Assembly (NCBI GenBank): GCA_002269645.1
Contig: NIVC01003383.1
Span: 36,522 to 100,317 of the forward strand
Length of the DNA: 63,796 nucleotides
Origin: Macrostomum lignano
Lineage: Eukaryota
Direction: 5' to 3'
Shown here: positions 1 through 63,796 of the stretch, piece after piece
Layout of the letters: each line of letters opens with the position of its first letter
Position numbering within the stretch: the stretch's first letter is position 1
Program-made: the position numbers and the translations under genes
Notes under the pieces: model-generated
Databases searched by the model: none
The model's input: only the letters and a program-made list of their open reading frames with translations
Told to the model about the DNA's origin: nothing

Positions 1-275
1 TTGGACGTTAGCGCCAAGTCTGAGAGGAGATGTTAGCACCAATTTTGAGACGTTAGCGCCAATCTGAGATGAGATGTTAGCGCCAATTTTGAGATGTTAG
101 CGCCAATTTTGAGATGTTAGCGCCAATTTTGAGATGTTAGCGCCAATTTTGAGATGAGATGTTAGCGCCAATTTTGAGACGTTAGCGCCAAGTCTGAGAG
201 GAGATGTTAGCACCAATTTTGAGACGTTAGCGCCAATCTAAGATGAGACGTTAGCGCCAATTCTGCGATGTTAGC
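1..275. repeat. Minisatellite, ~20-bp unit (GAGATGTTAGCGCCAATTTT), runs off the window start
   Basis: About 11 degenerate tandem copies are visible directly. Confidence 0.9.
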
Positions 276-1609
276 GCTACGTGCTGCCGCAGGCGAGCTT
301 TCTACCAAAGGAACATGAGCTCCATTTTCACCAGGAAATAGCTGACCTTCTGCCCCTTGTGTAAATCTCAATGACCTGTACCCTCCCTGATCACCTGCGG
401 CATGGGAAGTTTTCCAACAGATGTAAGACAGTTTCAATTGAAAATGCGAGGCCGTACATGTGGGACGCACATGTAAAATTAATTGCACATGCATAGATTT
501 TTGGAAAACTGACAATTAATCGAACATCTTTATTAACGAATTACAGTATTTTGGCTTTGCAAATCAGTACATGTATTTTTGCAGATTTTCTATTTCCTTC
601 TGTTTTTGGATAAACTTTATAGACAGATCCCAAGCTTAAAAAATTAACCTTTATTATCCCCATATTAAACTGGCCAAACAATTTAATTAAAGACCTTATT
701 TTAAAGGTAAGCGACAATTTTTTGACTCACCGTTCTTAGAAATAACGAAACATTTGTTAATGTAATGCCAAGTTTTATTTGTACCATTAGATCCATGCTA
801 CTTATAGTACAATAAAACATTTCAATTTACTTAAAAATTCGCACCAAAATGAAAAAATATATGGCTCCACATTAGCATATTGTTTGCTTTGAAATAAATT
901 AACGAACAGTAAAGTACGATTTCAGCGAATTCGACACCGATTTTTTAGAAATTGATACATTATGTACATATGTATGATGCAAATTAATCTTACAGCTGTA
1001 CACGCCGTGTACATGTACATGTAAGGTATAAATATACAGAGACTACATGTATAACTTTAATTTTTGTGCACATCTGATTGAACATCTTTAAAGAACTAGG
1101 ATGACAAAATGAGCAGCAGTGCATGGTTTCTATTACTTAGAAGTGATTTCCCTTCGATCAGGACAATCGCACAACCTCTTGACATTAGATTGTAACTATC
1201 CAAAAGAACTTTGTAAATACAGTGTATTAGCGTCTGCCGTCTAACAACGATATATTTTTGCAGATCAATAGCAACAAACTATTCAATAACTTTAGGATTC
1301 CTTTTATTTTATGATTACATTGTGCAATATCTTTACAAAATTAGAAAAGGCCTTATACTCTACGTCACCTTTATGAATTTGGTTTGTTAAATTGCAAATG
1401 CAGCGGGGCGTTGCCACCGGCTGCGGGGACTGGGGGGACATGTCGACCGGCCCCCAGTAAAAGCTGAGAGAGGAACATGCAAATGATTTCTCCCCCCCCC
1501 CCACCCAACCAATTGTGACCCGTTATGGAAATCTGCAATAATTTAATTGCTTCAGGGCGACAAAATGTAAGCAAATTAATGATCAGCTTCTGAGAAAAAA
1601 TGGGGAACG

Positions 1610-1850
1610 GAAGTTTGCTTGCGGAAGTGCGCTTGCCTAAGTTTGCTTGCAGGAAAAAATGGTTGCCGAAGTTTGCTTGTCGAAGTTTGCTCGTAGCACT
1701 TTGACTTTGCTTTAGTCATGCAATTTGCTGGCTGAACTTTGCTTGCCGACGTTTGCTTGCTGAATTTTTCTTGACGAATTTTTCTTGACAAAGTTTGCTT
1801 GATGAATTTTTCTTGATGGAGTTTGCTTCGCTTCGCCTTGCTTCGGCTTC
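1610..1850. repeat. Degenerate short tandem repeat (AAGTTTGCTTG core)
   Basis: The core agtttgct/tttgcttg recurs about 10 times with variable spacing. Confidence 0.6.
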
Positions 1851-2809
1851 GGGGGCCGGATCTGGCCCTAGGGCCGGAGGTTGCCGACCCCTAAGTTAAG
1901 GGTGTATTTTTACGCAAAAATATTAAACATGTATTTTACAATGTTAGCTTTTAAAATTGTCGTTGTTTTATTTTTTATTAACAATGCTTTGCGTGGATAC
2001 TCACAAGTATTAATATTATACATAAAAAATATGCACTTTGTGTTTTTCTACACTAAAGTTTAAACCACATTTAAAAAATATTTTTCTATGATTTTTTGTT
2101 TCGCGAACGTATCTCAAAGAATTATTCATTGAAAAGGATTTTAGGTTTGAGATCTCTTCTATATAATATTAGATAGATAAAATTTATTTTAATATCCATT
2201 TTAATTAGATCCAAATATAGGTTATAGCTTATTAAAAAATTCTGTCAAAAACTGAACTCCTAGATTGGGCATGGGCGGGCCGTGGGGTTGTTTTGTTTAT
2301 GTTTTACTTGCCAACAAACAGTTGAACTGAAAACATATTTACATATTTGTCATAAGTGCTAGAATAAATTTCTATATGAGGTTGATATTAGTAAAACCCT
2401 GTAGTGAAAATCGTTCTAAACATACACTGTAATATAAAGTTAACTTTATGACAAATAGGATATGCTACTTAATATTACTAATACTAAAGACATATCACAT
2501 AGGGCCTAACTTACTGTCATACTGAGTAAGAATATCATATGGCAACTGGATGTTTTGATGAATTATTTTGTTTTATAGCATATCATTAAAAATGGATGTT
2601 TAGCTGAAGGTTAGGTTTTGTTTAAAAGAATAACAAAGAAAAAGTTTAGAAGACAAAAATAAGTGCTGTTTAGAGTGAAAAATTGTGCTATCTCTAGGCC
2701 CTAGGGTTTTTAGATAGGTCCTATGTTGTTAATTGTTAACATGATGAATCTTTAAAGAGTTACCTTTTATTTAATACCAAAATATTCTATTTAGTTTTAT
2801 TAATAATTT

Positions 2810-3278
2810 GGCAGTGCTTATTCCCACAGTACCGTAGGAATAATTTCTGTCTTATTCCAACGGTACTGTGGGAATAATTTTCTGCTTATCCACACAGCAC
2901 ACTGACATGATAGCTGCCATATCTTCTACATATATATGCTGTATGTGAATAGTTTATAGCTTTTTGAAAGGGAATTTGAATTAAGGATACTAAGAAGCTG
3001 TTGATCTAGATCAATACCACAACCAACATTTTTTTGCATAAAAAAGCCATTAAATCTTTACTTCTATTAAACAAATTGTCAAGCAAAGTTATATTGTTAG
3101 GCCTATTATTAGTACTTAAACTGTAAGTACTAAACTAAAGTATTCCCACAGCATATATGTAGAAGATGGGCCAGCTATCTTGTCAGTATGCCATGCGGAT
3201 AAGCAGAAAATTATTCCCACAGTACCGTTGGAATAAGATAGAAATTATTCTTACGGTACCGTGAAGATAAGCACTGCC
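2810..3278. mobile_element. Non-autonomous Mutator-like (MULE) MITE, 469 bp
   Basis: ~135-bp terminal inverted repeats (GGCAGTGCTTA...TAAGCACTGCC). A perfect 9-bp target-site duplication TAATAATTT lies at 2801-2809 and 3279-3287. Long TIRs with GG ends plus a 9-bp TSD are typical of Mutator. Confidence 0.85.
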
Positions 3279-3389
3279 TAATAATTTAGTATAGACCTTT
3301 TTTTAAAAAAATTGCAAATAAGCATTGGCAACCCACACTTTGGATTATGCAATATAGGGATCAGCAGACTTCTTACCTTAGGGGCTAAA

Positions 3390-3680
3390 TAAAGAACCTA
3401 GTGCATGACTGCAGACCAGAGGAAAAAATAAAGGAAAGGAAATTAAGTACAGAAATAAGAGAGAGAGGGTGAAAATAAAGGAGACAAAAAAGGAGATAAA
3501 ATAGGAAAGAAAAAAAGGAGAGGAGAAAAAAAAGGAGACAATAAAAAGATAAGAAATGATATAAAGGAGAAAAAGAAAGAAAGAAAAGAAGAAAGGTATA
3601 AAAAAAGAGAAAAGAAAGGAAATAAAAAAGGAAGAGTAGAGAAAGGTAATAGAAGAGAGCTGAGAAAAGACACAAACCTT
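3390..3680. repeat. Purine-rich (GA/A) low-complexity tract
   Basis: Almost exclusively A/G on the + strand. The F/L/S-rich ORFs here are compositional artefacts. Confidence 0.8.
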
Positions 3681-5235
3681 GAGCTCATAGTCTGGATCAT
3701 GCTAGGTGTACGCCTGAACAAAAATTAAATAATTACAACTGCATACCAAAAAATAGAGTGCATGCCAATTGTCAAAACTATGCCAGTGTTGCAACAATAA
3801 ATGACCTTTTTTATGTTGTGACAATTAATGATTTTTGAATTGCATAATAAACCTTTTTGGCAAAAAATTGGTTAATTTTTCTGCTTTTTTAGCAATGCTA
3901 TATATAGTAGAAAATCAATACATGCAAAGATTTGTTTAAATATGCTTTATTACAATCTCAAAACATAGAAAGCTTGAAATTTATGCTTAAAAATAAACTT
4001 TTCATCTTTTCTATTTCACAATAACTTTTCTATGTGATTCTTTAAAGTGCATGCTAGGTATGTATATGTATGCACATTATTTTCTTAGGAGCAATGCACA
4101 CCAACTGTGTATGCCTTTTTGGTATGCAAGGCCAATGCATGCCTAAATTTTAGGGCATATACTGCATGATCCAGAGTGTGGCCTTGAGCTAGCTGCATTG
4201 CTATTATGAAGTTTTAAAGGACCCAAAGGCTGGCTAGTGAGGCTTTGTAGGCTACATGTGATAAAAAAATTGGGCATATATTGGCCTTGCACACCAAAAG
4301 TTAAGTGTGCCCAATTGGCATATATGATTCCTAAAAAGGTGTGCATGCATACTTGAATATTTGTAAAATTGCATAGAAGAGTTAGTGTTAAGTGGAAAAA
4401 AGATTGAAAAATTGATCTTTGAGTGTAAATTTCAATTTTTCTACTTTTTAAGCTTGTAAAAAAGCAATTAAACAAATTTTGTACATATTGATTTTCTGTT
4501 ATAAATAATAAAAGCAAGAAAGATAAAAATCAACCAAATTAATAGCCAAAAAGGATCCTTTACACAATGTAAAGTATATCATTTGTTGTCGCAACATTAG
4601 CCTAGATTTGAGAGTGTTGGCCTGCACTTAATTTTTTTGGCATGCATTTGTATTTATTCAATTTTTGTTTGGGCATGCACCCAGTATGATTCAGACTATA
4701 GCTGGCAACAAGGACAAAGTTGTATGATTTTTCCACATTTAAACTTGCAGAAATTAAATTTTTCTTGTATTTTTAATAATTTTAAATTTTGCTTTATCTG
4801 GGCAAGCAAAAAAATATATTCCCATGTGTCACAAATAAAAATAGCCAAGTTAATCCCTAGAATTATATATTTCTATGAATATGACCAATATTTTCTAAGA
4901 AACCAATGCTTTTTAAAAATATATTTTATCTTATTTTCTTCAACTTTACTTGTATTGCTTTGTTGTCCCTAGATAATAACAAGTTTAAATATATAGAATT
5001 ATATCTACAATAATTAACTAAAGTAAGCAATACAAAAAAGTTTTACTATAAAAAATGTTTTGTAAAAAAACTAGTTCTTCATTTAGACAAGTTAGTTTTG
5101 TAAAATGGTTTTGTATCTCAATAATAAAATGGTAAAATTAGATTAATAAAACATTCTTTGTTGATGAACCTGTTAAGCTTACTTTAACTATTGATAAATT
5201 CAGTTTTATTTTTTGCTTAAATTTTGACATTGACT

Positions 5236-5529
5236 AAGAGCCTGTCAACTGAAGCTCATAAAGTGGAGCCCAAGTAACCTATATATATAAATGATGCATC
5301 ATTCTGCTCACAGTGACACCAGGAAGCTGGATTTGGCAAAAAAGTGGACTTGGGATAAGTAAGAATAAGGAAGGGGATAATTGGGAATATTATATCAACT
5401 TAAGCTCAAAAAGTGGAGTCTGTAATTATCCCCTTGCTTATTCTCACTTATCCCAAGTCTAACCTTCATACCATTTGTGTACATAGGTTACTTGGGCTCC
5501 TGTTTATGAGCTTCAGTTGACAAGCTCTT
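5236..5529. mobile_element. MITE-like foldback element (~295 bp)
   Basis: Imperfect TIRs AAGAGCCTGTCAACTGAAGCTCATAAA...TTTATGAGCTTCAGTTGACAAGCTCTT, plus an inner inverted pair (CTTGGGATAAGT / ACTTATCCCAAG). No clear TSD. Confidence 0.65.
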
Positions 5530-5798
5530 TGGTATAGCCTGACACCTATCTAAAAATTTATCTCATGTGGAAGAGCATTGTGTGCAACACCAGTGGCATA
5601 AAATTATAGTGCAATATTGTAGATTGTAACCATATGTAACCATAAACTGTTCCTTGTATTTTTAACAATAGAAATTAAGCAGAAGTTTTTATAGTTTTTT
5701 AAGAGTTTATTCACTTACTTACAAGTTGTAAACGAGATTATTAAACATAAAAATAAAGATATTGACCAAATTTTTTGCATGCCCTTGACAGCAGCTTA

Positions 5799-7139
5799 AT
5801 GTCAGAGGGGCCACCAACCTCTGCTCCGCAGCAGCAGCAGCCGCAGCCTCAGCCACAGCAGCACTATGGCTATCCCCAGGCCACTCCGCCAAGATCTCAG
5901 GGACCGCCATTTTCCCATGCTGACATGTCTGGCGGCTACCCGCAGCAGCCGGGCCAGATGTACCCGCCTCAGCACCAGGGCTACCCTGGCCACGGCTACT
6001 ATGGCGGACCTCCTGGCCAGCAGCAGCCCTACCAGCTGCCGCCTGAAGCTTCGGCAGGCCAGTACAATGCTAATCCGCAGATGATGCAGATGCCCTACGG
6101 ACAGCAGCACCAGATGCAGAAGCAGCCATATCATCAGCAGCAGATGTACCTTGGTCAGCAGATGCAGCCTCCCTACCAGCAGTTTGGGCAGCAGCCGCCT
6201 GTGAGCCAGCAGCAGCAACAGTATGCTCAGCAAGTACATGGTGGCCAGCAGGGCCAGGAGCAGCAACAGCAGCAACAACAACAGCAACAGCAGCCATCTC
6301 CGCAGCCTCCACCATCACCGCAGCAACAACAGCAACAGCAACAGCAACAGCAGCAGCAGCAGCAACCGCAGTCTCAGCCGTCGCCAGCATCGCAGCAGAT
6401 GCCGCCACCAGCCGCGCCTCCGCCGCTGCCGCAGTCGTCGCAGCAGTCCTCTGTTGCTTCTTCCGATGGCCAACAGTCGGCGGCTGGCGGCCCGCAGCCT
6501 CACTACAGCTATGCTCAGACTATGCAGCCAAGGCCTCAGGCTGTGCCAGCACCTGGCCCGCAGTTTGCCCATCCTGGCGGTGCCGGCGGTGGCCCCTTCG
6601 GCCCGGGCCCCGACATGCCAGGCGGCGGATACATGCAGCAGCAGCAGCCAGGCCCTCAGATGTACCCTCCACCTCACCAGGGCTACCACATGCCGCAGTC
6701 AAGTCACGGCTACTACGGAGGTCCCCAGGGCCAGCAACAGTACCCTGGCACCGCTGAGCCGCCTGTTAGCCATGCTCAAATGATGCAGCAGCACCAGATG
6801 CAGTACATGCAGTCCCAGCATCAGCAGCCGCCTCATCAGATGCAGAAGCAGCAATATCATCAGCCGCAACAGATGTACCCTGGCCAGCAGATGCAGCCTC
6901 CCTACCAACAGTTCGGCCCCCAATCGTCTGCGCCTCCATCCATGCAGCCGCCGCAGCAACAGCAGCAGCAGCAACCCCAATATTTTCAGCAGGTTCCGAA
7001 CAATCAAATGCCGACTTCCCAGCAGTCCCAGCCGCAACAGGCGCAGGTGCCTCCGCAGGTTTCGCAGCAGCGCCCGCAAACGCCTCAGTCGCAGCAGCAG
7101 CCTCCTTCATCGCCTCAGCAGGCACAGCAGCCTGGCAAT

Positions 7140-7195
<56 letters not shown>

Positions 7196-9362
7196 GCAGT
7201 CGCAGCCGTCCCCAGCGTCTCAGCAGATGCCGCCACCCGCAGCTCCGCCGCCTCTGCCGACCTCGGCTGCTCAACCGATGCCTCCTCAGTCTCCGCAACA
7301 GCAGCAACAGCCGCCAGTGTCAAATTCGGACAGTCAGCAACCCACAGCTACTCAGCAGCCGCAGCCGCAGCAGCAGCACTTCGGCTATCCTCAGGCTACA
7401 CCGCCAAGATCCCAGGGACCGCCGTTTGGCCCTGCGACTGCAGAGCTTGCAGGCGGCTACCCTCAGCAGCAGCCAGGCCCCCAGATGTACCCCCTCCGCA
7501 CCAGGGCTACCCAATGCCTGGCCAGGGCTACTATGGCGGGCCTCCTGGCCAGCAGCAGCCCTACCAGCTGCCGCCTGCCGAGCCGCCGGCCGGCCCGTTC
7601 AGCAGCAGCCAGCTGATGCAGCTCAGGGCCCAGATCAACGCCTACAAGAACCTCAGCCGCAACCTGCCTCTGCCAGATCAGCTGCGCGTGCAGGCGCTCG
7701 GCTCCTCCCTCTCCCGCCCTGTGCCCCCCAGCATCGCCGGCATTCTGTCCGGCTCGGGCGACGCCCCCGCGCCCGACCTTCCTCCCGGTGGTCGTCAAGG
7801 CTCTCCGATGCCGCCTCGCCAGCAGCCGCAGCCGCCTACGGATACCCCAACCAAGCTGCCGACATCCGGGGCGGCCGCGACCTCGTCGCAGCAACAGCAG
7901 CAGCCGCTGTCCAGCCTCATCACCACGCCTGTTTCTCCCGCCCAGCCGCAGTCGCAAGCGTCTGAGATGCAAGCGGCTTCCGTTGCGTCCGACGTCCCAG
8001 CCGGAAGCTCCGCGTCCGTCTCTAATTCCTTGCCGCCGCCGCCGCCGCCGATGCACCCCAATGCGCCTCGAGCGATGACTCCGCCAACGATGCAGCATCC
8101 GCATCATCCGCTGCATCACCAGCATCCGTACGGACACCCGCCGCCACCTCAGGCGCCGCCGCCGCCAGTCCTGATGTACCAGCAGCGGCCGGGCACAACC
8201 ATCCGCCCGCCAGCTGTGGATCCCGTCGAGCTGCTGCGGGATCGGGAGCAGCGACTCCAGTGCCGCGTTGCCGGCCGCATCTCCGAACTCGAGGAGCAGT
8301 CAGCTGGGGTCTCCGAGGAGCAGAAATTGAAGCTGCAGATCGAGCTGCGCGCGCTCCGCCTGCTGGGCCTGCAGCGCCAGCTGCGCAGCGACTTCGTGTC
8401 GACAATTCGCCGGGACACCACGCTGGAGACGGCGCTGAACGCCAAGGCCTACAGGCGGCCCAAGAAGCAGACGCTGCGGGAAGCCCGCGGCACGGAGAGG
8501 CTGGAGAAGCAGCGCCGACTCGAGGCCGAGAAGCGGCGCCGGCAGCGGCACCAGGAGTGCCTGAACGCCATCCTGGCGCACGCCAAGGAGTTCCGCGAAC
8601 ACTATCGCAGCGTGAACTCCAAGATGTTCAAGCTGAACAAGGCCGTGCTGGCCTGGCACGCCAACACCGAGCGGGAGGCGCGCAAGGAGCGCGAGCGGAT
8701 CGAACGGGAGCGAATGCGCCGGCTGATGGCCGAGGACGAGAAAGGCTACCGCGAGCTCATCGACAAGCAGAAGGACCAGCGGCTGCACTACCTGCTCGAG
8801 CAGACTGACGAGTTCACGGCCAACCTGTCCAAGCTGGTCAAGGATCACAAGCGGGAACGCCAGGCCGTGAAGAAGTCCGAGAAGCGGGAGAAGCTGCGCG
8901 AGCACCAGGCAGCTCTCCTGACTGCTGTGCTCAACGCCGGCGAGACCGTCCGCGTCGCCGTGCTGAACCCGTCCACCGGAGAGCGGCTGACCGGAGAGAA
9001 CGCGCCGACCTCCCAGGAGCTGGAGCGGTGGCTGGCCGAGCACGAGGGCTGGCTCATTCTGCCCATCGATTCCGACGGTACACCCAGGCCTGATCTTGTC
9101 GAGGACATGGTGGTCGAGGAGGACTACGAGCACGAAGATCACGACACCGACATCCACACCATCCAGGGCACCGAGGACGACGACTACCACCAGCAGCAGA
9201 GCTACTACGGCAGCGCCCACAGCGTCCGCGAGAGAATCGTTGAACAGGCCAGCATCTTGGTTAACGGCCGGCTGAAGGAGTACCAGCTGAAGGGGCTGCA
9301 GTGGCTGGTGTCGCTTTATAATAATAACTTGAACGGCATTCTAGCTGACGAGATGGGATTGG
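5799..9362 (+). CDS. SMARCA4: Brahma exon 1 (low-complexity N-terminus, QLQ, HSA, BRK, start of ATPase)
   Basis: ORFs 5775-7616 and 7514-9415 are joined by restoring one C at 7490-7494. Ends GGA TTG G|GTGAGT. Confidence 0.92.
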
Positions 9363-10418
9363 GTGAGTTCTTGTTGTATCCTGAGCTTTTTCATTTGCTC
9401 ATATCCTGTGCCTAGATTTTTCTAATCCGCTCATATCTTGTGCCTAGATTTTTCTAATCCGCTTATATCCTGTGCCTAGATTTAGCTAATCCGCTTATAT
9501 CTTGTGCCTAGATTTAGCTAATCCGCTTATATCTTGTGCCTAGATTTTTCTAATCCGCTTATATCTTGTGCCTAGATTTTTCTAATCCGCTCATATCTTG
9601 TGCCTAGATTTTTCTAATCCGCTCATATCTTGTGCCTAGATTTTTCTAATCCGCTCATATCTTGTGCCTAGATTTAGCTAATCCGCTTATATCCTGTGCC
9701 TAGATTTAGCTAATCCGCTCATATCCTGTGTCTAGCTTTGGCTAATCTGCTCAGATTTCCACTTTCACCAGTCTCACTACATCCCGCCCGCAGGCAAGAC
9801 CATCCAGACCATCGCCCTGATTACCTACCTGATGGAGAGGAAGAAGGAGAACGGGCCTTACCTGATCATTGTGCCGCTGTCAACCATGTCCAACTGGGAC
9901 CTCGAGTTTGACAAGTGGGCGCCATCGGTCAAGAAGATTCTGTACAAGGGCTCGCCGCAGCACCGGCGCTCGCTGCAGTACCACCTGAAGGGCTCAAAGT
10001 TCAACGTGCTGCTCACCACCTACGAGTACATCATGAAGGACAAAACGGCCCTGTCCAAGATCAAGTGGAAGTACATGATCATCGACGAGGGCCATCGGAT
10101 GAAGAATCATCACTGCAAGCTCACCTGCGTGCTCAACTCCTACTATACTGCACCCTACCGCCTGCTGCTGACCGGCACTCCGTTGCAGAACAAGCTGCCC
10201 GAATTGTGGGCCCTCATGAACTTCTTGCTGCCCTCTGTGTTCTCCTCTGTGACCACTTTTGAGCAGTGGTTCAATGCGCCGTTTGCTACTACGGGTGAGT
10301 TGATTTGCTATGTGGATCGGCTTATTTAGTGATTGGGATATTGACTTGATTGTTGTGTTTGTTGGTAAATTGTTTGTCAAAATGATTGATAGCTGTATTT
10401 ATTGACTGATTGATTGAC

Positions 10419-10462
<44 letters not shown>

Positions 10463-10465
10463 GTC

Positions 10466-10501
<36 letters not shown>

Positions 10502-10504
10502 GTC

Positions 10505-10540
<36 letters not shown>

Positions 10541-10543
10541 GTC

Positions 10544-10579
<36 letters not shown>

Positions 10580-10927
10580 GTCTGATTGATTGATTGATTG
10601 ATTGTTGTCTGATTAACTAATAGCTCTTATGATTGATTGATTGACTGATTAATTGATTGATTGACTGATAGCTGTACTGATTGATTGATTGTTATCTGAT
10701 TGATTGATTGATTGATTGTTATCTGATTGATTGATTGATTTATTGTTGTCTGATTAACTAATAGCTCTTCTGATTGATAGATTGCTAGCTGTATTGATTG
10801 ATTAATTGATTGATTGTCTGGTTGATTAATCGATTGTCTCATTGATTAATTGATTGATTGTCTGGTTGATTAATCGATTGTCTCATTGATTAATTGATTG
10901 ATTGTCTGATTGATTGATTTCCTGATT

Positions 10928-10966
<39 letters not shown>

Positions 10967-13900
10967 GCAAACTACAAATCAGCCACACTGATTTCGCAGG
11001 TGAGAAGGTTGAGCTGAACCAGGAGGAGACTCTGCTCATTATCCGCCGCCTGCACAAGGTGCTTCGGCCGTTCCTGCTACGCCGACTCAAGAAGGAGGTG
11101 GAGTCGCAGCTGCCCGACAAGGTTGAGTACGTGATCAAGTGCGATATGAGCGCCCTGCAGCGGACTCTGTACAATCACATGAGCCAGAAGGGCGTCATTC
11201 TCACTGACGGCTCCGAGAAGGACAAGAAGGTGACTGCTTGCTCGCTGATTTGCCGCTGTCTCGGGGGGGGCTTATTCTAATTTAGTGACCAACAGTCCTT
11301 CTCGTCCTGCGGCTCGCCTGACATCTGTGTTAGAGGCGACTCGATTCACCGAGAAGGCACAGCAATTTTATGTTTCTTTAATCAGTGGCTCTGCTCACAG
11401 TGATGTACTACTAATCCAATGTAACTCACTGACTTACTGAGCTGCTGAACAATACAATTTATGATTTTCTAAAGAGGAATAATCATATTTCTTTTAAGCT
11501 CATTGTCTCAAATCCTGAGTCATGTTTTTTTTAAATTTAATCCCTGGATTCTTGCTTATCTAATCATGGGATTCTTTTATCCCTAATCCCGAGACTCTTA
11601 TCCCTAATCCCGAGACTCTTTTATCCCTAATCCTAGGATTCTTATATCCCTAATCCTGAGATTCTCATATCCCTAATCCTGAGATTTTCGTATCCCTTTT
11701 CCTGGGATTTTCGTATCCCTAATCCTGAGATTTTCGTATCCCTAATCCTGAGATTTTCGTATCCCTAATCCTGAGATTTTCATATTCCTTTTCCTGGGAT
11801 TCTCATATCCCTAATCCTAGGATTCTTATATCCCAATTCCTGAGATTTTCTTATCCCTAATCCTGAGATTTTCTTATCCCTAATCCTGAGATTTTCTTAT
11901 CCCTAATCCTGAGATTTTCTTATCCCTAATCCTGAGATTTTCTTATCCCTAATCCTGAGATTTTCTTATCCCTAATCCTGAGATTCTCATATCCCTAATC
12001 CTAGGATTCTTATATCCCTAATCCTGAGATTTTCGTATCCCTAATCCTGAGATTTTCTTATCCCTAATCCTGAGATTTTCTTATCCCTAATCCTGAGATT
12101 CTCATATCCCTAATCCTAGGATTCTTATATCCCTAATCCTGAGATTTTCTTATCCCTAATCCTGAGATTTTCTTATCCCTAATCCTGAGATTCTCATATC
12201 CCTAATCCTAGGATTCTTATATCCCTAATCCTGAGATTTTCGTATCCCTAATCCTGAGATTTTCGTATCCCTAATCCTGAGATTTTCGTATCCCTAATCC
12301 TGAGATTTTCGTATCCCTAATCCTGAGATTTTCGTATCCCTAATCCTGAGATTTTCTTATCCCTATTCCTGAGATTTTCTTATCCCTATTCCTGAGATTC
12401 TCATATCCCTAATCCTAGGATTCTTATATCCCTAATCCTGAGATTTTCGTATCCCTAATCCTGAGATTTTCGTATCCCTAATCCTGAGATTTTCGTATCC
12501 CTAATCCTGAGATTTTCTTATCCCTAATCCTGAGATTTTCTTATCCATAATCATGAGATTTTCTTATCCCTAATCCTGGGATTCTCATATCCCTAATCCT
12601 AGGATTCTTATATCCCTAATCCTAGATTTTCGTATCCCTAATCCTGGATTCTCATATCCCTAATCCTAGGATTCTTATATCCCTAATTCCTGAGATTTTC
12701 TTATCCCTAATCCTGAGATTTTCTTATCCCTATTCTGAGATTTTCTTATCCCTAATCCTGAGATTTTCTTATCCCTAATCCTGAGATTTTCTTATCCCTA
12801 ATTCCTGAGATTTTCTTATCCCTAATCCTGAGATTTTCTTATCCCTAATCCTGAGATTTTCTTATCCCTAATCCTGAGATTTTCTTATCCCTAATCCTGA
12901 GATTCTCATATCCCTAATCCTGAGATTCTCATATCCCTAATCCTGGGATTCTCATATCCCTAATCCTAGGATTCTTATATCCCTAATCCTGAGATTTTCG
13001 TATCCCTTTTCCTGGGATTTTCGTATCCCTAATCCTGAGATTTTCTTATCCCTAATCCTGAGATTTTCTTATCCCTAATCCTGAGATTTTCATATCCCTA
13101 ATCCTGAGATTCTCATATCCCTAATCCTGGGATTCTCATATCCCTAATCCTAGGATTCTTATATCCCTAATCCTGAGATTTTCGTATCCCTTTTCCTGGG
13201 ATTTTCGTATCCCTAATCCTGAGATTTTCGTATCCCTAATCCTGAGATTTTCGTATCCCTAATCCTGAGATTTTCATATTCCTTTTCCTGGGATTCTCAT
13301 ATCCCTAATCCTAGGATTCTTATATCCCTAATCCTAGGATTCTTATATCCCTAATCCTGAGATTTTCTTATCCTTATTCCTGAGATTTTCTTATCCCTAT
13401 TCCTGAGATTTTCTTATCCTTATTCCTGAGATTTTCTTATCCCTATTCCTGAGATTTTCTTATCCCTATTCCTGAGATTTTCTTATCCTTATTCCTGAGA
13501 TTTTCATATCCCTTTTCCTGAGATTTTCTTATCCCTATTCCTGAGATTTTCATATCCCTAATCCCGGGATTCTTATATTATCAAACCTGCAGTCTTGAGC
13601 AAGTTGCAGAGATTTAGTTTCGACTACAACGCAAAATTTTGAGCAATTATAAATATTCAATATTTATCAATGAAAAACTGAAGCGCCAATCGCTACCGCC
13701 CCCCCCCCCTACACGCACACGCAGGGCAAAGGCGGAGTCCGCACCCTGATGAACACCATCATGCAGCTGCGCAAGATCTGCAACCACCCGTTCCTGTTCC
13801 CGCACATCGAGGACGCCATCACCGAGCAGAAGGGCAGCGTGCCAATCAGCGGCGTTGATCTGTTTCGCTCGTCTGGCAAGTTCGAGCTGCTGGACCGGAT

Positions 13901-16900
13901 CCTGCCCAAGCTGAAGGCCACCAAGCACCGGGTGCTCATCTTCTGCCAGATGACCGCCCTCATGACCATCATGCAGGACTACTTTGATCACAAGGGATTC
14001 AAGTACCTGCGGCTTGATGGCACCACCAAGGCTGAGGACAGGGGCTCTCTGCTGCAGGTGATTGCCTCCTAGTCTCGTGTCTCTGATCCCTAGTCTCGTG
14101 TCTCTGATCCCTAGTCTCGTGTCTCTGATCCCTAGTCTCGTGTCTCTGATCCCTAGTCTCTTGTCTCTGATCCCTAGTCTCGTGTCTCTGATCCCTAGTC
14201 TCGTGTCTCTGATCCCTAGTCTCGTGTCTCTGATCCCTAGTCTCTTGTCTCTGATCCCTAGTCTCTTGTCTCTGATCCCTAGTCTCGTGTCTCTGATCTC
14301 TAGTCTCGTGTCTCTGATCCCTAGTCTCGTGTCTCTGATCCCTAGTCTCGTGTCTCTGATCCCTAGTCTCTTGTCTCTGATCCCTAGTCTCGTGTCTCTG
14401 ATCCCTAGTCTCTTGTCTCTGATCTCTAGTCTCGTGTCTCTGATCCCTAGTCTCTTGTCTCTGATCCCTAGTCTCTTGTCTCTGATCCCTAGTCTCTTGT
14501 CTCTGATCTCTAGTCTCGTGTCTCTGATCCCTAGTCTCGTGTCTCTGATCCCTAGTCTCGTGTCTCTGATCTCTAGTCTCGTGTCTCTGATCCCTAGTCT
14601 CGTGTCTCTGATCCCTAGTCTCGTGTCTCTGATCCCTAGTCTCTTGTCTCTGATCCCTAGTCTCTTGTCTCTGATCCCTAGTCTCTTGTCTCTGATCTCT
14701 AGTCTCGTGTCTCTGATCTCTAGTCTCGTGTCTCTGATCCCTAGTCTCTTGTCTCTGATCTCTAGTCTCGTGTCTCTGATCTCTAGTCTCGTGTCTCTGA
14801 TCCCTAGTCTCGTGTCTCTGATCCCTAGTCTCGTGTCTCTGATCCCTAGTCTCTTGTCTCTGATCTCTAGTCTCGTGTCTCTGATCCCAAATCTCTGGAC
14901 TTCTGTCTTCTGCTAAGCTTTGATCCGAATCGCAGTTTTCATGGCTAATAACAGTGGTTTGAAGTAGAATTCTCTGTCTTCAAAATCGAACTTGAAGCTT
15001 TGATGAAAAAATAAAATTCTTTATTCTCAAAAAATTCGTTTTTTGGGCCCTTCTCGTCCTGCGACTCGCCTGACACCCATGAAAGCGGCGACTCGATTCA
15101 CCGAGAAGGCACAACAGTTGGAAACTCGCTTTATTTGTTTTCAACCGGCGAATTCACCCCAGCAAGCCAGAGCTGACATTGCATCTGTGGCTGGCATTGC
15201 TGATTTCTGGGTGGCCTGCTGGACAGATCTCTTGGGATTTGGGTTTTGTTCCCGAATTTCTAAACTTTGATCCCGAATTTATGTAATTTGATCCCGAATT
15301 CGAGATTTGATCCCGAATTCATGGGATTTGATCCCGAATTAATGAGATTCGATTCCGAATTTATTGATTTTGATCCCAAATCTCTATGTTTCAATCTCAG
15401 ATCCCAAATCTCTATGTTTCAATCTCAGATCCCAAATCTCTATGTTTCAATCTCAGATCCCAAATCTCTATGTTTCAATCTCAGATCCCAAATCTCTATG
15501 TTTCAATCTCAGATCCCAAATCTCTATGTTTCAATCTCAGATCCCAAATCTCTATGTTTCAATCTCAGATCCCAAATCTCTATGTTTCAATCTCAGATCC
15601 CAGATTTCATAACTTATTCTACAATCTTACCTTGCAATTTTAATTTGACGCCAGGTTTTCAACGACACGGAGTCTGACTACTTCATCTTCCTGCTGAGCA
15701 CCCGGGCCGGCGGCCTCGGCCTCAACTTGCAGACGGCTGACACTGTGATCATCTTCGACTCGGACTGGAACCCGCACCAGGACCTGCAGGCGCAGGACCG
15801 GGCCCACCGCATCGGGCAGAAAAACGAAGTGCGCGTTCTGCGCCTTATCTGCGTGAACTCCGTTGAGGAGCGAATCCTGGCCGCTGCCAGGTACAAGCTC
15901 AACGTTGATGAGAAGGTCATCCAGGCTGGTGAGTTGGGTTGGGGAGAGCAGGCCTGAGCACAGCAGACGGAGGGGCTGATTGGAGGGCTGGGTATTGAGT
16001 AGGATTGGAGGGCTGGGTATTGAGTAGGATTGGAGGGCTGGGTATTGAGTAGGATTGGAGGGATGGGTATTGAGTAGGATTGGAGGGCTGGGTATTGAGT
16101 AGGATTGGAGGGCTGGGTATTGAGTAGGATTGGAGGGATGGGTATTGAGTAGGATTGGAGGGCTGGGTATTGAGTAGGATTGGAGGGCTGGGTATTGAGT
16201 AGGATTGGAGGGCTGGGTATTGAGTAGGATTGGAGGGCTGGGTATTGAGTAGGATTGGAGGGATGGGTATTGAGTAGGATTGGAGGGATGGGTATTGAGT
16301 AGGATTGGAGGGATGGGTATTGAGTAGGATTGGAGGGCTGGGTATTGAGTAGGATTGGAGGGCTGGGTATTGAGTAGGATTGGAGGGATGGGTATTGAGT
16401 AGGATTGGAGGGATGGGTATTGAGTAGGATTGGAGGGATAGGTATTGAGTAGGATTGGAGGGATAGGTATTGAGTAGGATTGGAGGGCTGGGTATTGAGT
16501 AGGATTGGAGGGCTGGGTATTGAGTAGGATTGGAGGGATGGGTATTGAGTAGGATTGGAGGGATAGGTATTGAGTAGGATTGGAGGGCTGGGTATTGAGT
16601 AGGATTAGAGGGCTGGGTATTGAGTAGGATTGGAGGGCTGGGTATTGAGTAGGATTGGAGGGCTGGGTATTGAGTAGGATTGGAGGGCTGGGTATTGAGT
16701 AGGATTGGAGGGCTGGGTATTGAGTAGGATTGGAGGGATGGGTATTGAGTAGGATTAGAGGGCTGGGTATTAAGTAGGATTGGAGGGCTGGGTATTGAGT
16801 AGGATTGGAGGGCTGGGTATTGAGTAGGATTGGAGGGATGGGTATTGAGTAGGATTGGAGGGATGGGTATTGAGTAGGATTGGAGGGATAGGTATTGAGT

Positions 16901-19900
16901 AGGATTGGAGGGCTGGGTATTGAGTAGGATTGGAGGGCTGGGTATTGAGTAGGATTGGAGGGCTGGGTATTGAGTAGGATTGGAGGGATGGGTATTGAGT
17001 AGGATTGGAGGGCTGGGTATTGAGTAGGATTGGAGGGCTGGGTATTGAGTAGGATTGGAGGGATGGGTATTGAGTAGGATTGGAGGGCTGGGTATTGAGT
17101 AGGATTGGAGGGATGGGTATTGAGTAGGATTGGAGGGCTGGGTATTAAGTAGGATTGGAGGGATGGGTATTGAGTAGGATTGGAGGGCTGGGTATTGAGT
17201 AGGATTGGAGGGCTGGGTATTAAGTAGGATTGGAGGGCTGGGTATTGAGTAGGATTGGAGGGCTGGGTATTGAGTAGGATTGGAGGGATGGGTATTGAGT
17301 AGGATTGGAGGGATGGGTATTGAGTAGGATTGGAGGGCTGGGTATTGAGTAGGATTGGAGGGATGGGTATTGAGTAGGATTGGAGGGATGGGTATTGAGT
17401 AGGATTGGAGGGATGGGTATTGAGTAGGATTGGAGGGATGGGTATTGAGTAGGATTGGAGGGCTGGGTATTGAGTAGGATTGGAGGGCTGGGTATTGAGT
17501 AGGATTGGAGGGCTGGGTATTGAGTAGGATTGGAGGGCTGGGTATTGAGTAGGATTGGAGGGCTGGGTATCGAGTAGAGTTAAAGGGCTGGGTATTGAGT
17601 AGGGTTGGAGGGCTGGGACTGAGTAGGGTTGCAGGGCAGGCCTGAGTCAATCCTCATCCCAAATCCGTCAGGCATGTTCGACCAGAAGTCAACTGGAGTG
17701 GAGCGGAAGCAGTTCCTCATGGCGCTGCTCGAAGGCGAGAACGACGGCGAACTGGAGGGCCTGGAGATTCACGACGACGAGACGGTGAACCAGATGCTCG
17801 CCCGCACCGAGCAGGAGTACGAAATCTACCAGGCTATGGACAAAGAGCGGCAGCACAACGATGCCATGAACAAAGACCGAAAACCGCGACTCATTACTAA
17901 TGAGGAGCTGCCGCCCTGGATTGTGCGCGACGATGTTCAAGTGAGCGACGGCCTTCCTCTGTTCGGTTTTTTAGGGATCTGAGGGTTCTTTGAGGGATCT
18001 GATTTATCATTTAGGGATCTGAGTTCTTTTAGAGATCTGAAGGATCTTTTAGGAAGTATCTCTGGGATTTTTTTAACTTTTTGGCCTCTCTGAATTTTTC
18101 TGGATTTGGCGCCCTGGAAGATTTCGGATACTGAATAATTCTGTGGAAATCTTTTAGCTCTTAGTAATCAGTTTTTAGGATTAGCTAGCGGGAGCACAAT
18201 TAGCTGACTTAGCTCATCTCACTGCCAACCCTGCCACCCCCAGGTGGACTCGAGCCTATTCGAGACGGACGAATCCGAGCTGGGATTCGGCGGCAAGCGC
18301 CAGCGCAAGGAGGTGGACTACACCGACTCCATCACTGACCAGCAGTTCCTGCGCGCCATCGAGGAGGGTGCGGACGACGACGAGGACGGCTACTATGACG
18401 ACGATGAGCCGGGCCCCTCCAGCCGCGGTGGCGGCGCCTCCGGCCGGAAGCGCGGCGGCGGCAGCGGCGGCGGCGCCAAGCGGAAGAAGCGCGAGTCAAC
18501 CGACCCGGAGGAGCCGCAGTCCAAGAAGCGCCGCGGCCGGCCGCCGCAGTCGTCCATAACGCCGAATCCGCCTCGGTTGACTCGGCTGATGAACCGCCTG
18601 CTGGACATCATCCTGACCTACCGGGACAGCGACGGCCGGGTGCTCAGCGAGCCCTTCGTCAAGCTGCCCAGCCGCAAGGAGCTGCCGGATTACTACGAGG
18701 TGATCCGCAAGCCCATGGATTTCGCCAAGATCCGGACGAAAATCCGCGAGCACCGCTACCGCGCCGTGGACGACCTCGTGTCCGACGTGCAGCTGCTGTG
18801 CCGCAACGCACAGATGTACAACAAAGATGGCAGCCTCATCTTCGAGGACAGTTTAGTCCTCGCCCAGGTGTGCTCAAGCGCCAGGGAGCAGCTCAAGCAC
18901 GAGGAGATTGAGGCGATGCGCCCGGCCCCGCCCAGCCTCGCTGCCCCGCCACCATCTGTTGCCGCAGCTGCCGCCAGCACCGCTGCCTCGGCCTCTGCAT
19001 CTGCCGTCTCGCTCGCCGCGTCTGCTTCGGCTTCGGCCCTCTCTGCTGGGCCGGATGACGATGGTAAGTGATCGCTTTGATTACCTTTGCTAATCTCATT
19101 AATTCATCTCACTCATCAATACCATTATGGAAGCCTATTTTTTCACGTCTATTGTTCTTATATCACGGTTTAAGATCTTCTATTCCCAATCTCCCTGGTT
19201 CCGGAATCCCCTGTTCCCCATCCCCTGTTTTCCTGTTCCCCATCCCCTGTTTTCCTGTTCCCCAATCCCCTGTTTTCCTGTTCCCCAATCCCCTGTTCCC
19301 CATCCCATGTTTTCCTGTCCCCAATCCCCTGTTTCCCATCCCCTGTTTTCCTGTTCCCCAATCCCCTGTTCCCCATCCCCTGTTTCCCTGTTCCCAATCC
19401 CCTGTTCCCCATCCCCTGTTTCCCTGTTTCCCATCCCCTGTTTTCCTGTTCCCCAATCCCCTGTTCCCCATCCCCTGTTTCCCTGTTTCCCATCCCCTGT
19501 TTTCCTGTTCCCCAATCCCCTGTTCCCCTGTTTCCCATCCCCTGTTCCCCATCCCCTGTTTTCCTGTTCCCAATCCCCTGTTCCCCAATCCCCTGTTCCC
19601 CTGTTTCCCATCCCTGTTCCCCATCCCCTGTTTTCCTGTTCCCCAATCCCCTGTTCCCCATCCCCTGTTTTCCTGTTCCCCAATCCCCTGTTCCCCATCC
19701 CCTGTTTTCCTGTTCCCCAATCCCCTGTTCCCCATCCCTGTTTTCCTGTTCCCCAATCCCCTGTTTTCCTGTTCCCCAATCCCCTGTTCCCCATCCCATG
19801 TTTTCCTGTCCCCAATCCCCTGTTTCCCATCCCCTGTTTTCCTGTTCCCCAATCCCCTGTTCCCCATCCCCTGTTTCCCTGTTCCCCAATCCCCTGTTCC

Positions 19901-20941
19901 CCATCCCCTGTTTCCCTGTTTCCCATCCCCTGTTTTCCTGTTCCCCAATCCCCTGTTCCCCATCCCCTGTTTCCCTGTTTCCCATCCCCTGTTTTCCTGT
20001 TCCCCAATCCCCTGTTCCCCTGTTTCCCATCCCCTGTTCCCCATCCCCTGTTTTCCTGTTCCCCAATCCCCTGTTCCCCAATCCCCTGTTCCCCTGTTTC
20101 CCATCCCCTGTTCCCCATCCCCTGTTTTCCTGTTCCCCAATCCCCTGTTCCCCATCCCCTGTTTTCCTGTTCCCCAATCCCCTGTTCCCCAATCCCCTGT
20201 TCCCCTGTTTCCCATCCCCTGTTTCCAATCTTCTGTTCCTCAATTCCCTGTTCCATATCCCTTGTTGCCAGTGGGCGGAGCAGTTCAGCGGTAAACGCGC
20301 CTGGCATTCATTTGGGTCTTGTGCACGAAAATTAGCCGGGGGTTGTTGTGCGATTCACATGCCTGATGATTATGGAGTCAGGGCCGCTGTGCACCCTCTG
20401 TGAGCGTGTGTACGAGTGCGTGACTGCGGACAGTATTGGCGCCCTTGTGTGTGGCTCAGGAGTCCGCGGAATGGCCATAATTGCCTCAGCGCTGGTTGTG
20501 GGGCCGTGTCGCCGAAGGCATTGCGTGCCCCACAGGCCTCCTGTGAATATGTACTTTTGTACACCAAGTCCCTATGGCACAGACTTTGCAATCTCTCAAT
20601 CTACAATTGTATTAAAGCTACTCAAAGCTACTTAAAGTAGTCTAAGTCTGGTTTTTTGCGCCAGTGTTATTCCGGGACCTCATAGGATTTTTGGCATAGT
20701 AAAAAATGATTATCATGCTATTAGCATCGATTGCGCCACGAAAAAACCCTAAGTACAACGCATTGCTTGCTCATTACCAATTGCAGTTAGCAATGCGTCA
20801 AGCGGCAAGGTGGGCGCCAGCGGCAGCGGCGGCGCCAGCAGCGGCGGCGGCGCCACCATCACTAAGAGGCGAATGAAGAAGACAGCAACTAGGAAGAAGT
20901 TCACCATCTCGGACGACGAGGATGGTGAAGATTTCTACTGA
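5799..20941 (+). CDS. SMARCA4: Brahma / SMARCA2-SMARCA4 SWI/SNF ATPase, 8 coding exons
   Basis: Exons 5799-9362, 9794-10294, 11000-11229, 13725-14057, 15655-15928, 17672-17940, 18244-19063, 20787-20941, all GT-AG and phase-compatible. Domains in order: Q/P-rich N-terminus, QLQ ([16 protein letters not shown]), HSA, BRK, Walker A DEMGLG|KT, DEGH box, helicase-C ([26 protein letters not shown]), SnAC, AT-hook (KRRGRP), bromodomain. A one-base frameshift at 7490-7494 is probably an assembly error. Confidence 0.97.
9398..9750. repeat. Intron 1 minisatellite, 32-bp unit (ATATCTTGTGCCTAGATTTTTCTAATCCGCTC)
   Basis: About 10 tandem copies. Confidence 0.92.
9794..10294 (+). CDS. SMARCA4: Brahma exon 2 (SNF2_N)
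   Basis: CAG|GC AAG ACC ATC ... [12 protein letters not shown] ... [22 protein letters not shown] ... G|GTGAGT. Confidence 0.96.
10383..10967. repeat. Intron 2 (TGAT)n microsatellite with interruptions
   Basis: Direct inspection. Confidence 0.95.
11000..11229 (+). CDS. SMARCA4: Brahma exon 3
   Basis: [35 protein letters not shown]...KDKK with canonical splice sites. Confidence 0.95.
11570..13575. repeat. Intron 3 minisatellite, 23-bp unit (ATCCCTAATCCTGAGATTTTCTT)
   Basis: About 2 kb array with recurring variant units. Confidence 0.95.
13725..14057 (+). CDS. SMARCA4: Brahma exon 4
   Basis: [22 protein letters not shown]...[14 protein letters not shown]...RLDGTTK. Confidence 0.95.
14070..14890. 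repeat. Intron 4 minisatellite A, 21-bp unit (CTAGTCTCGTGTCTCTGATCC)
   Basis: About 39 copies. They produce the spurious LIPSLVS ORF. Confidence 0.95.
15265..15602. repeat. Intron 4 minisatellite B: short TTTGATCCCGAA repeats followed by a 28-bp unit (TCTATGTTTCAATCTCAGATCCCAAATC)
   Basis: About 8 near-perfect 28-mers at 15375-15602. Confidence 0.9.
15655..15928 (+). CDS. SMARCA4: Brahma exon 5 (helicase C motifs V/VI)
   Basis: [55 protein letters not shown]. Confidence 0.96.
15978..17630. repeat. Intron 5 G-rich minisatellite, 25-bp unit (GGATTGGAGGGCTGGGTATTGAGTA)
   Basis: About 65 copies with ct/at variants. Confidence 0.96.
17672..17940 (+). CDS. SMARCA4: Brahma exon 6 (SnAC region)
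   Basis: GMFDQKST...[11 protein letters not shown]...[11 protein letters not shown]. Confidence 0.93.
18244..19063 (+). CDS. SMARCA4: Brahma exon 7 (AT-hook, bromodomain)
   Basis: [40 protein letters not shown]...NAQMYN. Confidence 0.95.
19205..20260. repeat. Intron 7 pyrimidine-rich minisatellite (CCCCTGTTTTCCTGTTCCCCAAT and sub-units)
   Basis: The array is almost devoid of purines on the + strand. Confidence 0.93.
20272..20555 (+). mobile_element. Degenerate tRNA-derived SINE copy (family shared with 28300-28400 and 43141-43505)
   Basis: A-box-like head GGGCGGAGCAGTTCAGCGGT. The body (CATGCCTGATGAT..AGGGCCGCTGT..GTGAGCGTGTG..GCTCAGG..GCGGAATGG) aligns by eye with 43305-43480. Confidence 0.6.
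20787..20941 (+). CDS. SMARCA4: Brahma terminal exon 8 (G/S-rich, basic, acidic end ...[11 protein letters not shown])
   Basis: TTGCAG acceptor; phase 1 matches the exon 7 donor. Open to TGA at 20939-20941. AATAAA at 21638-21643. Confidence 0.75.
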
Positions 20942-21804
20942 TTCAGGGCCGATTGGTCACCCGGAATTGCTGCTTTTACATTATTAACGCATTCTTAACA
21001 CGTTGCAGTTATTTAACTTATAGCTATTGCACACGCTCCCCCCAGCTATTCTATCCAATTTGTACATGTTTTACTCTCTGTACTATTAGTAGTGTGTCTG
21101 TACGCGTGCTCAGTGTGTGTCGCTTTATTTACAAATGATAATGCCCCCCCCCGGTTAGTGTTGACCCATCTGTATCCCAGTTATAACTGATTAATTCTGC
21201 AAAAGGTGTAACAAATGCTTCAATTGTTTGCGATATAGTACCCATAACTGATTGCTTTATGATACTACTCTTCAAAAGTAGTAATATATATAGAGTGCGC
21301 GCTGCAGCTCAGCCAATGTGGTGCGTTTTTTGTTGCGTCTTGATTGTCATTAATTATTACTACTGCATTAGCTTACTGTTAGTAGTAGTAAACACACATT
21401 CACTGCTTTGTAAGTTACGCTATGTTACGCCCTGGGACTTTTTTCTCTCTCTCAAGTTGACGGCTCTCAGTTTCTGTTCGTTGCAGAATTTATAAATAGT
21501 CAATATGGATATCCACTTGTGACTGTCTTTATTCCCATTGCTGTTGCATCAATTATAGTAATAATCATATTTCCCGTGTTAGCCTGGACGTTGCGAATTT
21601 TAGTTAACTTTATATAAAAATTCTGTTTAATAATTTTAATAAACTAGTGGCTGAGTTCACGGCTCGCTTTTCCAGTTTTTGTCCCTGACTGTTAAAGTGC
21701 ACTGGGCCGACCGCTTTGGCCAGCACTGCTTATTATCCAAATATGAGCACTGCTCAATCACACTTGTTTAATGCAATCTTTTTTATTGATCTATTGATCT
21801 CAGT

Positions 21805-22245
21805 TGTTCTGTGGGTGCTCAGCCTGCAGTCTCTCAGTCATTCTGTGGGTGCTCAGCCTGCAGTCTCTCAGTCATTCTGTGGGTGCTCAGCCTGCTGTCT
21901 CTCAGTCATTCAGTGGGTGCTCAGCCTGCAGTCTCTCAGTCATTCTGTGGGTGCTCAGCCTGCAGTCTCTCAGTCATTCTGTGGGTGCTCAGCCTGCAGT
22001 CTCTCAGTCATTCAGTGGGTGCTCAGCCTGCTGTCTCTCAGTCATTCTGTGGGTGCTCAGCCTGCTGTCTCTCAGTCATTCTGTGGGTGCTCAGCCTGCA
22101 GTCTCTCAGTCATTCAGTGGGTGCTCAGCCTGCTGTCTCTCAGTCATTCAGTGGATGCTCAGCCAGCCCCTCAGTCATTCATTGGGTGCTCAGACTGCGG
22201 TCTCTCAGTCATTCATTGGGTGCTCAACCAGCCCCTCAGTCCTTC
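21805..22245. repeat. Minisatellite, 34-bp unit (TCTGTGGGTGCTCAGCCTGCAGTCTCTCAGTCAT)
   Basis: About 13 copies. Confidence 0.93.
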
Positions 22246-22349
22246 AGCTGATATAATGATGTTGAATGACAACATAATTCATCGTGTGGAAGGTCCGTCC
22301 GCCTGATGAATGAGAAATCGGTTTGCTGCGCTTTAGGTTATAGAAACCT

Positions 22350-22522
22350 CTGTCACACGCAGGAAATCAGTACTGTGACAGTACTACTGTCACACACAAA
22401 AAATCCGTACAGTCACACAGGAAATCAGTACTGTCACACGCAGGAAATCAGTTATGTCACACGCAGGAAATCAGTACTGTCACACGCAGGAAATCAGTAC
22501 TGTCACACGCAGGCAATCAGTA
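22350..22522. repeat. Minisatellite, ~23-bp unit (TGTCACACGCAGGAAATCAGTAC)
   Basis: About 7 degenerate copies. Confidence 0.8.
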
Positions 22523-23139
22523 CGCTCGTACTTTACAATCGTAAAGCTCGCAACGCACTTCGACAGCGATTTTTAGGAGATCTACTCCTGACGTCATCTG
22601 GTCAGATGGTGGAACAGTTCACTTTTGAGTCATTTAAGGCGCCCCTGAAGAGATAGAAAGTCGAGCACGGAGCCTCGTCACCAACGTTGCTCAGCAACGT
22701 TGAGCAACGTCTGGGCAGCATCTGCAGTAAAAGAAATTAAGAAACTGCTGCGAGGATCATGCAACTCAGACAGACACCCTTGACTGGGACAAGGTCTGTC
22801 AGGGAAATCCTCATCTGTAATACGCCATGTGATGACGGTCGATCTACAGCACAGATTCTTTTTAGCCATCCCATACGAGATTTACTGCCAGCTAGACTAC
22901 AGTCGAGCGTTCGCAAGAGAATGGCAAAGGGCAGCCTGGTGGAAGAGAAGGCCAACAAAGCAAGAGAGCACGTTGCAATATACCAATACTGATGCAGCCC
23001 ATCCATATTTCACCATGACTACGTGGCTATCGGGCGAGCTGATATTCGATTATTGCCATAGACGATTTCATTTTAGCCCGAAACGTCCGGCCGATAATTT
23101 ACCAATACCATAGACCTTGAGGGCAGAAAGATCTTTCTA

Positions 23140-23968
23140 TAGATAGGGCACTTTGTATGGCGGTAATAGGGAAAGCGCGACCGCTGTTTTTCGTCATTTA
23201 TGCGAAAAGAGCCGACATGGGTTGCTTCAATTTTGACTTCAGTAGCTTAGGGACATAGACGCTATTTTTTGAGAATTGAATAAAACTTCTGAATTAATTA
23301 AACAGCTACTCAATTGAACCAAGAATGATGAATTCACATGAATTCACTGCAGAGACTACTAACGAAATTGAGTTCAGTAGTTGATTTACGCGCTGTCGCG
23401 AGATGCAATTTTTTTTACATTAGCTTCTATGGCCACATTAGCGGTTAATGAGTGGCCCGTCTTGTGTACGACGTATTTATGATCTTTGGTCTAACAGCGC
23501 TGCAGCTTGTACACCCATCAGTCTGGATGATGCCACACTACTGTTAAAATAAAAACCAACATCAATGCAATAACATCTTTCAGTAGACAACATTGGTTCC
23601 TATTGCTCATTTGTGTATTTATGTCATTACAATCTGCTCAGCAACAAGAGAAACAGGCTGTGTTGTGCTCACTGATTGCACAGGTCATAGTCGCAGACTA
23701 CAGTCTCAGTGTACCTCAGCAGGTACTCCGAGTGACGGGCACACTGATGCAGTGCTGCACAGAGTCTCCAGCAAAAATTGGCAGCTCCGAGTGCTCCTGC
23801 AGCAGCTCCGCGCTCGCCTCGCTCAAGACGCCTTTGAAGCAGCGCCGGCCGTGCCGGGTGTCCCCGCAGGGCGTCACGCGCTCCTCCGCGGCGCCAGCGT
23901 ACCGCGCATAGCAACTGATCTCGGAGGCCTCAGCAGTGAGTACTGTGCAGCCCAGAAACACCAGACAG
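23140..23968 (-). repeat. Left arm of ~830-bp inverted duplication (partner 25660-26498)
   Basis: Reverse complement of the right arm with only scattered substitutions and small indels. Confidence 0.95.
23669..23968 (-). pseudogene. 5'-truncated inverted copy of the Ly6-like gene
   Basis: Lacks the first ~13 codons (ATG and start of the signal peptide) and the splice acceptor. Has a one-C deletion at 23728-23729. Confidence 0.8.
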
Positions 23969-24659
23969 CACGTAAGTTTTTCGTGCTATATTGTTTAATT
24001 ATTAGTTTACTATATAAAAATACCATCCATCATAACGTACTAACTGGTTAATAAGTATTTCGTGTTCTTTAGTTGTCTATAGTTTACTCAATGTTTGTGC
24101 TAAAATATATTCAGTTGTTGTCTATGGCAAAAACGCGCTGCTTCTTTTACACTGAAAGGATTGAAGATTTCTTTCACATTCCTGCCCGGCAAATTGGATA
24201 GGAATATACAATTAGTGTTATAGTTAGCACGCGAGAAACAGCGTTTCACGGCCCGCTGAGTCTGTCTATGGTAAAATCCCATTTACTCCAATGCATTCAA
24301 TCGGTTTCACGGCCCGCTGAAAATGTCTATGGCAAAGTCAGAAGAAAGCGGGGTCAAGGGGCGCTAAGCCAAGGAATTCTAAATCTAGCAATTTTAGATT
24401 TATAATTCCTTGGCTAAGCACTCTAGAGAAAGAAGAAAATCTAAGAAATTGTCTATGGCCAAAACTCCTTATTTTGTGAATCGAAAATAGTAACTGACAG
24501 TAATCAATATCAAGCTGCAGTACTAAGCTTTATTTTCGAAATATACAAGTTGTAAAAACATTAACTAGATACTTATATGCATGAGAGTTATTTATTTATT
24601 AAAGTCGGCCATAGATAATTGCAGCGGGCGAGCGCAGCGTTTCACCCCGTTTCAACACG

Positions 24660-24934
24660 CCCAGGCTAACTATAACCTTTGAAACTGCAAGTTGTATTGC
24701 GCGGCGCATCTGAAGGCTGCGTACGGCTGTTCAGTCCAAGGACTGGGGGGTCGCCACACACACCCTCAATTACCCCAGCTAATGCTGGCACCCATTTTAC
24801 AGCTGGGTGAACTGAAGCAAAGCAGAGGTAAAGAGTCTTGCTCAAGGACACAAATTGTTTCGAGTGGATCGAGAATCGAACCCCCAACCTTTCAGCTGTG
24901 AGTCCGACGCTCTGACCACTGGGCTACAACCCCT
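24660..24934 (-). mobile_element. tRNA-derived SINE with MIR-like CORE domain
   Basis: Minus strand: GGGGTTGTAGCCCAGTGGTCAGAGCGTCGG (A box) ... GGTTCGATTCTC (B box), then GTGTCCTTGAGCAAGACTCTTTACCTCTGCTTTGCTTCAGTTCACCCAGCTGTAAAATGGG, which is colinear with the CORE consensus as recalled. Confidence 0.8.
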
Positions 24935-25621
24935 AGTTTTAGTAGATCGTACATGGTCATGTCTGTGCCACACTTCAGCCATGCCTTCCAGCTATGGCCC
25001 AATTCGGTCGCAGTTAAAACCAAATTGATTTCTGTTGTCTATGGCTTTCTGTGGTTTGTCTGAAATCTCTACCCCGGCTTAAAAAATGCGATTGTACTTG
25101 TGCTCTGCTAGATAGATAGTAGAAGTTTAAGTTCTGCGTCCTGAGTGTTTTTCTTAGTCCTTGTTGCTTATACTCCTAGTTAAATCACCCTAGTTCTTCA
25201 AGGTTAGCAGCAAGTCAGGTGAGTCTTGTTTATTACTGAAGAATTGTTTCATTTAATGAGCGCCAGCTAAACTGCGGTCTGTAACGCGCAAAGTTTTTTT
25301 AGTGTTTATAAAAGTTATTTTGGTTACAAATAGCCTCAGAAATAGTAGGAATGAACCATGTAGAAGTATAGCTGTGTTATAGTGCCTTTAGTTCAAACAT
25401 TCAGTTCAACTGGGAGGCGATCTTTTTCTCATTCCTAGCTTAGATACTTGAATATTCACTGTTTGACTAGGAATTTAGGTAAGAATTGGCTTTGCATTTT
25501 TTAAGCGGGGCAATTTAAATGAAAAAATAATCAGAGAATTTAAAGTGACTTCTCTGAACGAAGACAACAAATTAGTAAACATTTTCACTGCTTGATCCGC
25601 GCGTTTTCCTGACTCTGCAGC

Positions 25622-25960
25622 ATGGCGATGAGACAGTTAGCCTTTCTACTAGGAGCAGCCTGTCTGGTGTTTCTGGGCTGCACAGTACTCACTGCTGAGG
25701 CCTCCGAGATCAGTTGCTATGCGCGGTACGCTGGCGCCGCGGAGGAGCGCGTGACGCCCTGCGGGGACACCCGGCACGGCCGGCGCTGCTTCAAAGGCGT
25801 CTTGAGCGAGGCGAGCGCGGAGCTGCTGCAGGAGCACTCGGAGCTGCCAATTTTTGCTGGAGACTCTGTGCAGCACTGCATCAGTGTGCCCGTCACTCGG
25901 GAGTACCTGTTGAGGTACACTGAGACTGTAGTCTGCGACTATGACCTGTGCAATCAGTGA
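25622..25960 (+). CDS. Small secreted Ly6/uPAR (three-finger)-like protein, 112 aa
   Basis: Hydrophobic signal peptide ending AEA|SEISCY, 6 Cys in the mature part, and C-terminal CDYDLCN typical of LU domains. 5'UTR intron 25219-25620 (CAG|GTGAGT ... CTGCAG|C ATG). Confidence 0.75.
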   Translation: MAMRQLAFLLGAACLVFLGCTVLTAEASEISCYARYAGAAEERVTPCGDTRHGRRCFKGVLSEASAELLQEHSELPIFAGDSVQHCISVPVTREYLLRYTETVVCDYDLCNQ

Positions 25961-26498
25961 GCACAACACAGCCTGTTTCTCTTGTTGCTGAGCAGATTGT
26001 AATGACATAAATACACAAATGAGCAATAGGAACCAATGTTGTCTACTGAAAGATGTTATTGCATTGCGTTGATGTTGGTTTTTATTTTAACAGTTGTGTG
26101 GTATCATCCAGACTGACGGGTGTACAAGCAGCAACGCTGTTAGACCAAAGATCATAAATACGTCGTACACAAGACGGGCCACTCATTAACCGCTAATGTG
26201 GCCATAGAAGCTAATGTAAAAAAATTGCATCTCGTAAGACTACAGCGCGTAAATCAACTACTGAACTCAATTTCGTTAGTAGTCTCTGCAGTGAATTCAT
26301 GTGAATTCATCATTCTTAGTTCAATTGAGTAGCTGTTTGATTAATTCAGAAGTTTTATTCAATTCTCAAAAAATAGCGTCTATGTCCCTAAGCTACTGAA
26401 CTCAAAATTGAAGCAACCAATGTCGGCTCTTTTCGCATAAATGACAAAAAACAGCGGTCGCGCTTTCCCTATTACCGCCATACAAAGTGCCCTATCTA
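25660..26498 (+). repeat. Right arm of inverted duplication
   Basis: Contains most of the Ly6-like CDS plus ~540 bp downstream. Confidence 0.95.
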
Positions 26499-26869
26499 GG
26501 GAATATAAGATCTATGTGTTAGGCTACACACTGCCATGGAGCCCCGTTAGGTTGTGGTGTTTTTGCCATAGACAGGTTTTGCTGACGCAAATGCAGGGTT
26601 GAAGATTATTCCAACTCTCCTAGTGGTTAGTGGAGGAATGCGCTGGATGGGAGGTTTCTGCCATAGACAGTTGTTTTTCCACACTCTCTTATGGGGTAAC
26701 TGTGTCTTCAACTTCAAGTAGTGTAGGAAGCCATATAAATTTTATCCTAACTAATAGACAATTTTTGTGGAGTGCGAAATCGTGAAGTCAATGGGGGATT
26801 ATCCATTTGGCATGGAGTTTAAAGTATAGGCGTTTGGATAGGAGTTGTGAGCTGCTGCAAATGCGTCCC

Positions 26870-27330
26870 GGGGTGAAAGATTTCGGGGTGAGAGATTTCG
26901 GGGTGGGAGATTTCGGGGTGAGAGATTTCGGGGTGGGAGATTTCGGGGTGGGAGATTTCGGGGTGAGAGATTTCGGCGTGAGAGATTTCGGGAGTTAGAG
27001 ATTTCGGGGTGAGAGATTTCGGGGTGGGAGATTTCGGGGTGAGAGATTTCGGGAGTGAGAGATTGCAAGGGGAGAGAGATTTCGGGGTGAGAGATTTCGG
27101 CGTGAGAGATTTCGGGAGTTAGAGATTTCGGGGTGAGAGATTTCGGAGTGAGAGATTTCGGGGTGGGAGATTTCGGGGTGAGAGATTTCGGGGTGAGAGA
27201 TTTCGGGAGTGAGAGATTGCAAGGGGAGAGAGATTTCGGGGTGAGAGATTTCGGGAGTGAGAGATTTCGAGAGTGAGAGATTTCGGGGAGGGAGATTTTG
27301 GGGATATGAGATTTCGAGGATGGGATATTT
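26870..27330. repeat. Minisatellite, 15-bp unit (GAGATTTCGGGGTGA)
   Basis: About 28 copies. Confidence 0.92.
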
Positions 27331-27425
27331 CAGAGATGCTAAGGGTAGCTCATATCCAGTCAGCTGGACACCGAGCTCAGCACTGCGGGTCCTCGGCTGC
27401 CGCGTAACTCAGGCTGGTCGGCAAC

Positions 27426-28262
27426 TCAGGCGCAGGCGGACGCTGGGCCCAGCAGCCGGATGTCCACCCGCCCGTCCGGCTGCTCGTTGCCGCCCGTCGC
27501 GCCCTGGACGCTGGTGGCCTCGCTGGCCGCGAAACTGCCTCCCCCGCCGCCGCCGGCCGCGCCGCCGGCCGCGCCGCCGCCGCTGGCACCGCCGCCCGAG
27601 TAGCCGCCGCCGCCGCCGCCCCCGCCAGGGCTGCTGGTCTTCTTGCCGCCGCCGCCGCCGCCGCCGAAGCCTCCTCGTCCAGCCTGGCCAGTGGAGGAGC
27701 CGCCGCTCCACCCACCGGCCCGGGAGGCGCCGCCTTCGCCGCTGGTGCCGCCGCCGTGCGCCCCGCCGCCCGTCAGCCAGCCGGCACCGCCGCCGCCCTT
27801 GCCGCCGCAGCAGGTGCTGGAAGCAGCCGGAGCGCCGCCACCAGCCACGCCGCCGCTGCCCTGGTGGCTGTCCGGCACCGCCGACGGCGTACCGTCCGGC
27901 CCGACGATTCCCGGCGATCCCGCCGACGTCTCCGCGGCGCCGCCACCGCCGCCAGCCGCTAGCAGCAGCGAAGCGGTCGCAGTCTCGTACACGAAGCTGC
28001 CGCCACCGCCGCCAGCTCCGAAGCGGCTGTCGCCGGAGTCACCACCGACCTGCCCGACGACCACCGTCAACTCGGCGTCTCCAAGTACAAAACTGGCTGA
28101 TTTGAAGGCGCCCCTGCCGCCGGCGTTCGAGCCTGAATTGGAGCCGCCGGCGGCGCCCCAGGCGCGGAGTCGGTAGCAGGCGTTGGGCAGAGGCGGCGAG
28201 TAGCTCTGGGGGGCCGGGCCGCTCGCCGCTGCATTGAAAGGCGGGTTGGAAAATAAATCCAT
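27426..28262 (-). CDS. Stand-alone glycine-rich protein of ALK/LTK Gly-rich domain type, 278 aa
   Basis: From ATG 28262: YRLRAWGAAGG...GGRGA...LTVVVGQVGG...GGGGGSFV...LLLAAGGGGG...GGFGGGGGGG...GGGGGYSGG...GGGGGSF...GNEQPDGRVDI. This matches the motif order of the ALK/LTK and bacterial glycine-rich domains. Uninterrupted. An upstream exon cannot be excluded. Confidence 0.8.
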   Translation of the reverse strand: MDLFSNPPFNAAASGPAPQSYSPPLPNACYRLRAWGAAGGSNSGSNAGGRGAFKSASFVLGDAELTVVVGQVGGDSGDSRFGAGGGGGSFVYETATASLLLAAGGGGGAAETSAGSPGIVGPDGTPSAVPDSHQGSGGVAGGGAPAASSTCCGGKGGGGAGWLTGGGAHGGGTSGEGGASRAGGWSGGSSTGQAGRGGFGGGGGGGKKTSSPGGGGGGGGYSGGGASGGGAAGGAAGGGGGGSFAASEATSVQGATGGNEQPDGRVDIRLLGPASACA

Positions 28263-28806
28263 GATGGCGGGAGGGCTGCGGGTCACCTTGGAGTAGCGCC
28301 AGCGCTGAGTCAATTGCGCCCATTGCGCTGAATCCTGCGCATATTTAAGCGCGTGAATACTGTACGCAGACACGCTCTCATACACACGCTCACACCTTCC
28401 AAATCGTGGGGAAGTGCGTAGGTGTTCTGTTCGAGGTGGCAATCAAAAGTTTGAGCGAAAAACTGACAATCTCCCATATTCTCACACTGGAGACTCAGTG
28501 CGCCCATCAATCAAATTTGACCACGCAAGGGACTTTGGTGCAAGGTTGAGTAGATATCATGGTACTCTGCCAATGTACTCCCGCAGTGCTCACAATAGTT
28601 TGAGTAGAGCGTCTTCTCAGACAGCCAGCTGCTGCAGTTCCCGCCATCCTGCATCAGCCAGAGCTGGCGCAGGTCTTTAGCGGTGCCCATCACGCAGACG
28701 GCGGCTTCGCTGACGAACTCAGCAACTACACAGTGGGCGTCGATAGTGCAGAAGAGGACACATTTGAGCGCACTGCTCGCTGGCCTGTGCAATGTTGAGA
28801 CATCAG

Positions 28807-29880
28807 GAACTGCTTAGAGATCAGTGCGGAACTGCTTAGAGATCAGTGCGGAACTGCTTAGAGATCAGTGCGGAACTGCTTAGAGATCAGTGCGGAACTG
28901 CTTAGATAGATCAGTGCGGAACTGCTTAGAGATCAGTGCGGAACTGCTTAGAGATCAGTGCGGAACTGCTTAGAGATCAGTGCGGAACTGCTTAGAGATC
29001 AGTGCGGAACTGCTTAGAGATCAGTGCGGAACTGCTTAGAGATCAGTGCGGAACTGCTTAGAGATCAGTGCGGAACTGCTTAGAGATCAGTGCGGAACTG
29101 CTTAGATAGATCAGTGCGGAACTGCTTAGAGATCAGTGCGGAACTGCTTAGAGATCAGTGCGGAACTGCTTAGAGATCAGTGCGGAACTGCTTAGAGATC
29201 AGTGCGGAACTGCTTAGAGATCAGTGCGGAACTGCTTAGAGATCAGTGCGGAACTGCTTAGAGATCAGTGCGGAACTGCTTAGAGATCAGTGCGGAACTG
29301 CTTAGAGATCAGTGCGGAACTGCTTAGAGATCAGTGCGGAACTGCTTAGAGATCAGTGCGGAACTGCTTAGAGATCAGTGCGGAACTGCTTAGATAGATC
29401 AGTGCGGAACTGCTTAGAGATCAGTGCGGAACTGCTTAGAGATCAGTGCGGAACTGCTTAGAGATCAGTGCGGAACTGCTTAGAGATCAGTGCGGAACTG
29501 CTTAGAGATCAGTGCGGAACTGCTTAGAGATCAGTGCGGAACTGCTTAGAGATCAGTGCGGAACTGCTTAGAGATCAGTGCGGAACTGCTTAGAGATCAG
29601 TGCGGAACTGCTTAGATAGATCAGTGCGGAACTGCTTAGAGATCAGTGCGGAACTGCTTAGAGATCAGTGCGGAACTGCTTAGAGATCAGTGTGGAACTG
29701 CTTAGAGATCAGTGCGGAACTGCTTAGAGATCAGTGCGGAACTGCTTAGAGATCAGTGCGGAACTGCTTAGAGATCAGTGCGGAACTGCTTAGAGATCAG
29801 TGTGGAACTGCTTAGAGATCAGTGCGGAACTGCTTAGAGATCAGTGCGGAACTGCTTAGAGATCAGTGCGGAACTGCTCT
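28807..29880. repeat. Minisatellite, 22-bp unit (GAACTGCTTAGAGATCAGTGCG)
   Basis: About 48 near-identical copies; four carry a TA insertion. Confidence 0.97.
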
Positions 29881-30504
29881 GAAGAACTATACTAAAAATG
29901 CCATAAAAGACTCAATACGATAGATATCAAATCAGAGGTTCCAGCACACCCCTACTAGCCAACTCTAGTCACCTGACCATGAGACCTGGCGCGGACACAT
30001 TTGAGCAGCACAGGTTGCGGTGCGGCAGCAGACGGTCACAGCTCGGCTGAACAGATGCGGCAGTCAGCAAGGGCAGCAGCAGCAGCAGCAGCACTTGTGC
30101 CAGAAGTTCCATCTTTGAATGCTTGGTTTGCTACAGCACAGCAACAGAAGACGTCAAAAGTAGAGAAGTTTTTAGCAAAAGATGAGGCAGTCCATCGCTG
30201 CAGAGTTTCTATAGCTGGGAATTTGTTTGAATGCAACCAATTGGCTCGGTCTGGAGCCGCAAATGACAGAGCTTTCTACTGGAAATTGTACACTAACCCG
30301 TTGCTAGGGGATCAAATTTGCGGGACAATCGATATGCTGCCATTTGAAATGCTGTACTCGTAGAATGTGAAGATGACGCAATACTTCCACTTAAAATTCG
30401 GCAACTCCCTCTTCTTCTTAAGGATATTTTTGGCGATGTGCTTTCTTTTGCAAGTTAAATTTATATTAATAAGGTTTTTTTTACTATTGCTATTATTAAT
30501 ATTA

Positions 30505-30806
30505 GTATTGGTTTTGTCAGCCTAACTGAGAATAAAGCCATCCAATGTGAGAATCCTGCCTACGCTGACTGCGAAGGGCCTGGCTGCGTGCAGCCTTAGT
30601 CTATGGGCCATAGACTATAAAGGACAAGCAAAGTGATAAAAAGCCATCCAATGTGAGAATCGATTGGTCTTTTAAAACTTTGCTTGTCCTTTATAGTCTA
30701 TGGCTCATAGACTAAGGCTGGACGCAGCCAGGCCCTTCGCAGTCAGCGTAGGCAGGATTCTCACATTGGATGGCTTTATTCTCAGTTAGGCTGACAAAAC
30801 CAATAC
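30505..30806. repeat. Near-perfect 302-bp palindrome (130-bp arms, ~42-bp spacer), possible foldback element
   Basis: Arms 30505-30634 and 30677-30806 are reverse complements with about 2 mismatches. Confidence 0.9.
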
Positions 30807-31649
30807 ATGCTCACACCTAGGTTTTTAGAACTTTATAATTTATGACTTTATTCCAGGCCAACATACTAACTAACGAACTGTCTGATGAATTATGCTTATG
30901 TCTGTGTTCTTGAGTCATTTAGGTAAAATGCTTTGTCCTCTGCAGTAAGCTTTTTGAAATTCGAAACTTTATCCGACATTTCCTGCTCAAATACCATGAG
31001 GAGCACTATAAAAAGTTCCAACTGCACTTAATCAAGAAGTGAACGTACTTCACTTTCAAACCCCACATATGGCACTTTTGGTAGGTCCTGTTCTCGTAAG
31101 GGATTTTTGGTCTCGCAGTCCTTATTGTTTCGCCGTGCTAATCTAAACTGCGACAGGGTGCGATTTAAATCTGGATTGGAAGCCATTCGAAGCTGTAGTA
31201 AAAATGAGTTAACTTTGCCGAGTTCTTTGCTCTTGTCTCCAGTTTTGGGTATCCGAACTTGCCAATCCGTAAGTTGTCTGTGGTGAAACCCAATTTGGTG
31301 CTACAACAATCAGCGTAGAAAGCACAGAGAGTACTTTTGCTGTGTTTCTTCGTACTTGTACCAACTTTCCACCAGAGACAGAGCACTTTACACGCATTTA
31401 GTTTAGCAACACTTCATCCTCCAGTAAGGTCGAGACATCGGCCTTTAGGGAAGAATTCAATGTAGAATTACATAAAGTCTAGAGAACACGACTTCCGTAA
31501 TTGGCAACCCATATTAGTTTTTTAGGCAGAATTTACAATGGTTTAAAACAGACAAAGGCATTGTTGGTTGCATGTTCTGGAATGAAAAACTGATTTAAAT
31601 AAAAAAATTTTAGTTGATTGCAGCAATGCTACTAGTGGCATGCATGGCC

Positions 31650-32030
31650 TTACTAAAACAAATAAAAATACAGGCATTTTTTTTATTCCACCCACGGTGT
31701 TGTCCGCAACAGCGCGATGAGCTATTTTAGGCCGAATCCATTTGCTGCAAACCCAATCCAGGCATTGTTTTGCGCTGCATTGTCTGGCAATTTTGGGGGA
31801 AAGCGATGTGGCTTCGGTCGTCTTTGATGACCAATGCAGAGCTGACATCCTGGATCTATGAAAGTAAAGGTCGGATTCAGAATTTCCGAGTTCTGTGCCG
31901 CTTAACAATTCCGCTTCCGGGATCCAAAAAGCAAGAGATGTTTCTTCTGCGGGCTCTGCATGGCTACGTGTATTACTGATGTTGTCTATAAATTAACTTT
32001 TTAGAAAAAAAACATTGCACACGAGAGAAG
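31650..32030. repeat. Interspersed repeat, copy 1 (copy 2 at ~41950-42340)
   Basis: Shared blocks TCCGCAACAGCGCGATGAGCTATT, CGATG(T/A)GGCTTCGGTCGTCTTTGATGACCAATGCAGAGCTGACA, GGATCCAAAAAGCAA, CTGCATGGCTACGTGTA. Class unknown. Confidence 0.85.
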
Positions 32031-33216
32031 CAAAACTGCTGTAGCTGTTACAAATGCTTCTTTTTGGTTAAGTTATGGTAACCTTATTCAGACGTGGCAT
32101 GCGAGGCATATTTTGTATTGTCACCCAATAAGCTCTAATTGTCCACCGCTATGATCGAGGAGCATCCCAACCTTTCTTATGATTTTATCAGCATTAGGGC
32201 TGGAGCTGCTGGGACGGCCGCGGGACCAAAGTCGTGCATCCAAATATGCACTTTTACCTGGACACCGAACGTTCAGCCGATATACGTATGACTTCTTCGT
32301 TATCAGCCGATGTAATGTAAAAAGTCGGATTTTTTGCTGCACTGGCCCGTTAATGCCCTTATACTAAGCATTTTTTCAGGATATGGTCCTTACTTTAATT
32401 GGATTAGGATTTCGTAGCTACATGTACATTGCGAAACCAGGCTATTACGTTAACTGTATCCTAAACTCTCTAAGCCTATTATTGCTTATTATACTCGTAT
32501 TACTAAAAGAAGAGATTCTGAGAAAGCTAGTAGTTCAAATGTTGGGCGTTCTGTCTAGCAAAACTCGATATCCCTAATTATAGTGTGTACGCAGTTGCAC
32601 TGCTTTCAACCATTTCAAAAAGGAGATTAAATTAACAATAAATGTACGGCTGTACTGGACAGAGAAGAATGCAAGGATCGGATCACTAGCTATTGTGACG
32701 AATAAAGGCAGGAAGACGTGCAGTTTGTGTAGCGGTTAAATTTGATAATCTAGAGCCAGTAGCCGACTTCCCTTAGCGTAAATTGCAGATTCAGATTTGG
32801 TATGTTGAATTGAAGGTTAGGTTTTGATTGGTAGCTGCTTAATTTTAGTGCGACTAAAGCAATTGAATGCGACGGCTAAGGGGCCCGCGAGAAGCGGAGC
32901 GAAAACTCAGCAGGGGGAGAGCGGCGGCTGGCTGCAAGCGTATATTTAATTGGTAAGGTAAACAGATAACAAACAACAGCGACCCTAATCCAAAACCCAG
33001 ACAAACCCCCCACGCGGCGCGCAATGTACATGTACAAATCAATCGATAAATATATCATACAAGAATAACATACGTCAGTACATGTACATAGGTAGAACTA
33101 CTTTACGATAAATAATAACGATATGAATGAAATACAAATAATAGAATAAAACATACGAGGCTACAAAACCAAAGCAATTAACAGTAAAAATAGCGCGATA
33201 ATAATACGTACGAATA

Positions 33217-35277
33217 TCTCTACCTATAAAAACCAAAACTCTGTCTGTCTGTCTGTGGACAAATTACTTCGCTATGGACTCCCAAACCGCTCAACCAAAT
33301 TACACCAAACTTTACACCCACCCTAAACTTACTACGGAGAATGTCTTAGGCTACCTTAAAATTTCCTAAATTTGAGTCTTCCTACCTAAAAGTACAAAAA
33401 ACTGCTCAAAATGCGCGATTTTTTCACTTAATCCTCCATAGCGCCGCTCCACTTCTACCGATCCTCTTCAAATTTGACACAATCAATTTTCAACTATTTT
33501 GACACAATCGTGTAAAATTTCGAGTCTCAAAGTTAATCCTAAACGGTGCTGTGCACTTTTAAAGTTAGGCTGTTTTTTTGCAGCGTAGCAACCACCCCAA
33601 CCTCCGCCCGCCTGCCTCTCTTTCCCGATCTGGGCCCAGATGTGTAAAAGGGTTTCAAAATTGACTAAATTTCAGCTGCCATAAGTTTGCTCCACGTAAA
33701 GCGATTGACTTCAAACTTGACACAATTCTTCATTGACTCATTCTCTGTCTAAATGTAAAGTTTCAACTCTGTAACTCAACCGAAAAAGAAACTGTAAGCA
33801 TGTGAAGTTTGTCTGCTTTTTCTGTTGTTTGTGCCACTCACTCACTCATTCCCCCAGAGCCAGACGAAGGGTCAGGCGATAGGACTGAATGTACATAGCA
33901 AATGTACAGTGTTTTGGAATAACTTTATTTATAGCCTTCTCTGCACCCCGAGGGTGGAGAGGCTACGTTTAGCCATGACAATTTAGTGAGAAATTCTAAC
34001 CACTGTATTGGCAAACTCTGCAGCAGTTTAACAAGTGGATGGCAAAAATTGGCAATTGGCAATTGGCAAATCGAGGGAATCCACTATCCAGCATGGTTTG
34101 TAAAAGCGAAAGATTTATGAAAAGGCGATGCGATGCAATGCAATACAACCCTACTAAATTAGGCACACCATGGAAATTTTAGGTTTCTTTTAAAGGTACT
34201 GTGTAAATATTAAATGGCCTCCTAAGAAATGCGTATTTCCTTGGTTGTTAGACTGATGCAGACTGCAGTGGAGCTGAAGATACACAAATTCCTTTCAGGG
34301 CTGCAAATTGGCAAGAATGATGACGTGATCAAAGCATGAGAACAACCATGAGAGTACTACGTCCCACAAACTGGCTTTCCAAGAAGGGATGGGCAGACTT
34401 TTACCTCAAAGGCCAAAAAAGAATCCAGCTTATGGCTGAGGGGGCAGTTGAGAGTGGAGAGAAGGAATAGACTATTCGAAAAGAGAGGAGAGGTGAGAGA
34501 GGGAATAATAGAAAAGATAAAAGATAATAGGAGAGATGAGGGAGTGAGGACGATGAGAGGAGAGAGTAGAGAGGAGAGAGTAGAGGAGCGAGTAAAGAGG
34601 AGAGAGTGGAGGAGCGAGTAGAGAGGAGAGAGTAGAAGAGCGAGTAGAGAGGAGAGAGGAGAGAGGAGAGAGCAGAGGAGCGAGTAGAGAGGAGGAGAGA
34701 GTAGAGGAGCGAGTAGAGAGGAGAGAGTAGAGGAGCGAGTAGAGAGGAGAAGAAAGATGGGAGAGGAGAGATAAGAGAGAGGTGGAAGCAGAGAGAGAGG
34801 GGGGAAGCAGAGAGAGAGGGAGGAAGCAGAGAGAAATAAAAAGAGATAAAAGAAACGAGACAAGAGAGATGAAAAAGAAGAGAAATGAGGGAAGATACGA
34901 GAGAAGAGGGGAGAGAGGAGAGAGGAAAAAGAGAAGAGAGGAGAGGAGAGAGAGCAGAAAGGAGAGACGACGGACGAGAGAGACGAGAGGAAACAGAAGA
35001 GAAGATAGAAGTTTCAAAAAATCCAAGAGACGTAGGGAGAGTCAGAGGCAGAGGCCAGAGTTTGCCAATACATGTTTTAGGGTCAGACAGACATTAACCA
35101 GCACCCCAGCCAACAATATCAATGTTTGCCTCAAATCCTAATTGTATGCGAATATACTCAATTTTGTTTACCTCTATCCTACTAACTAACTATGGGCTCA
35201 GATTTCAGAATACATGCAAAAATAGTACCGGGGATTGGAATTCCCCGGGTTCAAATTCCGCGGGTTTCAACAGCTTG
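33217..35277 (+). mobile_element. Non-autonomous Helitron, copy 1
   Basis: A|TC start, early (CTGT)n, 3' GC-rich hairpin CCCCGGG..CCGCGGG, terminal CTTG. No TSD. Confidence 0.75.
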
Positions 35278-37461
35278 TCTCTACCTATAAAAACCAAAAC
35301 TCTGTCTGTCTGTGGACAAATTACTTCGCTATGGACTCCCAAACCGCTCAACCAAATTACACCAAACTTTACACCCACCCTAAACTTACTACGGAGAATG
35401 TCTTAGGCTACCTTTTAATTTCCTAGACTCAAGTCTTCCTACCTAAAAGTACAAAAAACTGCTCAAAATGCGCGATTTTTTAACTAAATCCTCCATAGCG
35501 CCGCTCCACTTCTACCGATTCTCTTCAAATTTGACACAGGCAATTTTCAACTATTTTGACACAATCGTGTAAAATTTCAAATCTCAAAGTTACTCCTGAA
35601 AGCCGCTGTGCACTTTTAAAGTTAGGCTGTTTTTCAGCGAGGCAGCCACCCCAACCTCCGCCCGCCTGCCTCTCTTTCCCGATCTGGGCCCAGATGTGAA
35701 AAAGGGGTTTAAATTGACTAACTTTCGGCTGCCATAAGTTTGCTCCACGTGAAGCGATTGACTTCAAACTTGACACAATTCTTCATTGACTCATTCTCTG
35801 TCTAAATGTTAAGTCTTAACTCTGTAACTCAATCAGAACAGAAACTGTAAGCATGTGAAGTTTGTCTGCTTTTTCTGTTGTTTGTGGCGCTCAACTCACT
35901 CATTCCCGCAGTCCAGACGAAGGGTCAGGCGATAGGGCTCAATGTACATAGCAAATGTACAGTGTTTTGGAATAGCTTTATTTATAACCTTCTCTGCACC
36001 CCGAGAGTGGAGAGGCTACGTTTAGCCATAACAGTTTAGTGAGAATTCTAACCACTGCCCTCCCCTCTGTATTGGCAAACTCTGCAGCAGTTTAACACTG
36101 AATGGCAATTGGCAAATCGAGGGAATCCAGCATGGTTTGTAAAAGCGAAAGATTTATGAAAAGGCGATGCGATGCAATGCAATATAACCCTACTAAATTA
36201 GGCACACCATGGAAATTTTAGGTTTCTTTTAAAGGTACTGTGTAAATTTTAAATGGCCTCCTAAGAAATGCGTATTTCCTTGGTTGTTAGACTGATGCAG
36301 ACTGCAGTGGAGCTGAAGATACAAAAATTCTTTTCAGGGCTTGCAAATTGGCAAGAAAGATGACATGATCAAAGCATGAGAACAGCCATGAGAGTACTAC
36401 GTCCCACAAACTGGCTTTCCAAGCAGGAATGGGCAGACTTTTACCTCTAAGTCCAGAAAAGAATCCAGCTTATGGCTGAGGGGCAGTTGAGAGTGGGGAG
36501 GAGAAGGAATAGACTATTCGAAAAGAGAGGAGAGGTGAGAGAGGGAATAAGAGAAAAGATAAAAGATAATAGGAGAGATGAGGGAGTGAGGACGATGAGA
36601 GGAGAGAGTAGAGGAGCGAGTAGAGAGTAGAGAGTAGAGGAGCGAGTAGAGAGAAAAGAGTAGAGGAGCGAGTAGAGAGGAGAGAGTAGAGTAGCGAGTA
36701 GAGAGGAGAGAGTAGAGAGGAGCGAGTAGAGAGGAGAGAGTAGAAGAGCGAGTAATGGGGCGAGTAGAGAGGAGAGAGTAGAGGAGCAAGTAGAGGAGCG
36801 AGTAGATAGGAGAGAGTAGACAGTAGAGTAGATAGGAGAGAGTAGACAGTAGAGTAGCGAGTGGAGAGGAGAGTGTAGAGGAGCGAGTAGAGAGGAGTTA
36901 GTAAAGAGGAGAAAGGAGAGATAAGAGAGAGAATGGAAGAGAGAAGAGATAAAGTTGTACAGATGAGAGAGGTGTAAGGAGAGATGAGAAATGAGAGATG
37001 AGAGATAAAGGAGGAGAGTGGAGAGAGAAGAGACGAGACAAGAGATGGAGAGAGTATATAGAAGAGGGAAGAGAAGAGAAGAGAAGAAAGGAGAAAGGAA
37101 GGTGAGGAGACAAAAGAGGTGAAAGAAAAGAGTACAGAGGACAAAATGAGAGAACATTAAGACAGTAAAGATGACAGATGAAAGAGGGGGGATGAGCTGA
37201 GAGCAGAGACAAAAATGAACGGACGAGAGATGGGAGAATAGAGAGAACAGAAGAGAGATAAGAGAGAAGAGATTACAGAGACGAGAGGAGAGACAAAGGG
37301 AGAGAGAAGTGAGTGAGGCGAGAGGAGAGAAAAGAGGAGAATGGAGGGGAGAGAGTAGAGAGGAGAAGAAAGATGGGAGAGAAGAGATTACAGAGACTAG
37401 AGGAGAGAGGAGAGACAGGGAGAGAGAAGAGGAAATAGGAGAATGAAGAGGGAGAGAGAGA

Positions 37462-37550
<89 letters not shown>

Positions 37551-38274
37551 CAGAGCAGATAGAAACGAGAAGAGATAAGAGAGAAAAGATAAAAGAAGAG
37601 AAAGGAGAGATGAAAGAGCAGACGAGAGAGAAGAGAGGTGAGGGAAGAGACGGGCGACGAGGGGAGAGAGAAGATATAAAACAAGAAAAGAGATGAGTGG
37701 AAAGAGAGAGAGGAAAGATGTGAGGGAAGAGACGAGAGAAGAGAGGGAGAGAGGAGAGAGGAGAGGAGGGAGAAAACGAAAGAGTAGAGAGGAGAGAGAA
37801 GAGCAGAGAGAAAACGAAAAGTAGAAAGGAGAGAGGAGAGGAGAGAGAAAAGAATAGGGAAGAGAGATGAAACAGAAGAGAGATGAGGGAAGATACAAGA
37901 GAAGAGAGGAGAGAGGAGAGAAGAGAGAGGAGAGACGAGGGATGAGAGAGAAGAAAGGAAACAAAGAGACGATAGAAATTTTAAAGGATCCAAGGGACGT
38001 AGGGAGAGTCAGGGAGAGACCAGAGTTTAGCAATATATGTTTTAGAGTCAGACAGACATTGCCTGACATTCTGCGCAGTACCCCAGCCAACAATATCAAC
38101 GTTTGCCTCAAACCCTAATTTTACACGAATGTGCTCCATTTTATGTCTACCTCTATCCTACTAACTATTAACAAGTTTTTGTTTGTGTATGGCCTTAGAT
38201 TTCAGAATACATGCAAAAGTAGTTCCGGAGATTAGAATTCCCCGGGTTCAAAATCCGCGGGTTTCAACAGCTTG
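35278..38274 (+). mobile_element. Non-autonomous Helitron, copy 2 (head-to-tail with copy 1)
   Basis: Junction CTTG|TCTCTACCTATAAAA. Ends CCGCGGGTTTCAACAGCTTG|T. Has an expanded GA-rich interior with (GA)n at ~37455-37545. Confidence 0.75.
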
Positions 38275-38519
38275 TTGTTAAAATAAATGGAAGAATACAG
38301 TAGTTGCACTGTATGCATATGAAAATAAAGAAATACGATACACGCGCTTCTACGAATCACACTGTCACACTAGTAATATACATGTAATACGTATTTTCCG
38401 GGCTAAAGTCCTTGGGAATCATACTTACGTACATAGTACAATGATATTATCCTTGCCCCTGAAGCGCCCGATTTGACGCCCCACTTTTTGGCAACTTTTC
38501 TGTTTGGCGCGAGGCGTGA

Positions 38520-38612
38520 GATTAATATTATTATTAATATCAATATTAATATTAATATTGTTATTATTTATATTATTATTATTAATCTTATTATTATAAT
38601 AATATGATGATG

Positions 38613-38651
<39 letters not shown>

Positions 38652-38675
38652 ATTATTATTATTTTTTAATATTAT
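38520..38675. repeat. (TAT)n AT-rich microsatellite
   Basis: Direct inspection. Confidence 0.85.
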
Positions 38676-38989
38676 AGAACGTAAGAAAACAAGTAAGAGA
38701 GATCGAGCTATTTAAAATAAGCTAGGCCTATTTCCTGGGCGAACCGAAAACAACGTGCAAAATAATTGACAGCAAGGCCTGTCTTACTATGCCAACTGCA
38801 ATGCTGAGCACCGCAGATGTGTACGTACAAGCTTTCAAAAGTTTAAGCAACGAATTTGTACGTTAGCAACTTTTAAGAGAAATAACAAAAGTTTATATAC
38901 AGTACCTATTGAATGCTATCAATAAGGATTAAATTATTCATAAAAAATGAAAATATAGTTTTTTCTTTAGTTACTAAAGTTATCTACTG

Positions 38990-38997
38990 ACTTCCGG
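38990..38997 (+). promoter_or_regulatory. ETS-type motif ACTTCCGG upstream of the microprotein gene
   Basis: Consensus match about 150 bp upstream of ATG 39143 in a locally GC-richer patch. Function is inferred. Confidence 0.3.
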
Positions 38998-39142
38998 CGG
39001 TGACTGTACCATACGCAGCCTAAATTCGAAGGACGAAGGGGACTGTTGCTGTTCAGAATCCGGCATATAGTCAGGGGAATTACATCAAACTAAGCCAGTA
39101 CTAATTCTTATAATAATCTGTTTTACTTACCCTTAAGAAGTC

Positions 39143-39505
39143 ATGTGCATGCAAGTGAAGTGCGAAAAGTGTGGAAAGACAACCTGGAAAGGTAAATATG
39201 CATGCTTCTTTATTTTGTATTTGATAGCCTTATATTTTTTTACAAATAAGGGCAAGTTAAAAGTAAAGTAGCGTTTGGTTTTTTGCTAATTTTTTTAAGT
39301 GCATCGCCATCATGGATTCATAGGACTGTAATTTATAACTATCTAATTTTTCTAAATTCTAGTCAAGTTTTAATGCGTTTGATTGATTATGCCTTGTTTA
39401 ACTAATCTAATGGCAATACATATATCTTATTTAGGTTGTGGCAAACATGTTGACCAAGTCATGAAGAGTGTTCCTGAGGACCAACGTTGCAAGTGTCCAA
39501 GATAG
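39143..39505 (+). CDS. 39-aa Cys/His-rich microprotein MCMQVKCEKCGKTTWKGCGKHVDQVMKSVPEDQRCKCPR (exons 39143-39191, 39435-39505)
   Basis: AAA G|GTAAAT ... TTTAG|GT TGT, phase 1. The pattern C-x5-C-x2-C-x-K-x-TW-x-GCG-x-H-V-x2-VM-x2-VP-x3-RC-x-C resembles small uncharacterised proteins recalled from fungi, plants and actinobacteria. Absent from the ORF track. Confidence 0.85.
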
Positions 39506-41230
39506 AAGACATCTACATACCAAAAGCAAAGTTGAAAGCAAAGTTGAAGTTAATAACAATGACTCATGTTGAGCTAACCAATTATTATATTTCAACAAAA
39601 TTCAATATTGTTTTCTTCTTAATATTGTGATTTGAAAGAAGGCTTCAAAACCAATGAGTTAATATATTCATTCAAATAAAAGGCTTGCATTCATTGGATT
39701 CAATATATCTTTTATTTTATAATGTAATTTATTACCAAAAATGTAAAATGTGATTATGTAAACTATAATATATTGTTCTTTTTTGTCTTCTTTCTTTTTT
39801 ATTTTAATATCAATTGTTTGGCTAGGCCACAGTATTAGCCTTGGTTGGGTTCTAGCAGCCTTGGATATTAGAAGTGAATGAATTATGAATATTCTATAGG
39901 TTTCTAAAATGTAGATAGGAACTAAAGGTGAAAAGCTGCTAAGCCATAACCTCAAACCCAACAGCCAGCCAAAAGATAACAATGAAGATAGCTTAAGCCT
40001 TTACTAACCCAACCACTAGTAACCAAGAAACTCCCCACCTAAGAGCCTGGCTTAGAGAAACCAGAAGATAAACCAAAGGTCTATCACTGCAATGTTATAC
40101 TAGGTCTTTGAGGGGGGAGGACAAAAGGCTGTCTCTAGAGCCTTCAGATTGGCTACATATCTTGTTAAGGTCAGAGGATGGTATTTTACCTGTTCCTCAA
40201 AGCCATGGCCAGAGGTATCAAATATGCATAGGTTCACTTCTAGGCAAAGCCCATACCCAAATTAGTAATAGTGTGGTCAAGACAGAAGCCAAGGCTATGG
40301 ATAGGTTGCTGCCACTAGAGCCTAGTCAGTCCAGCAGCCCTAAAGCTGCCTTGAACACATGCAGGATGTGAACCCTTGGGTCGGCTTGTGAATCAGCTTG
40401 AAGAGTAGGCCTATTCCTGCTCCTGCACCCGAATAGAGGGGTACAGGTGTGTAGGATTGCAGACCTTAGTTTGTAAGCCTGGTTTGTCTCATATACTGGT
40501 TTGCTGAGCCCACCATTGCATGCACTGCTTACTACTACTACTACTGCTACTATTAATACTACTGATACTGCTACTACACTGCTTAAAGTGGGCTGTCAGT
40601 GCCTCTGTCATCTGGGATTGCGCAGTCCCGCGGTCAGAAGTCGGACTCCGGCATCCGGCACTCTCAAGATCTGCAGGTTCCGTCAAAGGCTGCTATCTGG
40701 CGGACCAGATCTGGCATGACCGCGGGCTTCCAGCTAAGAAAGGAGGACTAAGACACCGCGAGCTCACCAACTGGCGAAGCCAAGCTTCCACTGCGGAAGG
40801 CAGCCGAGGGCTCAGTGGCTGATATTTGATTGCATGCACGGACGCGAAACAACTGCTAGGCGCTAAAATTTTCGTTGATTTTGATAGAAGTCTGCAAAAA
40901 TAGCCAAGCTTTTGCTCCAAAATGATTCTTTGAGAACCAAACTTCTCATTCTTCAGACTGCAGCTTCAATGTACAGCATTAAAGAATAAACAAGAATGCC
41001 CGATATCTGTAGGTCAAGCATCAGATCAGCATCAGTTCCAGAGCGTCGCCCCATCAAAATCAGAGTAGAAGTATTTAAAACCGCTAACACAGGGAATGCT
41101 GCTGATGACAGAATAGGAAACTCTTCATCATTTATATTTCAAGGTTGGTAAGGTTTTATTTAGTTTGTTTGGCAGTAACAGTTTGGCATGCCTGCAGCTG
41201 CAGTGGCTTCAATCGGCAGTCACTTTTAAA

Positions 41231-41567
41231 TCAGTTGAACCTCGCATCCAGTGTTTCCGCATTCTCGGGTCTCGCCGCGAACATTTCCGCCAATCCAGTC
41301 GGCCACCCCATGCTTATTCCATTATACGAATTGTTAATGTGCAGCTTCTGCGCATCCGAGATTATGTAGCCCTCCTTCAGAAGAGTCACGATGAAGGCGC
41401 TGTCCAGGCACAAGTAGGCCTTATGCTTGCCGCTAGCGGCGGGTTCACGCAGGACTTCCTCGCGACAGCCTCCAGCTCGCCCACCGCCACCTCGTTTTCT
41501 GAAGTACGTCTGAGATAGCCGAGCCTCTTCAGCGTCCCCGCGGTATAGAAAATGCCGCCGCTATCTT
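41231..41567 (-). pseudogene. C-terminal exon of a GDA1/CD39 (ENTPD5/6-like) NTPDase; fragment, or gene whose upstream exons were not resolved
   Basis: After acceptor CTGCAG at 41568: ...IFYTAG...VAVGELEAVARKSCVN[PAASGKHK]AYLCLDSAFIVTLLKEGY...NGISMGWPTG. Compare ENTPD5 VEDFERKAREVC...FLCMDLSYITALLKDGFGF...ETGWALG as recalled. Needs one base restored at 41441-41443. Confidence 0.65.
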
Positions 41568-41949
41568 CTGCAGAATTGACGAAAATTAATTACGAGTGAT
41601 TGTAGCAATGCAGTGCACCGCTATTTCAGGATTTAATAATTGGATTTCCTAACAAGTCTTTTGAGACATTGGTTCAACTGTAAACAGACAGACAGACAGA
41701 CGATCCCGAATGCTATTTGACAGAAACCGCCATCTGATATCCTGTATGACTTACTTGAGGCGAGGGTCGCCTATTCCGCTAGCCCGTCCTGCAGCGTGCT
41801 TTTCCGTGGGGAAGAAGGTGGCTCATCTAGTCATCCGGAGGAACCGGATGAGCCGTAGGATGCTGTCGGACTGGCAGACCTCGTCAATTGACTGATTCGG
41901 TCCGAGGTAGCGTAGCCGGTCTCTGGTAAAGAAAGGGCAGTGACAAACA

Positions 41950-42340
41950 AAGTGCTTGAGAAGTACAATAAATAAAAATACAAGTATTTTTTATTCCACT
42001 CACGATGTCCGCAACAGCGCGATGAGCTATTATTAGGCCGAATCCGTTTGCTGCAAACACAACCCAGACGCTTTGCGTTGCGTTGTCTGAAAATTTTGGG
42101 GGAAGACGATGAGGCTTCGGTCGTCTTTGATGACCAATGCAGAGCTGACAACCTGGATCTATGAAAGTAAGGGTCGGATTTCATTTCCTAATTCAACGCT
42201 GTTTGACTTCTTTTTTCCGGATCCAAAAAGCAATAAGAGATGCATTTCTTTCTGGGGGCTCTGCATGGCTACGTGTAATCCTGGTGTAATTGTCTATAAT
42301 TAAAATAACTTTTTAGAAAACAAACATTGCACACGAAAGA
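41950..42340. repeat. Interspersed repeat, copy 2 (copy 1 at ~31650-32030)
   Basis: Same orientation as copy 1 and moderately diverged. Confidence 0.85.
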
Positions 42341-42625
42341 AACACAACAGAGCTGCGCGATCCGCTTGCTGGAGACAAAGAAATTCGGGAGCTTACAGAA
42401 ACGCTGCCTTATAGCGCCGTTGACGGCAATCAGATGGGCCTGGCCTGGGTGAAGCTGGACAGATAGGCAGAATTGGCGTTCGGTGCGCCACAGAAATTCT
42501 TCACCAGGCGGCCATCAGCAGGCAGAGGCCAAAAATTAATTTGAGACCTACCTAGCCAACTTTTAATGCATTTGATTGATTATGCTTCATTTGATATGAA
42601 TTGATATGAATAATTTATATTTTAG

Positions 42626-42696
42626 GTTGTGGCAAACATGTCGACCAAGTCATGAAGAATATTCCTGAGGATCAACGTTGCAAGTGTCCAAGATAA
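42626..42696 (+). CDS. Duplicate of microprotein exon 2 (GCGKHVDQVMKNIPEDQRCKCPR*), candidate alternative terminal exon
   Basis: Intact TTTTAG acceptor, same phase and open frame. Upstream intron sequence (TTTTAATGC.TTTGATTGATTATGC) is also duplicated. No own exon 1 was found between 39506 and 42560. Confidence 0.6.
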
Positions 42697-43140
42697 AAGA
42701 TGTATATACTATTACCATTGGCTAGGCCCTATATCATATAGGACCTATGATATCAAATGAATATCATCAAATGAATAGGCCCTATATCATATAGGGCCTA
42801 GCTACCAATTACAATTTTGTTGTAGGGATGATAAAGATTGATATTGAGATGGATATTTTTACTTTTAATGCAAGGGGAGCCCTAAGTCCCTAGGGTCAAG
42901 CAACAGATTTTTGATACTGTATGCCAATTGTGGTTAGGATTGTAAGGGCTCAAGTTAAGATGAATGAAGCCAATAAGGAAGCTGCTTAGCATTTTCCACC
43001 ATCAAAGAAGGCAAGACTGCAAGCAATGAGGCTTTTGCTGCCCAATCAACTCGGGAACCAACTGACACACAGGCCATCGCTCTCACAGAAGATCTTGGTA
43101 AGCATAGGAGATTTTGTTCTTTTAGTCACTTTAACATTGA

Positions 43141-43505
43141 GGGGGCCGTAGCCCAGCGGTAGCGCAGCTGCTCTGGTGTGCCAGCGACCCAGGCTCGATT
43201 CCAAGTGCAATGACATTAATTTGGGGCTGAATTGGAATCTCGGCTTGGCTCTGCTCGTGCAATTAACGGCCTTGAGAGCCAACCCCCCAAGGCGCAGTGA
43301 AGTGTACATGCCTAATGATAAAATAAAGTTAGGGCCGCTGTAGACTCCTGTGTGAGTGTGTGCCTGCGTACGTATCTGCGCGCTTGTGTGCCTGCTCAGG
43401 GGTGTCGGCGGAATGGGCAGCAATGCCTCTCGCCGGTTGTGTGCCTATGTCGCTTAAAGTGCGCCAGGGTGCACACAACCCCGCTGCCTCTAATAAATAA
43501 AAATA
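43141..43505 (+). mobile_element. tRNA-derived SINE
   Basis: Head GGGGGCCGTAGCCCAGCGGTAG (A box)...GGCTCGATTCC (B box). Body shared with the 20272 and 28300 copies. A-rich tail TAATAAATAAAAAT. Confidence 0.7.
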
Positions 43506-43524
43506 CTTTAACATTACAAGGTGA

Positions 43525-43825
43525 GATATGAGAGGGGAGAGAGGTGAGCGAATAGGGGAGAGGACAGAGGGGAGAAAGAGGAGAGAGGAGAGGGTAGGGA
43601 AGAGAGGAGAGGGAAGAAAGAAGAGGGGAGAAAGAGGAAAGAGAAGAGAGGAGAGGAGACGGCAGAGATGGGAGAACGAGGAGAGGAGAGGAGAGGAGAG
43701 AGAAGATGGGAGAGATTAGAGAGGAGGGAAGAGAGGAGAGAGAAGAGGGGAGAGAGAAGAGGGGGAGAGAGAAGAGAGGAGAGAGGAGAGGAAAGAATTA
43801 TATAATATGGGAGAGAGGAGAGAAA
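43525..43825. repeat. GA-rich polypurine tract
   Basis: Direct inspection. Confidence 0.85.
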
Positions 43826-44509
43826 ATCATTGGATCAAAGGCTATTATTTATGGGCGGGGTACTCACATGAAGTGGCTATTCATTAGCAGAGCTAAGTGC
43901 TAATAATTCCTAATTAGCGCTTTTCCTAGGCATTCAAAGGCCAATTTATCCCACACCTTATATAGAAAAAATATTGACATGAGTAAATGGCTTCAAAAGG
44001 TGAATGAAAGCTAAACATTCTCACATAACTGATGGATAGTTTTCTGTTAACCTTTACTGCTATTGTGCATGTCTATAAAGCGTAGAGCAGCGTACTGTAG
44101 CTAAGCACACAACCTCTAAATGTTATTTGTAGAGCAGCTGAGTTATTTACGACCCAATGCAATATCGCTGCATAACAGAACAATGGGCGCTAACTGCATG
44201 CTAGATAAACTTTATTGTGGCCCTGCCTCCTGGCACTTTATGCGTCCCTGCTCAAACAAGCTCTCACTTGCAATAACACAGTATACTATTCTCATTCTCA
44301 CTAGCCCATGGTGGGCTGTGTGCAGTTGAGTAAGTATTGATTGCACGTATAATCACAATAAGATAATACAGATACATTACCGACTTGGGTTTTGATGATT
44401 TTGGAGACCAGCACAGGCTGGCAGCTCTGTTTTCTGAGAAATGCTGCCCACTGACTTGAAAAGGAGCTCAGTTTAACTTACACGTATCAAAAGAGCAGTT
44501 CCTACTATA

Positions 44510-45585
44510 CGAGAACCTGTCTACAGAGGCCAGTTTCCCATGAGAACCCCTGTCTACAGAGGCCAGTTTCCCACGAGAACCCCTGTCTACAGAGGCCAGT
44601 TTCCCATGAGAACCCCTGTCTACAGAGGCCAGTTTCCCACGAGAACCCCTGTCTACAGAGGCCAGTTTCCCACGAGAACCCCTGTCTACAGAGGCCAGTT
44701 TCCCATGAGAACCCCTGTCTACAGAGGCCAGTTTCCCATGAGAACCCCTGTCTACAGAGGCCAGTTTCCCATGAGAACCCCTGTCTACAGAGGCCAGTTT
44801 CCCATGAGAACCCCTGTCTACAGAGGCCAGTTTCCCACGAGAACCCCTGTCTACAGAGGCCAGTTTCCCACGAGAACCCCTGTCTACAGAGGCCAGTTTC
44901 CCACGAGAACCCCTGTCTACAGAGGCCAGTTTCCCATGAGAACCCCTGTCTACAGAGGCCAGTTTCCCATGAGAACCCCTGTCTACAGAGGCCAGTTTCC
45001 CATGAGAACCCCTGTCTACAGAGGCCAGTTTCCCATGAGAACCCCTGTCTACAGAGGCCAGTTTCCCATGAGAACCCCTGTCTACAGAGGCCAGTTTCCC
45101 ATGAGAACCCCTGTCTACAGAGGCCAGTTTCCCATGAGAACCCCTGTCTACAGAGGCCAGTTTCCCACGAGAACCCCTGTCTACAGAGGCCAGTTTCCCA
45201 CGAGAACCCCTGTCTACAGAGGCCAGTTTCCCACGAGAACCCCTGTCTACAGAGGCCAGTTTCCCACGAGAACCCCTGTCTACAGAGGCCAGTTTCCCAC
45301 GAGAACCCCTGTCTACAGAGGCCAGTTTCCCACGAGAACCCCTGTCTACAGAGGCCAGTTTCCCACGAGAACCCCTGTCTACAGAGGCCAGTTTCCCACG
45401 AGAACCCCTGTCTACAGAGGCCAGTTTCCCATGAGAACCCCTGTCTACAGAGGCCAGTTTCCCACGAGAACCCCTGTCTACAGAGGCCAGTTTCCCACGA
45501 GAACACCTGTCTACAGAGGCCAGTTTCCCATAAGAACCCCTGTCTACACAGGCCAGGTTCCATGAGAACCCCTGTTTACAGAGGC
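44510..45585. repeat. Minisatellite, 33-bp unit (GAGAACCCCTGTCTACAGAGGCCAGTTTCCCA[C/T])
   Basis: About 32 almost identical copies differing mainly at one site. Confidence 0.97.
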
Positions 45586-46596
45586 ACTTTCACAGAGACA
45601 GACAGAGTACAGAAATAGATGCAATGATTTATGCAGTCAAGCTTCAAGCTGCATCTACTAGAGTAGTCTCGTGACTGCATTTTTTAATCTGTTTAGTGTG
45701 ACTATACTTTAAAATGAAGGTTTTGCCAATTCTGTAACTAAACTGTATAACTTATCATGATTGTCACTTGAACTATAGCTATTACAACCCTCAGTAAATA
45801 AAGTGCTGGATTGTTGAAGAACCAATTGAATGTCCATTTTCTTCACAATTGTGAAAAAACAGCTATTAATTAAATTTATTTTATCGGTGTTCGCTCGTAT
45901 TGCCATGCGTGTTAAGTAAATGTGAAAAGAACAATTATTTTAAACGACACTAAGTTGCACTGCAGGCTATTAGCAAGGACGAATGTCTGCACGCGTGTAC
46001 TTTAAAGCACAGAGGGAATAATGAAGTGCAGCAATGCGAGAAGGGAAAAGATGCTACAGTTATCTACGGAACGGCAAAACGATATAAAACTATATATAAG
46101 TAATCTTTGTTGACGATACTCAGGTCTTTGTATGCACACCAAAATACGTGTGAAAGCAATTATAAAGTTGGTACTTCACAAAGACTTTTAATGTGAAAAT
46201 TGATTGAAACTAAAGAGATAGCATAGAGGTACCTAGCACTATTATTAGTAAACTAGCGAGGTAAGTAAGAGAATATAAATTGTTCAGCATATGTTTGGCT
46301 TGTCATTATGCTTGCGCAGTGCCTATAACATCATACAAGTAATACTGCGGGACTCGCACGACTAAATTTGCACTCACTGTCTAGGAAAATGTCGGACTCA
46401 GAAGCCGGCAGAGCTTATTCGAGCCATGCATAGCAATTTCTTTAAAACTTTTAGATTAGAAAGGACTGCTTCTTCTGACCTCTAGTACACTCTTCTGAAA
46501 CTGAAGTGCGGTCTAATGACCATTAGGCTACCTATTTAGATATGGTGCGCAAAGCTATAGGGATGGATCTACAAAGCTGTTGGCTGGTCCTGGTAA

Positions 46597-46945
46597 TTAC
46601 TGCTGATATGCTTGAGACTCCACAGTCTCGTCTGCTGCCGCCTCAGACGGGGCGCTGTTTCCGCTGCCCACCTGCAGGCCCAGTAGCTCACTGAGGGCGC
46701 CGGGTAGCGCTGACTGAAATATGCTCATAGGCTGCGACTGCTGCTGTTGCGATGGCGGCGGAGGTCGCGGCGGGGGCGACGTGGAGGAGCCGAAACCGAA
46801 CGCCGTCGCCAGCGGGTCGAAGGCGGAGCCGCCACCTTTGCCTGCTGAAGTGGCGTCGCCTGGCTGCGCTGAGGCAAATGGGTCGTCCGGAATCTCCAGG
46901 TCAGTAAAAACTGGCTTCGGCGGCGGCGGCGGTGGCGGCTGCGCT

Positions 46946-46986
<41 letters not shown>

Positions 46987-49725
46987 CTGCTGCTTCGGCG
47001 AGTCGTCGAGCACGCTGGTTACGGGAGGTTTCTTTCGCTCGCCCAGCTCGTAGCTGATGGCCCAACTGTAGCTGTACTTGGCCGTGTACTGCACAAACTT
47101 TCCAGCTTGGGCGGTGTGGTCTAGCCCGATGCTGCGGACAGTGCAGCCGGACACGGTGCTCCCCGGCATGCGGAATTCCACCTGGGCGCTGGGCTCCAAG
47201 GCCTCCCAGCTGGGCACCGTATCGTGAGGCTCGAGCTGCAGTCTGCACGTGAACAGGTGCGACTTGTACGCACCTGAAGTGGAGTTGTGGTTTGAGGATT
47301 ACTGTGGGAATACATTGTTCCATACATCATCTCCTGCAGCTGATTATGATCTTAAGATACAGAGCAAATGCTCTCGTCAGATCTTTCCGTCATCAAATGA
47401 GATATTCTTTCCTTCAGTATAATGGAAAGACCTGACGGTTACCTGCTCTGTATCTTCAGATCATCATGCGATGGTCAAATGAAAAATGATCCTCTTATCT
47501 TTGGTGAACCGCCTTGCTATGGCAGGGGCCATCATCTTTAAGCAATATTCGGGTAATTTAGTGTCCTTGTGACGATATGAATATTTTTAGACACTGCTTT
47601 TTCTCTCTCATATAGCTTACATCGATACCGCGAAAAGTCTCACCGTGGTGCTTCTCGGCAGTTTGGAAATTCGCCACACAATGGCTCGGTACAGATGCTC
47701 GTACTTGGCCACACCAACATTGGCCTCCATGATGGACGGCGGGAAGAAGCCCTGTGCCATCTGCGTGATCCGCTCGATGCCCTTGATGCGGCCCGGCTTG
47801 CGCAGCGCCGAGTGCACCGAGTTGTACTTAAACTTGCCTTCCTGTCGGAAGAAATAGACCCAGTCTTCCGGGATCGGAATACGGATCTCGATGTCCTCTG
47901 CGGGGACCTCGTGGCAGCGTGTGTGGCTGCTGAAGAAGCCGGGCACCATGACGTCGCAGCGGATGTTGACCCGGTCCTGGTCGATGGAGAACACACACTT
48001 CAGCTGAAGGGGAAGCTCCTGGTTCTCGCGCAGGGCAACTCGAAACCGCATGAGCTCGAAACGACAAGCATCCAGAGGGTAGAAGCATATCATGTGCGAG
48101 TTGTTGTATCGGTCCATGTCCACCACCGCGTGGAACTCGGGCTCGTACATGTCGATCCAGTCGTCGTGCAGCATGGGAATAATGTCCTGCCGCTTGACCA
48201 CCTCGTTTCCGTAGCGCCACTTGTCGTTGAGTCCCAGCTCAACGTAGGGCATGCCGGTCACAAAGGCGGTGAAGAACACCCGAGTACGCGACTTCTGCCG
48301 CTGAATGCGGCCCTGCAAGTCCACGGCAGCCTCGTACTCGTCCTGAACGTAGGCGCAGACCTCCTCCTTGACGTAGTCGACAGGCGCTTTATTGCGGTCT
48401 CTGACCACCGTAGAGCGCATCATGAGGTCCTCGATCTGCCACATCAGAGACCGGATGTCGTGCTGGTTGATGCTGCCAAACTTTACAATCTCCTGTCGCA
48501 CAGGCATGTGATCCAACACGTCTGTGGTCTTCGGCTTGGCCAGCATGTTCTGAATATTTTTTAGCGACCACTTTTCTGTGCGAACGCCGACCATCTCCTT
48601 GTAGGTCAGCAGGTTTACCTTGAAGATGTGCAGCTTTCCGTATTTATCGTACTGCTGCAGCTTAGCTTGGCTTAGTTGAAAAAAGGGCTCCAGGCGAATG
48701 CATCGGTACGGATTCTCCAGGTCCTCCAGGTTGAACAACTTCAGCGTTGGTCGTTCCTGCTCCCATACCAGACGCACCAGAATGTCCTTCCACCAACGGT
48801 CAGAAGTGAACTTGCTCATTTGCTTGCCGAGCTTCTTCTTGGTTTCTGGCATGCGAATAAAAAGTTTCCAGCTGTCGCCCATGCAGGCTGGGTGAAACGG
48901 CTCAAACGGCGGCATCGGCGGCGTCTCCGAGCGTAGGCGGCTCCGGCGACCCGACTCTTCAGCTTCCCCCGCTGCCGGCCGGGCCCAGTCGACCTCAAAA
49001 GCTGCCGCCTCGCCAGCACCCGACGCCTCGCCCCAAACATTATCGTCGGCACCTAGGTCGGCAGTGGTGGTTTCCGCTCCGCCAAGATTGAAAGGGTTGA
49101 AACGGTTCTGATCGTCATCATCTTCGTTTACCGTTTCCGTGAAGGCGGCAGCTGCTGCTGCTGCTGCTGCTTTCGCTTGAGCCCTCGACGGCGGCCCCTG
49201 GATGTGCGGCACCACTTCCGCCTCTGCTGCTTCGTCGCCGCCACCGATTTTGACACTCACCGAGACGCCAGCGCCGCCGTCCTCGTCGCCGCTGTTGTCA
49301 CTCTCCGGATAGATGGTGGACAGCGGGTCAAAGCCGTTTGCCTCCCCGTCAGTCAGCTCTGCTTTAGTCTCCGCGGGCTCTTCTACCGCAACATTTTTTG
49401 GAGTTTCCGCTGCTTGTGGCGACGCAGTCATCAGAAACGGATCGTCGGCCTCCAAAGATGCGACTCGAAACGGGTTGTTCCCGGACAGCGTGTCCTGCCG
49501 AGGCACGCCCTTGGCCCGATCCCGCCTCGTCGGCGTGGATTCCTCCGCGGGCAGGATTTTTGCTGTAGCCGCCGCCGAGAAGTTGGAAAAATCTCCAGCA
49601 GCGTCAAATGGATTTTCCTCGTCAGGAGCGAGGTCGACTGCTTCGCCAAAAGCGCTGGAGAAGGGGTCGAAGGCAGACTGGTCAAACACGCCATCGTCAA
49701 GTTCATCCTGGTCCTGTTTGGCCAT
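46597..49725 (-). CDS. STON2: Stonin / stoned-B endocytic adaptor (exons 49725-47644 and 47273-46597)
   Basis: Acidic N-terminus with NPF/DPF motifs (FDPF, ENPF, NNPF, DDPF, FNPF), a stonin-homology domain (WKLFIRMPE..KK....RWWKDILVRL), and a mu-homology domain (EEVCAYVQDE..RVFFTAFVTGMPYVELGLND..FYPLDACRFELMRF..SVRSIG). Restoring one base at 47657-47658 gives LPEKHHG|AYKSHLFTCRL across the intron. The true start may lie further upstream (frame open to 49881). Confidence 0.9.
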
Positions 49726-52619
49726 GGCGGAGGAATCAGCTTGGACGCAAAGAACGGAATTGACTGACGCCCCCTCAGTTGGGCCGGTGCTGATTTCTGC
49801 TCCGGATTCCTTCTGCCTCGGAAGAGTTCTCAAAAGTTGCGCCTTCGCTTCCCCTGTTTGCAGTCCGTGAGATCTCCGCACTTTCGCTCACAAGGAATGA
49901 TGAAAAGAAAAAGACTGGACTGAATGGAAATGGAACTCTAGAAGATTTTGTGTTTAGCATGTGCCCGTGCGCGGGCCTGAGCAGGCGTGCTGGCTGGCGG
50001 CCCGTGTACTACCGCGTCTCTCCAGCTCAACTCTGCGATGAGGAGCTCCAGATTAGTGGCTCTCTGCGGCTGTTTCTCCCTCCTTCTCTCTGCTGCCGGC
50101 GACACGCCTCTCCCCTGCCTTCTTTGCTTACCCTCTGCGACAATCCCCTCCCCAGCTTCTCTGCACTTCTCTCCGGGCCCGCCAGCCCCGGCTCCTGTAC
50201 TCATGCATGCGCGCATTTTTGCGGCAAGAGCAAGAGCTGGCTGACTGCCTGCCCCCAGTCCTCATCCGCCCTCTTCCCCCGCTCCCTCTGAGATGCATTC
50301 TCGGCTCTCTCTCTCCAGTTCCTCTCGCTCATGGGAGCCAAGCCAGATCGATAGCCCGCGGACCTCCCTACCCTCCTCCTAATGGCCGGTGTGCTGCACT
50401 CAGCCACTGACTTCGCCCCCTTCTGTCTCTGCCTTCCCTCCGAGGTCCTGCATTGGCTTTAAAGCACCTTTCGAAAGTGGGAGAAAAAGTTGAGCTCTCT
50501 CTTGTCCGATGAAACTGTATCGGATGAGCTGCTGCTGCTAGTCCGATCTGCCTCATCTCCCAGTCTCCCTTGTTCCCCATCGCCTTGTGTCGGGCAGGCA
50601 TGGCTGATAATTCACGAGATTTAAACAGTGCTTTGACAGTGGATAAAGAGAATAATGCGCAGGGGGTAAATTAGGGATGGAGGAATAAGAAAGCAGAGGA
50701 GGAGCTCAGATAAACGGAGAACGCTCGGTCAGGGAGACAGTCGGAATAAAATTTTGCGTCCCCTAGGAATTCTGAAATTTCCGCGAGCTCAGCTGGCGTG
50801 TTTCTGCAGTCTCCGGTCCCTCAGTTTCTCCCATCTTTCTCGCATTTCCTGCTATCTGTTTTTCCCGCTCTTCCGGGCCTCAAAGCGAGTCGGAGCGGAG
50901 CGGTCGCACGAGCTGCACTTGAGCTGGGAGCAGAGCATGACGAGCGAGCGCTTGGCCATCCGTTTCTTTGATTCTGTTCTCACAGTTTGCTATTGCATTT
51001 AGGTTTGCCTAACTAATTAAAAAGAAAGTGGCTTTTAATACTCGGGAAGACTCGTGTTCAAGGGTTCTTTCATTTTTGTCCATTTGCGCTTTAGGAAACT
51101 GCTCATCCGAGACGGCGGTGGCGGATTTGAATGAAGTTTTACCGGTGCGAGATGCGAGAGTGGAAACTGAAGAGGATGGAATTTGAGAGGCAGGGTGTCG
51201 GTTGGGGGGATGACAGCTTAAATAAAGCCCAGATGTGATTAGGAATGTTAAAGAGGCTTACGGTTAAGAGCGAAGAGTGATAAAACAGTGAGGGCTGCTA
51301 AGGTTGAGCAGCAGGGGTGGACAGTGAGGGTGAGCAGCAGGGGTCAAAGCATCATCAGGCCTAGAGCAGTGTGTCATGCTGCCTTTCGGAGAGTTCGTGA
51401 CGGAGCAGCCGGTTTCGCTTCCTGCTTTCGCTAGTGAGTTTCCTTCTCTTTGAAGACAGTTGCTATGCCATGGGCTCGGATTCGGAACAGGTAATTAATT
51501 GCATGTGCTCTGTCTGATATGCCTCAAAGGTAAAGAGGTGAAAGCGTTAATTTTATCCATATTTGCTCGCAAGCTGCTTGTGACGTCTCGGGTCGTGCGA
51601 CTCGTCAGGGATGAATTTCACAGGCACGCCAGAACTGTGCTACCCATGCTACTACTTGGAGTAGGCAGCTGGAGGAATCTCATTGAAATTAGTGCAATTT
51701 CTGTATTGATTCAAGTGCGCAGACTTGAGCTCTAAATTAAAATTTACAAATGTCATCTCAAAACGTCCCAATGGCTTTCGAACTTGAGACTTCATGCAAT
51801 TCTGCTTCACGTTCCTAATTTGTAGCACTTCTTATATTAATTTCATAAATTGAAGCTGTAAGCAAACAATGTAAAAAAAGTGCTAAAAATTCGCGATATT
51901 GAATCGAACTTCGCTGGGCTGAACTCGCCAACTGTACAAGGAATTATCTGACAAATCGTTCCACTTTCGGAGTTGCTGAACTCGCTTTGATATCAGCCAA
52001 ACTGCTTGTCGCTATTCCAGCACTGGCTGCACTTCTCTCTGTCTGTCTTTCCAGCGGCCTTGCCACTCGGCAGGCTCGGAAAAAACCTCCGGCTCCCCCC
52101 CCCTTGCTGGGTAGCAACAGAATTGGCGCCGCTACTATCAAAACACTGCGACACGCGATGTCCTCATTTCGAATCCCCATTCTCTGTCTTTGAGTGGTCG
52201 ATTTCTGAAGTGCTCAAAGTGATAGACACGTGCGACCGCTTCTGTTGATCTGCAGGTTCGAATTTATTGTAAGAGCGAATGATTGTGGTGTGATTAACTG
52301 GGTCTAAAAGACTATTCGGTTTGAGATAATTGTGGGTAGGATATTCCATGCATCATAGTAGCGTTTTATCCCTGAATCCGGTAGAGTGTACAGGGTACAA
52401 TACGAGCTACAAGTACACGAGTCCTTACTCAGGTGACAGCTGACGCTTTCCGGAATCTGGGGCGTCAGGACGCTGGGCCACTAACCAAATTTAGCTAGGT
52501 GTTATATTACGCTTATTAGTTTAATTAAATTTGCACCGCACCATGGGCTTGGGTCCCAGTGGGTCAGTAAAATCGTGACTAAAAAGCTAGACGACCACGC
52601 CTCCCGACCGGCCCTACCC

Positions 52620-52690
52620 CACGCCAGCCAATCACACCGCGGGAGGGGGAGAGAGAGAAACTGAGCCTGCTGCCTGGCCCAGCCAATGAG
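52620..52690. promoter_or_regulatory. Candidate promoter with two CCAAT boxes between divergent stonin and GPCR genes
   Basis: CCAAT at 52628 and 52683 in a GC-rich patch. Possible 5'UTR donor TTCAG|GTAATT at ~52785. Confidence 0.35.
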
Positions 52691-52779
52691 GACTCTGCGG
52701 CTCTCAGCGCCAAAGCTAAAGACGAAAGCAATACAAGACGCATGGGAGTTGATAGACAGGCGCACTGAGTCGTGTGGCA

Positions 52780-53005
52780 TTTCAGGTAATTTGCACAGGA
52801 TATTCCAGGTATTTAGATGGAAATTCCAGGCATTAAAGATAGGACATTCCAGGTATTTTGGGTCAGGATATTCCAGTATTTAGGACTGGACATTCCAGGT
52901 ATTTTGGGACCGGGATACTCCAGGTAATTTATGTAGGAGATTCCAGGTATTTATTTAGTAGATAGGTAATTAGATTCCAGGTATTTATTAGGAGATTCCA
53001 GGTAT
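52780..53005. repeat. Degenerate repeat of ATTCCAGGTATT
   Basis: About 9 copies with variable spacers. Confidence 0.7.
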
Positions 53006-53258
53006 TTCGGCGGGGAAAATTATTACTAGGCTTTGAGAACCGGGGCTTCTGAAGCACTTTATACTCGATAGTTTACCAGATGCTCAAGTTATCCCTAAGC
53101 CAGCGCAGTCCACATCAGCATCACTCTCTGCAGATAAATGCTTCATAAAGCCGGAGTTCGCTAGCCAATCAACGAACTCCCTGTCTGCCAATGCCTGCGG
53201 GGCTGCACTGATATTATGGAGCGAAAGTCGCTGCTGCAGCAGAAGAGCTCCTACAGAG

Positions 53259-54434
53259 ATGGCAAGCTCGGCTGCTGACGTCAACAACTGCACGGAGCAC
53301 TCGGTACTCGGCTCCCCGGGCGCGGCGCAGGCCTCCCTCATCTTCTACGCCTGCCTCGGCTTCATCGGGGTCGTTGGCAACGCGCACGTCATGCTGGTGT
53401 TCCGGTCAAGCCGGGAGCGCAGCCTCCGCTTCCTTGTGCTGTTTCTGAGCTGCCTGGACCTGGGCATCTCGGGCCTCATCCTGCCCTGGACTGCTACCGG
53501 GTGTACTCGGAGTTCGCCACGAGGGGCCGCCTACCCTGGCACTTCCTGGGCACCGTGATTCTCTCCTCACGACAGGCGGCCTTCGAGCTGGAGGCTGCGT
53601 GCTGGTGCTGATCGCAGTGGACCGCTTCCTGTGCGTGGTGAAGGCGCGCCAGGAAGGCCTCTCCTACAGGCGCACCGCGCCGCCCTGCTCGCCAGCGCCG
53701 CCGCCGTGGTTGCCTTGGAAACCAGCATCGTGGTCACGCACTACGTCATCGAGGACGACTGCGAGTTGAAGACAAAACTGGAGACCTCCCTGCTGGTGTT
53801 CTACGGCGCCCTGGGCACGTGCTCGATCGCGCTGGTGGCCGGCCTGTACGCCAGGATCCTCTCCTTCGTGGCCGCCATGGAGCGGCGCAGGTCTCACCGT
53901 CGGAAGCGCGCGCGCCAGACTCTGAGCAGCCTGACCATGCAGCCGCGCGGCCGGCCGCGGGCCACCCTCGGCAGCAGCACCGGGGCGGCGCCGTCGCAGT
54001 CGCCGGCGAACGCGGCCACGCCGATTGCCGAGACGGCGGAGGCAGCCGCGCTGGCCGAGGAGGCGCCCTTGAACAACGGGCATGAGCCGCCGCGCTGCCC
54101 GCTGGTGCAGTTCAGCCTCGATGTCCAGCCGACGGCGGCGGAGGGCAACGCCGGCGACGACTCGGATGCTCCGGTCGGGTGTGCAGAGCCGCGCGGGCCG
54201 TCCCCGGTGGCCTGGTTCCCGCTGCGCCTCGCCCTGATGTTGTTCGGCGCCTCCGTGCTGTTCTACCTCAGCCTCCTGCCGGGCATCCTCATCAACTTCA
54301 GCATCATCAGCGACTCGCCGCTGCACCGCCTCTACTACCTGAACTCCTCCCTGAACTTTGCCGTGTACGCACTGTTCAACCCCAAGTTTAGGTCCGACCT
54401 GCGCGGCCTGTACTTGAAACGGTGCGGTCTGTGA
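53259..54434 (+). CDS. Rhodopsin-like (class A) GPCR, single coding exon, ~392 aa after correcting three 1-bp deletions
   Basis: TM1 GVVGN, TM2 LSCLDL, TM3 LIAVDRF, TM7 NSSLNFAVYALFNPKFR, and a long third intracellular loop. One-base losses at 53484-53486, 53593-53594 and 53675-53676 sum to 3 and rejoin ORFs 53259 and 53631, which share a frame. Confidence 0.85.
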
Positions 54435-54640
54435 CTGGCTGGGACCACGGATATCTGATAGCCTGGCTGGGATCACGGATCTCTGATGGCCTGGCTGGGA
54501 TCACGGATCTCTGATAGCCTGGCTGGGATCAGATCTCTGATGCCTGGCTGGGATCTCAGATCTCTGATAGCCTGGCTGGGATCTCAGATCTCTGATAGCC
54601 TGGCTGGGATCTCAGATCTCTGATAGCCTTGCTGGGATCA
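54435..54640. repeat. Minisatellite, 28-29-bp unit (CTCTGATAGCCTGGCTGGGATCTCAGAT), starting at the GPCR stop codon
   Basis: About 7 copies. Confidence 0.85.
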
Positions 54641-55227
54641 CAAATCAAAGATCACAAACGGACTGAGATATCACAAACGCAACAGACCTATTTTCATAAC
54701 TAAAAATGTTGTTTTTAATATGAGCACCATTGAACTCACTCTCAATTCTTCATCGCTGTCACCGCCCTAGATGCAGCGAAAGTCCTTCGGTTTTGTCACC
54801 ATCAACACCCCCTTGACCTAATTTTTTATTGACTTTTCAAGCCGAAAATTGCTAGTCGAGTACACAGGAACACCAGTGCTTGAACCGTGAGTCTGCGGCT
54901 GTATTGTCTTCATCATTCGCCATATGTGAATTTCCTACTGAGTAATCGCTAATTACTATATGTCCAAATGATGGAGTGAGACACCTGAGCCCGTGTCCAT
55001 CCCCGCCCAACATCTCAGATTCCCAAAGCAGTTTTCCATACAGGTTTCATCATTCAACTCAAAACAGGCCCCAGGAAATGTGCAGTCGCTCACCTGGGCG
55101 GGGCCGCACTTTCCTGTTGTCCAATTTGCAAACACGTGACTTCATTGCGACTCCCTTCTGCGTCCCTCACTCTGAATGTAGAATAACTCTGCACTTCCCC
55201 ATATGGGCAACTTCTGACTCGATTATA

Positions 55228-55620
55228 TGACACTGTATGTCACTCAGATTGGCGGTGTATGTCACTCAGATTGGCGGTGTATGTCACTCAGATTGGCGGT
55301 GTATGTCACTCAGATTGGCATGTCACTCAGATTGGCACTGTATGTCACTCAGATTGGCACTGTGTATGTCACTCAGATTGTCTGTCACTCAGACTGTATG
55401 TCACTCAGACTGTATGTCACTCAGACTGTATGTCACTCAGACTGTATGTCACTCAGACTGTATGTCACTCAGACTGTATGTCACTCAGACTGTGTGTCAG
55501 ACTGTATGTCAGCTCAGACTGTATGTCACTCAGACTGTATGTCGCTCAGACTGTATGTCGACTGTATGTCAGACTGTATGTCACTCAGACTGTATGTCAC
55601 TCAGACTGTATGTCACTCCA
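55228..55620. repeat. Minisatellite, 16-21-bp unit (CTGTATGTCACTCAGA core)
   Basis: About 23 copies; the unit shortens along the array. Confidence 0.92.
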
Positions 55621-55974
55621 ATGTCCCGTTCATCGACCGACTACACCCCAGTCAGGCTTCCCTCGTTATTGCTTCTTTAAACAAGCGGCTGAAACAAAAA
55701 TTTGGATGAAATTTCCCCAAGAATCGCTGTCCAGGAGTCACAAAAATGTGAGCCCAAATCGAAAAATTTCTGCGCACTTTGTGCTCAGAAAGCTCGCTGT
55801 AGCATTGCAGCGGGATGGCTGACCGGGAGCCGAGCTTGACAGCAGCGGAGGCTGAACTCGAAAATAAAATTTCACTGAGCAGAGAGTGATTAAACTTGTT
55901 GTGCATTTGATGATGAGCGCTGCTGGAGGCTGGAAATGCTTTCCGCAATGCTTACAGATTTGAGAGTCCTTGTT

Positions 55975-58900
55975 ATCCATTTGGGTGTCCCTGTGATCCA
56001 TTTGGGTGTCCCTGTGATCCATTTGGGTGTCCCTGTGATCCATTTGGGTGTCCCTGTGATCCATTTGGGTGTCCTGTGATCCATTTGGGTGTCCCTGTGA
56101 TCCAGATGGGTGTCCCTGTGATCCAGATGGGTGTCCCTGTGATCCATTTGGGTGTCCTGTGATCCATTTGGGTGTCCGTGTGATCCATTTGGGTGTCCCT
56201 GTGATCCAGATGGGTGTCCCTGTGATCCGGATGGGTGTCCCTGTGATCCATGGGTGTCCCTGTGATCCAGATGGGTGTCCCTGTGATCCAGATCCCTGTG
56301 ATCCATGGGTGTCCCTGTGATCCATGGGTGTCCCTGTGATCCATTTGGGTGTCCCTGTGATCCATTTGGGTGTCCCTGTGATCCAGATGGGTGTCCCTGT
56401 GATCCAGATGGGTGTCCCTGTGATCCATTTGGGTGTCCCTGTGATCCATTTGGGTGTCCCTGTGATCCATTTGGGTGTCCCTGTGATCCAGATGGGTGTC
56501 CCTGTGATCCAGATGGGTGTCCCTGTGATCCAGATGGGTGTCCCTGTGATCCATTTGGGTGTCCCTGTGATCCATTTGGGTGTCCCTGTGATCCATTTGG
56601 GTGTCCCTGTGATCCAGATGGGTGTCCCTGTGATCCATTTGGGTGTCCCTGTGATCCATTTGGGTGTCCCTGTGATCCAGATGGGTGTCCCTGTGATCCA
56701 GATGGGTGTCCCTGTGATCCAGATGGGTGTCCTGTGATCCATTTGGGTGTCCCTGTGATCCAGATGGGTGTCCCTGTGATCCAGATGGGTGTCCCTGTGA
56801 TCCAGATGGGTGTCCCTGTGATCCATTTGGGTGTCCCTGTGATCCATTTGGGTGTCCCTGTGATCCAGATGGGTGTCCCTGTGATCCATTTGGGTGTCCC
56901 TGTGATCCGTGTGTGATCCATTTGGGTGTCCCTGTGATCCATTTGGGTGACCCTGTGATCCATTTGGGTGTCCCTGTGATCCATTTGGGTGTCCCTGTGA
57001 TCCATTTGGGTGTCCCTGTGATCCAGATGGGTGTCCCTGTGATCCAGATGGGTGTCCCTGTGATCCAGATGGGTGTCCCTGTGATCCAGATTCCTGTGAT
57101 CCAGATGGGTGTCCCTGTGATCCATTTGGGTGTCCCTGTGATCCATTTGGGTGTCCCTGTGATCCATTTGGTGTCCCTGTGATCCATTTGGGTGTCCCTG
57201 TGATCCAGATGGGTGTCCCTGTGATCCATTTGGGTGTCCCTGTGATCCATTTGGGTGTCCCTGTGATCCAGATGGGTGTCCCTGTGATCCAGATGGGTGT
57301 CCCTGTGATCCAGATGGGTGTCCCTGTGATCCATTTGGGTGTCCCTGTGATCCATTTGGGTGTCCCTGTGATCCATTTGGGTGTCCCTGTGATCCATTTG
57401 GGTGTCCCTGTGATCCATTTGGGTGTCCCTGTGATCCATTTGGGTGTCCCTGTGATCCAGATGGGTGTCCCTGTGATCCATTTGGGTGTCCCTGTGATCC
57501 ATTTGGGTGTCCCTGTGATCCATTTGGGTGTCCCTGTGATCCATTTGGATGTGTGATCCATTTGGGTGTCCCTGTGATCCAGATGGGTGTCCCTGTGATC
57601 CAGATGGGTGTCCTTGTGATCCGGAAGGGTGTCCTGTGATCCATTTGGGTGTCCCTGTGATCCATTTGGGTGTCCCTGTGATCCATTTGGGTGTCCCTGT
57701 GATTCATTTGGGTGTCCCTGTGATCCAGATGGTGTCCCTGTGATCCAGATGGGTGTCCCTGTGATCCAGATGGGTGTCCCTGTGATCCATTTGGGTGTCC
57801 CTGTGATCCATTTGGGTGTCCCTGTGATCCAGATGGGTGTCCCTGTGATCCATTTGGGTGTCCGTGTGATCCGGATGGGTGTCCCTTTGATCCGGATGTC
57901 CCTGTGATCCAGATGGGTGTCCCTGTGATCCAGAAGGGTGTCCCTGTGATCCATTTGGGTGTCCCTGTGATCCATTTGGGTGTCCTTGCGACCTATTTGG
58001 GTGTCCCTGTGATCCAGATGGGTGCCCCTGTAATCCATTTGGGTGTCCCTGTGATCCATTTGGGTGTCCCTGTAATCCATTTGGGTGTCCCTGTGATCCA
58101 TTTGGGTGTCCCTGTGATCCAGATGGTGTCCCTGTGATCCAGATGGGTGTCCCTTTGATCCGGATGTCCCTGTGATCCAGATGGGTGTCCCTGTGATCCA
58201 GATGGGTGTCCCTGTGATCCATTTGGGTGTCTTTGTGATCCATTTGGGTGTCCCTGTGATCCATTTGGGTGTCCCTGTGATCCATTTGGGCGTCCCTGTG
58301 ATCCATTTGGGTGTCCCTGTGATCCATTTGGGTGTCCCTGTGATCCATTTGGGTGTCCCTGTGATCCATTTGGGTGTCCCTGTGATCCATTTGGGTGTCC
58401 GTGTGATCCGGATGGGTGTCCCTTTGATCCGGATGTCCCTGTGATCCAGATGGGTGTCCCTGTGATCCAGATGGGTGTCCCTGTGATCCATTTGGGTGTC
58501 TTTGTGATCCATTTGGGTGTCCCTGTGATCCATTTGGGTGTCCTGTGATCCATTTGGCGTCCCTGTGATCCATTTGGGTGTCCCTGTGATCCATTTGGGT
58601 GTCCCTGTGATCCATTTGGGTGTCCGTGTGATCCATTTGGGTGTCCCTGTGATCCATTTGGGTGTCCCTGTGATCTAGATGGGTGTCCCTGTGATCCAGA
58701 TGGGTGTCCCTGTGATCCAGATGGGTGTCCCTGTGATCCAGATGGGTGTCCCTGTGATCCAGATGTGTGTCCGTGTGATCCGGATGGGTGTCCCTGTGAT
58801 CCAGATGGGTGTCCCTGTGATCCATTTGGGTGTCCCTGTGATTCGGATGACCCTGTGATCCAGATGGGTGTCCCTGTGATCCAGATGGGTGTCCCTGTGA

Positions 58901-59122
58901 TCCAGATGGGTGTCCCTGTGATCCAGATGGGTGTCCCTGTGATCCAGATGGTGTCCCTGTGATCCAGATGGGTGTCCCTGTGATCCATTTGGGTGTCCGT
59001 GTGATCCGGATGGGTGTCCCTGTGATCCGGATGACCCTGTGATCCAGATGGGTTTCCCTGTGATCCGGATGGGTGTCCCTGTGATCCAGATGGGTGTCCC
59101 TGTGATCCGGATGGGTGTCCCT
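55975..59122. repeat. Minisatellite, 21-bp unit (GTGATCCA[TTT/GAT]GGGTGTCCCT), 3.1 kb
   Basis: About 150 copies of two interspersed variants. Confidence 0.97.
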
Positions 59123-59624
59123 TGCAAAATTTCGAGTACTGAGAACTTAGCTTGCTCAGCTGAGGCCCCGGAACTGCTTCTGTCTGCATTGGCAAAAATA
59201 AATTACTATTTTTGGGGCCAGAAAAATTAAGAACAAAACTTTTGTAGGGCAAGCTCGGCGTTGAGAGCTCTGCTACCCAAGCAGACTGCAGGTGATAAGA
59301 TATGGTTTTATTGCCACCTGATGCCCGGGTGGCTTGCACTCTAAATACTTTATTAAACTCGTTAGTCTGTGCAAAGTGGAACTGGGTAGTTTATAAAGTG
59401 GTTATCTCTGAAAAGTACTTTTATGATTTTAAATTTATTTGAATAGAATCTGGAATTTTGAAGCTGGACTACTGATAGTAATATATTTCTCTAATCGATC
59501 ACATAGATAGAGACCTACCTACCTTCCGACAAACCATTTTTAGTATGTTACGAGCGTAGATTAGTATTGGTAGATATGCTCGTAACAGTCTCCATGGATA
59601 CAGTGAGAAGAAAAATAGATAAGA

Positions 59625-60240
59625 TGTGATAGATGCGGCTCTGCAATTTGAGGGGTATATGTCATCACAGGCTCTGCAATGTGATAGATAAGGCTCTGCA
59701 ATGTGATAGATGCGGCTCTGCAATTTGATAGATAAGGCTCTGCAATGTGATAGATAAGGCTCTGCAATGTGATAGATAAGGCTCTGCAATGTGATAGATA
59801 AGGCTCTACAATGTGATAGATAAGGCTCTACAATGTGATAGATGCGGCCTGTAATGTGATAGATAAGGCTCTGCAATGTGATAGATGCGGCCCTGTAATG
59901 TGATAGATAAGGCTCTGCAATGTAATAGATAAGGCTCTGCAATGTGATAGATAAGGCTCTGCAATGTGATAGATGCGGCCCTGTAATGTGATAGATAAGG
60001 CTCTGCAATGTAATAGATAAGGCTCTGCAATGTGATAGATAAGGCTCTGCAATGTGATAGATGCGGCCCTGTAATGTGATAGATAAGGCTCTGCAATGTA
60101 ATAGATAAGGCTCTGCAATGTGATAGATAAGGCTCTGCAATGTGATAGATGCGGCCCTGCAATGTGATAGATAAGGCTCTGCAATGTGATAGATGCGGCC
60201 CTGCAATGTGATAGATAAGGCTCTGCAATGTGATAGATAG
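59625..60240. repeat. Minisatellite, 22-bp unit (GCTCTGCAATGTGATAGATAAG)
   Basis: About 26 copies. Confidence 0.95.
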
Positions 60241-60541
60241 GGGCGGCGCTCTGTTAATAATTCAAAATTCAGTTGGACGAAAAAAAGTTGCTTTCAAGAA
60301 AAAACCCAATGGTTCCCAGCGGTGACAATTTGTCTGGATTGCAACACATTGGGATGAGCTTGCCAACTTTTCAGAAATTGTCCTAAGCTTTACTTTGGCG
60401 GAAACTTATTATTTAAACAAAAATTAATCGAATTATCAATTTGTGTTACTTGAGCTCATATTGCTCTGTCCAATCTAAACAAAATCAGATTTCACTTCTC
60501 AACCAAGACATCCACGATTCTTAAAAATTGAATTGGTTCCG

Positions 60542-62546
60542 TCACGGCGAAATGCTGACCACGAGTTTGAGCTCCTTCATCGAACATCGCCTGTCGGGAG
60601 TTTCCAAAACATGTTCTGCCTGTGGTGGATGGACACATTCGAGTAGATCCCTGTTGGGTTCGGCTTCATGCAACCGTTATACCACCAGCCACCGCCGCCT
60701 CTCACGCGGGAGCAATGCGCACTTGACACAACATCATTTTCAGCATCTAAAGTGGAGAACTGCATTCCTGAGTGGTAAATCATCGCATCGTGATTGACGC
60801 TGCAGCGGTCGCTGAGAAACGGAGCCACCGTCAGAGTGTAGTTGGTGAGCTGGCTCTGCACCATGAAGTTCGGGTGCTCGCAGAAGTAGCTGACATTGTC
60901 CCAGGAGGTCATCTCCACCCTCAGCTTCTCGGATCCGCTTGCGGTGAGAGCGTGGAGGGACCGGAGGCCTGGAGAGGTCAGGGTGACTTGTCCAGTACAT
61001 CACTCATGACTCTCCATCACCAGCTCTGCTCATGACTCACCCATCACCAGCTCTGCTCATGACTCACCCATCACCAGCTCTGCTCATGACTCACCCATCA
61101 CCAGCTCTGCTCATGACTCACCCATCACCAGCTCTGCTCATGACTCACCCATCGCCAGCTCTGCTCATGACTCAGCCATCACCAGCTCTGCTCATGACTC
61201 ACCCATCACCAGCTCTGCTCATGACTCGACCATCACCAGCTCTGCTCATGACTCATCCATCACCAGCTCTGCTCATGACTCACCCATCACCAGCTCTGCT
61301 CATGACTCATCCATCGCCAGCTCTGCTCATGACTCACCCATCGCCAGCTCTGCTCATGACTCAGCCATCACCAGCTCTGCTCATGACTCACCATCACCAG
61401 CTCTGCTCATGACTCATCCATCACCAGCTCTGCTCATGACTCAGCCATCACCAGCTCTGCTCATGACTCATCCATCACCAGCTCTGCTCATGACTCACCC
61501 ATCACCAGCTCTGCTCATGACTCATCCATCGCCAGCTCTGCTCATGACTCACCCATCGCCAGCTCTGCTCATGACTCACCCATCCACCAATTCTCCGAGT
61601 TGCCGAAGCCGCTCTCGTACTCAGCCCACGTCCGGTTGAACAGAACCGAGTTGCTGACGCGCTGCATGAACACGCAGTAGCGACTGTCCTCAACGACGGC
61701 CTGCTTTGGACAGGGCTCTGAAATGGGGTGGGTGCGGCTCTGCAATGGGGTGGGTTCGGCTCTGAAATGGGGTGGGTGCGGCTCTGCAATGGGTGGGTGC
61801 GGCTCAGCAATGGGGTGGGTGCGGCTCTGCAATGGGGTGGGTGCGGCTCTGCAATGGGGTGGGTGCGGCTCTGCAATGGGGTGGGTTCGGCTCTGCAATG
61901 GGGTGGGTGCGGCTCTGCAATGGGGTGGGTGCGGCTCTGCAATGGGGTGGGTGCGGCTCTGCAATGGGGTGGGTGCGGCTCTGCAATGGGGTGGGTGCGG
62001 CTCTGCAATGGGGTGGGTTCGGCTCTGAAATGGGGTGGGTGCGGCTCTGCAATGGGTGGGTGCGGCTCTGCAATGGGGTGGGTGCGGCTCTGCAATGGGG
62101 TGGGTGCGGCTCTGCAATGGGGTGGGTTCGGCTCTGCAATGGGGTGGGTGCGGCTCTGCAATGGGTTGGGTGCGGCTCTGCAATGGGGTGGGTGCGGCTC
62201 TGCAATGGGGTGGGTGCAGCTCTGCCCTTTGGTTGTCTCAGTGTTACAGTCCAGTGATCTCATCGAAAATCAACCTGAGCTTCACCTGTCGAGTAGCAGG
62301 TGTCGGTGAGCTCATCGAAGGAGCTGCGAGTCTCCGAGGTCTCAGAGCCCCAGCAGTCGATCGGCCTGTCGGCCATGCAGCATCTCTGATGCAGCTGGTG
62401 GAAGTCGAACCACCTGCAGGTTTTCCACGCGGTGCACAAGGTCGCGCACTCGATGAAGCTGCGAGCGGCCACCTGAGACGATGAGGCAGCTGCCGGTGTC
62501 TCAGGAGTCGTAGCACCTTGCCGCTTCATCTTGAAGCTGCAGGTGT
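60542..62546 (-). CDS. PAN/Apple-like + fibrinogen-related domain (FReD) protein; exons 62546(or 62536)-62286, 61717-61580, 60968-60542; 5' exon uncertain
   Basis: ARSFIECATLCTAWKTCRWFDF...C (PAN-like), then FMQRVSNSVLFNRTWAEYESGFG..ENWWMG|LRSLHALT...LRVEMTSWD...HSGMQFSTLDAEND....HCSRVRGGGGWWYNGC (FReD). All introns are phase 1. Restoring one base near 60582 gives the FReD-like end PMKELKLVVSISP*. Confidence 0.88.
61003..61585. repeat. Intronic minisatellite, 27-bp unit (ATGACTCACCCATCACCAGCTCTGCTC), abutting the 5' splice site
   Basis: About 21 copies. Confidence 0.96.
61714..62225. repeat. Intronic minisatellite, 22-bp unit (GGCTCTGCAATGGGGTGGGTGC), abutting the 3' splice site
   Basis: About 23 copies. 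Confidence 0.96.
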
Positions 62547-63491
62547 CTGCAAGTTTAGATTCAGGTTATCTGCTGTGCATGAAGCGCCACTGCGGGCTGC
62601 CAAGAGCAATGAACAAATGAGTGAAATGAACAACTCACAGGCAGTCGCGTGAGTTCCTAACTGCAGAAGCAGTGCGGCTGTCTCGATCATCAAGAAGACA
62701 CGCGAATTTGTGCTCAGTTCGATGTGTGCCATGATGGAAATTTTTAGCAGGCTGCACAAGCTGTCTGCTTACCTGTTGTGAAAGCAGACATGATTTATAG
62801 AGCCCGCTTGCGTGTCTCTTGTGTGATGCGACAGCCTCTCAAACCTCCCGCCAATGGCAGCAGCCGGACCGTGAATTGCTGAGAGGTTGCTGCTATGAAG
62901 AAACTGTGAGAAATGAGCAGGATGCTGCAAATCTTGCAGGACTTCACAAGGGCGCTGCCACCCCCAAGGCAAGACAAAATTAACGAGCATTTTCCCTAAC
63001 AAGCTAACTAGCTTGAAACTCAACAATGTGGAAAACCGCTTGAATGCTGCAAACTCCCAGATGCCATGAGGCAGCAGTCGAAGGGAAACTGCCGACTCTG
63101 CGTGGGCTGTGTCTGCAACCGAAGTACTTTTATGAAACCTTTGTCACTTTTGAGTCACCATATGCCACTGTTTATTGACTAATGCTGCTTCCATTCGCTT
63201 TGGCGGCTGAGCGGCAGGTGAATATTCATAAAAACTATAATAAATAATAGTATCCGTTAGAAACCATAGAAACCATAACAACCATAACACCAATTACCAT
63301 AGTAACCATAGCAACCATCAAGTCCTGAGAACAAGTAGCGTGAATTTCATGGAAGCAAGTACATGTACCTCGCAAGTTCGAGCCCCACTTTTTGGCCCAC
63401 ATTTAAAGAATTTCGCCAGCTTCCTGTAAGCAAAGTTTACTGTTAGCTTGATTGGAATTAAATAATATCTGAAGAATTACCTCCAATTCGA

Positions 63492-63658
63492 GCCCAGAGG
63501 CGCCAGCACCAAGAGGCGCAGCACCAGAGGCGCCAGCACCAGAGGCGCCAGCACCAGAGGCGCCAGCACCAGAGGCGCCAGCACCAGAGGCGCCAGCACC
63601 AGAGGCGCCAGCACCAGAGGCGCCAGCACCAGAGGCGCCAGCACCAGAGGCGCCAGCA
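63492..63658. repeat. Minisatellite, 15-bp unit (CCAGAGGCGCCAGCA)
   Basis: About 11 copies; reads (LAPLV)n on the minus strand. Confidence 0.92.
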
Positions 63659-63796
63659 GACAGATCAAGTAAAGATTCAATGAGACAAAGTCATCCTTAG
63701 TTGCCGTGACAAGGTAAATAATTCCCGTTGAAGAGAAACGGATTTTTCGTGGCTCAGAGTTTACTCTTCAATCTTGATTGTTCTGAGCAAACTGCC

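What the first reader, a model, noticed from the sequence alone, without database searches (positions are those of the whole stretch)
23140..26498. Inverted gene duplication configured like an intron-spliced hairpin RNA
Seen: ~830-bp near-identical inverted arms (23140-23968 and 25660-26498) cover the Ly6-like CDS. Three bases past the end of the left arm lies a consensus donor CAC|GTAAGT (23972), and the gene's own acceptor is at 25620. Splicing 23972-25620 would leave an ~830-bp dsRNA stem with a ~42-nt loop. Brahma ends about 1.5 kb upstream on the same strand and could supply read-through. Known: inverted gene duplications give hpRNA-derived endo-siRNAs in Drosophila and plants. Inferred: a natural cis-silencing device for a secreted protein. 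Caveats: an AATAAA at 23548-23553 could stop read-through, and the duplication may be transcriptionally silent.
Basis: partly seen in the sequence, partly recalled or inferred. Interest (0 to 1): 0.7.

Follow-up and report, generated by a model that had tools for sequence, protein, structure and literature searches.

The report
Inverted duplicate of a small flatworm gene
A small secreted-protein gene of the flatworm Macrostomum lignano was copied head-to-head next to itself and one copy is now decaying; this is ordinary gene-duplicate turnover, and the layout that looked like a built-in self-silencing hairpin comes from a later 183-base deletion.

Summary
Arms 23135-23968 and 25660-26503 align over about 850 nt at 96-97% identity. 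GTAAGT lies 3 nt past the left arm, and a CTGCAG acceptor lies 1 nt before the gene's ATG. The window is Macrostomum lignano (Mlig_3_7 assembly). Two further near-identical copies of the locus on other contigs carry the same inverted duplication, so it is not a chimeric-read artefact.

In the third locus (L003) the left copy is a complete 112-aa gene on the minus strand, with its own ATG and acceptor, and GTAAGT lies 186 nt beyond it. The window and L002 share a 183-nt deletion that removed the left copy's start and placed the arm beside GTAAGT. The ancestral structure was therefore a head-to-head gene pair, and each locus has since lost one copy. The window's left arm is a truncated, frameshifted pseudogene.

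The acceptor matches the species' spliced-leader trans-splice motif, and trans-splicing there would separate the arms. Two AATAAA signals lie on the + strand inside the left arm. The only support for + strand read-through is indirect: the gene's annotation ID suggests it was cut from a long transcriptional unit. A hairpin RNA would be very stable if made, but no transcript or small-RNA data could be reached. The "Ly6-like" label is unsupported; the gene is an orphan.

The parts
25622..25960 (+). Intact single-exon CDS (112 aa plus stop) of an orphan small protein with an apparent signal peptide; the functional copy in this locus
   Evidence: ORF and translation. The identical protein is encoded at locus L002. 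The only homologue in two very large protein searches is its own paralogue.
25615..25620 (+). Acceptor CTGCAG, 1 nt before the ATG; fits the M. lignano SL trans-splice acceptor motif [T/C]TNCAG
   Evidence: Sequence. Only YTNCAG in 25300-25700 and only strong acceptor downstream of 22247. Motif taken from PMC8629364.
25660..26503 (+). Right arm of the inverted duplication: codons 14-112 of the gene plus 543 nt after the stop codon
23135..23968 (-). Left arm: minus-strand pseudo-copy. It lacks the ATG and the first 13 codons and has a 1-nt deletion (GGG to GG) that shifts the frame after residue 93.
   Evidence: The orthologous left copy in L003 is complete and intact.
23968..23969 (.). Junction of a 183-nt deletion, shared with L002 and absent from L003. 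It removed the inner 44 nt of the left copy (the reverse complement of tgcag plus the ATG and first codons) and 139 nt of unrelated sequence.
   Evidence: L003 7526-7708 is present between ...CCAGACAG and CACGTAAGT.
23972..23977 (+). GTAAGT consensus donor-like hexamer. It is pre-existing flanking sequence that the deletion brought next to the arm.
23969..25659 (.). Spacer of 1691 nt with no internal inverted homology. It holds six copies of the TCTATGG motif, a SINE-like stretch, and a candidate non-coding exon ending in CAG|GTGAGT at 25218/25219.
23279..23553 (+). Two AATAAA (23279, 23548) and one ATTAAA (23297) on the + strand inside the left arm; possible terminators of any read-through transcript
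20753..20941 (+). Last coding exon and stop codon of the upstream Brahma/SNF2 gene; likely poly(A) signal at 21638
   Evidence: Gene call with SNF2, HSA, BRK and SnAC Pfam domains; translation and stop; AATAAA.

Best explanation
This is a genuine DNA-level inverted (head-to-head) duplication in Macrostomum lignano. The duplicated segment is about 890 bp and carries the single coding exon and 3' region of a lineage-restricted small secreted-protein gene. The duplication predates the multiplication of this chromosome region in the neopolyploid DV1 line, because all three assembled copies of the locus share the same outer junction and the same arms. Originally both copies were complete, diverging from a ~1.9-kb spacer. 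Since then one copy has been disabled in each locus. In the window and L002, a 183-bp deletion removed the left copy's acceptor, ATG and first 13 codons. The window's left copy also carries a 1-nt frameshift. In L003 it is the right copy that is frameshifted. The arms have also exchanged variants, by gene conversion or double inversion. The 'intron-spliced hairpin' layout in the window is a by-product: the GTAAGT is older flanking sequence that the deletion placed 3 nt from the arm, and the acceptor is the surviving gene's own acceptor, probably an SL trans-splice site. Shown: the structure, the three-locus comparison, the deletion, and the coding status of all six copies. Inferred: that there is no dedicated silencing function, and that the acceptor is a trans-splice site.
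For: Both arms are present in three contigs with identical outer junctions. The L003 left arm extends 44 nt further, through the reverse complement of the ATG and tgcag, and encodes an intact 112-aa ORF (A39V, Y95F) preceded by a pyrimidine tract and CAG. The L003 right copy is frameshifted to the 96-aa protein P0001. The 183-nt deletion is shared by the window and L002. The spacer has no inverted homology, so the duplicated segment is discrete. Arms within a locus differ by 11-15 substitutions in ~833 nt plus 3-4 indels, so this is not a fold-back read artefact. Variants are mosaic: wL is closest to 2R and 3R (5-6 substitutions against 11 to 2L), and the TAAGACT/CG indel is swapped in the window. 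The acceptor fits YTNCAG, and 30-39% of M. lignano genes are trans-spliced. The assembly is known to hold 180 Mb of duplicated blocks at 95% identity or more.
Against: No expression data could be examined, so a silencing role is not excluded. Exactly one intact copy survives per locus, and the CDS part of the arms varies less than the 3' part (5 of about 35 variable events in 301 of 845 columns). This could reflect constraint or conversion beyond simple decay. The right breakpoint of the deletion, 3 nt from a consensus donor, remains a coincidence; GTRAGT occurs about once per 1.2 kb on this strand. The gene ID prefix suggests a long + strand transcriptional unit. Single-base differences among the six arms, including the frameshift in a GGG run, may be affected by Pilon polishing with multi-mapping reads.
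Confidence: 0.7

Rival explanations
1. hpRNA-like source of endogenous siRNAs. Transcription on the + strand, by read-through from Brahma or from a long transcriptional unit, crosses the left arm, the spacer and the right arm. The RNA folds into a ~840-bp duplex, with or without splicing from 23972, 23936 or 25219 to 25620. A Dicer-2-type enzyme dices it, and the siRNAs lower the mRNA of the small gene in cis and of its copies at the other loci in trans.
For: The hairpin would be extremely stable and has a 241-bp perfect duplex over codons 14-93. Brahma is on the same strand with its likely poly(A) signal 1.5 kb upstream. 25620 is the only strong + strand acceptor after 22247, so any upstream donor would have to use it. 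The orthologous gene is named Mlig001822.g2. Prefixes are shared within clusters of transcriptional units and track length, and low prefixes include short trans-spliced genes cut from long units (RPS17 = Mlig002062.g2, 583 nt). This suggests the ~1-kb gene lies in a unit longer than 6 kb. M. lignano responds to long dsRNA by soaking and has Dcr-2 orthologues and four RdRPs. Young Drosophila hpRNAs are born as inverted repeats of an exon next to the parent gene.
Against: No transcript or small-RNA evidence was found. The published M. lignano small-RNA survey describes miRNAs and piRNAs, not hairpin siRNAs. AATAAA at 23279 and 23548 and ATTAAA at 23297 lie in the left arm on the + strand. SL trans-splicing at 25620 would sever the arms before or while the right arm is transcribed. 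The distance from the Brahma poly(A) signal to the acceptor is ~4 kb, or ~2.4 kb after subtracting repeats, which is above the 1-kb operon threshold. The splice-ready layout is specific to the deletion-bearing loci, and the left arm began as a normal gene copy. The long-unit inference could equally reflect downstream extension through tandem repeats.
Confidence: 0.17
2. Both copies matter as coding genes. The locus is a divergent paralogue pair driven from the shared spacer, and the conserved cluster of TGTCTATGGC motifs there could be its regulatory element. The window simply shows the state in which dosage has been reduced to one copy per locus across a polyploid genome.
For: An intact left copy with its own acceptor in L003. 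Exactly one intact ORF per locus. The motif cluster is conserved at the same positions in all three loci and is strongly over-represented, 7 matches against 0.56 expected.
Against: No expression evidence for the minus-strand copy, and it is not annotated in L003. One intact copy in each of three loci is also expected fairly often from random decay. The motif's function is unknown.
Confidence: 0.1
3. Assembly artefact: a chimeric fold-back PacBio read or a mis-join created the inversion.
For: The assembly is PacBio-based, highly repetitive and redundant.
Against: The same structure occurs in three contigs with locus-specific differences: a 183-nt deletion, a 635-nt MITE insertion, and private substitutions. 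The arms differ by 1.3-1.8% plus indels and are separated by a 1.7-kb unique spacer, unlike a fold-back artefact.
Confidence: 0.02

Closest known systems
Drosophila hairpin RNA (hpRNA) loci, e.g. Dsim-hp58, hp-Nmy, hp-CG4068 (PMC10317233, PMC10292708)
   Same: A long inverted repeat derived from an exon of a protein-coding gene, located next to the progenitor, evolutionarily young, and able to form several hundred bp of near-perfect dsRNA.
   Different: In Drosophila both arms lie in a demonstrated single primary transcript that yields Dcr-2-dependent 21-22-nt siRNAs, and the target is a separate gene. Here one arm is the still-functional gene itself, the other is (or was) a full gene copy on the opposite strand, and neither a primary transcript nor siRNAs are shown.
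Read-through-driven inverted gene duplications that silence in plants (Arabidopsis PAI1-PAI4, maize Mu killer, soybean CHS I locus, rice Lgc1; recalled from memory apart from the Teosinte Pollen Drive hairpin, PMC11390486)
   Same: An inverted duplicate of a gene, or part of one, placed so that a neighbouring promoter could transcribe through both arms.
   Different: In those cases the read-through transcript and the small RNAs or methylation were demonstrated. Here they are hypothetical, and the organism processes many pre-mRNAs by SL trans-splicing, which would cut between the arms.
Genomic palindromes with arm-to-arm gene conversion (e.g. primate X/Y ampliconic palindromes; from general knowledge)
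   Same: Inverted arms with a unique spacer, gene copies in the arms, high arm-to-arm identity, and mosaic variant patterns that indicate exchange between arms.
   Different: This one is much smaller (0.84-kb arms against 10 kb to 1 Mb), and one arm's gene copy is already disabled, so conversion is not preserving both copies.
Ordinary tandem or inverted gene duplicates undergoing differential loss after polyploidy
   Same: A duplicate pair with one copy pseudogenised and a different copy lost at different homeologous loci (wL and 2L against 3R).
   Different: None of substance; this is the category the evidence fits best.

Membership tests
hpRNA / endo-siRNA hairpin locus | Long inverted repeat able to form extended near-perfect dsRNA | tested here: met
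   ~840-nt arms at 96-97% identity; 241-bp perfect duplex; predicted MFE -1651 kcal/mol for the spliced form.
hpRNA / endo-siRNA hairpin locus | Both arms contained in one primary transcript from one strand | not testable with these tools
   No RNA-seq access, and no RNA-derived contigs on record. The only evidence is an indirect hint from the gene ID prefix.
hpRNA / endo-siRNA hairpin locus | Dicer-2-dependent 21-22-nt small RNAs from the arms, and a primary transcript that rises when Dicer-2 is lost (PMC10317233) | not testable with these tools
   The feature is defined. The M. lignano small-RNA paper reports miRNAs and piRNAs only.
hpRNA / endo-siRNA hairpin locus | Arms homologous and antisense to an expressed target gene | tested here: met
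   The + strand of the left arm is antisense to codons 14-112 and the 3' region of the adjacent intact gene.
Ly6/uPAR (LU, three-finger) domain proteins | Match to the UPAR_LY6 family profile or to any solved LU-domain protein | tested here: not met
   Pfam scan up to E=10 gives only a meaningless DUF3481 hit. No PDB sequence hit up to E=10. Exhaustive phmmer finds only the paralogue and spurious repeat-inflated hits.
Ly6/uPAR (LU, three-finger) domain proteins | 8-10 cysteines in the conserved pattern ending in CC-x4-CN | tested here: not met
   The mature part has 6 cysteines, and the C-terminus is VVC-DYDL-CN with a single C rather than CC. This is only a partial resemblance.
Ly6/uPAR (LU, three-finger) domain proteins | Three-finger beta fold | tested here: inconclusive
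   AlphaFold2 without an alignment gave mean pLDDT 45.9, and no homologues exist to build an alignment. The model is unusable, so no fold search was run.
SL trans-spliced gene / operon member in M. lignano | [quoted passage not shown] | tested here: met
   CTGCAG at 25615-25620, 1 nt before the ATG.
SL trans-spliced gene / operon member in M. lignano | Repeat-adjusted distance of 1 kb or less to the upstream same-strand gene (criterion of PMC8629364) | tested here: not met
   About 3.96 kb from the AATAAA at 21638 to 25620, and about 2.4 kb after subtracting the tandem arrays and the inverted copy.
SL trans-spliced gene / operon member in M. lignano | RNA-seq reads carrying the SL joined at the acceptor | not testable with these tools
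   No read-level data available.
Palindrome with arm-to-arm exchange | Variant patterns that group a left arm with right arms of other loci | tested here: met
   wL-2R 5 and wL-3R 6 substitutions against wL-2L 11. The 7-nt indel and the 1-nt deletion show swapped distributions. Caveat: short-read polishing could mix variants among near-identical copies.

The most novel reading that the evidence does not exclude
The locus is an hpRNA at birth. A + strand transcript reading through from Brahma, or a long transcriptional unit, folds the dead left copy onto the live right copy. The resulting siRNAs tune down this orphan secreted-protein gene at all three homeologous loci. This would be the first hairpin-derived endo-siRNA locus described in a flatworm. 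It would also be a case where one hairpin arm is still the functional target, with the 183-bp deletion having converted a paralogue into a dedicated antisense arm fused to a splice donor.
Probability: 0.12. Interest if true: 0.7.

Novelty: new member of a known kind. Interest (0 to 1): 0.3.

Why it matters
On the best-supported reading it matters little. It is a clean, well-resolved example of inverted gene duplication followed by loss of different copies at different loci of a neopolyploid genome, with exchange between the arms. It also shows that a splice-ready hairpin layout can arise as a by-product of a deletion. If the hairpin reading were true, it would extend hpRNA-type self-regulation from Drosophila and plants to flatworms and would capture the earliest stage of hpRNA birth. 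The test is cheap, because stranded RNA-seq, SL-read, poly(A)-site and small-RNA datasets for this species are already public.

Tried and rejected
1. Assembly artefact: rejected by three independent contigs with locus-specific differences.

2. Arms as the homogenised core of a larger, older palindrome: rejected, because the spacer has no inverted homology.

3. Arms as terminal inverted repeats of a transposon: no target-site duplication at the outer junctions, and the protein occurs only at these three loci.

4. The 139-nt L003-specific piece as an exon of a known gene or transposon: no Pfam hit and no homologue. Its open + frame ends at the GTAAGT and would join in frame to the small ORF, but that is compatible with chance.

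5. Structured or known RNA in 20500-31500: only sub-threshold Rfam noise. No tRNAs.

6. Direct transcript evidence through public contigs that encode the ORF, an M3-start variant, or the + strand junction ORF: none on record.

7. Looking up Mlig001822 or the Brahma gene ID in papers and supplements: not found.

8. Getting Brahma's annotation name by protein search: I wasted the last capped search with too strict an E-value cut-off.

9. Ly6 fold test: the model was too poor to use.
Full report
**1. The observation**

The inverted repeat is real. The repeat finder reports four collinear inverted blocks spanning 23135-23968 and 25660-26503 at 96-100% complementarity. A gapped alignment joins them into one ~850-nt match, with 828/860 identities and 16 gap columns. 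It is by far the largest of only three inverted repeats of 150 bp or more in the 63.8-kb window.

- The right arm covers codons 14-112 and 543 nt downstream of an intact 112-aa ORF at 25622-25960.
- GTAAGT sits at 23972-23977, 3 nt beyond the arm.
- CTGCAG ends at 25620, 1 nt before the ATG. It is the only strong + strand acceptor after 22247.
- Brahma's CDS stops at 20941, and the first AATAAA follows at 21638, about 1.5 kb before the arm.
823 of 837 left-arm bases pair across, the loop is 39 nt, and the inner duplex is perfect for 241 bp.

**2.

The left copy reads on the minus strand. It lacks the first 39 nt of the exon, so it has no ATG. It also has a 1-nt deletion (GGG to GG) that shifts the frame after residue 93. 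It is therefore a pseudo-copy.

On the + strand there are further consensus donors:
- 23936, inside the arm
- 24898
- 25219 (CAG|GTGAGT), 400 nt before the acceptor and a plausible end of a conventional non-coding first exon

There are also AATAAA signals at 23279 and 23548 and an ATTAAA at 23297, all inside the left arm.

**3. Organism and replicate loci**

The exact protein is encoded on two contigs of GCA_002269645.1. A 96-aa near-identical protein named BOX15_Mlig001822g2 [Macrostomum lignano] lies on a third contig. The literature confirms that this accession is the Mlig_3_7 assembly of the DV1 line: PacBio/Canu, Pilon-polished, with 180 Mb of duplicated blocks at 95% identity or more because of extra large chromosomes.

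- L001 is the window itself (15622-35960, 100% identical).
- L002 and L003 are about 97%-identical copies of the locus. L003 has an annotated Brahma gene call upstream, and L002 aligns to the window's Brahma 3' region.
- Both L002 and L003 carry both arms.
- The outer junction is identical in all three, and the inner junction is identical in the window and L002.

This removes the assembly-artefact explanation. It also dates the duplication to before the multiplication of this region.

**4. The key result**

In L003 the left arm runs 44 nt further, through the reverse complement of the first codons, the ATG and tgcag. After that come 139 nt of unrelated sequence, and only then the same GCGCAC|GTAAGTTTTTCGTGCTA.

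The window and L002 therefore share a 183-nt deletion. That deletion removed the left copy's 5' end and, incidentally, placed the arm 3 nt from a pre-existing GTAAGT.

The L003 left copy encodes a complete 112-aa protein (A39V, Y95F). It is preceded on the minus strand by ...cccgtcttcccgtctttctcttccatgcag|C ATG, a good acceptor. The L003 right copy carries the frameshift and a C20S change.

The ancestral structure was thus a head-to-head pair of complete coding exons diverging from a shared spacer. Each locus now has exactly one intact copy:

| Locus | Left copy | Right copy |
|---|---|---|
| Window | Truncated and frameshifted | Intact |
| L002 | Truncated | Intact |
| L003 | Intact | Frameshifted |

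The spacer shows no inverted homology, so the duplicated segment was a discrete ~890 bp, from 25616 to 26503 in right-copy coordinates. L003 additionally has a ~635-nt palindromic MITE with a TA duplication just after the GTAAGT region.

**5. Arm evolution**

Within a locus the arms differ by 11-15 substitutions in ~833 nt plus 3-4 indels.

Variant patterns are mosaic:
- The window's left arm is closest to the right arms of L002 and L003 (5-6 substitutions, against 11 to the L002 left arm).
- A 7-nt indel (TAAGACT/CG) and the 1-nt frameshift show swapped distributions.

This fits arm-to-arm gene conversion, or two successive inversions. One caveat: Pilon polishing with multi-mapping short reads could mix single-base variants among six near-identical copies. 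The large structural features are not affected by this caveat.

**6. Is there a hairpin transcript?**

This could not be tested directly. No RNA-derived contig encoding the ORF, an alternative-start version, or the junction-spanning + strand ORF is on record. No paper or held supplement mentions Mlig001822.

*Indirect evidence for read-through.* GenBank gene models of this assembly come from RNA-seq "transcriptional units" (TUs), which were cut into genes at SL trans-splice and poly(A) sites. Clusters of transcriptional units share a numeric prefix. In annotation strings from PMC5816591 the prefix number tracks length:
- 016440: 2590 nt
- 019751: 1978 nt
- 032562: 768 nt

Low prefixes, however, include short TRANSSPLICED genes cut out of long units, such as RPS17 (Mlig002062.g2, 583 nt) and AQR (Mlig001724.g2, 6421 nt). 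A ~1-kb gene with prefix 001822 therefore probably belongs to a unit longer than 6 kb, and Brahma is the only long same-strand neighbour. This is suggestive only, because the unit could extend downstream instead.

*Evidence against.*
- The acceptor fits the species' trans-splice motif [T/C]TNCAG, and 30-39% of genes are trans-spliced. Trans-splicing at 25620 would separate the arms.
- Three poly(A) signals lie in the left arm on the + strand.
- The repeat-adjusted distance from Brahma's poly(A) signal (~2.4 kb) exceeds the 1-kb operon criterion.
- The published small-RNA survey reports miRNAs and piRNAs only.

*Is the machinery present?* Yes. Soaking in long dsRNA gives RNAi, and Dcr-2 orthologues and four RdRPs are present.

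**7. The protein**

"Ly6-like" rests only on the C-terminal C-DYDL-CN motif.
- Pfam finds nothing.
- No PDB sequence matches.
- An exhaustive phmmer scan of 1.84 billion representatives finds only the paralogue and three spurious hits inflated by internal repeats.
- AlphaFold2 without an alignment gives mean pLDDT 46.

The protein has a plausible N-terminal signal peptide and six cysteines in the mature part. It is a lineage-restricted orphan.

**8. Verdict**

The structure is real and well resolved. The most economical explanation is ordinary inverted gene duplication, followed by loss of different copies in a neopolyploid genome. The splice-ready hairpin appearance of this particular locus was created by a deletion.

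An hpRNA-like function is not excluded (about 0.12-0.17). It would be interesting if true, and existing public RNA-seq, SL-read, poly(A) and small-RNA data can settle it cheaply.

Compared with known systems, the locus resembles a Drosophila hpRNA at birth, or the plant read-through inverted repeats (PAI1-PAI4, Mu killer). Of the features that define an hpRNA, only the inverted-repeat architecture and the antisense homology to an adjacent gene could be tested and are met. The defining transcript and small-RNA features remain untested.

Noticed in passing
window 23056-26669 (also L002 and L003 at matching positions): A short motif, consensus about YTGTCTATGGCAAAAAC, is tightly clustered around the locus. 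TGTCTATGG has 7 exact matches in the window against 0.56 expected, all within 24119-26669. Of 16 hits to the 7-nt core, 12 lie in 23056-26661: two left of the left arm, one in each arm, six in the spacer and two right of the right arm. The flanks of the copies are unrelated, so it is not a dispersed repeat. Its function is unknown; it may be a regulatory or protein-binding site cluster.
   Followed up: partly
window 30505-30806: A 302-nt perfect-centre palindrome, 93% self-complementary, that contains the same TCTATGG/CCATAGA motif as a palindromic pair. It is probably a MITE-like foldback element. It gives a weak, sub-threshold Rfam MIR169_8 hit, which is almost certainly spurious.
   Followed up: partly
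L003 7729-8363 (empty site in window at about 23988/23989): A ~635-nt palindromic MITE with long inverted arms and a TA target duplication, inserted only in the L003 copy of the locus, 17 nt after the GTAAGT. Its arms also contain AGTCTATGG.
   Followed up: partly
L003 7562-7711: In L003 the + strand has an ATG (the reverse complement of the CATG at the left copy's start) that opens a 50-codon frame running exactly to the GTAAGT. A splice to the 25620-type acceptor would join it in frame to the small ORF. No homologue or Pfam match was found, so it is probably chance.
   Followed up: partly
window 24740-24935, minus strand: A stretch that looks by eye like a tRNA-derived SINE head followed by a conserved core. 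ARAGORN calls no tRNA there.
   Followed up: no
window 15978-17637, 19185-20266, 21798-22226, 22385-22523, 26869-27316, 28806-29878: Numerous long tandem arrays with periods of about 25, 37, 34, 23, 15 and 22 nt, inside Brahma's introns and on both sides of the duplication. This is consistent with the reported 15% simple and tandem repeat content of this genome.
   Followed up: no
L003 11395-13314 minus strand (corresponds to about window 27000-28900): An annotated 373-aa minus-strand gene with no Pfam domain starts about 520 nt beyond the right arm and is convergent with the small gene. In the window this region is the 15-nt tandem array, which encodes repeat peptides. If it is really transcribed, it is a second possible source of read-through across the arms, on the minus strand.
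   Followed up: no
window 22530-23134 against 23968/23969: Relationships among the three loci are mosaic. The left flank is 100% identical to L003 but 96.4% to L002, while the 183-nt deletion is shared with L002 and not L003. This suggests recombination or conversion among the homeologous copies, or haplotype switching in the assembly.
   Followed up: partly
window 2802-2956 / 3136-3286: Another inverted repeat with 155-nt arms at 86% identity and a 180-nt spacer. Its nature is unknown.
   Followed up: no
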